Source: Marsupella aquatica (lineage: Eukaryota > Plantae > Marchantiophyta). From it: a DNA stretch of 64,000 bases. Below are positions 1 through 64,000 of this stretch, piece after piece. Numbering within the stretch: position 1 is the first letter of the stretch; the number at the start of each line of letters is the position of its first letter. Position numbers and translations under genes: made by a program. Location: the NCBI GenBank assembly GCA_973895155.1, contig OZ316893.1, positions 9,801,660-9,865,659 on the forward strand, given 5' to 3'. The notes below the pieces were generated by a model that was given only the letters and a program-made list of their open reading frames with translations, ran no database searches and was not told the origin of the DNA.

Positions 1-6
1 GATATC

Positions 7-52
7 ATTTGTGCCCATGCTTGGAGCCTCGGCTCGGCGTGGGGTATTTCAC
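7..52 (+). repeat. Left subterminal repeat of the hAT element, inverted relative to the copies at 13218-13543
   Basis: ATTTGTGCCCATGCTTGGAGCCTCGGCTCGGCGTGGGGTATTTCAC vs revcomp of 13218-13263 ATTTGTGCTCATGCTTGGAGTTTAGACTCGGCATGGGATATTTCAC; the core matches the ~13510 copy at 24/26. Confidence 0.85.
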
Positions 53-292
53 AAGAGTTATCTTTCCCCTTTGCAGTTGTTACATTCACAATAATAATAA
101 TGAATGAAAAAAAACAAATATATCTCGTGACTATCCCGTGACCCTCCCGTGACAAGGTGTACCACGCATGATTTTCCAGGAGTTCCTATTGCAGCTTGGT
201 TGTACACACTGCATCAGTACCTCGCCTCCCAGCCAATACGCATCGTAAGTTTCTACTCCTTTTGATACTCTTTGTTCTGGTGTCGCGGGAAC

Positions 293-1939
293 ATGGCCAA
301 CCCGGATGTAGGTGTAGAATATAGGCAGTTGATGGAGGTGATGAGTACCATGCTGAGCGATGGATTGGAACCAGATGCGAATGCCCTGAATGCCTTGAGG
401 AATGCGCACAAAATCTTAGGGTTTAGTAGAAAAGCCAAAATAGCAGGGAAGCGAAAACAAAGAGGAGGGGCTGCTCAAACAACCATCGACAAAATGTGTT
501 ATTGGCCATTTGGAAGGATATAGTATATCCCTACACCCAACCGGAACAGTATGAGCATGATAGGTTTGAAAGGAAGTATACCTTACATGGAGAACAGGGA
601 TACAAAAACTTTCAAAATGACATGGTGCGTTGCATGCGCCAAACCGTAGAGAAGGAAGAGCACATGACACGAGAACAGATTCAGCAATTTCAACGCGAGG
701 CTGAGAAGCCTCAAGGATTTGTTGAGCAATTGGCACTGAACTTGGTTGTGAACCTGTGGGACAAGTTGGTAGCCAATTTGGGGGGGCTGAGTCCATATTC
801 CTTGGAAATCCTGCCCTCCATAGACACAAAAGAGAATTGTGTCTAAAATGGAGCAATGAGTTAGGAATGGCCAGAACATAAAGTAATGTCAAATATGCAA
901 ATAAGGTCATGCAATTTGGGGAGCTTGGTGTTGAAGGGCACCAAAGAGGTACAAGACCATCACGTGTTGTTCCAGCAGTAAGGAGTATTCACTTTTTGAG
1001 GATGGAACAAGTGAAGAATTTATATCGCATTGGGAGTGGCAGCCAAGGGCAGGTGTTCTTGTGCCATATCTTGGATTGCCCACTCATTCCTCGAAATGTG
1101 AAGCTAGTGGCAAAAAGATTCAAAGATGGAGATCGGCACAAGAGGATAAAAGATGCGTTACAAGAAGTGCTAATGGGGGGTTTGAATCATAAGAGAGTTA
1201 TTGGGGCCTTGGCAATGACCATCGAATTTCCACCCAAACTTATCTATGATTTTTACAATGGAGGTGACTTGGGAAGCTTCATGGATAAGTGTGGAAAATG
1301 GGGTAAAAGCAAGGGGAAGTCACAAGGGAATGTGCAGGTTGATGTGAGATTCATATCCGAGAAGAAAATATTTTTGGAGCATCGCTTGGGGATTGCTTTG
1401 GCTTTGTTGGAGACCTTACAGTTTCTCCACAAGCACGATCGACTACATTGTGATCTTCATTTTGGAAATGTCTTACTTCACTTTGATCACGAGGATGATG
1501 TTGCTATCAGAGTGTATGTAGAAATTTATGATTTTGGGTTATCCAAGCACAAAACACAATGTACATTACCAGAGAATCGAATGTGGTCCACCCAAGTGAG
1601 AAAGTTATTGCCTATCAAAGACAATACCCTCAATTGGCACCAGAGCTTGTTGGACCTGACCCAGCAGAGTATAGTGAAGCAACTGATATCTATGCTCTAG
1701 GCAATTTGTTCGAGACTTTACTCACAGAAAACTGGGATGGAATGGGGCCAAGCACACGATTTTTGATGGCAGGTTGGAATACTAGAGTGTATGGTCCAAA
1801 ATTAGAGAATATCATTCGTGACATGATGGCCACTGATCCTACCAAAAGAATGGATTGTGCCCATTGGAGTTTGAGGATGGTTCGCACATTTCAAGAGTGT
1901 AGATTGTTGACCCAAAATAGTGTTTATTTGAGAGATTAA
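293..1939 (+). pseudogene. Disrupted intron-less protein kinase (TKL-like, non-RD) with an N-terminal extension
   Basis: Kinase motifs IGSGSQGQV, LVAKRF, LQEV, HCDLHFGN and YDFG lie in ORF 909-1700; LAPEL, DIYALG and DPTKRM lie in ORF 1559-1939, implying a frameshift near 1575. ORFs 272-523 and 496-846 probably join by frameshifts plus one TAA (N-terminal join is inference). Confidence 0.8.
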
Positions 1940-2100
1940 ATTAGTTTTCACCATTATCTTCTCTCAATTACCACATGAACAATCACATGTTCATCATGTG
2001 GTATAAATTGAAATTTTTATATCATCTCATAAAACTTTTTATTTTTGGTGAATGTTGCAATGAATGCTAAATATTTGTTTTTATTGTAAATCTTGCAAGG

Positions 2101-3969
2101 ATGGGAAAATGGAACTTGAGTTCAGATGAGGATGATGAGGCCAATCGTGTATATGATCCTAAAATGCAAGATGGTCAAGGGTCTTACTTGGACCACGAAA
2201 ATTACAGTTTTCACGACGTCCACAAACTTCCAGCAACTCAGACGAAGGAGGAGTCCAAACCCAATGTGCAATGGAATATCCTCACACCCGATGTGAAACC
2301 TCCTCACACGGAATGGCCAATCAACGCCAAAGAATTGGAAATATTGATGCCTAGGGAGGCTTTTCAAAAATTTGCCAAAATGATTTTTCGCGATGAGGAA
2401 ATGTGGGGCACAAAGTCTTGGTTGCAAGATAAGTTTACTATGTCGAAGGTGACACATGAAGAGGTGAAGCAGCACTGGGCACAACGTTACAGGGAATTTG
2501 CTCCAAGAAAAGCGCAAGGGAAAACGAGTTCAGTATATACTCCTTTTATCCGACTATTGATTGCTGAATTCATCCTGAGGTGGAAAGTGGATTACTGATG
2601 GGAGACGGACGAAGGCAAGTTTGTGCATAATGTTCACTCGAAAGTCTTTTCCACCACAAGTGACAGGAATAAAATGCCTGTGACTACCAACAAAGGCTCC
2701 AAGCAAAAAATAGATGAAGTGCACAAGGTGCATACAAATGAGAGCCAAAAAATGACTGCAATCCCACAGTTCTTTACAAAATCTGAAAGCAGTGCCGCTT
2801 GTATCAAAGAAGGAAAAAGCACTACGACAACAACAAACGTTTCTATTGGTCCAAGTAGCACCTTACCAACAAACAACACGGGTGTTTTGGATGCCAACAA
2901 GGGAACTCCTTGCATGCAAAGTGTCTGCAAGGGGTTGGGATGTGAGATTGGTGATTTTATTGAGAAAATTCTTCGCGTCAATTACCGTCTCGAACTTTGT
3001 GACGCTGGTAGCATTGACTACTATGCGTCAAAACTAAAAGAGAGTGATTTGAAGATGAAATCACTAGAGAAGATGTCTATTTCATCGGGTACCAATTGTG
3101 AGGTCCAAGACATGTACCGATACAAGGCCCAATTGTTTGACAAGATGGAAGAAATTGAGAGGCTTCGAAGTCAAGTTGCCGAAAATGAAAGGCAATCCAA
3201 TGAACAAGCGCAACTTCAAGAAAATAGAGTCATAAAGAATCTGAAGGATGAAGTTGCATCACAAAAGCTCATCATCACAAATCTCCAAGAAGAGATAGAC
3301 CAAATGAACAATTCTGATATGGACAATGAATCGAGCAAAGGAAAATCAAAATTGAACAATGTCAATTTTATGAATTTTCAGATGATTGATCCTACATTAG
3401 AATCTAACCTTTTTCCTGATGTGGAGGTCGATTCGGTAGCAGTCGAGGAGTATTTTGATAAATGGAAGAAAGATGAAAGTATGGCTGAATTTGTTCGACA
3501 AAAGGGTGCAAGGTGTCCTTGGTGTTTATATCCATGGGGCCCAGAATCAGTTTCCATTCTGGGAACTTGCGGACATTTATGGCATCATGCTTGCTTATTC
3601 AGGTGGATGAAGAAGAGTCGAAAATGTTGGTGTAGGAAACCATTTCATGAACGGGAGTATGAGCAACGAGGATTGTTGAATCAAATCCCACCAATGGAGA
3701 CACAACAAGACGATGAAGAGATGACTCAAGACGGTGTGGCGATGACGGAAATAGATTCCACACCCATTGAAAACTTTACAATCAATGAGTACAATCTGTC
3801 AGATGGTGACTTTGACAAGTTGTTATTCAGTGGTCGTTTCAATGAATGGAAAGAGTATGCTCAGTCCAATCAACCAACTACCAACGAGCAAAACATGCAA
3901 CGATCTATTCGTCGTCATCGGCGACGTCAGCAACAAGCAGAAGTGAAAGCGGAAATGACCATGCATTGA
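2101..3969 (+). pseudogene. Coiled-coil + RING-H2-like protein (putative E3 ligase) with one in-frame TGA at 2596-2598
   Basis: ORFs 2101-2598 and 2623-3969 share a frame. Heptad-rich segment KAQLFDKMEEIERLRSQV...LQEEIDQM; RING CPWC-x14-CGHLWHHAC-x10-CWC. Confidence 0.75.
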
Positions 3970-4423
3970 GAGAGGAAGATACCAAAATATTTGTTATTTG
4001 CATATTCATACATTTTTGATCATGTAGTGTACGCTTACCTAGTTGTACTATACACATTTTCTATAGTATCGGCCGCATAGGATAGTTTCTAGATATTAGA
4101 TCATATTATTCATATATAGTACCGGCTGCACCACAGAGATTTTCATGGGCATGTCCTTCAAAGTTGAAAACATTTTTACTTCATTTTTACACTCGGTGAA
4201 TCTTTTGCGTGGAGATATGAATTCAGTGATTGCTGCTATAATATGGTGATTATTTCAAAAAAATACGTTCAAATATAGAACACTCTAAAAATTGTAATCG
4301 ACGATACAATCGCAAGCAAGAGTAAAACCAAGCACCAAAGCCATTGAAAGTGGGAAAAAAATATGTATTATACTTCAAAAATTACAATTGACATATATCA
4401 TCTTGTAGTAATCACAAAACATA

Positions 4424-5171
4424 TCAAGGCTGTGAGGAGTAATCCCTCGTCATATTGTTCTGATTTCGTTGCATGAGTCCATCAAATTCATGATGTCGAT
4501 TGGCCCATGGAAATGGGTAACGATTATGCGAATCGTCATTGTCATGAGATTGTTGAACGACACGAGCAGGCGTGTATGATGGGTATGGGTTCGTGACATT
4601 GACTGCTGGAGTAACTGTTTGTCCCCACTGTGCATCATTATGTAGTGTTCGGCGTTGTAGTTGATCATGTTGTGCATAAAAGGCAGAAGTAGTTCCCTCC
4701 AAATGATGCTCTGGTATGTCACTTCCTTGTTGAAATGCATATGAAGTACTTGCTAGGTGATCACGATGGACATTCAATCCTGGAAAAGTGAAACATGGGT
4801 TTGGTTGGGAATGCATATCAAAGCCTGTATGCAATGAGTACTCCTCATCATCTTGGACTTGAGACTTGTCAATCGTAGGAAACATCAAGTAATCAGTATC
4901 ATCCTCCCATTCACCCGCATTACTATCCTCAGTATCCGGTGGAATACGAGTCAATACCTCACTATCACATTGCAATGACAATCCTTGCAACGCCTCATCG
5001 GTGTCATCAATTGTATCAAAATCATCGACATCTTCCTCCCCCTGACCCCCACTTCTTGCATCATGCTCCTCGTTCTGGAAGGCTTCAGTGGGGGATGATC
5101 TAGGTGCATCATTTCTTGCTCTTCTTTCATCATAACGTTTGTAGAGGAACATTTGGGGGTTTCGGACCTTT
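4424..5171 (-). pseudogene. 3' part of the hAT transposase (acidic/low-complexity C-terminal tail), cut off by the copia insertion
   Basis: Removing the copia and one GTAAG copy joins ...TRVEKGL-T-KVRNPQMFLYKRYDE... in frame into ORF 4424-5152. Confidence 0.85.
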
Positions 5172-5176
5172 GTAAG

Positions 5177-5323
5177 TGTTATAACCCATAATATGACTTA
5201 ACCCTAGTATAGGATAGGTTAACATTAACCCAACCATGTTAACCCTTCTGGACTATATAAGTCCTTGGCATAATGGAAGTGAGTGGGGATTATTGACTAC
5301 TATCATCTTGTGTATTCATAACA
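5177..5323 (+). repeat. 5' LTR of copia element 1
   Basis: 147 bp, identical to 10821-10967; TATATAA at 5254-5260. Confidence 0.97.
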
Positions 5324-5338
5324 CGTTATCAGCGCGAC
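5324..5338 (+). promoter_or_regulatory. Primer-binding site (half-tRNA-Ile type)
   Basis: CGTTATCAGCGCGAC directly abuts the LTR and is complementary to the anticodon arm of plant cytosolic tRNA-Ile(AAU) (GUCGUGCUAAUAACG, recalled sequence). Confidence 0.8.
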
Positions 5339-5867
5339 TTGCTCAATTACATTTTTTTTATGTGCTCCCTCCCCAAAATCTGACAACTCAATAGATCGAG
5401 GTCCACACAAAGAAAACAACACAATGTTGTGTGTTTTTTGCTCTAATGGCGAGAATAACCGCCTAACTACCTCCCGAGAAAAGAGAAAACAAGCTTATGA
5501 TCGAAGAACAAAGAACTGGCCATAGAGCGTCGAGCCTAATCACGAGCGAAGATTCTCAACCTTGAACGAAGGAGACAACGCGACGAGACGCAAAAAACAA
5601 AATAAAAGACATTGGCGAAAACTGAAAACTTTGAGGACCGCACACAAGGACATACGAACGAACCCCATCGGGGACAATTTGGATGCGATTCAAGGGGCAG
5701 ATGAGTCCCGTGCCTTGAGCGAAAGGATCGCTATCGTTTCTCTTTCTTTTGGTTAACTTGATCCATCACAACAGCCGATCGATCGGGCGGGACAAGGCGA
5801 AAGTCATAGGCATTTGATACAAAGGAACACCATATATTTATAAGGCCCAAAATCAGGCGAAATAGGC

Positions 5868-8800
5868 ATGGCAACATTGGAGAAGTTACATTTCCCAGCC
5901 CTACTAGTAGACGGCAGCAACTACTTGACATGGGCCGTAGATGCGGAAACATACTTCGCATCGTTGGAGCTTGAAGATACATTAATCACAGACCAAAATC
6001 TGACTCTACAACAGAAGGCCAAGGCCGTGTTCCTTTTGCGCCAGCACTTGGTTCCCTCACTAAAATCCCAATACATGAACGAAGTCAATCCACGACTCCT
6101 ATGGGACAAGTTAAAGGCCCGATTCGACCATATGCGCGAAATATGGCTTCCTGAGGCTCGCCGCGATTGGTACAACCTACGAGTGATGGATCATACTTCC
6201 ATTGCTAACTACAACAGCGCTCTATTTAAAATTACCTCTCAACTAGAACTCTGCGGCCATCCAGTCCCAGACGCAGATAAGATCGACAAGACACTGAGTA
6301 CATTCCCCGAATCAAACATTGCACTCGGTACACAGTACCGAAATATGCAATTCACCACATATTCAGATCTTATCGCACATTTACTTGTAGAAGAGAAGCA
6401 ACAGGTGGTCGCCATGCAAAACGCCCGAAAAAGACCTGCGGGAACAGAACCACCACCACACAAACCAGAGATAAATTACTATCAGCGAGATAACATGGGA
6501 CGAGGCCGACCAAGAGGCAGAGGCGGATACCAAGGCAGAGGTAGAAACCAATCCTACAGAGGTCGAGGATATCGACAATCATACAACACAAGAGGCAGGG
6601 GAGTAGGCGGCAGAGGCAGGATGAGTGATAATGCATCGGACAACACCAAAGATGACAGGATGTGCTACCGATGCGGAAAAATAGGACACCTGAAGAAAAA
6701 TTGTTGGGCATCGGACCAAACAGCCAGGAAACATACAGAATCAAGAGCTAGACTCAAACAAAACCCAGCAGGGAACTACATGGAGCTAGAAGAAGCAATA
6801 GCCACCTACAAAGACCCCGAACAACCTCATGAAGTGGAGACCCACATAGTAACTCCAGCAAGAGGACCCTACACACTACAAGACCCCAATCTGGGCATAA
6901 TTGACAGCGGTACGTCTCATACAATACTAAAGGACAAGAAATATTTCCACTCAATTACCCCATCAGCCCGGCATATGACCACCATTTCAGGCACAAACCA
7001 GATTGAGGAGGGTAAAGGCACAGCCACGGTAATATTCCCAGGAGGCACTGCACTCGCCATCGAAGCAGCGATATTCGCCCCGCGAGCTACAAGGAACCTC
7101 ATCAGCTTCCGAGACATAGTCGCAAATAAATATCAACTGCGCACAGTGAAAACAGACGAGGAAGATACCCTCCAAATCGTGGAGGTTACCGAACAAGGTA
7201 TACATATTAAAGAAACCTTACCCCTTATACCACCAGGCCTCTACGCAACTCAAATTCAAGCTCACTATGTCACTACAGACTTACCTGATATCACATACTT
7301 ATGGCACTGTCGACTGGGACACCCCGGAGTAAATATGTACCGCAGAATTATTCATGACTCCCGTGGAATCCCCCAAGGAGTCAACCCATCAACAAAACAA
7401 AGGCAATGCCTGGCGTGCTCTCAGGGGAAGCTGATTACACGCCCACAAATACAGAAGACAATCTATGCCATCCCGAACTTCCTGGAACACCTGAACGCAG
7501 ATGTATGCGGCCCGATCCACCCACCAAGTGGACCGTTTAAGTATTTCCTGGCCATCATCGACTCTTCGACCAAATGGCTGCAAGTATCTCTACTCTCTAC
7601 ACGCAACTTGGTCTTCGCTAGGATACTGGCCAACATTCTAAAGCTTAAAGCACAATTCCCAGAACATCCAATTCGGAAACTGAGAGTGGATGGTGCAGGG
7701 GAATTCACCTCAAAAGCATTCGATGAGTTTTGCTGGGCAGCGGGCATTGACACTGAATACTCAGTCCCATATGTCCATTTCCAAAACGGAATGGCAGAAT
7801 CCGTTATCAAGCGTATACAGATGATAACCAGACCCCTGTTAATGAATTCAAAGTTACCCCTATCCACATGGGGACACGCAGTCCTCCATGCTGCCACACT
7901 GCTTCAATACAGACCATCGGCGTTCAACACAAAGACTCCACACCACTTAGCGTTCGGACTACCTCCAGACCTGTCACACCTGCGGGTATTTGGATGCAAA
8001 GTCATGGTCCCAATACTGGGACCCAAGCGTACAAAAATCGGACCTCAAAGACAAGAAGGAATCTACATCGGAAATGACTCATCCTCGATCATTCGCTACC
8101 TGGAACCGACAACAGCCGATGTGTTTAAGGCCAGACATACAGATTGTCATTTTTACGAAGACACTTTTCCCACCCTAAGCATAGACAAACAAATGACAGG
8201 GGACTTGCACCCACACCAGATCAACTGGAACAGCAGAAACTTACTCAACCAGGACCCGAGGACGAAACAAACGGATGCAGAAGTTAGACGATTACTCCAC
8301 CTCCACGAGATGCTGGATAAGATCCCAGATGCATTTAATGATGCAGCAAATGTTACAAAATCCCACAACGAGGCAACCAATGTACCAGCCAGAGTACAAA
8401 TGAATACTCCTCCAGCAACAGTAGCTGCCCCTAAGGCGAAAAGAGGTAGGCCACCAGGATCACATGATACCCGACCCCGCCAAAGACGCCCCCATCAGGT
8501 AATTCCTGAAACTACTTTTCACTTCATTAATAATGAATCCGAGACACCAGACATATCGGGTAATGAGGAGATGTCAATTCAGTATAAGCATACAGGACAA
8601 ATTTACACGAGACAAAACACTACTGTCGACGAACAATTTGCTTACCATATAGCTCAAGAAATAACCAATGATACTTCGGACCCTTTAACAATCAAAGAAG
8701 CACAAACAAGGTCAGATTGGCCACACTAGAAAGAGGCCATTGACACAGAAATGGATGCACTAATCCGTCGACAAGTCTTCGGACCAGTCAAACAAGTTGA

Positions 8801-10481
8801 TCCTAACAATGACTATACAGACAGCCGATTTACGTTCATTAAAAAGCGAAATGCAAAAGGTGATGTTATCAGATACAGAGCGCGGTTAGTAGCAAAAGGA
8901 TACACCCAGATCCCAGGCAGGGACTATGATCTAACATATTCACCAGTAATGGACGTGACGACATTCAGGTATTTAATTGCTTTCTCTCGCAAACACCAGT
9001 TATGCAATATCCTTATGGACGTAGTAACGGCATACCTATATGGAGTCTTAGACTCCGAAATTCATATGAAAGCACCAAAGGAATTACTCGAAAGAGTGGC
9101 AGAACACATTCAGGGGAAGCAATACCCGAACCTGAGCAAGGATATGAAGTCGGGAATTGACCAGATTATCCCTAATGATGATTGTAAAGGCCTTGTGTTG
9201 AGCAGTGGCAACACACAGAAAGCACCACTCCAGTACCCCGGAAAACGAAGGACTGGACAGCAGGCATTTGCTGTGCAAGTATTGAAATCCATAAACGGCC
9301 TGAAACAAAGCGGCCGTATATGGTACCAGAAATTTAAAACCGAAATACAAGCACTCGGATTTATTACAGAAGACATAGCGCCCTGTATATTCATCAAAAG
9401 AGTAGACACAGAGTTCGTCGTGTTAGCGCTATATGTCGATGACATTAATCTCTTCGGTACACAACGACTATTACGACAAACAATCAACACAATGAAGGGC
9501 ATTTTTGAGATGAAAGAACTGGGAGAACCGACTTACTGCCTCGGCCTTCAGTTCGATCACCTACAGACAGGCACATTCATTAGCCAGTCTACCTATACAA
9601 ACAAAATCCTCCAACAATTCAATATGCAAAAGGCATACCCGGTATCAACACCAATGGAGCTGAGATCCTTAGACACTGCGAAGGACATGTTCAGGCAAAG
9701 ACAGGACAACGAACCAATACTAGATTCAGATAAGCCATACTTATCGGCTATCGGAGCCCTCCTTTACCTGGCCAACAACACCCGACCGGATATATCCTTT
9801 GCAGTGAGCCTCCTCGCACGACATAGCGCGCACCCGACAATACGCCACTGGAACGGCATAAAACGAGTATTCCGATACCTCCAAGGAACAATTGACATGG
9901 GACTATTCTTCCCCAACGAAAGCGAGGATGAACTTACAGGATACGCGGACGCTGGATACCTCTCAGACCCCCAAGATTCAAAATCGCAGACAGGATACGT
10001 CTTCTTGCAGGGTAAAACCGCCATATCTTGGAGAAGCACGAAGCAGAGCCTAACCACAACGTCATCGAATCACGCCGAAGTAATTGCCCTCTATGAGGCA
10101 TGCCGCGAAGCGATTTGGCTCCGTAGTATAATCACACATATACTCAAACAGACAGGAAAAACCTTACTCACAAATCCAACCACCATCTACGAGGACAATA
10201 GGGCATGCGTCGACCAGATAGTTACAGGCTACATGAAGACCGATCGAACCAAGCACATAGACCCGAAATTTTTCTTTACGCACGAACACAGCGGAAAGCA
10301 AATACAAGTAAAGTGGATAAGCTCACAAGACAATTGCGCCGACCTCTTCACCAAGCCGCTACCAGCGACTACACATCGAAAGCACGTCAGCGCCATTGGA
10401 ATGCATCGTCTCTCCTCCCTAACCTCCTCGACTAACGACAACTCCCGACACGAACACACAGCCAACGCAAAATCGAAGTAG
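5868..10481 (+). pseudogene. Copia gag-pol polyprotein with a single in-frame TAG (8727-8729)
   Basis: Zn knuckle CYRCGKIGHLKKNC, protease IIDSGTSH, LWHCRLGHPG, integrase D/D/E (NADVCG, RVDGAGEF, NGMAES), RT LYVDD, RNase H GYADAGY and IYEDN. The two ORFs are in frame across WPH*KEAI. Confidence 0.92.
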
Positions 10482-10811
10482 AACCTCGACAAACTACTAA
10501 ATCGTAGTATCTAACGAACAGTTTACAGAGAGACACATGTTCCCCCGTCATGAATACAATACTACCCAGACTAGAGTAACAAATAAACGCTTACTTACTC
10601 TTAGCCCACTGGCTTAGACAGTAATAGGCTACTTTTAGACTTAGAGCATACACATTAGAGACTTTCTGAATTAGGGACCACAAATTGTAATGATGGTAGT
10701 ACTCTTCCTTGAGAGGAAAGCAGCAAGGTTTGATGAGGCTACATCATAAGTGACTCCCACTTTTAAACTAGGGTTAAATGTGTGGTTCCTTGACACCCCG
10801 TCCAAGTAACC

Positions 10812-10820
10812 AAGGGGAAG
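10812..10820 (+). promoter_or_regulatory. 3' polypurine tract
   Basis: AAGGGGAAG immediately before the 3' LTR. Confidence 0.9.
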
Positions 10821-10967
10821 TGTTATAACCCATAATATGACTTAACCCTAGTATAGGATAGGTTAACATTAACCCAACCATGTTAACCCTTCTGGACTAT
10901 ATAAGTCCTTGGCATAATGGAAGTGAGTGGGGATTATTGACTACTATCATCTTGTGTATTCATAACA
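10821..10967 (+). repeat. 3' LTR of copia element 1
   Basis: Identical to the 5' LTR and followed by TSD GTAAG. Confidence 0.97.
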
Positions 10968-13099
10968 GTAAGTCCTTTTTCCACTCGCGTATTCGTGAAT
11001 ACAAAGACTAAATCTTTTGCCCGATCATTGGTCAACCTGTTACGAATTTTTGAATGTATAAATCCATACGAACTCCAATTCCGTTCGCATGATGATGCGC
11101 ACATTTGTTGGTGAGTGATTTTCCTAGCTATGATCCTTAGATCCTTGTAATCAGCTCCATATGCATGCCACCACTCTCCCGGACTGAAATTTTCAATATT
11201 TGCTTGGGCTCCTCTTATGCCAACAGATGTGTTTGGCAATTTCTTTTGAGCCTCAAATGCCTGCTTTTGGATGTCAGAAATAAGTTTAGTGACATCACGA
11301 TCATGGTTGATCCCTGGCTTCACACTGTGTTCTGCGTATCTCGCAACATAATCATTGAAGCCTCTACATAGCTCAGCATCTCCGCCCACATCTTCGTCTT
11401 CATCAAAGAAATAATGAGGATTCAAATATGCTGCAGCTAGCATGAAATCGTTAGTAAGCGATTTCCTTTGATCCATATACACTTTCCTTATCCTTGGTTT
11501 CAGGTACTCAGTTACTAAGGAACATTCTTCCATGCTCGCCTCCAGATCAACAATCCCCTTTTTCAAGCTCCAATACAACCAAGCTGACTGCGGCGAGTCC
11601 CCATCAAATTCACGTAGCATCTTCACCAATGGTGTGAAAAAAGTTATTGTAGAACTCACTTGAGCCCAAAATGCATCTTGTTGAATCCATTGCTTCAGTT
11701 CGTCTGCCTTTGCTCTCGTCATGTGCCCGTCCGACCTTGAGTGACCTGGAAGCCTATCACGATAAAGATGCCATTTGTCATCAATGACCATTTCTTGCAA
11801 GGGACCTCTTAGCTCCAATGCTCTTTGCGCCATTAAGAAATTGGTCGCAAATCTTGTTGCATTTGGATTCAACAATTTTCTGTAGGCAGATTTTCGAACA
11901 AAAATTGCGGAGAGTTTTTGGGATGATGAAACTGCTTTTACTATCCACCTCAAACGTTTGAAAATGAATTTGAATGGATTCCGTCCACTTTCATCTACCA
12001 CAATTTTCTTATGGCCACACATGTCTTCTAGTAACAAATTAAACACGTGGGCAGCGCACCAGCTCCAAGTAACATGCGGATATTTTTGCATCACTATATC
12101 TTCACCTCCAACTCGATTAGCGGGTGCACCGTCGGTTACAATTTGTATGATGTGATCCGCGCCAATTTTGTCTATATATTTCAGCCACATCTCTCCAAGG
12201 TATCTTCCATCTTTCTTATCAGCTTGTGCAGCATTCCAACTATCCAAGAAAATATCTCCTCTACAAGTCAACAACATGACATTCATCAAGGGTTCTCTTC
12301 GGATATTTTCCCATCCATCTGATGAAAGGGTATATCCAAAAGGTTTGGCCTCCTTCATGGTTTTTGTCATGTCTTTTGCAACATCAGCTTTGACCTCCTC
12401 CAACAATTTGAATCGGAGGTTTCGCATACTAGGAAGAGAATACCCATTAACAATTCCTTTAGAAGTCTCTGCAACTGCTTCTCGAAATAATGGATTCTCT
12501 GAGACATTGAACGGAATACCACTTGAGTAAAAAGCTTTTGCCCACAGCTTATCCAAATGTGATCTATTTGGAATTTGATAAGCATCTATAATAGGGTTTG
12601 AAATACTTGATGCCCTAGCCGCATTACTCATGTTTGGATTCTACTCCACGTCAACATGATTGGAGCCTCGAGTTGAAGCTTGCGAATTTGTCGTTTGGAT
12701 AAACGATCTCCGACCTCTGGCAGACAATAGTATATGACTTCCATCGCTTCGTTTGTACCTAATAGAAGAGTCCACTTTGATCACATTGTACATTCTATTG
12801 ATGTCATCCAATTCGATGACACCATAGAGTCCTAGGCAAGGTGGTGCATCCCCTTTGTATATATTTCCCATCAAATGTGCCCTTGCTCGTGTTGCATGGA
12901 ACGTAGTATATTTTTTGCAAAATCGGCATTTTCAATACATAAGATTGATGTCATGACAGCTTGACGGAGAGTCACATCGATCAAAATATTTCCATACCGG
13001 GGAAAATTTTGCACTACGTTCTCGCGCCGGATTTCGACCTTGTCTAACAGGAGTTGAATGGGCTGATAAGTCACCTGACTCATCTTCATCTGAAGACAT
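10968..13099 (-). pseudogene. hAT transposase, 5' part (BED zinc finger, DUF659/RNase H-like DDE core, hATC dimerization domain)
   Basis: One frame from ATG 13099: VWKYF...Y*KCRFCKK...RARAHL (BED, TGA at 12932-12934), TAG at 12641-12643, then SSDGW, VTDGA, WCAAH, TRFATNF, EWW, ASSCERNWS, RNRL. Confidence 0.92.
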
Positions 13100-13217
13100 G
13101 GTCGAAAACAATGAAGTACTAACTCACAAATAAGTGTGAAATGCCTTCACTCAACCAAAAAATAGTTTTATTTTTGTTTTGAAAGTAACGACTTGGAAAC
13201 AGGAAGATAAAACATTA

Positions 13218-13543
13218 GTGAAATATCCCATGCCGAGTCTAAACTCCAAGCATGAGCACAAATATTTACTTTTGTTTTAAGTCATTCACTTTCCTATCCG
13301 ACGTATGTGCTATCTATAATTTAACGGTAATTTGCTAATAGAGTGAAAAAAATTTCGGTGAATTACGATAACCATGCAAAATATCACACGTCGAGCCGAA
13401 GCTCCAAACATGCGTACATGAACACGTCTATCGTTATAATTGTATCACAAAACTCACAAATATCATTAAATTGATAAGGGAGATTTGAAAATTTCTGCAC
13501 GAAATGCCACACGCCGAGCCGAAGCTCCAAACATGCGCGTACA
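13218..13543. repeat. Three copies of a subterminal motif upstream of the transposase
   Basis: Core CACGCCGAGCCGAAGCTCCAAACATG, with variants at about 13229, 13388 and 13510. Confidence 0.85.
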
Positions 13544-13759
13544 AAAGTCATTCTTGCTCCCTCCTTTAGACCTATGAGCTTCCATTGGAATACAAGTTTC
13601 AAAGAATGAATAAATGAACATGTGATGACCCTTTTTATACAAGTGTTGAGTAATGGCCTATGGGGCATTCATCCTATGTTAGAGTAACCTCTATTTCACT
13701 AACCCTAACGATAGCCGGCCCTAAAACTTTCCCCGGCCCTTAAAGTTAACGGGAAAATC

Positions 13760-14430
13760 GCCCCGGACCGAACTCCCCGCCCCGGTCCCGGCCCGGTCTC
13801 TTCCCCCGGCCCGGCCCCACATCCCGCCCGGTCCCTTCCCCTTCCCGGCCCGGTCCCTTCCTCTCCCCGGCCCTTCCCCTCCCCGGCCCTGCCCCTCCCA
13901 TTCCCGGCCCCTACCATTCCCGGCCCTGCCTCTTCCATTCCCGGCCCTGTCCCTTCCCGGCCAGGCCCCGCATCCCGCCCGGTCCCTTCCCTTCCCCTTC
14001 CCGGCCCGGCCCCTTCCATTCCCGGCCCTGTCCCTTCCCGGCCCGGCCCCGCATCCCGTTCCCGGCCCGGTCCCTTCTCGTTCCCGGCCCGGTCCCTTCC
14101 CGGCCCGGCCCTGCCCGGCCCTGCCCCTTCCCGGCCCGGCCCCTCCCATTCCCGGCCCTCCCATTCCCGGCCCTGCCCATTCCGTTCCTGGCCCAGTCCC
14201 TTCCCAGCCCGGCCCTGCCCCTTCCCGGCCCTGCCCCTTCCCGGCCCGGCCCTGCTCCTTCCATTCCCGGCCCTCCCATTCCCGGCCCTGCCCATTCCAC
14301 TCCCGGCCCATTCCATTCCCTGCCCTTCCATTCCCGGCCCATTCCCGGCCCTGCCCTTCCATTCCCGGCCCTGCCCCTTCCCGGCCCGGTCCCGCATCCC
14401 GCCCGGCCCCGCACTCGGCCCGCCCTCACC
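13760..14430. repeat. GC-rich subterminal array (CCCGGCCC / CCATTCCCGGCCC units) at the right end of the hAT
   Basis: Dozens of CCCGGCC units in one orientation; plant hAT ends typically carry such transposase-binding arrays. Confidence 0.85.
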
Positions 14431-14575
14431 TAGTGTTTGTGAGGCCGGGCGGGATGCGGGGCCGGGCCGGGAAGGGACCGGGCCGAGCCGGGTGCCGGAC
14501 CGAGCCGGGAATGGAAGGGGCCGGGATTAGTCGGGGAGGGAATGGGCCGGGCCGGGCCGGGGCCGGACCGGGGCA
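14431..14575 (+). mobile_element. Second hAT-like terminus (TAGTGTTTGTGAGGCCGGGCGGG...) with GGCCGGG units in the opposite orientation
   Basis: Starts with TAGTGTT, typical of hAT TIRs, and uses the same repeat units as 13760-14430 but inverted. No partner end was found downstream. Confidence 0.6.
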
Positions 14576-16375
14576 TAAGAAGGAATATGCGACAAATAGG
14601 GTCATTTTCGGGCAACAAATGACAAGTTGTCGTTGTCGTGTCCGACAACACGACAAGTTGTCCGACAGCTCAAACCGGGGTTCAATGGGGCTTGCCTAGG
14701 GAGTGATGCCTCCCCAGTACTAAAATAAAGGCAGGTAGGGTCAATCATTAATCTCTTTTGGAATAAAATTGCCTGTTTGGTCAATCAATTATGTAAAGCA
14801 GGCATTTGGTCCAATTCTTTACTCCTCCCAATCACTGCGGTAAAGATTCCTCGGCCCCCAAAACAATAAAAAAACATGTTCCCAATCATGTTTTGTGGAT
14901 GTTGAATCAGCGGGAGCCAAAGATTCCCTATCGTAAGTTCTGGCAGAACCATCTGAACCGTCGTCCACTAACATTACGAACGGCGTCGATCCCAGATTCG
15001 TTTCAGATATTCTCATTATTTCGATACTCGTGATACTCAACAACCAATGACTGCATGGCAAGCAACCTTACTGATCCGTTTCGGCCCGGGCCAGCGGGCC
15101 CCACAGAGAAATTCGGGCCCAGATTCTGGAGCGCTCTCATCGTAGCCGTACATCGTCTGGAAACACGGTCAAACTAGAACATGGTTCTTTTTCGAGTATT
15201 GTATCGTTTTAGAGTAGTGTTTCTCCTCTTTTCGAGATTATTGTTTGTCGTCTCTCTTGACCTTTTTGCTTTACTCCATTATACTTTGTTGCATTTTTTA
15301 GCAAATTGGTACTTTTTCCTGTCTTGCAACTTGCTTTCTTTGTTTTCTAGGGGTATTTCTTTTGCTCGGAGTGTAAAAGCAACGATATTTCCAATTATTT
15401 TATTTATTTTCTCTCATATTAAATTTAGATCATGTAATGAGTGGAAACAGGGGCAACGGGCAGAACTACTGTAGGGCCATTCAAGCATAGTATCTGTCAA
15501 TCCTATCCTATATGGCCAGGAGTGGGACCACGTAATTGTTGACGTGGATTGCTTGTGTCTAGAATTTTAGAATATTCTAGTCGTGGTATATAAACTTTGG
15601 CTATTTCAATCAAAAATTTGCATTAATTAAATTTTATTCCAAAGTTCGTTGGTCTGGAGTTTTAGGACTACATTAGTGGTGCTCCAAGTTGCTTGGTGAG
15701 AATAGTCACCGCCTCCACTTCTTGTAAAGCCAACCTTCGTGTAAAGAATTCCTTGCGGGATTCCTTGGGCAGAAGATTAGTCAGTTAAGTCGATCTATTG
15801 ATTTATTTAATACCAAAGGTTGTGGTAGGAGAAGGTACTTAGAAATTGAATGATGTCATGTGGCTTAAAGCTCATTGAGATTGAACTCGTGAATGACTTA
15901 GTGGCCTTGAATCTTATACAGAGCACTTTTTATGCTGACAACACTCAATAGCTTGAGATGGATGCCAAAGTCCTGAATGATTACCCAAGAATAAAGTTAC
16001 AGTAGGTGTCCCCTTACACATTGTGGCTTCACACAATGTGTGACAAAGTACTTGACTAGAATAAATACACATTTGGATTTCCAACACAAAATAATATTTG
16101 CGTGACCAGATGACTGTAACCATCAAGGATTTATATGGTTTTCTTTTCCTTTCTTTATCAGTTGCTTTGTAGCGCCTGTAGTAAGTTCTTGAGTTGGAGC
16201 ACTTTTATTCGGTCCAGTTAGACTTGACTGTAAAATTGTAAGGTCACACAAGAATCCACGTTATCTTCTTTATGCTATGCCAGTCGATACATAAAAGCAA
16301 GGGTCTATATAATGTACCTTTTGTTTGCTCTTCCCCATATCCTTCTTGCCCTTTCTTTAATTGGCCATGTATCTA

Positions 16376-16723
16376 TCAAATGAGAAAATTGAGGACAATC
16401 GTTGAGCATGTACCAACAATCCATGTACTTGGTCTCCTTTCAAATGGGATATCTCTGGCTTTCATGAGTAGATATCGCATTGCAAACAACACTCTCAGAT
16501 CTTCTACATTGGAATACAACACAACAAATTTAGTGATATCATGTTTCAAGTCTCCCCATTTGCTCTCCAAAGATCTAGCTCCTCTCTCCTGGGTGTCTTT
16601 AGGTGTGTGCTGATTGTAGTTTGAAGCAACACTATCCCAAAAAGCTTGGTTCTTTTGCCCTGCACCAATATTAGGGTTTTGTCCAATGTTCACCCAGGAC
16701 ACACACAACTGCTTCAACTTCAC
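16376..16723 (-). pseudogene. Myb/SANT-like (NAM-associated-type) DNA-binding protein fragment of a PIF/Harbinger-like element
   Basis: QLCVSWVNIGQNPNIGAGQKNQAFWDSV...RSLESKWGDLKHDITKF matches the LCxxW...G..Q....FW...SL..RW..I...KF pattern. Element boundaries were not resolved. Confidence 0.65.
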
Positions 16724-18904
16724 TTATGAGAAATTTTGCTGTTGAGAAATTTTGCCGTGAGCACCATTTGCTGCCATTGTGTCATAATCACACAACAGAG
16801 AGCTTGAGAATGTGGCCAGGCAAGCAAGTATGCACACTGCACAATGCAAAAGCAAGGGAAAATCTGCGCTCAAGTTCTATGTGTGAAGAGGAGATCCTGC
16901 AACATTGAATATGAACAAGAACTGAGACCATCCCGTTGTGTTTGAGCCGACACATGAAATCTCCACAAATGGATATTGGCCATTGCTCAGAGATAGTATT
17001 GAGTATAGACGACATTCACAACGATAAGCCTATGAACCATCCAACAAACAAGTAGTTGACACAAAGAGATATGTGGTCCACCTCAGCTGAGGCTACATCC
17101 ACGGGAACACACAAGAGCTTTACTGCACTCTAGGCTCGTCGACCATACCAAGTCTTCGTAATACAAGTTCTCCCTATCTCTCAAGTGGCTCCGTAATAAT
17201 GAGTGTGAGTTCTTGCTATCCAAGCAAACACCATTTGTGATATAGTGGACAACTTAGTTAACCTAACCTAGTCTGCAACTAAGGTCGGCCCTAACTATGG
17301 TTACAATCATTACCCTAGATCAAGAGTAAATGTCTAATAGATGACGGGCAGGTCAAAGTCTAGTTCTCACCCATTTCTGGAGTGTAGGAGCGCCATGCAA
17401 GACTCTAAAAAGAAGCAAGCCCATGTGACCCATTTATTTATAGCGGAGTCTGATGGGAAAGGGTGTTGGCTCCAACATGCCACACCCATCCCAACTGGTC
17501 AGTTTATTAGGGTGTGTCAACTAATTTGAAATTAAATTACAATGCAGGACATACAGTGCTTTTACTACCAGGAGAAAATGGCTACAAGTTACCAAAATAC
17601 ATACCCCATAAGGATGATATATCCAAAATTTCACAAGAGTAAGAATGACTTTGCTTATCTGAGTACTTTTTGACAGGCCATATTTGGGAGAGCTCTAAGG
17701 CACAAGTAGGAGGGCTCTAAGGCATGGTCCATAGCCCCTGTCTATAATTGCACATCAAAATGTGATAATATAAGGTGTACATTCACTCATTTAAAAGAAA
17801 CTATTGAAGTTTATCATGATATAGGTTTATCACGGTGTGGAGTCATGTAGTAAACCATATAGGTCATATTTTGATGATTTCTTTTTGTCTTGTAGTGATC
17901 TAAAAGTAAATAAAATATGAGAGCATAACTAGAAGGATAAAATACATAAGTAAAGTGTCTGCCAAGGAAGCACTCTGACCAATAAGAGTACAGCCAAGTT
18001 TTATGACACAATGATGCTACTATTTGTGCACTTAATTCAATGTGCCTTATGTGTCTTATGAAGGATATTCATTTCAATAAAAATGATAAACTTAGAAACA
18101 AAAAACATGAGGGGAATTGGCAGTATGTGTTTATGTTATTCAGAATCATTTCTTTCACTCATGATAATACTTTGTTCAAGTGGTGGAGAGGTTGGTTTCA
18201 TGTCTAAAAGATCACAGACTTTAAAATTACAAGGGCACTGCCAAAATAAGTTACAAATATTCTAGAATAACCAGAATTAGGGTCTAAAAATTAATTAAAA
18301 ATGTAGACTATACAAAGGCTACCACTTGATAAGGCACATTGAAATAAAAATATATTCACAAAAAATATGAAAAATAGATTCACCATATAATAACTTCCTT
18401 ATGATGCAATTATGGGACTCCATTTGTGTGATTTGGATTATTTGTGTGATTGTGTGTGGATTTGGATTATTTGTGTGATTGGTGTTCCTTCGTGATGTGC
18501 AATTACCGGGACCTCCATAGCCAAATTATTTGTGTGAGTGGCGTTCCTTCGTTCCTGCCTGCTATGCGGGAACACAGACCAAAGGACATCGCAACTCTCG
18601 TATTAAATGCAACGCAAATAGAACAAAACCAGGGTACAGGAGACGGTGTACAGGAGTCGAACAGAGTTGGGCAAAGTGCTGTAGCACAATGGGCAGCGGC
18701 GACAGAGCAGAGGGGAGAAGGGAAACGATCGATCGATGGGATTCAATGTACGCAAGAATCGATTGCACTACGTGGACTGGACTACAGTCGTGTACCGTGC
18801 TGTTCGGAGCGAATGAATGCGAGGCACACTTGTGTTTCGCCTGCCTGCCTGCCTGCCTGCTTCCTTGTGAGCTTGTCTGCAACTCTGCATGACATTGTTC
18901 CTGT

Positions 18905-19193
18905 TCATAACTCGGAAGAGAAGAGAAGAGAAGAGAAAAGAAAAGAAAAGTTGTTCATAACTCGGAAGAGAAGAGAAGAGCAGAGAAAAGAAAAGATTGT
19001 TCTGTACGATCGGTTCATTCAGTGAATCGTCCGAGGCAAAGTGAAGGAGGAGTGGAGAGAAAACATAACTCGGAAGTGAAGAGAAGACAAGAGAAGAGAA
19101 AAGAAAAGAAAAGAAAAGAAAAGAAAAGAAAAGAAACGTTCGGTTCATTCAGTGAATCGTCCGAGGCAAAGTGAAGGAGGAGTGGAGAGAAAA
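18905..19193. repeat. Purine-rich (AAAAG)n tract with a perfect ~53-bp direct duplication
   Basis: CGGTTCATTCAGTGAATCGTCCGAGGCAAAGTGAAGGAGGAGTGGAGAGAAAA at about 19011 and 19141; CATAACTCGGAAG three times. Confidence 0.85.
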
Positions 19194-20277
19194 GCGCAGT
19201 GCAGACGGAAGGGGAGGGGGAGTTATCTGCGAATGAATTGTTGACGAAAGGCCTGGAAACCGAACTGCTCTACACGACAGGTGGCTTGGGCAGGGTGATC
19301 GGGCCGCACGAGACGGGAAGGCGACACGATGCGGGATGGAACGATCGATATCAGAAGACCGGAGGGAGAAGACGGAAGAGGGATCGCTCATCGCTGGTAA
19401 GGTAGGGGAAGGGGAAGGGGAAGGGAAAGGCAAGGCTCGCGTGTGACACTTACAAGGCCGACACGACACGAAAGGGCGCGCGAGGAATCGCCAGTGAGGA
19501 ACGTGAATGAGAAGGAGGGTGATGTTCGTATTTCGTATCATTGGTATATTGTATTGAATAGCAAGAGGAAGGGAAGGGAAGGGAAGGGAAGGGAAGATCG
19601 AGACGAGCAAGAATGAGAAGAGCACGAGGACGAACCAGGATCTGACAAGAAAAATTGCCGAGTTGCTAGTAGAGAAGCGGGCAGACAGAGATCCACCGGG
19701 ATCGGAGCAACGAAGAAAATTCTCCATCGTGCAAGCGATTCGAAACTCAGCGAGCGACATCGCTGACAGGGATGTAGAAGGAAGAAAGTAACACGCGTCA
19801 CCTCGATTTTTGAGAAGTGTTTAGGGTGAGAGTCGTGAAAACTTGCATCCATCTATACGTACTTTAGGAATTGTGCGTATGTTTTCCAGATGTGTTCTCA
19901 TTTGGATGTGGTTCACTAGGAAGCCTCAAACAGTTGATGTCCTGACGTTTTCGGTTTTCCCAGCACCATAGGTATCCAGTGCTTGTTGTCCATGGGGCAT
20001 TGTGCTTTCCATTCCTGAAGTTCTTTCTCTGTGCAGGGGCTGCCCAAGTTCAGTCCAACACGGCAAAATTGCCATAACTGCGGTGATCAATTAGGGTGTG
20101 AAATCCTGGAGAACATTCGTGCAATCCGTTTGAGGTTCTCAAATGGACATGAAATCATTGTCTCCTCCAATCGCGCAAGACACATGGTATGCCTCCGACT
20201 AGGGGGTCTCAGCTGATACTGAAGAGGTCAAGGTCTTAATTAGAAATACAGGTGGGCTCGTCTTGAAGCAGGCAGAT

Positions 20278-23200
20278 ATGGCGGAGGTTTTGGAGGCGAT
20301 GGGATTTCCCAGCGAGTGGTGTGAGAGGGCTCTGAAGAGCGCCTCCGGCTTAGAAACGGCAGTAGATCTACTGCTCCAATGGCAGGCGCATGGGATGCCG
20401 CAATACAATCTCCCTTCGTCAGTAAGACCCTCCTCTTCACCCCCTCGCTCCCCGTCATCAGCAGGAGGGACGAGTGTCTTGCAGTCTACTCAGACTCAGC
20501 AACAGCAAGCCCATGCCCGCGTTGCACCTAGTGGGATGCTGCCAACCCTGAGGCTCCAACCTCCTCCTCCTTCGCCTTTGCCTCCGCCTCCTTCTGAATC
20601 CAACGCCCCTGTCATCAACGAGGAAAGAGGGCAGTCTCCCTCGTCCACTATCTTGCCATCCACCTCGTCAGCCTGCCCTTCCTCTGTAGAGGGTCCGTCA
20701 GGGGTCAACCATCCTTATGATTCGGAATCCCCCTCGGCGTCATTGCCGACAGGGGATGCGGGTTTAAGACATATCCCTCCTACTGGTAGAATTTCTGGCC
20801 CATCAGCGGACAATAACAACAATAATCCGAATCCACCAGGTGGCTTTCGAATGGCAACCACAGGGAATTCCATCGTGGAGGGCGTTGTTTCTCATGGCAC
20901 AGGAAGAGGAGGAGGAGGAGGCGCAGGTTCGAGTAGTAGAACTCCGTATACTGCAGACAATAGCGATGCCGTAGTTCCAGACGCTTACGCTGAGGAACGG
21001 AAGGCTAGGTATGCTGCAGCACGGCGCGCCAAGCAGGTTGGTGCTTCTTATTTCCTCACCAACCTCATTACAAGCATGTATGCTCTGATGTGTCCGACAC
21101 TGTTGTAACTCTGTCAATTCTCGCTCAGTGGATTGATACAGTCTCCTGCCTTTCTTGTGAACATCTGTCTCACTGAATTTGACATAAGCATGGTTGTAGC
21201 AATTATCATCTGTTAAAACAAAAGACCTAGTGTTCACGCTTTTCTATGATTATAATGGATGTGACAAGTATCATCCGTACATAGAAGACCGTAGTGCTCA
21301 TACTTCTAGTCGACTGTAATGAATGGGAAATTCGGTACTGGCATACTTCTAGTCGACCTGTGATGAATGTGAAATTTGGTACTCGCAGTCTTAATTTTAT
21401 GTCGATTCTCGTTTGATGCGGCGAGCAGACCGATTATCTGATGTACTATGCTGAAATGGGTGTAGGAAAAGGAGGAGGAAAAGGCAAGGATCCGGCAGCA
21501 TATGCAGGAAGACATGGCGCTTCGTCGTTTCAGGAATAGCTATCAGTCTCCTCTTCCCGAGGGTGAAAGCAATAAGGCGTCTGCGCCGGCTGTTGTCGCA
21601 GGTTTTAGCTCGTCGCGTGCTGTGTCAAACGATACCGCCGTGGAGCTCCACATCCGGTGTCCGGGGAATCAAAACCTGAAGGCATCATTCACTGCAGGTG
21701 CTTGTGCTTCCTCGGCTTTCGAACTTTTTGAAGTGTCACTTTATGTCTTGTATTATTGTCTCGTCTTTGTGCGTGATGTGGGTAGAACGCCAGCTGAGTG
21801 AATCGTCGAAGTATTTGGATTTGTGCATGGGGAAGCGGTCTACACCCGAATGCATGGTATCCGGAGCTCGATAGGCAGTCTGTGAGTGTGCAGGACTAAC
21901 CATTACAAGGGATGGCCCGGGGCTGCAGACTAATAAACTTCAGTTTAGGGTAGTCGGCATGAATTATCCTTTCACGAGAACAGAGTGTAGTGATCTATAT
22001 CGATTCGTGTCTTGTCAGTAATGTTACACGGTTCCAGCACGTGTGGGAGTGATGGGTTTGATTTTACCATCATCATCTTATCCCGTTTTTCGTTCTTTGT
22101 TAAAATAGCACCTTTGAATGGGACCGAATTGGCCCAAACGAATTCTTCCGTAAGACATTGGTCACATGTCCATGCATGTCCCTTGTACAATTACATTGCT
22201 AACATCTGATGCTTCGGTGAAGTTGCCATGCGTTAAAGAAGTCCTACTGTCGTCTTATCAGTAGAGAAGTGGGTAATATAGTCGGATCAATTGTAAGAGC
22301 CATCTCTCGGTGTAAGTCTTTGGGGTTTGTGTTAGTCTGACAGATTCATGCAGGCTTGGGGTTTCCAGTACTTTCAATTGTGTTCGACTTAGATCGAGTG
22401 GAACCTGTATTTGTAGGTGCCAGTCTAAAAGACGTAAGAACTTATGTCGATCATGAGCTTCAGCAACCACTCAGGGTACTTGGGTCTCAAGATCATTATT
22501 CTGGCCGACGGCCAGGATCTGTTCCATTTTCTGGGCAGTCAGCCCGTCTCTCTTCGGACAGGTTTGTGTCCAAATTTGCTTATATATACTTGGACGCCAA
22601 AATATTTGTTTGCCTTGGAACCGTATGTGGATGAAGCATCACTAGTAAATGATCAGGACGCCAAAATATCGTAATTTGTTTTAAGCGCCCTCCAAGTTAT
22701 GGAGCCCGTTCTATAATTCATTAAAATATTGGTGGGTACAGGCAGGCTGAAAGAGAGTTGTTGCAAGCAGCGCGAGAAAATTTCGAGGTTCAAACAAGCC
22801 GGATATTGGCATCTGCGAAGAGTCTCCGTGACGTCTCTGGAATGCCTCCGAGTTCAAGCGGAGGCACTATTTACTTTTTAATTCCATTTCCTCGCCAAGA
22901 ATTCTTTACAGGTAGTCATCTTCTTTGAAACCAGGAATTTCTAGACTGACCATGAAGCTACGAGGACAATAACAAATTTTGGGGTCCATCTGCTAGAATC
23001 AGCATCCCACAAGCTAACTTCTCCATATATCATTGCAGAATTAGCAATGGAGACAACACTGGCTGAGGCACAATTGGTTCCGAGGGGCACGTTGGTTGTA
23101 CAGTATAGGCAGAGGGAAATAGAAGTAGCGAAGGATGTACAGGTCCATTCAGAAAACAACAGCAGCGACGTAGGTATGGCAAACGTGTCTGGTAGTAGCA

Positions 23201-26090
23201 TCCATCATGTTAGTAGACCTGGCACTGCCGAGGTTGTCGTGGATGCGGAAAATGTGAGGCCCAATTTGATTGAAGTTGAATCTGACAACAATCAGGCTGT
23301 TGGAGTTCCGAATTTCGAGACAGGCAATTCTTGTTTCGATTTGGCCGTAAATGAGACAAATGAAAGTCGCCGAACATTGGAAATGGAAGGGGAACGTGTT
23401 AGAGTCAGGGAGCTTGCGCTGCAAGCAGCTGCAAAGAGGATGAGTGAAGCCGCGAAGATATTTCGTGCAGGCCTTCCACTCACAGAAGGGGAGACTGGAG
23501 AAGCTTTTCATTTCCCTAGAGATCCAGAACATCAAAATATGGGGAGTGATGCCATTGAGAAAACTCCCTTGGATCAGGAGTCGGCACTTGTAGCTGCATC
23601 TGTACCTCTGCCAGTAGAAAATGAGTCAATTGGCTTGAAAACAGGAGGTGCAGATACAGAGCTGTTGGATTCAAGTTTTCCGATAGATGAGCATCTTTTC
23701 AGACGTGACAGACCCGACGGTTGGCCACTGGACAGATCACGTAATACTCTCCATCGTCAGGCTGAGGCTGCGGCAGAGGGGCGTTTGAGAAACTTCCAAC
23801 TATCCCAATCAAGTGCCTCGGGAGGTGTCTACAGGCAGGTCCCTGAGGAGGCAGAGAGTAGGATTGGCGAGTACGAGATGGAATCCGTTCCAATGAGAGG
23901 AAGGGTCATTGGAAGGGCTAGAATTCCTGAGTCATCGCGGCTTCTTTCTCGACCGGAGAAGTTACAGCGGACATCTGATGGCTCACCTCACAGTAACTCA
24001 CCAGTTTCTGTTATTGTAGAGAGGCAAATGGGGGGGGGCAGCAATCGTCAGCGGCAGACTCCGCTGTCTATAGGCGGTGCCAGGTATGATTCAGTCTGTT
24101 TTTCTTGTCCGGGATTGGTGTATTACACGCACAAAGGACGAATCATTCACTGCTAGATGTGAAAACACTCTAATTCCAGTTGTATCTGCTCCAATGGCGA
24201 GCAGTGTTTGCAAAGGCTGCCACGTCAACTGTTATCGTTTGGTCCTATCAAGGCCCCACCTTTGCTCTAGTCTACGTTTCAAAACTGTCTGTTGTGATAA
24301 TTTTGAAAGTATCTTCTGACTAAACTCGTTTTGGGGCGCATTGATCCATGGGTTTATTCGTCTCTGACTCGTTGAAAGAGGGAAGTGTATGCCTTAATTG
24401 ATAACTGTGCTCTACGTTTGCAGCCGTGCCGGGCCACTGGAGGCAGCACTACAACGATCTAAGGCAGCCAGTGAAGGTGACAGCAAAGGAAAAGCGATAG
24501 TACCAGAGCACGTTGCCCTCCCTATGGCAGTGCCTTCCAGCAGTATTCAAGTGGAAGCAGAGAGAAACAGCTCATTAAGAGTTCGCCTTGAGGATGGCAA
24601 TGTTGTTCTCCACACTTTTCCTGCAGGTGAGATCAGTGTTTGAGTTTGGGGTTTGCCAAAGTATGTAAGAGTTGTCTGTTGATGATTGATTCAATCAAAA
24701 TAAGTTACACCTGTCAGTACTGAACGCCTTTGGTTGTCATGTCTCTTGCACTTTGCTGCATACTCGAGGTTACTTACTAGGAGCCGCTTCGACAGAGGGG
24801 TGGAATTGTTTCAATAAGTATCTGACGTGTACTAGAACACTCGCTGATGGTTCGTCGTTGGGTCGTAATTGTGCTATTGCGGTAGGGCAAATCTTTGAGG
24901 GTTGTTTTCACGAAAGCTGTTGTTGGTGATGTTTTAGACACGGTGCTAAGGGCAGTTCGAGATTCAGTTGTACCAGAGGGTGCCGTGTCTTCCGAGTACG
25001 GCTTTGTAAGTCTCATCGAAAAACTATCTCGTGAAAGGTTTTGGGTTGGTTTTTCTGTTTGTGCAACTTCATTGACTAGGAAACCTGCGCTTGGATTTTT
25101 GGTTGTCATTGAAGCCTTGGTACTCAAAGTGAAATTCACATTAATAGTTTTCCTACGTGGAATTCTTTTTTCGGTGTAGGTGGTGCCATTTCCAGAGCCA
25201 CATTTTATGGAAGGAGATGCCTTGGCTGCCACTCTAGAAGAAGGTAAGACAGACTATCAAATTTGAGTATTTTTGGAGTCCATCTTGTGCGTTACTTGTT
25301 GAAGCCTGGGTTTTGGGTTACAATCAGTCGACATGGTCCTCATGTATTGTGAACTCGTTTGGAACAGTGGGGCTTGTACCTCGAGGGACAATTCATCTCA
25401 CGAAGTTGGCTACCAGAGGCATGGTTCGACAGGGTAGAAGAGCGTCCCGCCGAAGACGGTACCTTGAAGATAGTGATGATGAAGAGGACCAGATTGAGGG
25501 TATGATCCGTCATTTGGCACAGCGCATGGGTGATCGCCCAGATCTATCTTATGAGGAATTGATGGAATTGGAAGAGAGCATTGGCAGGGGTATGTCCATC
25601 ATTCGATACATCTTTTCAGGATTTTGTGGAAATGAGTAAAAAAGGAATTATACTAGCCGGATGGAGATGAACCTTCTAGCTGTGCCTATTTAGGATTGGG
25701 TTTCCTTTCTTTTAAATTGTATGGACTTCAGCCTTAGATTCGATCCTTCGTTAGTTTCTGGCTTCTTGTTTGGTAATGTTTACTGTTCCAAACCTGTTGA
25801 CTGTCACCTTCACTAAGACTAGTTCTTTTGTTTTAGCAGTAAATGTTGGCGTACCAGAGCAGGTTATCACAACTCTCCCAACTCATATTGTGAAAGCAAA
25901 GAAGGTGGAGACAGCGTTAGAAGATAATGCAGAAGGAGAACTGGATCTGTGCATAGTGTGCATGGCTGAAATGGTTGATGGGGAGGAGGCTTTATCTCTG
26001 CCTTGTCTTCACACTTTCCATACAGTATGTATACGACAGTGGTTGCTTCAGTCGACTTGCTGTCCCACCTGCAAACAAGCCTTAGTGTAA
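20278..26090 (+). CDS. UBA-UBX-UBX-RING-H2 protein, ~1053 aa, 10 coding exons (putative CDC48/p97 adaptor with an E3 ligase domain)
   Basis: Phase-consistent GT-AG exons 20278-21036, 21466-21697, 22417-22561, 22742-22911, 23039-24083, 24424-24626, 24938-25005, 25180-25243, 25368-25589, 25837-26090. UBA LEAMGFPSEWCERALK; UBX1 ELHIRCP...SLKDVRTYV...IPFPRQEF...TLAEAQLVPRGTL; UBX2 SLRVRLEDG...VPFPEP...TLEEVGLVPRG; LSYEELMELEESIG; RING CIVC...CLHTFHTVC...CPTC. Confidence 0.88.
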
Positions 26091-27367
26091 GCAACTGTTG
26101 TGTTCTGATCTGAATTGTTCAATGTACTGTTTTCAAAGTATTTTTGACCGCAAGCTTTGCATTTCCGGTAGTTGGTGGAGTGGTGCCTGCAGACGCAATT
26201 GAAAGCTCCGTAGCAATTTGGGGTGCTTAGGCTGTCAACTTGGGCAGATCTTTTGTACAGTTGGACCAATCGATGCCATAGAAATCTTAGATGTCTCCTA
26301 TGTGGCGCTGGTGGCCAAAGTTGGCAGACGTCAGCGTCACGGACTGCATCCGAGTCATTCTTAAGCCCTACTGTTACGGGCCTAGTATTTTCATTCTTAG
26401 TTTTGCTCGACTATTGTGAAAAATTGTCAGAAATTTTCAGCGGGCAGCTTTGCGGTATACTCTTATAATAACAGGTTGATCCTTTTTCCAGTAAAGAATG
26501 TATTTTCGCCCGATTGCTTGCAGGCTCCTCTGTAGTTTCATTTTATGCTTCGCCCTTCTCTATCAAAATCCGTGCACCCCGTGTTCTTATGTATGCTTTT
26601 GGAATTGGGAAACCGACTACAAACGTTTTATTGGCCTCTTAGCAATCTTGTATTTGTCATGGGTCGGTGTAAAGGTCTTCACAGGAAACGTTTTGACACT
26701 TATTATGCTCAGAAAGTCGAGGCACAGTCAAATCCACTGCTATGGTAGGGAAACAGTAAAACCCACCGATCAGATAGTTTTATGGAACTTGCATTAATCG
26801 GCATCCTTCTGGTTTAGAAACACGCAGCAAATTGTCACGGTCAGATCCTTATCTGTCCATGTCCTCTTCTTGGGTAACTACTTCCACACCTGTGCTCTTA
26901 GTCAGATCCCTCTTATGGACCAATGTAGCCCCAAAAGAACGTAGCAGCAGGGTTGTCACATTCGACAGATCACAATAGAGGCAGTCATTGTGTTTTCTAG
27001 TCGTTTACTGTAAAGTGTGGATGCGTACGTGGTCAAATTATTCCGGGGATTTGAGTTGGAAATGCCAGTGATAGGAATGTCGGGCACTGAGGAGTGCCTC
27101 TTGTCGGTTCTCAAGAAATTGTCTTTCTCCATCAAAAGAATTTCTAGAGTGCCGATTTATTGTTGATTTGTTCTCATGGTTCTCTCACAAATTACAAATC
27201 AATGTGTGCGCCGGGGTCTTGTGCTGAATACTTTGGCGAGACTGAGTACGAATGTGAGTAAACCTTTCCGGGAAAGCGATACATAATTTAGAGAAAAAAG
27301 TATGCATTCCTTTTGTAAAACAACAACGATCGCATCATTCGCTGTCTTGTTATTTGGTTTGTGATGA

Positions 27368-27556
27368 AAGAGAGTTCGGTCACAAGAACGTCCAATGAAT
27401 CTATGATTTATAAATATAATTACAATTAATCTAATCAGAGTCCAAAATGAAGCCCGGATAGAAGAGAGTTCGGTCACAAGAACGTCCGATGAATCTATAA
27501 TTTATAAATATAATTACAATTGATCTAATCAGAGTCCAAAATGAAGCCCGGATAGA
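27368..27556. repeat. Tandem duplication, 94-bp unit x2
   Basis: AAGAGAGTTCGGTCACAAGAACGTCC...GAAGCCCGGATAGA repeated with about 3 substitutions. Confidence 0.9.
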
Positions 27557-28397
27557 CCTTTAGATTTGTCAAAATGCTCCCATGGATCTTTGCAACTGGG
27601 ATGGACTGGATAGACCTCTAGGTCGCTCCCATGGATCTTTGCAACTCAGATGTACGTCGTTGTACTCACAATGTGACAGAATATTCCCAATTAGTCCATC
27701 CCAATTGTATCTTTTTTGTCTAGAGTCCATGGGAGCATCATTTTCACTCAGAGTCAGATTTTTGATTAAAGTTAAATATGTTATTATTATATCCACTTTT
27801 TATGCAATCAGTGGAACTTAAGCTCCTTGTCATAGAATCATTTAAAAGATCAATAAAGTTTAGTGTATGGGTGGCTAATAGATTTGGGCCTCACTAAGGT
27901 TCTTGTGTGTGATCCTATGTAGGTAGCTGTTGATAATATGAGCCGTGAACCTCGTGTGTTGATCACCTATGTGTTTGTTGGAAGTTGCACATATGCAAAC
28001 ATCCCACTCCTTATGGGTTGCAACACTGCCATACCTCACCTGGCCACCACGTGGGCTGCCCCAGTCAGCTTTGACACCCCATATCAAATTAACATCATTT
28101 GTTATCTTATCAGTTGTGTCACTCTCCTGATTACCAGTTCCTAAAATAAAGATGAAGACACAAAAAAATCCTTCCAAAACAAATATTCTATGTTATTTCA
28201 CTATTATCTTTGTCCCCATCCGTCCACCTTCACTTTTGTCCTTATTTAGAGTCACTGGTTTTGCCTTGTCCTCATTGAGATAGTAGATTTGCATTAAGCT
28301 ATAGTAGCTTTGCATTGAGCTTTGGGCTGTCTTTGCATGTGCCATCATCTTCAAAAAGGCAGCCCTTACAACCCCTGAATTGCCCGCAAAAAGTGAC

Positions 28398-28596
28398 ACA
28401 CAAAATCTGCACACAATTGGCTAAGGCAAGTGTTTCAACTTGTTCAACTGCAAGGTCGAGAAGGTAAGGGCACAAAATCTGCACACAATTGGCTACGGCA
28501 AGTGTTTCAACTTGTTGGACTGCAAGGTCAGGGACAGTAAGGGCACAAAATCTGCACACAATTGGCTAAGGCAAGTGTTTCAACTTGTTAGACTGC
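28398..28596. repeat. Tandem repeat, ~70-bp unit x3
   Basis: CACAAAATCTGCACACAATTGGCTA(A/C)GGCAAGTGTTTCAACTTGTT three times. Confidence 0.88.
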
Positions 28597-29690
28597 TAGC
28601 CTCCAAGGTTGCAGCCCTTGACCTTGAAAGTGCACTTGTTTGCCAAGAATTCAGCCCTTGCCCTTGAAAGAGCACTTGTTTAGCGGTGAGGGCTGGCTCA
28701 AGATAGGGAGAGGCAGGAAAGTCTGGGTGAGTCCCATGGTTCCATCTTAGGGCCCATTATTTTCAGGACCCTCACATGCCCCCTCACATGCAAGACAGCC
28801 ATTATTAATAAGATTTGATCCAAACTCTTCTACGTGTAAGCTTCGGTTTCTGCACCCTACGAACAAACCCACCAAAGCAAAACCTACACAATTACCAACA
28901 GCAAAAAAAAGGACGAACGTGGATCACATTTGGGAAGACGCCTAAATCGAACCCCTTCCAGAATGAGAATAGTGCGACAATGCGATCTGGATTCTCCAAG
29001 AATAGGATCTGTCACGAATTGAAAAGCTCTTTCATACCCGAGAGCAAATTCATCTGCACTGGAGAATTCTCCATGATTCCATCAACCAGTCGACACCGAC
29101 TGACGCACACGAATGAGCTAATCTCGTAACTGAAAATGGGCGAAACGACACTTTGTTCCCTGCTCTCTCTTTGGCAATTTCATAGCCTCATTATGTAACT
29201 ACTACGACGAAACGAGTGGCTCCAATTGTCGCCTTGCCCGGCTGGTGCCAATTAGCTCCAGGAGATGGCTCGCCTGACCTTGTTGCGTAACAATGACGAG
29301 CCATCGATTGGTTTACGAGAAGTCGGGCAAGGTGTCGTCGATTCTGTAGCCAGCGAGAGTCCCATTGTTGAAAATGCGGAGCCTCTTCATTTTGGTCGGC
29401 CTAAACTGTTCTTCCATTGGTGAATCCCATCGAAACTCATCGGAGGAATTAAGGTTCTTCCTCATCAGCGACGCGGCTACGGTACCATTCTGGCTTGACC
29501 TGACCCATTCTTCCATTGATGAATCCCATCGCAACTCACTATACTCATTAAGGTTCTTCGTCATCAGCACGGCGGTAGGGTACCATGCGGCTGCACGAAA
29601 ACGATTTTCTATCTGGAACGACAGCTCCATCATCCTCCGGGCCGTAGGAAAAGGTAAACTCAGTTGAACGCACGCTACGAAAAGAAAACC

Positions 29691-30281
29691 ATGACCGCGG
29701 AAGACATTAGAGAAGAGGCCGCTGAAACCGCGCCTTCCAGCGGAGCGAGCGATTCCGATGATGAGCAGAGAGAGGATGCGAAGAAAACCTACGACATCGA
29801 TGAAGGAGAGAACGCTTCGGGGAATTTCGAGGTCGACACTATTGTAGAAGCAGAGAGGAGCGAGGACGAGGACGACCAATCCCATCGGGGCGAAACGGAG
29901 GGGACCCTTGAGCACCACATTGGACCAGATTCTTACGGAGACGGAAAAGCCAAAGACGACGAAGAGGATTGCCCGTTCTGTTTGTACATGAAGGCCGGCG
30001 AATGCGGAGAAAGCTTTGTGAATTGGGAAGAGTGTATAAACGAGGGAGAGAAAACGGGGGAGGACGTGGTCGAGAAGTGCGTGCTAGTCACTCGCTTGTT
30101 GACGCAGTGCATGCGAGCCAATGCGGACCATTACGGCCCCGTCTTGCAAGCCGAGAAAGCCATGGCCGCAAGCGTCGCCAGTGGGGATGGTCTCGACGAC
30201 GCCACGGCGCAAGCAGAACTCACATACACAGAGGCGGTCGAAGTCGGAGCCCAAAGTGCAGTCCACGAGGCTGAGGGATGA
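29691..30281 (+). CDS. GCK-domain (twin CX9C, CHCH-like) protein with an acidic N-terminus, intron-less
   Basis: ATG at 29691; CPFCLYMKAGEC-x9-C...C-x9-CMRANADHYGPVLQAEK is the plant GCK family pattern. Confidence 0.85.
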   Translation: MTAEDIREEAAETAPSSGASDSDDEQREDAKKTYDIDEGENASGNFEVDTIVEAERSEDEDDQSHRGETEGTLEHHIGPDSYGDGKAKDDEEDCPFCLYMKAGECGESFVNWEECINEGEKTGEDVVEKCVLVTRLLTQCMRANADHYGPVLQAEKAMAASVASGDGLDDATAQAELTYTEAVEVGAQSAVHEAEG

Positions 30282-30722
30282 TGTTCATTAGAGCAACCAT
30301 AGCCGATCATGCTCGAAAAGCTCAGGTGAAGAACATTGCTTTTGAATGCGCGGAACAGTAGGAATTCTGACCATCTCTAGATCATGAAGAGTGATGTAAC
30401 GCACCAACAATCGCTTTGCATGCGCGGAATCGTAGCTTAGGTTTTCCGATTCCGAAGCACCCTTAATATGTTTCATCCATCAATTTTGCTAACAGAGAAC
30501 ACCGGTAGAGTTAGGAAAATGGAGTCTTCCCATCATGGAGCAATATTGTTACATTTCATCAATTTTGAATAAGAGAGGAGCCCACTACTCTGGGTGGCTT
30601 TACAAGAAGTGGAGGCATTTGTGACTTTTTGTGGAGGGAAGCAAAACCACCTGGAGGGTCATTTCTTGTTCTAAATATATTCCATTAATCACAAATCCTT
30701 TGACATGAAGCTCAATAAAATA

Positions 30723-30970
30723 ATGCAAAGCCAGTGAACGAGAGGAGCTAAGTTTGGAATGTTTGGAGGTGGTCTACAATTCTAAACAAACAGGCACTCC
30801 ACATTAGTGTCTTTTGGGGGCCTCCTATTTGCCATGTAGGTCAATAAACGAATGCAAATCCAGTGAATGAGAGGAGCTAAGTTTGGAAATGTTTGGAGGG
30901 CGTCTACAATTCTAAACAAAGCAGGCACTCCACACTAGTGCCTTTTGGGGGCCAGCTGTTTGCCATGTAG
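30723..30970. repeat. Tandem duplication, ~129-bp unit x2
   Basis: ATGCAAA(G/T)CCAGTGAA(C/T)GAGAGGAGCTAAGTTTGGAA...TTTGCCATGTAGG twice. Confidence 0.85.
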
Positions 30971-33537
30971 GATGGGTAGACACCATATGTGAAATGGATC
31001 CAAATTCTAGTAATAATTTTTTTGGGGCTGTCTATTTGCCACCATACTTGCATGTGCCCCAAGTTCTTGTAAAGCTTTTTTTTGTTTTGTTTTTGTTTGG
31101 GGGGGGGGGGGGGGGGCATGGTGCCTGAATGTGCCCTAAGTCTTTGCCAACTCATTTTATGGGTCAGGTCAGATTGAACCTCATAAGGAGTTCGAAAAAA
31201 AGAGTAATCCTCACCCACTTCTTGTAAACCCACCTTTAATGTTCAGTTGCTTAAAGCTCCTGGTTTTGAATTTTGGTGATGAGGGTAGTCCAATTTCTAA
31301 GACAAATACAGCAATTGCTGCCACCTTCATTTTCATAGAAAAAGTACCATTTACTGGCACCTTTGTTTTAGAGAAAAAAAAAAAAGGTAGAGAACCCACA
31401 CTAGTCGGAGGGAGAGCTCTTTTTACAAGCAACAGCCTGCTGCTCTCTTTAGAGCTCAGCCTTCTCTTGAAGGAATGAAGAAGGTTCAATTGAAGAAGAT
31501 CAGAGTGATGGCTCAGCTGCAAAGAAGTTAAGAAGTTTCTTTGCTAGGTTACAAGTAGCATGTGAAGATCAAGTGGGAGCTCTGCAAGTGAATATGTTTG
31601 GTGCAGAGTTTAGACTCTCAAATGCTTTTAAAAAATCAATGAAAAGATTGCTTCACACAATCATTTTGCAATCCATTATCAAACATTTCCCCCCAGAAAA
31701 ACCTATGTAACACTATTTACCTGTTGATAGCAATCAATGTTTACACCAAAAAGTGTGGGTAACACTATTTACTGCCATGTCTCCAAACTTGTCTTGCTTT
31801 GCAAATAATGTGACCCACCCTAATTACTGTAAGCAGCGTAGATTGACTTAGCGGATGTAAAAACTCCCATTCCACTGCGCTGGTTATGAAATGGGATGCA
31901 TGGCAGCCACAATTGCATGAAGTCAATACGTGGGTTTCTTCCAATTTTGAAGCAAATTTCTTCAGACGTAGTCAATCTTGAACCATAGATCATTCATAGA
32001 GTTGGGAAATTAGACTTTAGTGGCAAACGAAACTGTCAGCGGATTCGCGACTATGTGGCTCTTCCATTTTAAGGCAGTTTTCTTGTTCCATGTCGTCTAG
32101 TTGGAATGATTGAGGAACAATTATTATCGCTCAGGAGCTACAGTTTCACAGCAAAAGCGTCTTAGTAGAACAATTCGCTCAGAATTATATTTCCCTCGTT
32201 CGCAATCGAATTTACTAGAGGGTCGGTCAAACTGGTAAGCGAAGCCCAAGATGAAGATGAAAGGCAACTGACAGTTTGGGGACCCAGTGTTATTTAGGTG
32301 GCCTTAGTTCTCACTGCACAATTTGTCAAGAAGAGGGCGCTATACATTCTCCAGTGAAGACTTGGGCGGGTTGGTTAAGAAACTAAGGCAGCACTGTGGT
32401 AGCGATGTGAACTAGCACACGTGACAAACTACCTTCTCATTCTGTGAATTGGAGAGCTGCAGAGGATGTATTTAGAAGGGCGTGGTTTTCACTCTTTGTT
32501 TGGCAGTTGAACCTGCTAATCTGTACTGTCAATATGTGGACATGTAAACAATTTCACGGGGAACTTCCAAAATGCTCATTACACTTCTTTTGAGACTCAT
32601 CATCTTTAATCGAGTGTCGTATCCTCAGGCTTATCCTCTGGGGAAGACGTTAAGTCAGTGCTTACTGTGGTCCTTGTGATATTGGGAAGCGGCACTAGGC
32701 AAATGGAAACTCTGCCACAGAATCGACCCACGACTGTAAACACCCATATTATGTACTTTACTCCGTGAACAAATCTTGCTCGTATTGCAGATTGCACAGT
32801 TTTGGCCAGCAGACGATTGCAACATGCACTGTAGTCCAGTAAAGAAGCCGCGTATGAACTTGTCATTACCCCCAACATCCATTCGCTTAGAGAACATGTG
32901 GTACGACGGACCAGGACTCTAACGCCCTGGTCGTGTATGCAGCACAGGCACGAGGGACTCGCTGCCACAGCTTGCCAATGAATATTTCTAAACGTTTCCC
33001 CTTGATTTCTACTCTTGCAGTCTACTAATTAGGCGAATATTGCAAATCTCATGATACTGGAGCTCTCCAAACGCTAATCCTTTCCTGTCACAGTTGTTGA
33101 TCCTGATCTACTTCCAAGTCACATGAAGATTACAAGAGCCACCATAGTGGGAATCTACTTCCACGAATTACTGGTGTAATCGAGGTACGTCAAGCATGTT
33201 TTGACAGCAGTCCAAGGGATACCGTGCTTGCAATTTCATAAATCACTAAGCATGAAGAGAAGAGATAAGCCACCGAATTTAAAAATGCCTGGCACCAATT
33301 TCTAGTCAATGCAGAGGCCACTGTCCACGGTGCCATGAGAAGCCAACAGCTCCATGGCTAAGCCTATAAAACACTCTGCACCAAAAACAAATCAGATCAG
33401 TTTATTGGGTCAACTGGTGCAACCAAAGGGAGCTTGAGACAAACCACCCCATGTCCAGTTTTAGTCGGGTTGTGTACCGGACATATACAAGAGTCATTAG
33501 AGATGCGAAGGCAGTGGGCGTACAGACTAATGCTTAC

Positions 33538-36500
33538 CTCTTAACCTCCCGAAGTCTTGGATCATGAACACTAAATGGGACTTTACACCAGCGGCTGTCA
33601 TTTCTAGGAACCGGCACTTTCGGGTTATCTGCTGCATACACCTGCACACAAACATTTCAAAAACCGTGTTTTGAATGTGGGTTTTGGGACTTTTAAAGGT
33701 CTTGAGTAGCCGAGCCCACTGACGAAGAGAAAACACGAGCTCCTATTCAGAAACCAGAACTTTAAATGAAATCTGCTCAATGTTTGAACCATTTTGCATC
33801 ACAATCTCTTGTTACTCTGGATATATAAATCAATCCTCCCACTGGTAAAGACTCGCTTAAGTGCAGAACAAGCAGACAAGGCAGCGCTGAACCTCATTCC
33901 AGACACGTGTTGTACCACTGAAAAATAAGATCTCGCAATCTTGAATCTCATGACCCCACTCGTCAAGCTTCTGCAAGTAAAACCACCAGGCAGAATGAGG
34001 TAAGGATACTGTCCTGAGGTAATGTCCATCATTGTACATCTTTTGAGGTTAGAGGTTAATTGAGCGAGGCATATACACGACATAGGAAATCAAACCTTTA
34101 CGCACAATAGCAAGCAGATTTATTAGGTTCCCGAGGCTTCAATTATTCTTAGAGACTAACTTTCACAGCGCTGGTCCTTTTGGCAGACATGACTTGTCAT
34201 CTAATAGTGTAGGGATGCCGCCCTGCATAGTAGAAAGTTGCAGTAATCAATGCACTACTCCACGTTGCGGATATTTTACAGAGAGTTCTTTTCTGCTGAC
34301 TGGTTGGAAAAGCCGATGGATTCTAGCCAAAGCAAGGCCGAGTTTGTGCAAAGGGTGGGTACTTATGATACTTGAGGGCTAACTCTGGCTGGACAGATTT
34401 GGTTGAGTCGTTAATCCGAAAGTGTTCTATCAAACATAGTTATCAAGGAATCGTGTTGTCAATTTTCCAATTCATGAACATTTTAGTGAGAAACAACTAT
34501 AAAATTGAAGATAGACAATGTACCTCGCAGACACGAGAGAAGAATCTGTCAGCTTCCCTAGCACGAATGGCACCGCCGACTGTCATTCGACCAGGCCCCC
34601 CTTGCCTCAGATACTTTAGTTGTGACTTTCCCTGTTTTGCACGGACTGTATATGCAGTTATCACCTGTTACAAGTCAAATTGGGATTAAAATGTGAAACT
34701 GGCATAGAGGGAGACTACGAATAATGTGAAAGAAAAACACTTCCACTCTGATTCTGCAGCATTTTCGCTTTGTTAAAGATTCCTCTAATATTATAGGAAA
34801 TTCTCTTTGAAATCATCCTTAACTTTCTAACAACATGGTTGCATGCACAGCACTCAAGCATGAACTTCACGAAATTCATCAAAATTAGTGTAGTTGTGCT
34901 TTGGTCAATATCTAAATTGAAATAATCTAATCGACTCGTAAACAGACAAGATATCACCTTATGTAAGAGAAGTTGTCCATCATTGAAAATTGCCAACGCA
35001 GCTGCATTGCTTGACAAAAGAGCTAGAAGCTGCTTATTTCCTTGACGCTCTCGCCTTTGATGCAAGCTTTGCAAGTATCTGTAGGCGTGAAAGTGACCGA
35101 CTAAGGAGTTGATCCTCAGAACGCAAAGGGAAAATTCCTTTCAAAATTTGCTAAAGGATGTTGGTCATATCCGGAACCACAAAACCAATTCTCCTTGCTC
35201 TTGAATTTGCTATTAATCTCAACTCGTTTACGTCTGATCTGACCTTAAACCATTGGTCCCGGAAAGCGATGAATGTTCCTAATTCTTCGTCTAGTTTATC
35301 ACTCAAAGCTTATTCTCTACACCAGGAACGACGTTTGCACAAACTTTTGGCAACAAGGTTCCGTGCACATCTAGTTATAATCTCATCTTGTGTATTCGCT
35401 GGAGTATTCATTCATAGACAAGGTACCAGAACAGTACTCCGTTGGTGTGCAGCAAGAAGGAAGCGGGGGCTGAATTGAAGGGGGGATGAACTCAATTCGC
35501 CAACCTCCTCGAGATGGATTCACCTGGGTACAAGAAGCTTCCAGCACATACGCCAACGACTATCAGATAAGACCGAGGCACATGATCAGGCCTCTATATT
35601 TTCCAAACTGAATTCACATGACGGGCTGTGGCACCAGAAATTGGGACCAGGAATATCCAGAGAAGAAATCCGATAGAACTTCCTCAATCACATGCCAAAT
35701 TAGCACACATACGAAAGTGTAGGTCGTCACCAAGAGAATGAGATTATCAAGACTTTCTTGCTCATAAAAGTGCGATCTCCTGATGACCCGATACAGCATA
35801 TAGCCACGCCCTTAAACCGTGGCTAATCAAGATCTATTACAAGTACAAAGAAGCTAACCTACTCTCACTCCAAACATAATCTTTGCATTATCTCTCAAAA
35901 CACAAGGGAGACGAAGTGAGCTAAATGAGGTCTCGTTGAAGAATTTCGCATTACACCTCCAGGAGAAGCGAGGGATAGTATGAATCAACGACCTAGCATA
36001 TCTCATGGGTAGACGACATAAAACAACAAACCGTCACATTACACAATAGCAAACCCAAGGGGCAAGGCCGACCAATTTTACAATGAAAGAGCATATTCAA
36101 TTTGAAACTGAATGTACCTCCAAAAATCTCTTCTGCTCACAGTCCCATGCCAGGTCTTCACATCCGCAAAGACAGTCGTACAACACATCTCCGGTTTCCT
36201 CCCACGAAAACTCTTTAAGGTGCTGGAGCCCCAGTTCTCCCAACCTCAACCGACTTACTTTTGCTGGTCCATCCAAAGTATCATTCACTGCGTCAAAAGG
36301 TGGTTCAAAGTTTTTAATAATTGAGAGACCTTGTTCCCTGTCAGGCATTCTGTTTGTGTCTGGTAGCATGTCAAATTCACCAGATTCTGCAATGGGCATT
36401 TTCCCATCCGTGATCCTGAATTTCTCCTTGGCAAACTTATGGCATGCCCCGAATTCATCAACTGGGACCATGCTTTCATCAAGAGCAAGACTACCATTGC

Positions 36501-36939
36501 CCCTCCAGTTGACCTCCTGGAGCGATACATCTGGCAAGGGGTTGGCTTTCAACCATTCTTCAAACAAGTCGGAATCACCACCACCGTTACCTCTATTCTT
36601 TCCCTTCACAGAAATTGCTCTCGAACCCCGAGGAACCCACCTAAAATTTACCAATTCCCACACTTCGCGCAGACCGAGAGAGGTAGCTGGACGACCCAGA
36701 ACTACCTGTTGCTTGTTGCGTAGCTGGTGTCCACTCGCGGTTGCATGTAGCGGAGCTGCCAAACGAATTAGGGCAGCAGAATTGCGGCACTGGATGTGCT
36801 GATTGGAAGGGTATTTCAATGATGATTCTTCTGCTGATGTTGTTTCCTTTGATCTTCCCACCGTGATCGCTGCCACCAAACAACCACTGCTCTGGAAGGG
36901 AAGATGTTTGGATGGTTGGACACACCTCAACAAAAACAT
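33538..36939 (-). CDS. Multi-exon VLRF1 (Vms1-like release factor 1, Bacteroidetes bVLRF1-type) domain protein with a transit-peptide-like N-terminus; last exon unresolved
   Basis: Exon 1 is 36939-36118, with a probable exon starting at 35523. Phase-consistent exons 35078-34958, 34664-34524, 33970-33893 and 33641-33538 encode LLALLSSNAAALAIFNDGQLLLHK|VITAYTVRAKQGKSQLKYLRQGG...AIRAREADRFFSRVCE|KLDEW...ILFFSGTTRVWNE|VYAADNPKVPVPRNDSRWCKVPFSVHDPRLREVK. Candidate stops at about 33306 or 32606. Confidence 0.78.
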
Positions 36940-37120
36940 GGCTACGATTGACTGGTAAATTACCAAACCGCGATGTCTGCAGGAGTCGTCTTTTCTTGTG
37001 TCATGAGTGTGGTGGATTTTATGTCTCCAGAAGAGAGAGAAGAATTTCATCTATTGTTGGTTTTTCAATAGAATTCTACACTAACAAGACGCCCTGCAAA
37101 ATTTCTCTCGTATAAAAATC

Positions 37121-37533
37121 CTCTTGATCTATTGTTTTTCCAATGAAAATCTGCCAAGTGCCCCTCCAAGTATCACAGCTATGACCCCAATTACTTAAGA
37201 GCATCTTAGCAATAGGCTACATTCGTGAATATATCATCAGATATGGTTTAGGGCACAAAAGTCTAGTAGTCAGTTGTGCTGTTTTTTTTTGTGAGTCTTG
37301 AACTCTTGATCTATTATTTTTCCAATGAAAATCTGCCAAGTGCCCCTCCAAGTATTACAGCTATCCCAATTACTTAGAGTATCCCAGCCCTAGGCTACAT
37401 TAGTGTCCCTCCAAGTATTACAGCTATGCCCCCAATTACTTAGAGTATCCCAGCAATAGGCTACATTCGTGACTATAATCATCAGATCTAGTTTAGGGCA
37501 CAAAAGTCAAGGAGTCACTTGGGCTGTTTTTTT
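37121..37533. repeat. ~180-bp tandem duplication with an internal sub-duplication, just upstream of the VLRF1 gene
   Basis: CTCTTGATCTATT...CAATGAAAATCTGCCAAGTGCCCCTCCAAGTAT...TTTAGGGCACAAAAGTC twice. Confidence 0.85.
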
Positions 37534-39084
37534 TGGGGGGGGTCTTGGTTTTTTTTATAAGGCGCTCCATGAGAAGCTATACACATATTGGCGGATACCG
37601 CATTTGTGACCCGTGCCCAGTATTCTTTTGTAAAAGGCAAAAGAATTGTTTGCTTGATGCTGATCACATGTCACGAGCCACTAGTGCTAAGACAGGCCTA
37701 GTGAAGATTACATGTTCTTTACCAAATCTGACAGATCAACTGTAGTTCATGCGGTTTTACCCCTCTTTTGGAATTCACAACTAGGGTCACTGCTTGAAAA
37801 TGGCTTTGCTGCACATCACAAGGCTAGACTATATCTTTGTTATGGAGGACAACCACCTTCCATCAACTATGTAGTCACCTTGGCTAAATTCCTCACATGT
37901 AGTAGACTATATAGTCACACAAGTGGGAGTGTCCATGCATGCCTCATAGTGACATACTTTTAGAATGTGTGTGAAGAATTATGTGAACCTTTTGTTCATG
38001 AAATGCCTTGCTTTTGTACAGGTCGTCTGGGAATCAAGAACTATAATAAAGAGTTGCGCCCTTTTTTTAAGTGGTGGTCATTTGAATTTGAAGTTGCTGT
38101 GTCAGAAAAAATCTAAAGAAACTTAGTATAGAAAAAACAAATTAACCAAACCCTACAAAAAGGTAACCCTGCAAAACAAGTACAAACAATCCTTTCTATT
38201 CTTCTCTCAATACTTTCCCTATAGTAGGCCAACGGATTTCCCCCCTCTACCCTCCCAAAGTACATACCCTGACAAATGTATTTGTCGTCCCCCCTATCTC
38301 TCTCAATCCTTCTCTATACAATATTTACCCTTGCCCCAATGTACAATTGGTTCTGTCCAAGAGCCAATTTGGTTTAGTAGAAGGCATCCTATTCTTTCTT
38401 CTCATTTTACAAGAAGTTTGCATTTTTTTCACCTTTTCTAAGGCCAAATCGATATCAAATCATTTAGCTAAATGATAACTTTAATAAGTGAAAAACAATT
38501 TATAAGTCCATTTTGTACTCAAACTAAGAAAGATGGTACACTTATCAGTAAGCACATAATCCAATGAGATTGCTTTTACTGATAAGTGCACACCCTTTTT
38601 TAGTAAGGAAAATTTGGACTTATGGACATCAAATTTAGGGCAAGTATTCACATTTTGTGTAATGAGTCACACGGCTGCTCACCTGTGGAGATGCCATTTA
38701 TTACTAAGTGAAAATTTTAGGGGGTGTGCACTTATCAAGGAATGGAAAAACAAATTAATGCAATCGGATAGTGAGAGTGTCACTTATCTAGAGTTCACTG
38801 TATTTGCATGATTGTGCTATACAATGAACTCAATCTGGACCCCCCCCCCTCCACTTGGTACTTGCTCCAAGAAAACAACTACACTAAAAAAAAATGGATA
38901 TGTTTTTGAATGAAATGACAACACAATTGAGGGCAATAACTAAAGCTTCATCATGTGCAGTTTCTTCACATTTTAAAAGGTTTACAAGGAATTAAAAAAT
39001 GAAAAATACAAAGACAAAAATCATTCTTAACTGGTGATAGTTTGTGGTTGTTGTTACTCATTTTCTGAGCCCTTTTTGTGCAAC

Positions 39085-39645
39085 AGTTTTTTTCTTAAGA
39101 ACATCTTATGCGACACCACATCTTTTTTTCTTAACAGCATCTTGGGTGACACAACATGTTTTTCTTAAATAACAACAGCTTGGGCGACAGAACGTCTGTT
39201 TTTCTTAATGACATCTTAGATGATACGACATTTTTTTTCTTAATAACATCTTGGGCAACATGACATATTTTTTTCTTAACAACATCTTGGGGGACACAAC
39301 ATCTTTTTCTTCATGACATCTATTGTGCAACACATGGGTATTTTCTTCACGACATCTTTTGTTCTCAACAACTTGGCCGACACTACATCTTTTGTTATCA
39401 TCGGCATCTTGGCCGACACAACATCTTCCTTCTCAACAACCTCTTGGCCGACCCGACATCTTCCTTCTCAATGACCTCTTGATCGACACGACATCTTTTG
39501 TCATCACCAGCATCTTGGCCAAAACGACATCTTTTTAAATTCTCAACATCTTGGGCGACACGACATCTTTTTTCTCAACGACCTCTTGGCCGAGACAACA
39601 TCTTTCTTCTCAACAACCTCTTGGCTGACACGACCTCTTTTGTGC
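39085..39645. repeat. Degenerate ~38-bp tandem array (CAACATCTTGGCCGACACGACATCTTTTTTCT), probably TE subterminal
   Basis: About 14 recognisable units, adjacent to the hAT remnant. Confidence 0.8.
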
Positions 39646-39985
39646 AACGCACAGGTATTGAGCTAGTTTCACATGCTATCATCTTTTGTCCTGCGGTAAA
39701 TAATTGTGAACACCTCCTCCCATACTTATTGTGAATTGCTGGAACATTTTAAGTAAGGGGCAACATTAATGCTCTGCTTGTTGGGGCACTATAGCCTCCT
39801 AGGGCCTCTTTTCAAGTCACAACATATATATTTGTAATGTGCACTTTTTAGGATATCATATATGTCACACAAGGAATTCTACAAATGCAATTGGGGGAAA
39901 AATGTAATGCTTTGCTGAGCTACAGTGAGCCTCAATCTTGTGGAGGAGTTATCTCCAAGCTTGTTGCTGCCTGATTTATGCTCAA

Positions 39986-40123
39986 TTTCTTGCTACAAAT
40001 TCCTTGGCATTCCTGGTATCCCAAACTGAATGCCAGTACTAATTATGGTGTATTGACAAATCTTTGTCCACATTGGAACTACTTGAGGTGTTGGTGATGA
40101 TCTCCAAGAATTGCCCAAATGAT
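39986..40123 (+). pseudogene. Highly decayed hAT transposase C-terminal (dimerization-domain) remnant
   Basis: Fragments read FLA...LGIPG, GVLTNL and LEVLVMISKNCPND across frameshifts, resembling the LGIPGSQIE...KNWP.D motif of hAT C-termini. Confidence 0.45.
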
Positions 40124-41817
40124 TGTAGTGTGGACACAGTTTGGGAGACTGCTAACATTGGTGACTTCTTGGCTATATATAGAAGTTGATATCATTGCTG
40201 CTGCCAATGAAGAGTTTGTTGATGCTGGATTGGTGAGGAAGAGCCTTGACCAACTTGGCCAAGTTATAGCAATTATGGGAGTTTATGCTGTTTAAGGGAG
40301 GCTGTACCTAAAGTCAAAGGAATGATACGTTGTATTGTAAAGTTTGTTATATGTAAATTGTACAACTTAAAGCTGATTTTAGTTTTTCTTGATAACTATT
40401 TAAGTTCATGTTAACTTTTGGTCTAGAACTGCAATTGCAAGTCCTATATAGCAAGGATGATGTGCCAAAACGCAACCTTTAAGGTTACTGGGTTGTTTAC
40501 TACCTCCTGACATAGGCACCATTGGGTATTAATCATTAGATCTTGGATCCCATCTTGGACAGCCCCAGAATGAATCCTGTATTCAGTCAATGTGCTATAC
40601 AGTCACCTCAAATACAGTTCTAGTATTCAAAAACCCCAACAAGTGTACAATTGAATAATGTTCTAGTTATCCATTGGTTAGTTTTTTTCTCAACTTTCTG
40701 GGTTTTCGTCCACATAGCTTTCGACTATACCAACCTGGTAACCGTTGGGGATATTCTGAGGAAAATTAGAGTAGACCAACCCAGTACTTGTTGGAGATAC
40801 TAGAAAGGAAATTACAGTAAACCAACCCAGTAATCATCCGAGATGCTCTAAGGAAACCTATACAGCCCAAACACTGGTTTGAACCTAGCCACCCCAATGG
40901 CGAAACGAGAAGAGGTCAGGAGCAAGATGGTCTAGTGACAAAGCGTTGAACACGTACCCTCGTCTTTCCATGACTTTCATTTCTTTCAAGGGTGTCAATC
41001 CAGACAGCTCGGGTTCAGCCACCTATAGCCAGCACAATATACGCACCAAGAAGTACCAGACAACATCGTAACAACCTCAGCTCCACCATTAATTTGCAGA
41101 GAACGCTGTGTCACCAAGCTCAACGCGACAGCTATTTCCCTCGTTGCTCGCTGTCGCTCGTAGTGAGGATAGTTACGAGTCCCTCACCAGTCCCTATCCA
41201 AAATTAACATGGGATGTTATTAGATTCAATTCTACGGTACGCGCGTATTGCGTATCTGCCTTCTGGAAGCTCCACAACGGCGCCGTCTGATCAATTGATT
41301 GACTGAATGAGGAGGCTACTTCATGACAATCAAATCATCGTCAGTCGCGGCGTGTTTGCTCAACCTAATCACATTAACCATTACATCAGGCTCCACACCT
41401 GTCCAAAATGCGAAAGTTCTACGATTCAATCCTACGGTACAGCCTATCTGGGTTCGGGATGCTTCACCATGGCGAGTTGATTGATTAATTGAACGAGGAG
41501 TCTACCTCACCATTGAATTATGTATAGTTCCTGCCTGTCCTCTCCACCCAATCCGCCATAAATCAAGTCAATCATCAAAGTACAGAACATATATTTTAGC
41601 ATAAGTCCAGTCATCACTATACAGGTCTTCAGAATCGCAAGCCCATACTAAATAACTTTAGCCCTATCAGCCATTAAATCCCCTCAAATCATGGGTATAA
41701 ACCACAAAATAATTATCTTTACTTATAGTGTGTGTCTTCTCAACCCAATCTAAACAACTACTAAATCAACTCGATCATGGCTATACAAACCCTATCAACA
41801 GCACGTTACATAAACAT

Positions 41818-42290
41818 TGTACTAGGGGCTCCCCAACCTTCTCTACTGTAAGCTACACATCCTAGTCTTCAGTTAGATGAAGATTGCACTAGCCAGGGCT
41901 CCCCATTTCTCCGCCATAGCTACCTGTCCTAGTCTCCAGCTAGATGAACACTGCACTAGGGCTCCCCGGCCTTCCCCAGAAAGTTACCCATCCTTGTCTC
42001 CAATGTGCATGGTCTGCTTTGGCCTGATCAATTTTGGTTGTGTTTTGACACCCTTCACTCTTTGTGGCTCTGAATTGTGCGTGCATTGCCCTGAATTGTG
42101 CCTGCATTGCCTACTTTTGGCTTGATCAATTTTGGTGCATTGCCCTGAAGTGTGCCTGCATTTCCTACTTTTGGTTTGATCAATTTTGGTGAATTGCCCT
42201 GAAGTGTGCCTGCATTGCCTACTTTTGGCTTGATCAATTTTTGGTTTGGGCGGGGGTTTGTGTTCTGACACCCTTCATTCTTTGTGGCTC
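41818..42290. repeat. Two adjacent tandem-repeat blocks (~67-bp and ~57-bp units)
   Basis: GCACTAG(CC)AGGGCTCCCC...CTAGTCT units, then TGCCCTGAAGTGTGCCTGCATTGCCTACTTTTGGCTTGATCAATTTTGGT x3. Confidence 0.8.
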
Positions 42291-42358
42291 TGGAGTGTGT
42301 TTTGGCCAGATTTCTAGTTTACTTGGCGCCAGTTGGTTTGTGCGTCACGGGATACAAG

Positions 42359-42463
42359 TTTGAAGTAACCCAAGCACTCATCAGATTAGAAGGCACTTGA
42401 GTCTGTCAATAATACATGAGGCAAGTGCCTTCCAAATCTGATGAGTGCTTGGGTTACTTCAAA
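42359..42463. other. Near-perfect foldback (41/42-bp arms, 22-nt loop): candidate pre-miRNA, hairpin RNA or tiny MITE
   Basis: TTTGAAGTAACCCAAGCACTCATCAGATTAGAAGGCACTTG pairs with CAAGTGCCTTCCAAATCTGATGAGTGCTTGGGTTACTTCAAA with one mismatch and one bulge. Confidence 0.7.
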
Positions 42464-42674
42464 TGGCATAAGTTGGTTGATGTTTTGACATAACCATGGT
42501 CAGCGCACTTATTTCTGGGAGTTCAGGGTTGCTGTTGTGCCAAACAGTTGGATACCCTTCCAGAGGCAAGGTCGTTTCCCAGGGTCTTACTGTAGTTGTG
42601 GTTGTCGTTTTACCAAATGCTTTCCTTCGAACGAGTTTGTCGTCTGGCAAATACTTTTTCTTCAAAGAAGAGTT

Positions 42675-42875
42675 GTAAAAGGAAGTGGCATATAGACTAG
42701 ACATTTTAGTCTAGTCGTAAAAGGATGTGGCAATCAGGTAGATATTTTAGTCTAGTTGTAAAAAGGATGTGGCTTTCGGGCTAGATATTTTAGTCTAGCT
42801 TGCTTTAGTTGTCAGAAATGTCATTGGTTCAAAGAAGGCACTCAGGCTAGATATTTTAGGCTAGCATGCTTTAGT
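42675..42875. repeat. ~42-bp tandem repeat
   Basis: AAAAGGATGTGGC...TAGATATTTTAGTCTAG units x3-4. Confidence 0.75.
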
Positions 42876-44594
42876 CTTCCCTAAAATGTCAAGTTGGGCT
42901 GGCAAATGGGTATCTTGAGGGCCGGCGCAGTCTAGGAAATGAGAGAATGGTCAGCTGAAATTATGTCAAGATCGGATCAGGTTGACACAGCTATAATCAT
43001 GTTGTCGAGCTTCTGTAGCAGGCAGAAGAATCCGCCTTGAACGATGTGGTGGACCCTGACGCGGTAGCTTGCAGAAGAAAAGACCAGAGGCTAGCTACAG
43101 TAGCTATGCCGCCCGCCCACCGCATGGCATTCTTGCTGTTCCATTAGAATGTGTAAAATCATGCTAATCTCGTACGTTTAAAGTCAAGTTCGAAGGAGGC
43201 CTACAAGGCCACAAGGCCTGTCCCCGTGTTCTGCCATTAACTATGGTTGTGCACAAGAACATCTGCGAAGCTTCTGTCAACTGATTTGCGTGTGGCCAGC
43301 GGCGGGAACGGGGCCCCAATCTCATCGTGATGCCATAGCCAAGTACGAAACTTGTGACCACTGCGTTACATTTGCAGTGGCCGGCGAGGGACCCCAATCT
43401 CATCTTCATGCCATAGCCAACAATGCACACTACTCTATAGATACTATCTTGATTCAGATAGAGGAAACACTTCACCACGAGACGGTTTCGTTTCACGATT
43501 TGCCTTACACTGTTCTTGAGCAAACCAACTACTCAAAATGCAACAGCCTCAATCACGTAAACTCGGATTACAGGCGGTAAAAGTGGACACTGCTGACAAT
43601 GTTCCGATACTAGTATTCGATAGGAAACATTACCGAATACTAAAGTAATCGCTAGAAAACATTAGCAGCGATTTAGCAACGCACGACACATTTCATTTTC
43701 TTCAGACAATCGTTAAAAGAGACAACGAAGTAGACAATCAGAACCTAAGACGAGGTTGGTAGCATGCACTCGCTACGTGACACGTTCACGCGGTTATTTG
43801 AATATCCTTGCTGCCTATCAGATTGTAATCAGTCCCCATGTTGGAGAATCCACATTGTGAACTCTGAGCAAGCGTGGCCACTTTACAGCACAACGCTAAT
43901 CTCCCGCACGAGAAGCCACTTTCTGCTGTAATCGTTGGGATCGAAATATTCAGTTAACGAGCCTTCCACGTGCAGGAGGACACGACCTATCTCCACACCG
44001 AAAAGCATGCAAACGTTCCAAGAATCACATTATCTACAAGATTACAGCCCATCATCGTGGAGCCCAAAAAAGATTGACCGGGGTTGATCAACAGGACCCC
44101 ATTAGCCATCGGACAAAACGACTTCACGATCATGTTGATACTCAAAACCAAAAGCAAAAGGAAATATTAAAACCATGCTCTCTCAATTGGTGGTAAATTG
44201 CTCCCGAAAAAGTGACAAAACACGGTGCAAATCCTGTACAGTAAATAGTTCCTAATTGCTACATCGAACTGAGCAGCATGCGATCAAAATTGCCCTAGTA
44301 ATTTACAAGTGTATTTATCGCTGCCAGAAGGCCTTCTTGCTAGCTATCTAAAGAAATTCTTCTTTCATTTTCGCTTTCGTGTCTGCTGTGAAGCGCTATA
44401 CAGTCACCCTAAGCCTGCCGCAGCTGCGCTGCAAAAAATTTGCTGTTCCCAGCAAGGGACCAACAGTTGGTGGCACAGTATTCTATCATGTACCAATAAA
44501 TAAATGGGTATTTGGGTCCTCTCGGAAGAATGGATACTGATTTTCTTCGTGGGTGCCTCGCGGGCACCAGCACTGCCTTCCCTTCGCCCCTAGC

Positions 44595-45785
44595 CTACGA
44601 TAGCATGGCCGTCGGTCGTGGAAGTGGAGGAAGAGTAGAGAAGCTCCGTGAGGGCGAGCTATTTTGCGAGGGGAAGCTCTTCTGCGGATACAAGCCCCTC
44701 TCTGCTTGAAAAGGCGATCTGTAACAACGACGAACATCATACGCAAGCTCAATCAGTACCTAGTAAAGGACAAATCTGGTCTGTGAAACCCTTCTCATGC
44801 CAAGAACATTCCTTCAACTCCCCTAGTTTGAACGTCTCCAAAGCAGCAACATAGAATGTAACTGCAACTACCAACTTTCAGACGTCTATGAATCAAAGAT
44901 CTGTTGAACTCACCGTTGATAGCGGGGAAAGAAGACGGGTTTTCCTTCGACACGGTTGACAGTACTGACAAATTCTTCAATCTCGTCCATGCCACCAGCC
45001 TCTATATCCGGCCAAGGGAGGGTTCCCACTTCACCACTGGCATCGTGCCTGTAACTGAGGCAGCAGTTCTTGGGTACTTGCATAGTCCAATGTGGGAGAT
45101 TATCCATCGCCGCCTTCAACTCTACGTGGGTGACCAAACTCATCCCTGTCCGGCAATCGTGGATGTATGCAAAACGAATGCTACCTTGCCTCCCTATTGG
45201 CAAACCCGATCCCGGTAACGCTCCTACAGCTGATTGCCTTCCATCTACACCGCCGTTATCCCACTGCTGATCGGGTGCAACTGTGTTTGTAGTCGTGTTC
45301 TCTTGAAGCGTAGGTAGCTCGAATTCATGCAAGGTGAGGTCCAGCCATTGGTAGCTGATTGACACGCTTCGGAGAATCTCCTTGGAGACTCTCTGTGGCT
45401 CATCCAACACGTCGAAAAGATCGTCAATCGAGCTGCTGCAACTAGCGTTGTCACTGCAATAGCTGTCCGTATCCCCCTCCCCTTTGTTGATGAAATTCTT
45501 GATGTTACCTAACTCTACAACTTCCTGGTTTCGAAGATAACCCTTATTGGGATTGCTGTTTTGACTGTTGTCCGTGGCGGTGCCGAAGTCTGATGAAACT
45601 ACGCAATATTCGATCGCTGGAATCGATGATTGAGCTCGTCTTAGCGTGTATAGAATCGCCGAATTCGAGTGCTGCGGCGCCAAAGGCAAAACTAGAGATA
45701 CGCTACTGCTCCTCGCTAACGATCTCGTCATCGATACGATCCTCGTCGTTCGCGTCCTTCTCCTACCAGACATTGCGCTGATCAT
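44595..45785 (-). CDS. Hypothetical protein of unknown family (probably 2 coding exons: 45785-44914 and 44718-44595)
   Basis: A ~290-codon ORF ends at a CG|GTGAG donor; the acceptor TTGTTACAG gives an in-phase 41-codon last exon. A CT/GA-rich leader lies upstream. No recognisable domain. Confidence 0.5.
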
Positions 45786-48700
45786 ACAAACGTCCTCACA
45801 ACAATTTCTCACTCAGAATCTATCTCTCGCTCTTTCTCTCTCACAACACAATCTCTCACTCGTTCGTTAGCCTCCGAATCAGCAAGCAACCTCACATGAA
45901 TCACTCTCTCACGCACAATCCACGGCTGTACTTCTCCTCTTCAAACGCAAACAAATGACATGAGAGCTTCGATCTGCATCGCTTTAACATACTTGGACGG
46001 GCCGACGTCCTCTCAGTACCAACCACAGTCAGCTGCCCCTCGTGTTATCGGACTCCAACGTCTGTGACTCTACAGTCCGCTGTACACTGTGCATTGGGAC
46101 GAAGAACGGAAAGAAAGGAAAGCACAACAGCAACGTCGTCACGTTCCTCCTCTCTCCATCGACACGTCGCCGTCGAGGCCCCGGGCCGTGTCCCTGCCGT
46201 TGCCGCCCGCCGTTGCCGTCTGTCACCGTCACTTTCAGTCCGGACTCCGGAGCCTGGAAAGTCGGACTCGGTCTGCCGTCGTACATGTTTCAATTGCTGC
46301 CGTCGTTGCCCGCGACGCAGCAAAGAGCGCGTTCGCCAGCAGCTCCAGGACGGATGGGTAGCCGTTGGACCAAACGCCTGGAAGACACGTGGGGGCTGCG
46401 ATGAAGGGGCACCCGACACGGCAACTTCGCCCGTGATGGACTTCATTGCTCACGAGGGAAGGTAACGCGCCATTATAGATCATTTAAAATTGCCAACGTA
46501 GGCTCACTTTTTGCATCCGGATAAGTCATTTCCACGTTGGTAAAACTTGGATAGTTCTCAGTACTCTTTTGGCGTGAGACGTCGGTTATCAGTGGGCTTC
46601 TGGTCGCATAGGAAGCACCTCTGGGCTCTGGGTGACTGGGATTGCAAAAGTTACTTGGACAGACTTGGGCAACCTGTGCGAACCTTCGTGAATCTCTCTT
46701 TCTTACTCAGATATTACACCCGAGAGTGATCTTTGGAAATTCATCTCATGAAAGTTGCAATGAATTTTCCAAGCAGAGTCTATCCAGCCCAAGAACACTT
46801 GATCTGGTTGCATTAAGGTCTTGGAAAAAATTTAAAAGGAGAAATCAACAGGAAATGTGTGTGAGAAAAAGAATTTGGGAGCAAGAGTGTCAGCAAGTGA
46901 GGATGTAAGGGGTGTCACGGACCATGGGGATTATAGCTTTAGGGTTCACGAATTAGTCCATCCATATCACCTCCATTAAAAATGAATATTTTATAGATCC
47001 TACCTGACCCATGGAGCATTTCATATTTTCTAGTTATAAATCCTAAACGCCATTCAAACCTTAACGCTCAGAAAGTCAGCTTTCCAATTGGGGGATGACA
47101 GAAAGATTTTGGGGGTTCGGTCAGGGAAAGATGGGACGGCCAGACACACATGTTGGAACAGCAGATACTTCTACAAAGAAAGGACTAAAAGGTACTGTGG
47201 GCACAATCATACGGAGTATATGATATCGCCAGAATCAACACCTGTTGTGAACCAAACAACTGCTATTATTATAAAGAACCGGTTCACCACATGCGGGGTT
47301 GTAACAGTCAACACCTGTTTAGAAGCAGCAGCTGACATTATAGAGAACCGGCTAATCAGATCTGGAGAGTGATATCCTAAGAATCAACACCTGTAAATAT
47401 GTCTGTATGTTTTTGGTCTGTTTTTTGGCCCCTCTCAAGCACAAGCACGTAGGAGACTCGGACTGTGATAAATGTGGTGAGGGCCCAAGTATTTATGGAG
47501 GTCCCTCATTGTCTCCCTGGTTAAATAACTTTCTTGAACATGGATCTCCACAGTTTTCTTAACACGGGTCACTATTCACATTCTCCCCTAGCACATTCTC
47601 TCTAGCACATGCTTCCCTTGATACCTTCGCCGATCAATGCTCACTCTCAGCCATGAGGGCAAGATATAGGGCCAGTGTGGGATAAAGTGCTTTTCATGGA
47701 AGGTGCAAAAGCCCTCCATCCCCTTAATGTTGGCTGGATAATGTGTTAGGGGCCTCAACACGTTATGTGCTCTATCGATGCATATGATTAAACCACAACT
47801 GCCCAATTTAAGAAGGTTTCTAAGATGCAAGAAACCACTTATTTTTGCAAGCGAGGAGCATGTTGCTAGCTGGTCGCTGTTGTCACTCTTTATGCCTTTA
47901 ATTTTAGCTGAAATCAAACTTCTAGTGTATTTGTAGCACTCCACGTGCCCAGGATTAAGGATCTTTATTGATGTGCTAGCTCAATGCCCAAGCGTTACAC
48001 ACAAAAGATATTGAGGCAGGGCAAAGAAATTATAGAAAAGAAACAAGACAGGTATTAAGGCATATATGTTATTGCGGCGTTGTTGTCATGGCAACCATAC
48101 ATTCATTGTGCCCATGAGATTGTTGTGGCCATATTGTTGTCACATCCATGTGATTGTTGTGACCATGGTATTGCAGAGGTCCTGCGGTTCTTGTGGTCAT
48201 GATGTCATTTAAGTGATGGTGGCCATATTTTGTTATATCACTATGTTCATTGTGACCATGGTGTCATTGCTACCATGTGACCATGTTGTTGTTGTGGCTA
48301 CTTTATCAGGTGTGCAAGTTTATTGTGCCAGAAATTGTCACAAAACTAAACCAATCATCTCAGTGGAGACAGAATGATTATGTAAAATGCAACCTCAATG
48401 CAACAAGGGTGAGGCATGGGGGACCAGGGCTAATAACTATGACTTGACTAACTACGGTTACAAAGTAACTCTAGACCTAAGAGTAATAACTACACAAAAA
48501 ATCCAAGGAGTCAAGGAACAAACACTGGAACATCATGCCAACCCTTCTCTTATAACTACTACTGAGAGAGCTGCTTCCTAGTTTTAATATGGTTTTGAGT
48601 GACTTACTTGTCACTACTAAAGTAGTTTGAGAGAAACATGAAAGACCCATCACTGATTTGAAAGGGATTCACATAAAAAATTAGAAGCTAAGTAGTTGTG

Positions 48701-50073
48701 TACTAGAAAAATGATCTATGGGGATAAAAGTGGGGCCATTACTTAGTAAGGCAATGATCTGTGAGGGGAGGGCACAGCTGCCAAATCACTTCAAAATTGA
48801 TTTATTTTTGGTTTAAAGAGGTGCATAAAAAGTTTATCCCAACTCTAAAAATGAACGATTGATCATTCTTCTTAGAATAGGAATCTTTTTGAGCAGGAAA
48901 CACTACAAGACTATCTATCTATTTTACTTTTTTCCAAGATCCGCACAACTTTGGTTACCTTGAAGAAAAAATTGTTTTGCTTATTTTTCTAGCTACAATA
49001 GTACTAAAAGCTTCTGAATATTATTTGGGGAGGGTTGCTTGAAGTTGGAGTAGCCTTAGTATGTAGTCTGGGTAACCTTCGTAGGTAACCTCTAGCACTC
49101 ATTTTATAAGGAAAAGTGCAAATCTATGATATCGAAAAGTTGTCGGAATAAGGTACAAGAGTAGAAGTACAAGACAGTAAAGAAAAAAACATAAATGTTG
49201 GTGAGATCTATGTTGTACACAAACAACATCTAAAAATGTTTCCTATTTTTTAAGAAATCACCACAACAATGATTTCCAAGGTACCAGGATCCTATAATGA
49301 GAAGTGAGTGGGAGAGTCTTTACGGCAGGTTTACTATTCACCTAGGAAAATGAATAGTCGCCGGCCAGCACTTTTCGAGTGGCAGTGGTTTCACATTTGT
49401 AGCCCCACAGGTTTCAAAGTTCCTTCGTCTTTTGCTTGAAAATATCTCCTCAGATACGTGTCAACCAAAACATCACTATAAGGACTGAAATTGCAATATT
49501 ATAGTCCTTCTACAGTAGGAAAATATGGTGAGACTCGGAGATTCGATACTTTCAAACGGCCCTTCCGTAGTTCACGTGATTATAAATGACAAAATGGGTA
49601 ATGGAATCTGTTTCTGCAACTTTTTCGTTCTTAGATTCGAATTTCCAACACTAAAAGAGTGATATTGTGACGAACTCATGAGATTTTTTTAGCATTCTGA
49701 TGAGGTCTGTTTCTTGTTTTCTTCCGTTCCAGACTCTTTTTGGTCCTTTTCTTTTGGGTTTTTGCCCTTATTGAGATCTTTCTTGTGGAAAGCATTGATG
49801 GTCAATAACCTTGTTTCTCCATCAACCAGCCTTTGGTACGTGGCAATGGCTAAAGTGAATGGGATCGTTCGTTGGTAGTCATTGGAGCTGCTTTCAATTA
49901 CTTTCTCAAGGTGTGAAAAACGAGTTGGACCAAAATGCTCTAATACCTACTGCCCAGTACTCTATAGCTTGAGGTCCCGTTTAGTGTAATGTACTAGAAG
50001 GGCAATTTCATGGCTAGCACGATAATAAGTGTTCTTTTATACTTTCTACAGAAATTGATGCTCACATGGACAC

Positions 50074-50151
50074 AGCATGCAATCCTCACGGTGAAGCATG
50101 CAATCCTCACGGTGAAGCATGCAATCCTCACGGTGAAGCATGCAACCCTCA
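50074..50151. repeat. Minisatellite, 21-bp unit x3.5
   Basis: AGCATGCAATCCTCACGGTGA repeated. Confidence 0.92.
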
Positions 50152-53100
50152 TGGATGGCCGCACTTTTTACATTGTCACAAATTGACACCCTCTTTGTTT
50201 CCAAAAAGTTTTCAGCAATAAAGTTTGATCTTGAAAATCTTCCTTGATATCCAATGAAATTGGCTCTTGGGCTGGTTAGATGTGGCTTGGCAAGATATTT
50301 TCATTCAGCCTTTTTTGTTTAGTTTCATGAAGAATTGTGAGAGTTATGAATTTGTAAAGGTTAATCCATTGCACACTATCCACACTTTGCGCTTATGAAA
50401 GTTTATGAGCATCTAACTTTGCCATTTGCTACCTCCCTCAATATCTGGATTCTGTCTTATTTGGGTTTCTGAGAGACAGCTTGGAAAGATCTTTCCAATG
50501 AACCTAATGTAATCAATTTTTTTGGTGAGAATTGAGAGACCTACAAATTTCCAAAGATGTCTATCTGATTTTATTGCCACATTTCACTCAGCATGTACTA
50601 TAAGAGCAGAAGAGGGCTTTTGTGCAGTCCATCCAGGTTGCAAAAAGTAGATCAGAGCATTTTGACAAAATCGGAGGTATATCTGTCTGTGTGGGCTATT
50701 AAATTGCTATTTTTCACTCAGACAACAGTTTTCTTGAGCAGAAACATTCCCATTTTTAGTGTCAAAAAGTGCTTGGTACATGGGAGTCTTGAATTCAAAC
50801 ATTGTGGCACATCTGAGCATCAGCTTCCCTAACTCTATTCACTGGTGTTGGAATCTGACTCTTTCGAAAAGAACCCGAGTGAGCATTGGAAAAGTGTAGT
50901 TTATAGGTCTTCACTCAAATAACATATTTTTATGCAGAAACCGGCACCTTCATCATTGCCAAATAGTGCTCAGTCCATCGGAGTCCGGTATTCATATCCC
51001 GTGGCCCACCTGAGCATCTAGTTCCCTAAGTCTATCCACACGGATTCGAATCTTCCTATAAAAAAATTACCCCAATGAGGACAACCACAACTGGCATGGA
51101 CAGTTTCCAACATTAATTCCGCACTCAGATAACATCTTTCGTTTCCAGAAACGCTTGTCTTTTTGAGTGCCAAACAATGCCTAGTCCATAAAAGTCCTCT
51201 ATTCATACATTGTGGCCCATCTGAGCACCAAGTTCCCTAGGCTTTGTCCTGAGGTGTTGGCATCTTTCTGTTAAAAATCTGCTAGACCAAAATCCGAGCG
51301 TTGGAGTGGAGATACTTTGGAAGAGGAAGTGCACCATTGGCTGAAGAGTAGAGTCATTGGCGGATTGGTCGAGTGATTTGTAGAGTAGCGGCTAAGCCCA
51401 AGTGTAGGGCACTGAGGGAACCGAATTCCCTCATTATTCGGAAGAGAATGATGATGGTGGCGCCATGTGATTGGACGTGGAGTTGGAGAAAAGCAAACGG
51501 AGCAGGCTGGACTCCACCAGAAACTTGAATACGTCTCAAAATAATCACCAAGAAGCTCCTGTCGATATCTGGTTCGTGGACACTTAGAATCCGAAATAAG
51601 GACAAGAGTCTCATGTTGACATTTGGGGAGCCTGGCAGGGCAAAAAGACAAGCTATTGTAGGGTCTACATAAAATTAAAATAAGTCTAAATTCTCCCCCA
51701 GGTTCAATGACAGTTTCCAATATAATAAAATGGACATGCCTCTAACCGGCCGTTGCCTAGGTAAACAGTGTCCATAGATGCCTGCCACTATAAAACGGGC
51801 CTGCCACCAACTTGCCATTATTCAATGGGACATGTTCAATAGGTCCTTGTTCTCTAGAAATAGTTTTTTATAATAAAATGATAAACCATTTTAGATGTTC
51901 CAGCTTGAATGCCCATTTTTTGAATGTTAATAAAATGAGACAAAAAGTATATGCAACTTGTTCCCCTTTATTTTTGCCCCCGTCCTGTTTTTGGTCTTTC
52001 ATTTTTGTCCTTATAAGATTTGTATTTATTTAGAATTATCATCTACTAGAGGTTTCACTTTAGAAATCTAGACCTCAACTATAGCTTCTGTTCGGGCTTT
52101 ATAAGCAGGATTAGTTTTGTCTTTACCTAGAGCTAGAGTCTACAAACTTTTCTCTAGAAGTCTACGTCCAAACTCTAGCTTCCGATTCGCACTTTATAAG
52201 TCAGATTATTTATTTATTTGAGTATTTGAGTCTCAATGACCTTAGTGTTTATGTTTTCTAATATTCAGGACATTAAGAAAGATACGATTATGCGTCACTC
52301 AATATCAAGACTGTCTACTATTTTACCTAAAATTAATAAAACTCAAAATCTCTTAGGCCTGTATTTACTAAAAACAGTAAAACTCAAAATCTATTATAAT
52401 TGGAATTAGTAAGAACAAAAATCCTGAAGTGTGTTAAATCCTGATAGGAGAGCAATAATATCCCCTCAAATCGTGCTGACTCATTTTTGGGCTGCTATGA
52501 CACACTATGCCGTATACAAACATAGATCTCCAATATTTTTTATCATTTCATAAACATTATTTATTTTAGATGTGTTTATCTGAGTTCTTATCTGACAGAC
52601 AGATCTCAAGTAGTCCAATGTTTTGAGGTGCCCTATGGTGAAGTGATGAAATGAGGCTTGTAGTGTATTTTATATGACATGAGTACTCCAGGTGACCAGG
52701 AGTACTTTGGACAGGCACTTGTGGTTTAAAGTTCAAATGTGCCGAGGAGATTTGGTGCTAAGCTAGAGTCTAAGAAGGGTCAGGACACAATGCAGGGTGC
52801 CAAACATGGACTGCTCATAGAAAACATACATGTGTTAAATATCTGACAAACAAGTAGTTGACACCTGAGATACGTTATTTACTTCTCAAGAGACTACTTC
52901 TAGGGGGGGTTATCCTATATCATGCACAATGTTTTGTACAATAAACAAGCAAAAAAGTTGGAAATTTTTTGGGTATTTTTCTACCCTTCACTTCTATATT
53001 CTTAAATTTCGTTTTCAAAAACTTCATAATTTGCAAATGTATTCAAACACCCCTGGCATTCCAAATGTGTAAGAGTGAAAACCCTTCCAAAATTTTATTT

Positions 53101-53650
53101 TCTTAAATTTTTGTGGTGTTTCATCCCTAAAATATGCATGTGACATGGTAGGCTCCATATAGTGACCCGATGCTCAGATCTGTGATAAATTTTATTGTCC
53201 TTGTTACATCTGTTGTTCCAACTGAAGCTTAGACCTAAAGCTAGTCCTTTGGTGATGTCTAGAACTTTGTGATCACCAGCAGTAATGATCTAGTGGATGA
53301 TCCCTTTAGATGTGGGGATGTCCAAGAGCATCCTCCCAATCCTGGCCCAAATCTAGTCTTTTGGTGACCACTATAAACTTTGTGATCAAGAGCAGAAGTA
53401 ATGATCTAGTGGATAATCCCTTCATATGTGGGGACATCCAAGAACTCCATCCCATGATAAACTTATTTAAATCACTGAGTGTACACTGTATATTATCACA
53501 TTTTGATGTGTGATTATTGGGATGCAAGCACCCGCACTAGGGGGGCTAGATAGTCATAAGTCCGTACCTGGTGATAGACCACTCTATCGATCAGTTGCCA
53601 AAAACCAGGGCAAATCTAGTCTAACAAAAGTGGCCTTGAATTGAGAGGTG

Positions 53651-53655
<5 letters not shown>

Positions 53656-53700
<45 letters not shown>
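53656..53700. repeat. (TC)n microsatellite
   Basis: About 22 TC units. Confidence 0.95.
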
Positions 53701-53703
<3 letters not shown>

Positions 53704-54021
53704 GGAAGCATCAGGTAGATCTACTCGTTTCACATAAGAGGACTAAGAAGTGTTGCTATACTAGAGGTATGAGATATGACATGGTTTTTGCAGTCTTCAT
53801 CACATCCTTGTGAGCCTAACTATAGTCTCATGTTGGCAACTATATGTTTTAGAGGGGCACCAGATGTGATGAAGTAATCCACACAACAGTTCCCCGGTGG
53901 AGGTGCTCTAAGCCCAGAAGTTTTCATTTTACTGTACTAGTCAGACCCATCCATAAATGTGGGCAAAAATATTATTAGAGAGATTTTACCTTGTATCTGG
54001 TAGTTGCAAAAATGATCTTTT

Positions 54022-54180
54022 TGTTATAAGGGATAAAACCCTAACCCTACTTACCCTAGAACATAGGAGGTTACATAACCGCCATACCATGTACTACATA
54101 GGGAGAGATTTCCACTCCCACAAGGTAATGAAGGAAGTGAGCTTGCTGGTGTATGATGTGTCCATAATTGATCCACAATA
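54022..54180 (+). repeat. 5' LTR of copia element 2 (159 bp, TG...TA)
   Basis: Matches the 3' LTR except for one C/T substitution and a 6-bp CCCTAA indel. Confidence 0.95.
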
Positions 54181-54195
54181 CGTTATCAGCACGAC
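54181..54195 (+). promoter_or_regulatory. Primer-binding site (half-tRNA-Ile type)
   Basis: CGTTATCAGCACGAC abuts the LTR; it is the complement of the tRNA-Ile anticodon arm. Confidence 0.8.
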
Positions 54196-54517
54196 TCTAC
54201 CTTTGGAGCACATTTCTTGATTCAATTCTCTTAAACAATCGATTCAGTGAATCGATATGCACATTTCGAATTATTGATTGAATTAAGATCCGTTGTATAT
54301 GATTTGAAACGACAATTTGAAGGATCAGGAGCGCAGGCATCTGAACACCAAATACACAAATCAAATATTGCTCTTTGGTCAATGGGAAGAAGTTTTTTTT
54401 TTCTCTCAACAATTGCTTTCCATTTGCATTTCTTAGACCTCAAGGCCATAACTGATTTACAGAATCCAGGCAGAACATAACTCAATTCGCGATCCAATCA
54501 TCATAACTTCTCCCACC

Positions 54518-57500
54518 ATGAATTAGATAGAGAAGCTTCAATTTAAGGCTCTAACTATTGATGGTGCCAATTATTTATCCTGGTCACTTGATGTCAAAGC
54601 ATATCTTTCATCAAAAGACCTACAGGACACTATTTTAACAGATGCAGGCCTAACATTGCAGCAAAAGGCGAGAGCATTAATCTTCATACGTCACCACCTT
54701 GCAGAGCCACTCAAGATCCAATATCTAAATCAATACAACCCCCAAATTCTCTGGGAAGATCTAAAATCAAGGTTCGATCACATGCGCCTAGTCTCTCTGC
54801 CGGCAGCACGCCATGATTGGATAAATTTGCGTGTGCAGGACCACACTTCCATATCCAATTACAACGGAGAACTCTTTCGCATCACCTCTCAACTCGCAAT
54901 ATGTGGCCACCCAGTTAACGACGCCGAGAAGATTGAAAGAACTCTATCCACGTTCAGCACGGGAAACCTCATCCTTGCATCCCAATACAAAACATGGGAT
55001 TTACTAGATATTCAGAGCTTATTGCTCATATGCTTCTTGCTGAGAAGCACCAATTACTCCTACTGGAAAATGCAAAATCTCGCCCACCAGGTACAACCGC
55101 TCCACCACCTAAACCTGAAATAAATTTCAACAGACAGAATGATAAAATCAGAGGCAGAGGACGTGGAAATTTCAGGGGGCGAGGACAATGACCATATAGC
55201 CGAGGCAGAAACCAACAAAGGGGCAGAGGCTATGGACAATTCCATAATTTGGAAAATACATCTTTCGGAAACTTTTATCGAGGAAGAGGACAACGAGGAA
55301 GAGGTAGTGGATACAAAGGCAGAGGCCGTGGCGGAGGCCGTGGAAGAGGATCCAATACTTGGACAAGAGAGAACGAAAATCTGACTCAATGTTTCAGGTG
55401 CGGCACAAAGGGTCACTTACAGAAAAATTGTCGATCCCCTGCCCACCTAGTCAGACTTTATAAACAAAGCATGGAATTACCTAGTGATGAAGCCCATGGA
55501 AACTACATGGAAACTATAGATGATATTGAGGGATATGCACCAGAAGTAGATACTGCTCAATTGGGAGATAATCCCTCTATGCTTGACAATCATCATAATT
55601 GTATTGTCGATAGCGGCACATCTCATTCAATCCTACACAACAAAGACTATTTTCTAAGTATCACCCCATCCCACAGATCCATGACAACCATAACTGGACC
55701 TAATCATATAGAGGAAGGTTATGGTCCAGCACAAGTCAGATTCCCCAAGGGCACAATCCTCCACATAGACTCAGCCATTTATGCTCCATGGGCCACTCGA
55801 AACCTGATAAGTTTCAGTGACATACGCGCCAACAGATTCCACATTCATACAAAGACTTGTGGAAACCATGAAGTCCTACACATTCTGGAGAATACCAAAT
55901 CAGGGAGATTAGTGCGAGAGATACTTCCTATATATCCCCCTGGACTCTACATCACCCGAATATACTCATATCATGCTACAAGTACTTCACTTACTTTAAC
56001 ACAAATATGGCATAATCGCCTTGGACATCCTGGCACGAGTATGTACCACAATATACTGAAGGCTACCGTGGGCATACCTAAAGGCGTTCACCCATCCGCT
56101 ACCAGCAAACCCTGCCTCGCATGCTCACAAGGGAAAATGGTTACTCGTCCATCACCATCCAAGACAATACATAAGATCCCACAGTTTTTGGAGAGGATAC
56201 AAGCTGATGTTTGTGCCCGATTGACCCTCCTTCTGGCCCATTCCGATATTTCCTGGTTATCATCGATGCCTCCACTAAGTGGTCGCAGGTCTCATTGCTC
56301 TCTACCCGTAATCTAGTCTTCCCAAGAATATTATCGCACATATTGAAATTAAAACATCAATTTCCAGAAAATCCAATCAAAACCATCAGAGTTGATAACG
56401 CGGGAGAATTTACCTCCAAAACCTTCGATACCTTCTGTGAAACTGCAGGGATTGATACTGAATACCCGGTTCCACATGTTCATTTTCAGAATGGTCTTGC
56501 GGAATCCATAATCAAACAAACACAGATGGTGGCCAGACCCCTACTGATGCAATCAAACTTACCAACATCAGCTTGGGGCCATGCAGTCCTACATGCAGCT
56601 GCCCTCATTAGACTGAGACCATCATCATTTAATTCCCAGACCCCACATTTCCTAGCATATGGATTGCCACCAGATATTACACATCTACGAATTTTTGGCT
56701 GCCTGGTACTTATCCCAATTTTAGGTCCCAAAAGAACTAAAATGGGACCCCAGAGACAACGAGGCATCTATGTGGGCTTTGACTCACGCTCTATTATAAG
56801 ATATTTAGAACCCTCAACAACAGATGTCTTTAAAGCACGGTTCCAAGACTGCAATTTCTTTGAAGAAGAATTTCCAACCCTTACAGAAGACCCCAAGAGA
56901 AATGGAGAGGTCCCGGTGAAAGACTTACAATGGTTGTCTCCTCGCCTGCTTACAGAGGACCACCGAACTAAAGAAGCAGATCTGGGAGTACAACGAGTTC
57001 TCCACTTACAACAAATGCTGATGAAACTTCCAGATGCATTCAACGATGCAGCCACTGTAACTCGCTCACAATTAGAGGCAGCCAACATACCAGCTCAAAT
57101 TTTGCGGCAGGCTACACCAGCCACTGAAGCTGCACCAAAGGCAAAAAGAGGCCGCCCACTGGGATCCAAGGACTCTCACCCAAGACAGTCACAAACGAGT
57201 GCAGCCCATCCATCTCCCACAATTATACCAACTCTAGAGCCATCTTCACAAGGAACAACCGATAATGAGGAGATCACAATTAATTATGTACATACCGGGA
57301 AGATACTGCAGCGTGATAAAATACAGGTTGATGATATCTTTGCATTCCAGATTTCTGAGGACATTAAAAATACTACCCCTGATCCCCTAACAATTGCTGA
57401 GGCCTGAACTCGCCCAGACTAGCCACAATGGGAGCTAGCTATAAATTCAGAACTGGACCCCCTAATAAAACAAAAAGTTTTTGGGCCCACTATTCCTGCA

Positions 57501-59195
57501 CCTGCAGGACTTCATCTTACAGGATACAGATTTATTTTTGTTAGAAAATGAAATGCGAAAGGAGAAGTTATCAGACATAAAGCGCGCTTAGTCGCGAAGG
57601 GCTATACCTAGATTCCTGGTCGGGACTTTGATCAAACATACTCTCCTGTAATGGATTCAATCACACATAGATATCTATCGCATATGCTCTTCTACACAAA
57701 CTAGTTATGCATATTTTAGATGTGATTACTTCCTATCTATATGGTATCCTTGATACCAAAATTTATATGAAGGCACCCCCGGAACTCATCAAGCGATTGA
57801 CTTTTCACATTGAGGGGGAGAAAACCGGTAAAATAAACCCAGGTCTACAACCTGGAGTACATCAAACTTGTCCTACAGGCAATTTGAATTCAGTGACGAC
57901 TGAAATTCGACCTCCAGTCCCGACCAAGCAAGATGTGTTGCACACATCTGCTCAGCGGAAATGAATGTCTTCCTCGCAGGTTACCCCTGTTATACAAACA
58001 AAGAAAGTTAAAAGAGAACTTGCAGTTCAGGTACTTCGTTCTCTATATGGTTTAAAACAGAGTGGGTGTACCTGGTACAAATGATTCAAAACTGAAATGA
58101 TTGCACTGAATTTTATTACTGACGACATTGCCCCTTGCCTATTTCTCAAACAGGAAGGAAATGAATTTGTCATTATTTCAATTTATGTGGACGACATAAA
58201 TATTTTTGGCACAGCAACAATCACAACTGAGACAATAGACATCCTGAAGAAGACATTCGAGATGTGGGACATAGGTAAGCCCACCTATTGCTTGGGCTTA
58301 CAATTTAATCACTTGCATAATGGTATACTAATTAATCAATCTACCTATACTGAGAAGGTATTAAAACAGTTTAACATGGCTACTGCTTACCCTGTTAGCA
58401 CTCCTATGGATTTGAGGTCCTCAGATCCTGAAAAGGATACATTCAAGAAATGGACTGCACTGGAAGCAATTCTTGGCCCAGAAAAACCTTTACCTCTCAG
58501 CCATCGGGGCTCTCATGTACCTGGCTACACAGTCCCGTCCTAACATCTCTTTCGCAGTGAATCTTCTTGCATGCCATAGTGCAAAACCAATTATCCGTCA
58601 CTGGAATGGCGTAAAGCGAGTATTCCATTACCTACGAGGAACCACAGACCTGGGACTATTTTTTCCCAAGAAGTCAGAAAATCTATTGGTGGGATATACG
58701 GACGCAGGATACCTTTCAGACCCTGACGACGCAAAATCCCAGACGGGATATGTTTTTCTTCAAGGAAGTACTGCTATCTCATGGAGAAGCTGCAAACAGA
58801 CATTGACAGCTACTTCGTCTAACCACGCGGAGATCATTGCCCTCTACGAAGCCACTAGGGAATGCATTTGGTTAAGACACTTGATAGATCATATTCAGAC
58901 AAACACAGGCAGACCTCGATTTGATAAACCTACGATTATCTACGAAGATAATCGACCCTGTGTCGATCAGATAGTGCAAGGATTTATCAAAGGGGATCGT
59001 ATCAAACATATAGCACCCAAGTTCTTCTATACACATGAGCAGCATGGCGAACAGGTCAATGTGCAGTGGATTCCTAGCAAGGAAAATTGAGCAGATTTAT
59101 TTACGAAACCACTACCACCATCCCTACACAGAGAACATACATATGGTATTGGAATGAGAAGCATGACATCAATGTTGCAGGGCATCGATAGGTAA
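54518..59195 (+). pseudogene. Copia gag-pol with multiple nonsense mutations and frameshifts
   Basis: MN*IEKLQFKALTIDGANYLSW start; CFRCGTKGHLQKNC, IVDSGTSH, RVDNAGEF, IYVDD, GYTDAGY. Stops at e.g. 54524, 55189, 57405 and 57420; frameshifts at about 54990, 56215, 57680 and 58490. Confidence 0.92.
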
Positions 59196-59968
59196 TTCGG
59201 ACAACCAGAGATATCCTCTACTGCAATACTTATCACTGAGCATTCGATTAACGCTGATATGAAAAATGAACAACAGAGCCAAGCTCAGGATATGTATATA
59301 CATCAAGAACCAAGAGAAATAGAGGTCAACTTACAACCAACTCAATTTCGCGTTTAATCACAAATAAGCGAAGCATCTCCTCGCCTCCCAAACTCCATCG
59401 ACCATGACCTAGCTCCACCGAGAAAGCCGAGCATCTACCCCACGTTCTCCAGCATCATAAGCGCGCAGCAACGCACAGCAGAACCAGCAGAAGTCGACCA
59501 TCAGAAGTCAACCACCAGCAGCTATCATCGCCTTAGTTCGCGAATCAATGGACATCAACATTCTACATCAGCGCAACGCCGAACAACAACGCGATTTCCT
59601 TTCTTTCCAGTTCACCATTCCTATCGATTAACTCGAAGTTCTAATGTTTTTGGGAATCAAGATGCAGCTCACAAAGGAGACTATCGAATGCATACCTAGT
59701 CTGTAAACTTTTTTTTACCTTAGCATCACATTCAATAATCAATAGCATTTAGATTTATTTTTACATAGCCATGGTAATTCTTTGATATATTTCATTTTTG
59801 GCCTTAGACCATGTAATAGTAGTGGCACTCTTCCCATGATTGAAGCATGGTTTTAATGAGACCATACTAAACTTTGGCCAACTAATAGAAATATCATTAG
59901 AAGGGTTATTTTTCCCCATATTTTTGTGGTTGTACGTTTGAAATATTTTTCATTCAACCAAGGGGGAG

Positions 59969-60133
59969 TGTTATAAGGGATAAAACCCTAACCCTAACCC
60001 TACTTACCCTAGAACATAGGAGGTTACATAACCGCCATACCATGTACTACATAGGGAGAGATTTCCACTTCCACAAGGTAATGAAGGAAGTGAGCTTGCT
60101 GGTGTATGATGTGTCCATAATTGATCCACAATA
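59969..60133 (+). repeat. 3' LTR of copia element 2 (165 bp)
   Basis: Preceded by the PPT and followed by TSD CTTTT. Confidence 0.95.
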
Positions 60134-60230
60134 CTTTTTAAATTTTGAGTGAATTTTATGCTAAGTATGAAATTGATGGTGAGGTGGACCACAAGCTTTT
60201 ACCTCTGAGTTCTGATTGACGAATGTCATG

Positions 60231-62372
60231 TGCTATCTGTTTATCGAACGGTAACTACATACATTTCCACTTCTTCACAACCAATACCGTTTTAATCGTA
60301 TCACAGGGACGTGGAGGGACGCTATTTAGACTTCATCACGCTAGGAATGAGTATATTTGTTTCCGCTCGTGGAATTGCATTTTTTTATCAAGTCTGCCGA
60401 CTTTCTCACCTTCACTATTTTTGATAAAGTCCCATGGATTGCACTTTCCTCTTGGTCTCTAGTGGAGTGCTGTCACCACTCCTCTGGCTCACAAGGCCGA
60501 TCAGACCTTGTAAACTTCTCTCAAGAATCCACTTGGCGGGTCCTCTCAAGAAAACACACCAAAACGGCTACGGGAAGAACACAACTATGAAAGCACCAAA
60601 ATCATAACACGTAACCAACTTTGGAGAGTCAATCTGATTCCATATCTTTTGGTGACAAGTAATACATTGCATGAGTAACCCGGCCTCCTGCCGTCTACTC
60701 AACTCCTACCTTACTAGGACAATGACTACTTCTCACCTCACTACTCCAGATTATTTCCTTCTCTATGCTACGAGTTAACGTTTCATCAACACTAGATTGA
60801 GTTCCCCCTCTGCACCTACCGGGGGCTGCCCTTAAATACAAAAATAACACCATTTGAAGCACACAAGCCCTACAAGGGTGTGGTAGTCACTGCCCTGGCT
60901 GGCCACTACCCCCTGGTGGTGCTGCTAACCTCAAAACCTAACATGCGGCACACACATGTATCACCAACCTATCATATCCTAAGGGAGACTGACGGTGCTT
61001 TCAACGGTGCCCACTACCACTCTGCTAAACAAGGACTCACTTAAGTCCACCACCTCCTATTCTATCTATCTACCCTCCCTACCAGCCTCAATCCTCCTAA
61101 TCGCCACCACCGGTCCGTCGTAAAGGGAGGGACCCCTACAATCGTGGAAAATAAAATTTTCTCAGAATTTACTTCTGAAAAAATATCTAAGGAGCCCTCC
61201 TCTTCTTGATTATGGATCCGTAAACAGCATAAACGGAGGTCAAGCGACCAAGATATGATCATTTAAGTTTTTACGGGACACTATCTCCCTCCATTTTGTC
61301 CGTACAACTTTTCTCACAACAGGGGTCCCCAGCCTTGTTACTGCCATCTCCACTTATGTGAGGAAACTAAGGTCCCCGGCTGCCGGATGTACGGACGTCC
61401 ATACGGCTCCAATATTGAGAAATTTTTATCAAAACGTAATCTAACGTATCTTTACCATCTTAACTCCGTTTTGCCCGTGTGACACATCATTGGATTCAGC
61501 TCAATGAGATCCTTCCAACAAGCCCGTAAACTCCTGATTTTGAGATGGTCAAAAAAAAATGATGTTCTTACAACCAGGGTCCGTACATACGAGTGAGAAA
61601 AGAGAAAAAGTTAAGGAAGAAAGTGTGGGGGACTACGGGTGAGGAAGGAAAATGTGGGAAACTACGGGTGAGGAAAGGAAATGTGGGAGACTACGGGTGA
61701 GGGAGGAAAATGTGGGAGCTCCTTCTACGGAGTGGTCCTTCTATGGAGTGGGGAAGGGAAAGAGAGCAAAACCATGTGAGATCCACACAAAGGGTGAAGA
61801 TGAACACAAGTGTGAGAACCCCTTCCTTCTAAGGGCCCACCCACCATCACTACTCCAAGATTGCCTAGTTTTGCCATTTTACGGGCGTTGAGGTCCCTCA
61901 AAATGTCATTGTTTGATATAGACCTAAAATCAACTAAGGAACCTCATTTTTGCATGGGGCTCATTGAGGGCTTCAGAATGAATCCAAACAAGACCATGTT
62001 TGGAATAGTACTAGCGCAACAACGTCTGTTTCAACTTTCAACTTTTTCTATGTTTTGGTCATTATTCCCGTTTTGCGCCTTATGTGGAGCCTCCGGCCAG
62101 CCCCCACCCCTCCGAGATGCCCCCACCTTGGCCTCCAAGTCCTTGGGCTGCCTTGTGGCCTCCTTGTACCCCCTCAATGGCTCCATTGTGATCCATCACC
62201 GCCCAACACCCGTCTCAACTCCGGCCTCCGGTTGTCGCATCCATTTATTAGAACTAACAAAAATTAAAAAATTGAAAATCCAAACCCTTTTACTACACCT
62301 ACTTGTGTTTCTACTTATATATGCAATTATAAGTCATCACTAAGTTACTACCGGGTTCGGGGCCATGTCACA
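60231..62372. mobile_element. Probable solo LTR (~2.1 kb)
   Basis: TG...CA termini flanked by direct 5-bp TCATG (60226-60230 and 62373-62377); non-coding; internal ~30-bp tandem repeats at 61622-61740. Confidence 0.5.
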
Positions 62373-62569
62373 TCATGCCATGGCCATAGGCATGTTTACA
62401 ATATGTTTATGCCACGATGCAAGATGTCACAACACCAAGGACTTTTGGACACCCAAAATATAGCAAACCTTTATACAAAGAAAATGGATGATTGAAGGAA
62501 AGAATGATATGATCGAAAAGTGTTAATGCAAGTTGCAACAATCTTATATCTATATGCAACTTGGAAGAG

Positions 62570-64000
62570 TTTTTTTTTGTTTGTTTTTTTTTTGGGGGGG
62601 GGGGAGAACCCCTCAACTTTTTAATTTTGAATAAAATCCGAGAAAGCCCACTGACGGGGGGAAACCAGAAGGCCAACAGGGGCAAGGGGTGGGCAAACCC
62701 AACAAAAGCCCAAGGCAGAGGCTTAAAAACTCCCGGCAAAATCAATTAACCGTGGAGAAAAGTCTGCCCAAAAGACACTAAAACCAGAAGAGCCTAACAG
62801 GCAAGGGCAGAGTGATCTCAGAGGTCCGACCTAGTTATCTGAGCCATACAATGAAAAGACACAATCATGAGAGAGGACTAGCATTGACTCTCCACCAGTA
62901 AAACTACCAGGCAATGAGAACCTGCTAAACTTCATATGATATGATTTTGCCTCCACCGATTCTCTGCCATCTCTATTTTTCAGCATCAACATATCGTTTG
63001 GCTTTGATCAACCTTGTAAATTTCCTGCTCAGTGGTACAATGTGAGCAGCTGCATATAAGCTGACAGGCAATTCTGATAGAATCAAATGAATGTCAAAGG
63101 GGAGTCTGGCACAAGATTTGAACATTTGCTGATTCCTGCTATTCCATAGCATCCACAATATCTGATAAGTGAAAGGAAGCTTGAGGATAGATACAGTGGT
63201 TTGATCCAGTGCCGACTGTATCAGTTGAATCAAGTCAAAGCCAGACCATTGAATCACCCCAGGAAAACAGTGTGCAATAATGTCCCAGCAGTTTCTGGTA
63301 AAAAAGCAGAATTTGAAGATATGAGGAATAGTCTCTAATTGTCCAGGGCACAGAGCGCAGCAGCCGTCGCTCTTCCCAATCCTCCGAGCTCTGCTATGAG
63401 TGAAGAGTCCCTGAGCAATTACTCTCCAAATGAAGACTTTAGCACGAGTGGATAAGTAGGAAGACCACAATTGTTTCCAGAAATAATTCCACTCATAAGC
63501 AGATTTGTTGCAACTCCAAATAGCGTTCTAGCTTAGCTCATCTAAGCCTTTTGGCCTGAGAAACTGATAAGATTGTGCATTTGCTATTTTGAATTGACGA
63601 GGTATAGTTTGTTGTCTTCCCACCGCCACTGTCGGGCATTAGCTGCAACGGACTTGTTGTCCACACCTGCAACTCTGATGACTTGCAGTAGATTCTTACA
63701 GACTTCTATTGTAGTGTCTGAGACCTGTCTCAGTCTACCTAATTTTAGAGAGAAATCCTTCGTCGTATTTTCCGGATACTGCCAGCAGTTGCTCACTTTC
63801 TTGACTCCTAGTCGTCCGCATAGGATAGCAAGATCCATAGAATCCTCCAAAGATAGAGAGTGGAAACCCCTGATACAACGGTTTGCATCAGGGATGCCCC
63901 AATGTCCAGGAATACCCAGTGTCCCCGGACTCATAGATTTGGAAGAGTTTATCTACGTATCTTGTCAAGTGTTCTAATCCATAATTATGCAAGTTGCAAC
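62570..64000 (-). mobile_element. 3' end of a LINE (non-LTR retrotransposon), running off the window
   Basis: zf-RVT-type motif WSSYLSTRAKVFIWRV...CALCPGQLETIPHIFKFCFFTRNCW in ORF 62973-63470; C-run then A-rich tail on the minus strand at 62570-62603. Confidence 0.85.

Follow-up and report, generated by a model that had tools for sequence, protein, structure and literature searches.

Transposons of the hAT group are the textbook one-gene DNA transposons, and Ac, Tam3 and Tag1 all have this single-gene anatomy. The left part of a 64,000-nucleotide stretch of DNA from the liverwort Marsupella aquatica, the whole of which is referred to as the window, holds a hAT transposase gene together with two further genes, for a protein kinase and for a protein with a RING-like finger. 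The question raised by this locus is whether these two genes belong to the transposon and, if so, whether they serve it. The explanation that we favor is that the locus represents one degenerate member of a repeated hAT family, probably ~10 kb in length, in which the kinase and the predicted RING ligase probably are resident accessory genes working for the element. The features are listed in Table 1.

Table 1. Features in the left part of the window, in order of position
Feature	Positions	Strand	Basis or detail
Left subterminal repeat (core 7-52)	7..100	+	Inverted copy of repeats upstream of transposase; 39/46 in core
Intronless protein kinase pseudogene, ~545 codons	293..1939	+	Pfam and homolog alignment
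Intronless RING-H2-like gene	2101..3969	+	Finger at aa 472-512; stop at codon 166
hAT transposase, 3' part (acidic C-terminal tail)	4424..5176	-	tblastn of P0011, P0013
Ty1/Copia LTR retrotransposon inside transposase, 5.8 kb	5177..10967	+	Identical short LTRs; 5-bp duplication GTAAG
hAT transposase, 5' part (BED-like C2H2 pattern, DUF659, hAT dimerization domain)	10968..13099	-	Pfam, homologs
Right subterminal repeats, three motif copies (13218, 13376, 13499)	13168..13545	-	Motif comparison
GC-rich subterminal array (46 CCCGG) and candidate terminus	13732..14432	.	Reads TAGGTGAGG inward from 14432
Second end-like piece, opposite orientation (TAGTGTTTGTGAGG and CCGGG array), hairpin-rich repeat	14431..14682	.	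Fold z -2.97

The transposase gene, intronless like the other two, reads from 13099 to 4424 over 959 codons. Its product contains DUF659 (Pfam, E 3e-29) and Dimer_Tnp_hAT (E 2e-9), with SSDGW at 259, IVTDGA at 320, CAAHV at 348 and ASSCERNWS at 668, i.e., it is a DDE transposase with the hAT C-terminal dimerization domain and the CxxH motif. The N-terminus displays WKYF, CRFC and HATRA patterns, yet no Pfam BED match was obtained with the window pieces, P0011, P0012 or P0039. Stop-free homologs of 801-807 aa are 64-74% identical. The closest named transposases are those of the leafy liverwort Calypogeia (C.) fissa, which are 79-85% identical over local matches, and the angiosperm relatives are only 23-30% identical. 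A 23-row tree, built from the window sequence and 22 homologs with short fragments and several distant matches excluded, placed the former with six others at 100/100 support on a long branch (1.81). Searches for the transposase gave no confirmed match in prokaryote genomes (P0012, 0/14) or in viral contigs (0/1). The Copia element that splits the gene has a polyprotein with one stop, and was absent from the account given in an earlier, sequence-only reading of this DNA.

The kinase gene encodes a helical N-terminal region, whose family was not recognized, followed by a TKL-like kinase domain (293-1939, Pfam PK_Tyr_Ser-Thr, E 1.7e-14). The seven core motifs (Gly-rich loop, beta-3 Lys, helix-C Glu, HxD, DFG, APE and helix-F Asp) are all found in P0002, P0003 and P0008, and the catalytic loop reads HCDxH. 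Two homologs free of stops, with lengths of 553 and 540 aa, align with it end to end and share 58-60% identity in the kinase domain. Judged from these motifs, the product would be a eukaryotic protein kinase, weakly assigned to the TKL-like group. Because the nearest solved kinase structure, Roco4, scores only 41 bits, the gene was not copied recently from any well-known plant kinase. The kinase family is apparently undescribed so far. A profile search over 1.84 billion representatives yielded 15 matches at E <=1e-30 and 52 at <=1e-10, several of which cover the N-terminal region only. The sources of 10 of the 150 listed matches were looked up (P0050, 68% identical, lies outside those 10), and two of these are in clusters of C. 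fissa proteins. In the Atlas, P0003 falls into generic kinase clusters, and no kinase match was confirmed in metagenome contigs (P0002, 0/22 stretches), in viral contigs (0/3) or in plasmids. The AlphaFold model of the kinase has a mean pLDDT of 35.

In the RING gene, a conserved W-rich N-terminal region and a predicted coiled coil precede a RING-H2-like finger, for which the sequence-only reading had used the label RING E3. The eight zinc ligands are found in all four sequences compared, and the profile matches RNF165 and Hrd1 (E 3e-4 to 1e-3), but the last ligand pair is C-x-C instead of C-x2-C, and the zf-RING_2 score is 25.4 bits, below the Pfam cut-off of 27.3, as is also the case relative to the Pfam cut-offs in each of the three proteins scanned. 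Because of this ending and these scores, E3 ubiquitin-ligase activity is treated here as a prediction. A full-length, stop-free homolog of 643 aa is 44% identical and a partial one of 354 aa 62% identical, and conservation extends over the N-terminal region, the eight ligands and the C-terminus; one run, SRR5450759, yields one kinase homolog as well as two RING homologs. No RING homolog was found among C. fissa proteins of 250-798 aa, none of 598 metagenome-contig matches to alignment A3 was confirmed, and the N-terminal region gave no usable match in the Atlas. The AlphaFold model has a mean pLDDT of 47, where only the long helix 62-129 reaches values near 55-68. Local capture from a neighboring host RING gene was considered and rejected (tblastn E 0.05-0.44).

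All three genes are damaged in this copy. The transposase has stops at codons 56 and 153, and the kinase is broken by an in-frame stop at 879-881 and by frameshifts at three places, near 463-490, 780-800 and 1601. With the single stop in the RING gene the tally for kinase, RING gene and transposase is one, one and two stops, and the remark of the sequence-only reading that the two cargo genes carry premature stops like the transposase is confirmed, to which the kinase frameshifts are added.

Evidence that the genes are enclosed by the ends of one element comes from a subterminal motif. The segment 7-52 is identical at 39 of 46 positions to the reverse complement of 13218-13263, and the match extends, at 74 of 96 positions, to 7-100 against 13168-13263. 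Because two further copies lie on the right side, at 13376 (34/46) and 13499 (35/46), the motif is a three-copy subterminal repeat there. For 300 random 46-mers the best inverted match had a mean of 25.5 and a maximum of 30, for 300 shuffles the maximum was 28, and beyond the four sites at 7-52, 13218, 13376 and 13499 nothing in the window exceeded 25/46. The motif starts 119 bp 5' of the transposase ATG (13099), and the left copy ends 241 bp 5' of the kinase ATG (293). Two earlier claims are thereby borne out, i.e., that a 46-bp motif recurs as an inverted copy ~120 bp upstream of the transposase ATG, and that the kinase and RING genes lie between mirror-image subterminal sequences, pointing toward the transposase. 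Subterminal repeats, as expected of a hAT, are thus found at both ends (7-100 mirrored at 13168-13263, and the CCCGG array, whose mirror would lie outside the window). As a separate observation, a joint from 13422 to 13498 has a depth of 13.8, equal to that of a kinase contig reaching 624 nt left of base 1; this equality hints at further mirrored motifs and is not counted as evidence here.

The outer limits of the element are less sharp. An extent of 1..14433 had been proposed, and a hAT-like end does read out at 14432, but the repeated DNA continues to ~14682, because single-copy contigs start only at 14653 in both runs mapped on 12900-15000. The element may have inserted into an end related to its own, or its true end may lie further right. 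No loose contig ends at 14432 were seen among 12 of the 150 listed. Without the Copia insertion, the window holds ~8.6 kb of the element, and a left end built as the mirror image of the right would place another ~1.2 kb beyond the left window edge, which gives the size of ~10 kb. The left terminus and the target-site duplication would fall outside the window as well. No end-like repeat was found between the RING gene and the transposase in the motif and repeat comparison, and there are no Rfam matches in 1-20000.

Repetition was assessed from four sequencing runs (X1, X2, X3 and X5) mapped on 1-16000 and two mapped on 12900-15000; the share of the sampled words that a run contained was 68-77% in four runs and 15% in another. 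In X3, the depth of near-identical contigs, which when summed is not equivalent to copy number, was 9.1 times that of the unique flank over 8-818, 8.9 times over 820-1459, 6.1 times over the Copia-free joint, 10.4 times over 12979-13309 and 6.3 times over 13515-13777, and all 10 bins over 1-5340 were at least 13 times the flank. The joint 5171-10968, i.e., the empty site of the Copia element, was found in three of the four runs (X1, X2 and X3). The gap of 455 bp between the RING gene and the transposase (3969-4424) showed raised depth in the same three runs. In X1 the kinase contig is at 0.8 times the flank (single-copy), the bin 1-534 at 1.1 times and the transposase contigs at 2.7-3.7 times; its flank shows 0 differences from that of the window, and X1 and the window may therefore not be independent data. 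In X5, which carries another organism label, the depth peaks at the motif bin, the kinase core, both conserved parts of the RING gene and the transposase core, but its flank is uncovered and gives no baseline. Together with the C. fissa transposases (10 listed accessions on six contigs), the raised depth and the Copia-free joints identify a multi-copy, dispersed family; distinct flanks for the subfamily of this element were not seen in the mapped contigs.

The contigs also link parts of the unit and indicate the state of its other copies. The motif and the kinase are bridged by X1 record 1, which ends 15 nt before the RING ATG, and by X3 record 15, and the start of the transposase is bridged to its motif. 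Among 32 of the 5572 contig pieces, none bridges kinase and RING gene or RING gene and transposase. Four contigs are longer than the window, by 15, 14, 1 and 1 letters, and these gap counts fit a repair of the three frameshifts in the kinase. At 879, a sense codon replaces the stop throughout the depth of X2, X3 and X5 and in 67 of 82 in X1; at 12934, it does so throughout the depth of each of the four runs. These figures are drawn from 40 of 2182 variant rows, a set that includes neither the stop in the RING gene nor the second one in the transposase; five of the seven RING variants listed are synonymous. Because the gap counts fit the frameshifts and the stops read as sense, sister copies likely carry an intact kinase frame.

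On the basis of the mirrored repeats, the raised depth, the Copia-free sisters and the stop-free full-length cargo homologs, it is likely that the three genes form one repeated hAT-type unit. The ~10-kb three-gene hAT family that the sequence-only reading had put forward is partly supported in this way, and no second locus carrying the full trio was seen in the contigs listed. Stop-free full-length homologs exist for kinase, RING gene and transposase alike (44-74% identity overall), and therefore the cargo genes are not captured gene scraps. Also, the transposase is full-length and the cargo is colinear from end to end with its stop-free homologs, which differs from a Pack-type element, and the two extra ORFs inside the mirrored repeats set the unit apart from a single-gene hAT. 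As to whether the genes co-occur at other loci, the kinase family is indeed dispersed in C. fissa, with six accessions on five contigs (one is full-length, 547 aa; five of the six are short pieces or have internal gaps), but none of the six adjoins any of the 10 listed transposase accessions, the nearest being 317 apart. The C. fissa kinases are 52-57% identical to that of the window (kinase domain) as compared to 66-85% for the transposases, and because of this difference in divergence they may belong to another subfamily, with a transposase outside the 10 listed.

The same data bear on three other explanations. The kinase and RING genes could reside in a hAT-ended unit of their own, non-autonomous or from a related subfamily, which formed a composite with this transposase and was amplified a few times. 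Such a composite would agree with the separation of the C. fissa kinases, in their different divergence class, from the listed transposases, with the lack of a bridging contig across 3969-4424 among the pieces listed, and with the piling up of ends of this family, e.g., at 14431-14682. However, the RING gene and the transposase are not separated by any end-like repeat, the 455-bp gap between them is itself raised in depth in X1, X2 and X3, and the outer motifs are oriented toward one another like a single pair of ends, and we regard the composite as improbable. It is very improbable that the two genes are a pair of liverwort host genes, duplicated as part of a larger segment in which a hAT lies by chance, even if depth cannot separate transposition from duplication and the left boundary lies beyond the window. 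The depth drops to single copy just past the hAT end, the motif is mirrored, the kinase copies are spread over five C. fissa contigs with five of six being short pieces or gapped, and the cargo genes are intronless, whereas a nearby host gene at ~20203-26090 appears split into exons.

The remaining alternative accepts the architecture and assigns the cargo no role in transposition, i.e., the two genes would be old captured passengers that hitch-hike or aid the host. Fungal DUF659 hATs, as portrayed in the relevant part of PMC6710886, amplified a histone H3 gene passively, and here the cargo is dead in the present copy and the RING finger scores under the Pfam cut-offs in all three proteins scanned. 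These points are countered by the full-length stop-free homologs (44-62%) with catalytic and zinc-binding residues kept, which implies long selection on the proteins, and by the lack of a close cellular parent among the named matches. A passenger role appears no more probable than the composite. Genes carried by a mobile unit are kept intact only when they promote its spread or benefit the host; the element is therefore the likeliest beneficiary, and given the three-gene architecture it is likely that the cargo serves it.

If the kinase and RING genes are resident accessory genes, the element may operate as follows. From what is known of hAT biology, the transposase would bind the subterminal arrays, cut at the termini and paste the unit with an 8-bp duplication. 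The motif stands 5' of each outer gene in the same orientation, and the two ends could therefore serve as promoters that drive transcription inward. The kinase would phosphorylate a target, which the RING protein would then ubiquitinate; such phosphorylation-primed ubiquitination is suggested because the two genes are kept side by side. With resident genes, the likeliest target, at somewhat short of an even chance, would be a factor of the host involved in silencing or chromatin; that the transposase itself is the target seems rather unlikely, and that kinase and RING protein act on separate targets unlikelier again. More tentatively, there could be a liverwort hAT clade equipped with a kinase-plus-E3 phospho-degron kit, which destroys a silencing factor or times the transposase, with a kinase family that is mainly transposon-borne.

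If a hAT keeps a catalytic kinase and a RING protein under selection, transposons would gain accessory functions of a new class. The cargo would supply the element with its own tools for regulating proteins. Under the phospho-degron reading, a cut-and-paste element would combat or adjust its host by means of protein signaling, not DNA binding. Because the kinase frame seems to be intact in sister copies, the function of the cargo is directly testable.

Plant DUF659-type hATs fall in the Ac/Tam3 and Tag1 clades, according to the portion of PMC9804982 that treats them. The element described here shares with them a transposase with DUF659, hAT dimerization domain, DDE and CxxH, the short GC-rich subterminal arrays and, in its candidate terminus, an end starting with TAG, but it differs in its two extra full-length genes, its size of ~10 kb and its transposase, which belongs to a separate clade. 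The earlier statement that classical hATs encode only a transposase applies to Ac, Tam3 and hobo, but it does not extend to fungi: the passages of PMC6710886 on Pseudocercospora fijiensis describe a DUF659 hAT of 9.5-9.9 kb that carries a histone H3 gene, and ToxhAT, of 14 kb, is likewise presented in part of PMC12506042 as carrying a non-transposase gene. These fungal elements resemble the present one in combining a DUF659 hAT with a non-transposase gene. As far as those passages go, however, their cargo is a recognizable RIP-inactivated host gene or a host-adaptive effector, while here it consists of two signaling genes of orphan families with stop-free, diverged homologs. In the full-text literature, a coverage to which most subscription journals and Repbase entries do not belong, no hAT with kinase or RING genes was found.

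Accessory genes are known from other superfamilies. In the Mutator group, mudrA and mudrB are convergently oriented. The accessory ORFs mudrB of MuDR and vanB and vanC of VANDAL/Hiun elements are described in the section of PMC6446971 concerned with them as aiding integration or countering silencing; Mutator is another superfamily, and in that section the accessory proteins are not called kinases or RING proteins. The closest analogue, compared by description, is TBE of the ciliate Oxytricha, which the corresponding part of PMC4724952 presents as a cut-and-paste transposon with three ORFs, including a zinc-finger and kinase accessory ORF that is under purifying selection and has no known function. 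TBE shares with the present element the three ORFs, the cut-and-paste mode and the zinc-finger/kinase accessory, but, from that description, it is a Tc1/mariner element in which finger and kinase are joined in one 57-kD protein, whereas here a hAT carries them as separate genes. The liverwort element would provide a tractable plant parallel, with Marchantia as a test host, to this unexplained zinc-finger/kinase ORF.

At the right edge of the hAT element, the interval 14431-14682 holds an end-like piece and, after it, a hairpin-rich repeat; the end-like piece and the candidate end of the element stand head to head. This repeat (fold z -2.97) reaches a very high contig depth at 14604-14674, i.e., 916 versus 17 in sequencing run X1 and 5224 versus 74 in run X3; in neither run is summed depth a copy number. 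The interval 14431-14682 may be a separate small high-copy element, or it may be the true terminus of the hAT family.

The young Copia element is found in near-identical contigs at 16-28 times the depth of the unique DNA flanking the hAT element, and X3 holds a contig in which both ends of this Copia are joined. The second Copia is related to it (65-67% nucleotide identity).

Four full-length kinases (P0074, P0075, P0076 and P0204) are more distant from the window's kinase pseudogene (29-34% identity) and have a similar layout, with a helical N-terminus and an HxDxH loop, which suggests that they represent deeper subfamilies of the kinase.

The gene at 20203-26090 (+), probably a host gene, encodes a canonical RING-H2 finger and has a weak UBA match; comparison with the cargo RING gene revealed no relation beyond E 0.05-0.44.

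Further features of the window
Feature	Coordinates	Strand	Details
Young Copia	5177-10967		LTRs ~150 bp
Dispersed inverted repeat, 52 bp	17744-17795 and 53466-53517		87%
GCK-domain host gene	29658-30281	+	Pfam E 1.7e-26
Palindrome, 105 bp	42359-42463		29-bp arms, perfect
Second Copia, frameshifted	54022-60137		LTRs 99% identical

A relic at 16376-16723 (-) appears to resemble the Myb/SANT ORF of PIF/Harbinger elements.

Follow-up and report, generated by a model that had tools for sequence, protein, structure and literature searches.

A nuclear gene of the liverwort Marsupella aquatica encodes a protein in which a bacterial-type bVLRF1 (Vms1-like) domain with an intact catalytic loop follows a predicted organelle-targeting leader. 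It lies on the minus strand between positions 36939 and 33306 of the window, the 64,000-nucleotide stretch of DNA analysed here. We infer that the gene stems from a single bacterial transfer into the green-plant ancestor, and the best reading of its product is that it is probably an imported factor that would free nascent chains held on the large subunits of split organellar ribosomes.

The bVLRF1 family (Bacteroidetes VLRF1; PF18826) was catalogued by Burroughs and Aravind (2019), whose supplement lists six green-algal members without comment; their list holds no land plant and their main text is silent on green members. A preliminary description of the window had regarded organellar ribosome quality control by a VLRF1 as a pathway not known to be described in plants. 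The algal entries show that green members had been listed before, but the literature searched yielded no paper that deals with the land-plant proteins, their targeting or what they do, and no experiment on any bVLRF1. The gene is of interest as a concrete candidate whose catalytic residue is known and which occurs in organisms, algae and bryophytes, that are routinely tagged and knocked out; it would also give a first functional handle on bacterial bVLRF1. Its interest is limited by the cataloguing of the family and of some algal members, by the apparent absence from flowering plants and by the organellar role being a prediction.

Gene structure

The gene model, spliced by homology, consists of seven GT-AG exons, all on the minus strand, and predicts a protein of 473 amino acids. 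Exon 1 (36118-36939, codons 1-274) carries the leader, a conserved motif and an acidic linker, after which the bVLRF1-like region begins. Its start and first residues are those of the Calypogeia protein P0008 and, because P0008 begins at the equivalent of 36939, an in-frame ATG upstream at 37050 was rejected as the start. Exon 2 (35438-35523, 86 nt) encodes N-terminal extension, with intron positions as in Sphagnum, exon 3 (34958-35078, 121 nt) encodes the first core strands and ends with His342-Lys343, and exon 4 (34524-34664, 141 nt) contains the catalytic loop and then an arginine-rich helix. These are followed by exon 5 (33893-33970, 78 nt), exon 6 (33538-33641, 104 nt) with D-x-R-W and P-R-L-R-E motifs, and exon 7 (33306-33375, 70 nt including the stop codon), which supplies the end of the last helix, the last strand and the end of both domain and protein; 15 of its 16 residues match those of Calypogeia fissa P0001. 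Over 361 amino acids the predicted protein is 75% identical to P0001.

The preliminary description had ended the gene at 33538 and so stopped short of exon 7, which lies beyond. It had placed the core exon (34664-34524) exactly, with AG before and GT after, and the downstream D-x-R-W-x-K-V-P-F motif that it reported is present in exon 6 (33641-33538). The loop also reads as it had proposed, because the His-Lys pair is provided by the end of exon 3 (34963-34958).

The possibility that the sequence is decayed, mis-assembled or a bacterial contaminant is largely refuted and scarcely credible. The homology-based gene model is an open frame of seven exons with canonical splice sites, the neighbouring genes are eukaryotic, and a single contig from one sequencing run (X1, possibly the source sample itself) spans 32500-37164 with zero differences. 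Furthermore, all six introns have the same positions and phases in Sphagnum loci, and a Sphagnum-like contig has four of the introns removed. Contigs of four sequencing runs appeared DNA-like, without splice joints.

The bVLRF1 domain and its catalytic loop

The bacterial-type N-terminal extension starts at codon 240 (36118-36222 in exon 1), and residues 240-464 align to positions 4-219 of a 229-position compact-bVLRF1 profile with a score of 179 bits. From residue 244 onward, the protein is 40% identical over 218 amino acids to that of a Planctomycetota locus (L007), an alignment that includes the N-terminal extension, which forms strands and a helix in the AlphaFold2 model of P0001. As had been anticipated, there is a match to the Pfam bVLRF1 model (cut-off of 27 bits), with 81.9 bits for the full-length Calypogeia orthologue P0001. 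Two of the six exon stretches scanned also gave a match, namely exon 4 alone (25.7 bits, E 1.2e-5), which is below the cut-off, and exon 6 alone (14 bits, E 0.049). However, the PF18826 model also matches ANKZF1 proteins and hence cannot separate bacterial from eukaryotic members.

The catalytic loop in exon 4 contains Tyr348 (34652-34650), Arg351 (34643-34641), Gly355 (34631-34629) and Gln358 (34622-34620), with the G-x-u-Q element reading G355-K-S-Q358. All four residues are invariant in the 31 green and 86 prokaryote-type rows of the alignment (31/31 and 86/86), and they align with Y285, R288, G292 and Q295 of yeast Vms1, where release depends on R288, G292 and Q295 according to PMC5989216. 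Two other sites differ between the groups. The residue after the loop tyrosine is threonine in 31/31 green and 2/86 prokaryote-type rows, and a site with arginine in 83/86 prokaryote-type rows mostly has a small residue in green ones; at both, yeast Vms1 is as the green proteins. The AlphaFold2 model of P0001 has a mean pLDDT of 75, with the domain mostly above 90 (an earlier structure model from 7 sequences, with a pLDDT of 41.5, was discarded). With this model, the top four Foldseek matches were Vms1, and Balon was among the fold matches.

Three elements are added to the bVLRF1 domain in the green protein, namely the leader, the short motif and the linker. The stop codon falls 9 residues past the domain end, leaving no room for VIM/VTC, and PF18826 is the sole Pfam content of P0001 and P0008. 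The absence of C2H2 fingers and ankyrin repeats noted previously is borne out in exon 1 and in all 43 of the 43 relatives scanned, none of which has an ankyrin repeat or zinc finger. There is no ankyrin motif in the 3 kb downstream of the gene, where the one C2H2-like pattern was discounted as it spans a stop codon. Likewise, the view that this is a second, intron-containing gene of the bVLRF1 type without ANKZF1 domains agrees with the listing of a separate longer VLRF1 gene for five green algae and of canonical-length VLRF1 genes for Marchantia and Physcomitrella.

The green gene thus resembles bVLRF1 in its whole-length homology, N-terminal extension included, in its G-x-u-Q loop and in having no accessory domains, but unlike bVLRF1 it is nuclear, is interrupted by six introns and encodes a leader, an acidic linker and a helix motif specific to the green group. 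With Vms1/ANKZF1 (eVLRF1) the protein has in common the fold, the catalytic Tyr, Arg, Gly and Gln and, as predicted here, action on split large subunits, although it lacks the Rei1-type zinc finger, the ankyrin repeats and the room for VIM/VTC. It also differs from rice OsVms1, which acts in the cytosol with 60S and Rqc2.

The N-terminal leader

The predicted organelle-targeting leader comprises approximately codons 1-115 (36595-36939) and is basic, acid-poor and fast-evolving. Behind it lies a short helix motif, F-D/E-x-W-L-x-x-N-P-L-P (codons ∼124-136, 36532-36570), which is conserved in the green group, absent from all compact bacterial proteins inspected and helical in the P0001 model (block pLDDT 70-86). 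The motif is followed by a linker (codons 137-239, 36223-36531) that is acidic, poorly conserved and modelled with low confidence in P0001. Asp and Glu account for 4% of the first 120 residues versus 14% of the remainder, in agreement with the acid-poor N-terminus described earlier, whereas its supposed richness in R, S and L amounts to moderate enrichment only (R 9%, S+T 15%, L 11%).

The likeness of the leader to an organelle-targeting peptide, which had also been proposed, is a trait conserved across the green relatives. In a test of composition only, on 27 related rows selected for a Met start and the motif, the leaders were basic, mostly acid-poor and similar to organelle-targeting peptides. 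In 24/27 relatives the leader was poorer in acidic residues than a segment of the same length following the motif (medians of 2.7% versus 12.8%), leaders were net basic in 27/27 versus 8/27 for that segment, and equally acid-poor starts were found in 3 of 78 compact bacterial-type proteins. Canonical plastid and mitochondrial cleavage motifs each occur in 3/27 leaders, with no significant enrichment (p 0.09 and p 0.51, respectively), and a narrower motif, picked after viewing the sequences, is alone in being enriched (5/27, p 0.004). An atlas search with the leader gave no usable match.

Alternatively, the protein could be a second cytosolic Vms1 that functions on 60S without Cdc48 coupling, or on the outer surface of organelles, the leader being a mere disordered basic tail. 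Yeast Vms1 handles stalled mitochondrial precursors from the cytosol, as described in PMC7026593, and the leader diverges at the rate of the linker (both 51-55% identical to P0008, compared with 84-87% for the domain). The leader is also missing in some gene models: P0018 and P0020 have none or an acidic start, and of the Calypogeia copies P0001 starts 76 residues later than P0008. All of these could be genuine exceptions or the result of gene models that are too short. We nevertheless consider a cytosolic site quite improbable, as leaders of 19-132 residues without a common sequence have retained acid depletion and positive charge, both of which end at the conserved motif. Moreover, the separate longer gene is listed for the five algae, and the zinc finger and ankyrin repeats, which according to PMC7026593 also help Vms1 to hold 60S, are absent. 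Import into chloroplasts and/or mitochondria by means of the leader is considered likely.

Distribution and origin

The relatives of the gene form one group spanning bryophytes, streptophyte algae and chlorophytes, and the gene is therefore ancient in green plants. In three unrooted trees built without eVLRF1 rows, the green rows fall on one side of a branch with support of 99, 100 and 99. When 27 eukaryotic clusters were looked up, all 12 with an organism name were Viridiplantae, 14 had no name and one was bacterial; there was no vascular-plant member among the named matches, and the gene seems to be absent from flowering plants. Horizontal acquisition as proposed in the preliminary description is retained in so far as a transfer is concerned, but it is not particular to this plant, as the single green group and the conserved Sphagnum introns reject a recent or lineage-specific event.

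The proposed affinity with the Bacteroidetes branch was not upheld. The nearest prokaryotic relatives found, by best scores, are Planctomycetota, and a sister group of the green rows and three Cytophagia (Bacteroidota) rows was rejected with a p-AU of 0.001, on one subset chosen after earlier trees were seen.

A single bacterial transfer has to be weighed against duplication of a eukaryotic Vms1/ANKZF1 gene whose extra domains were lost in the green copy, or against one transfer ancestral to both. This is an unlikely origin, but the green group and yeast Vms1 share the two loop traits described above, of the six green-algal proteins entered under bVLRF1 in 2019, five appear under eVLRF1 as well, and the trees were without eVLRF1 rows. 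It does not readily accommodate the 40% identity across the whole bacterial protein, N-terminal extension included, nor the lack of ankyrin or zinc-finger domains in any protein of >260 residues among the best 150 green-profile matches. In a comparison made with one fast-evolving eVLRF1, yeast Vms1 scored 70 bits with the bacterial profile and 56 bits with an equally deep green profile, with which prokaryote-type rows scored higher on a like stretch in 95/110 cases (best 154 bits). P0001 against yeast Vms1 gave 24.7 bits, a far weaker resemblance than to bVLRF1. The profile scores favour a grouping of the green proteins with bacterial members over one with eVLRF1. For additional rows, a homologue search for ANKZF1 among proteins of 941-2685 residues yielded none that scored, a search for an acVLRF1 outgroup returned an aRF1-like protein alone, and scans of viral contigs revealed no relatives, the sole match (L099) being due to chance.

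Proposed function

Once imported, the protein would bind large ribosomal subunits still carrying peptidyl-tRNA. Provided that import occurs, its likely site of action is the split 50S-type subunit, where Gln358 would sit in the peptidyl-transferase centre, and the stuck chain would then be freed from the organellar large subunit. By analogy to Vms1/ANKZF1, cleavage of the tRNA CCA end is the favoured chemistry, with ester hydrolysis a serious contender; after CCA-end cleavage, a CCA-adding enzyme would repair the tRNA. An imported protein might well reside in the plastid alone, while residence in both organelles is possible but less so, and in the mitochondrion alone is doubtful. On a bolder and less probable scenario, taken up again below, a tRNA-cutting enzyme of archaeal/eukaryotic fold would operate on the bacterial-type ribosomes of chloroplasts and mitochondria. 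In plastids it would provide the step that is lacking once MutS2 has split the ribosome, where the downstream steps are described as uncharacterised (10.1101/2025.09.02.673837, section 13). It would also reveal a role for bVLRF1 in bacteria, for which PMC9757039 treats chain release from the split large subunit as an open question.

Plastid ArfB/ICT1 (At1g62850), MutS2 and HflX are likewise nuclear-encoded, bacterial-type rescue proteins that are imported into organelles, as is predicted for the green protein. However, the substrate of ArfB is the whole non-stop ribosome, MutS2 and HflX are ribosome-splitting proteins, and none is an aeRF1-fold protein. In human mitochondria, release from the split large subunit is the task of C12orf65/mtRF-R (PMC8786322), which functions with MTRES1 in mitochondrial RQC. 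Only the proposed job, on an organellar large subunit with peptidyl-tRNA, is similar, as C12orf65 has the unrelated fold of GGQ bacterial-type release factors and carries out ester hydrolysis, whereas the green protein has the aeRF1/Vms1 fold. C12orf65 is reported in PMC3472500 to be missing in green plants. In the bolder, less probable scenario, the green ancestor would have lost mitochondrial C12orf65 and gained a bacterial bVLRF1, which acquired a targeting peptide and became the organellar release factor. Algae and bryophytes would have retained it, whereas it would have disappeared from flowering plants. The argument for such a replacement is weaker because flowering plants seem to manage without either.

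An imported protein could also have another ribosome- or tRNA-directed job than rescue, such as CCA cutting or A-site block that would silence translation under stress (desiccation, cold or dark) or a check on large-subunit assembly. Related aeRF1-fold proteins, including Balon, are hibernation factors, inhibitory roles have been proposed for baeRF1 families (PMC6514570, section 7), and apparent loss from flowering plants would suit an accessory, stress-linked role; the literature searched yielded no test of a bVLRF1, and no pathway-indicating gene neighbourhood of bacterial bVLRF1 is shared across phyla among 66 loci. Such a job is nonetheless improbable given that the catalytic set is complete and invariant in 117/117 rows, unlike in non-catalytic families, and that the closest solved structures are of Vms1 on the split large subunit. 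Rescue, with the nascent chain released from the split large subunit in an organelle, remains the preferred reading. In one of the 66 bacterial loci, bVLRF1 is fused to a CCA-adding enzyme.

Gene structure and splicing

The bVLRF1-type gene lies on the minus strand and comprises seven exons, at 36939-36118, 35523-35438, 35078-34958, 34664-34524, 33970-33893, 33641-33538 and 33375-33306. All six introns have GT-AG borders, and joining the exons leaves 473 codons open. A search of longer proteins with exon 4 gave one match from seven candidates, P0001 of Calypogeia fissa, and tblastn with P0001 recovered all seven exons; the model and P0001 are 75% identical over 361 aligned residues. This P0001-guided model confirms the core exon (34664-34524) and the motifs recognized in the preliminary description, where the gene extent had missed the final exon (33375-33306). 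The start is placed at 36939 on the strength of P0008, another Calypogeia copy, whose N-terminus opens with the same leader. P0001 and P0008 lie on different contigs and are 93% alike, and the annotated start of P0001 is 76 residues later, with most of the leader missing.

Two Sphagnum-like metagenome loci (L003 and L005) contain all six introns at the positions and phases of the window gene. A third such contig, L001, looks like a partly spliced transcript, since introns 1-4 are absent and introns 5 and 6 retained. It shows splicing in an orthologue, and the splice model of the window gene is predicted by comparison with relatives. At intron 2, L001 is four bases short, with an apparent GC donor, which shifts the frame; this donor four bases upstream, together with the kept introns 5 and 6, marks L001:779-991 as a non-productive isoform.

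Domain architecture and class assignment

The predicted protein consists of a basic, acid-poor leader (residues 1-115), a short motif kept across green relatives (residues about 124-136), an acidic linker (residues 137-239) and a region equivalent to an entire bacterial bVLRF1 (residues 240-464). The last matches positions 4-219 of a 229-position bVLRF1 profile, built from 82 compact matches, with 179 bits. Identity to P0008 is 55% in the leader, 51% in the linker, 88% in the motif and 84-87% in the domain. An AlphaFold2 model of P0001 (107 sequences) has a mean pLDDT of 75; most of the domain exceeds 90, and the conserved motif is modelled as a fairly confident helix. The top four Foldseek matches to this model are yeast Vms1, followed by eRF1, with Balon lower. 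Loop residues Y348, R351, G355 and Q358 align with yeast Vms1 Y285, R288, G292 and Q295 (numbered by counting back from the loop Gln), where changes to R288, G292 and Q295 are reported to abolish function and those to Y285 to cause partial loss (PMC5989216). Every row compared keeps these Y, R, G and Q residues: all 31 green rows (bryophytes, streptophyte algae and chlorophytes) and all 86 prokaryote-type rows.

The window protein belongs to the VLRF1 clade and is most likely a bVLRF1 member, not an ANKZF1. The lack of C2H2 fingers and ankyrin repeats remarked on earlier extends to its relatives: Pfam detected neither ankyrin nor zinc-finger domains in any of 43, which included all those longer than 260 aa among the matches listed (150 of 1103). 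In Burroughs and Aravind 2019 (PMC6514570), bVLRF1 is described from bacteria and heimdallarchaea, and the VLRF1 of plants is of the multi-domain kind. The bVLRF1 list in their supplement holds six green-algal proteins, uncommented there, and no land plants. Five of the six also stand in the eVLRF1 (Vms1/ANKZF1) list. There, each of the five species concerned is represented by a further, separate entry, and Marchantia (779 aa) and Physcomitrella (752 aa) are included too. In UniRef, some members are labelled VLRF1 domain-containing. Our literature searches, of limited subscription coverage, found no published work on green or organellar bVLRF1.

Distribution and origin

A word-based search with residues 165-382 of P0001 picked out 7 of 738 candidates; the organisms named were Calypogeia, Sphagnum and Bryopsis. 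When 1.84 billion representatives were searched with a profile, 1103 matched at E 0.001, and the best 150 of these form the list used here. Among 27 clusters looked up, 12 were eukaryote-named, all with green plants, one was bacterial and 14 were without an organism name. The named green clusters are Calypogeia, Sphagnum, Closterium, Spirogloea, Chlorokybus, Cymbomonas, two Tetraselmis, Myrmecia, Apatococcus, Bryopsis and Prasinoderma. Vascular plants, Marchantia and Physcomitrium were not among the named matches. As the search was clearly incomplete, absence from the latter two is a weak sign; absence from flowering plants suggests loss of the gene, because many of their genomes exist. In prokaryotes bVLRF1 is patchy (25 of 401 genomes within the phylum of the Planctomycetota locus L007), and no widely shared neighbour family was found around bVLRF1 genes among 66 loci. 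Asgard archaeal genes L015, L016 and L021 form a supported group and have two upstream neighbour families in common.

The green rows formed one side of a branch in three of three domain trees: FastTree with 117 rows (99), and quick IQ-TREE runs with 74 (100) and 47 rows (99), all without ANKZF1 and without a root since no eVLRF1 row was included. Six prokaryotic loci were omitted from the first, as were fragments and near-copies; the second combined a subset of rows with nine Planctomycetota-phylum loci; the third removed 27 more rows (long branches, odd composition, near-copies). The exact sister of the green group differs from tree to tree. The top-scoring prokaryotes are Planctomycetota (L007, 40% identical to the window protein over 218 aa, and Uabimicrobium) plus P0024, which headed the alignment used to seed the genome scan for prokaryotic relatives. 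The interpretation in the preliminary description is partly supported: the class is most likely bVLRF1, but Bacteroidota were not the nearest group found. Planctomycetota score best, and a group of green plus three Cytophagia (Bacteroidota) rows, chosen after earlier trees, was rejected (p-AU 0.001).

From these comparisons, a separate bacterial transfer is the probable source of the green group. The scores favour such an origin: yeast Vms1 reaches 56 bits with a 20-row green profile versus 70 bits with a 20-row bacterial profile, and 95 of 110 prokaryote-type rows exceed 56 bits on a comparable stretch. Counting against it, two traits are common to Vms1 and the green rows: Thr follows the loop Tyr, and the site of the bacterial Arg is mostly occupied by a small residue. 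A compact subgroup (P0046, P0136 and P0149) has a loop beyond the Gln that looks closer to yeast Vms1 than to other bVLRF1 and may be relevant to eVLRF1 origin.

Leader composition and predicted targeting

Leaders (19-132 residues, median 48) were compared in 27 non-duplicate green proteins that start with Met and have a recognisable motif, omitting P0012, P0018, P0020 and P0021 (no motif, or a start that looks truncated or acidic), along with P0002 and P0001, the short copy of Calypogeia. In 24 of the 27, the leader held fewer acids than a stretch of equal length after the motif (medians 2.7% versus 12.8%; the p value of 2e-5 overstates the case because the rows are related). The acid-poor N-terminus first noticed in the window gene recurs in most of the proteins compared. 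All 27 leaders were net basic, versus 8 of 27 stretches after the motif, and compact bacterial-type proteins had a median of 15% acids at their start (78 rows). The six leaders of streptophyte type are long (median 98), and the amphipathic moment of the window leader is weak, both of which fit the description of plastid peptides (PMC10363480); the short Arg-rich leaders of many algal members fit either plastid or mitochondrial peptides. Neither the canonical plastid (3 of 27 leaders, p 0.09) nor the canonical mitochondrial cleavage motif (3 of 27, p 0.51) was significantly enriched; a narrower motif, picked after inspection, was (5 of 27, p 0.004).

Proposed role

Vms1/ANKZF1 binds the A site of the split large subunit and strips the tRNA of its CCA end; the resulting cyclic phosphate is then repaired (PMC7026593); rice OsVms1 is likewise cited for this mechanism (PMC11831146). 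In human mitochondria, chains on split large subunits are released by C12orf65/mtRF-R (PMC8786322), reported absent from green plants in a 2012 survey (PMC3472500). In plastids, MutS2 is the proposed splitter of collided ribosomes, with later steps called uncharacterised in a preprint whose main text does not mention Vms1 or VLRF (10.1101/2025.09.02.673837). The simplest reading, towards which we lean, is that the window gene's protein, with the import, substrate and chemistry that we infer, would perform the release step inside organelles. A CCA-adding enzyme is among the proteins that plant organelles import. In one of 66 loci, an Oligoflexia frame (L024:2360-3544, P0132) joins bVLRF1 to a CCA/poly(A) nucleotidyltransferase head domain, which is no more than a weak hint. 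The frame is cut by the contig end and is either a genuine fusion or a lost stop codon.

Second haplotype and genomic surroundings

A second haplotype in two sequencing runs of organism B (X3 and X4) has 17 differences that change an amino acid and 4 silent ones in the leader and linker, versus 0 and 3 in the part of exon 1 that encodes the domain. By itself, a deletion of one base at 36927 (both runs) brings the frame to a stop after 40 codons; a single inserted base at 36821 (X3 only) would cancel it just ahead of a stop, and the two combined give an open frame with a basic, acid-poor start. These changes are unphased, and the single contig per run covering both sites carries the deletion only.

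Among 105 frames scanned, kinase, RING, GCK, copia and hAT domains were found. Because this neighbourhood is eukaryotic and the gene matches Calypogeia, the window looks like a nuclear contig of leafy-liverwort type. A GCK-domain frame (29658-30281, plus strand, E 1.7e-26) lies tail to tail with the bVLRF1-type gene. Protein kinase and RING-finger domains occur at 882-1697, 2599-3966 and 25755-26087 (plus strand), two copia-type retrotransposon remains at 5844-10478 and 54527-58540 (plus), a hAT transposase at 10937-12640 (minus) and a zf-RVT frame at 62976-63527 (minus). A degenerate repeat array at 39083-39643 has units about 70% identical to each other. Directly upstream of the gene, a block of ~105-135 bp is present in two copies with 89% identity (37121-37534), and the upstream stretch also has a short frame that runs from 37004, plus an ATG in frame at 37050.
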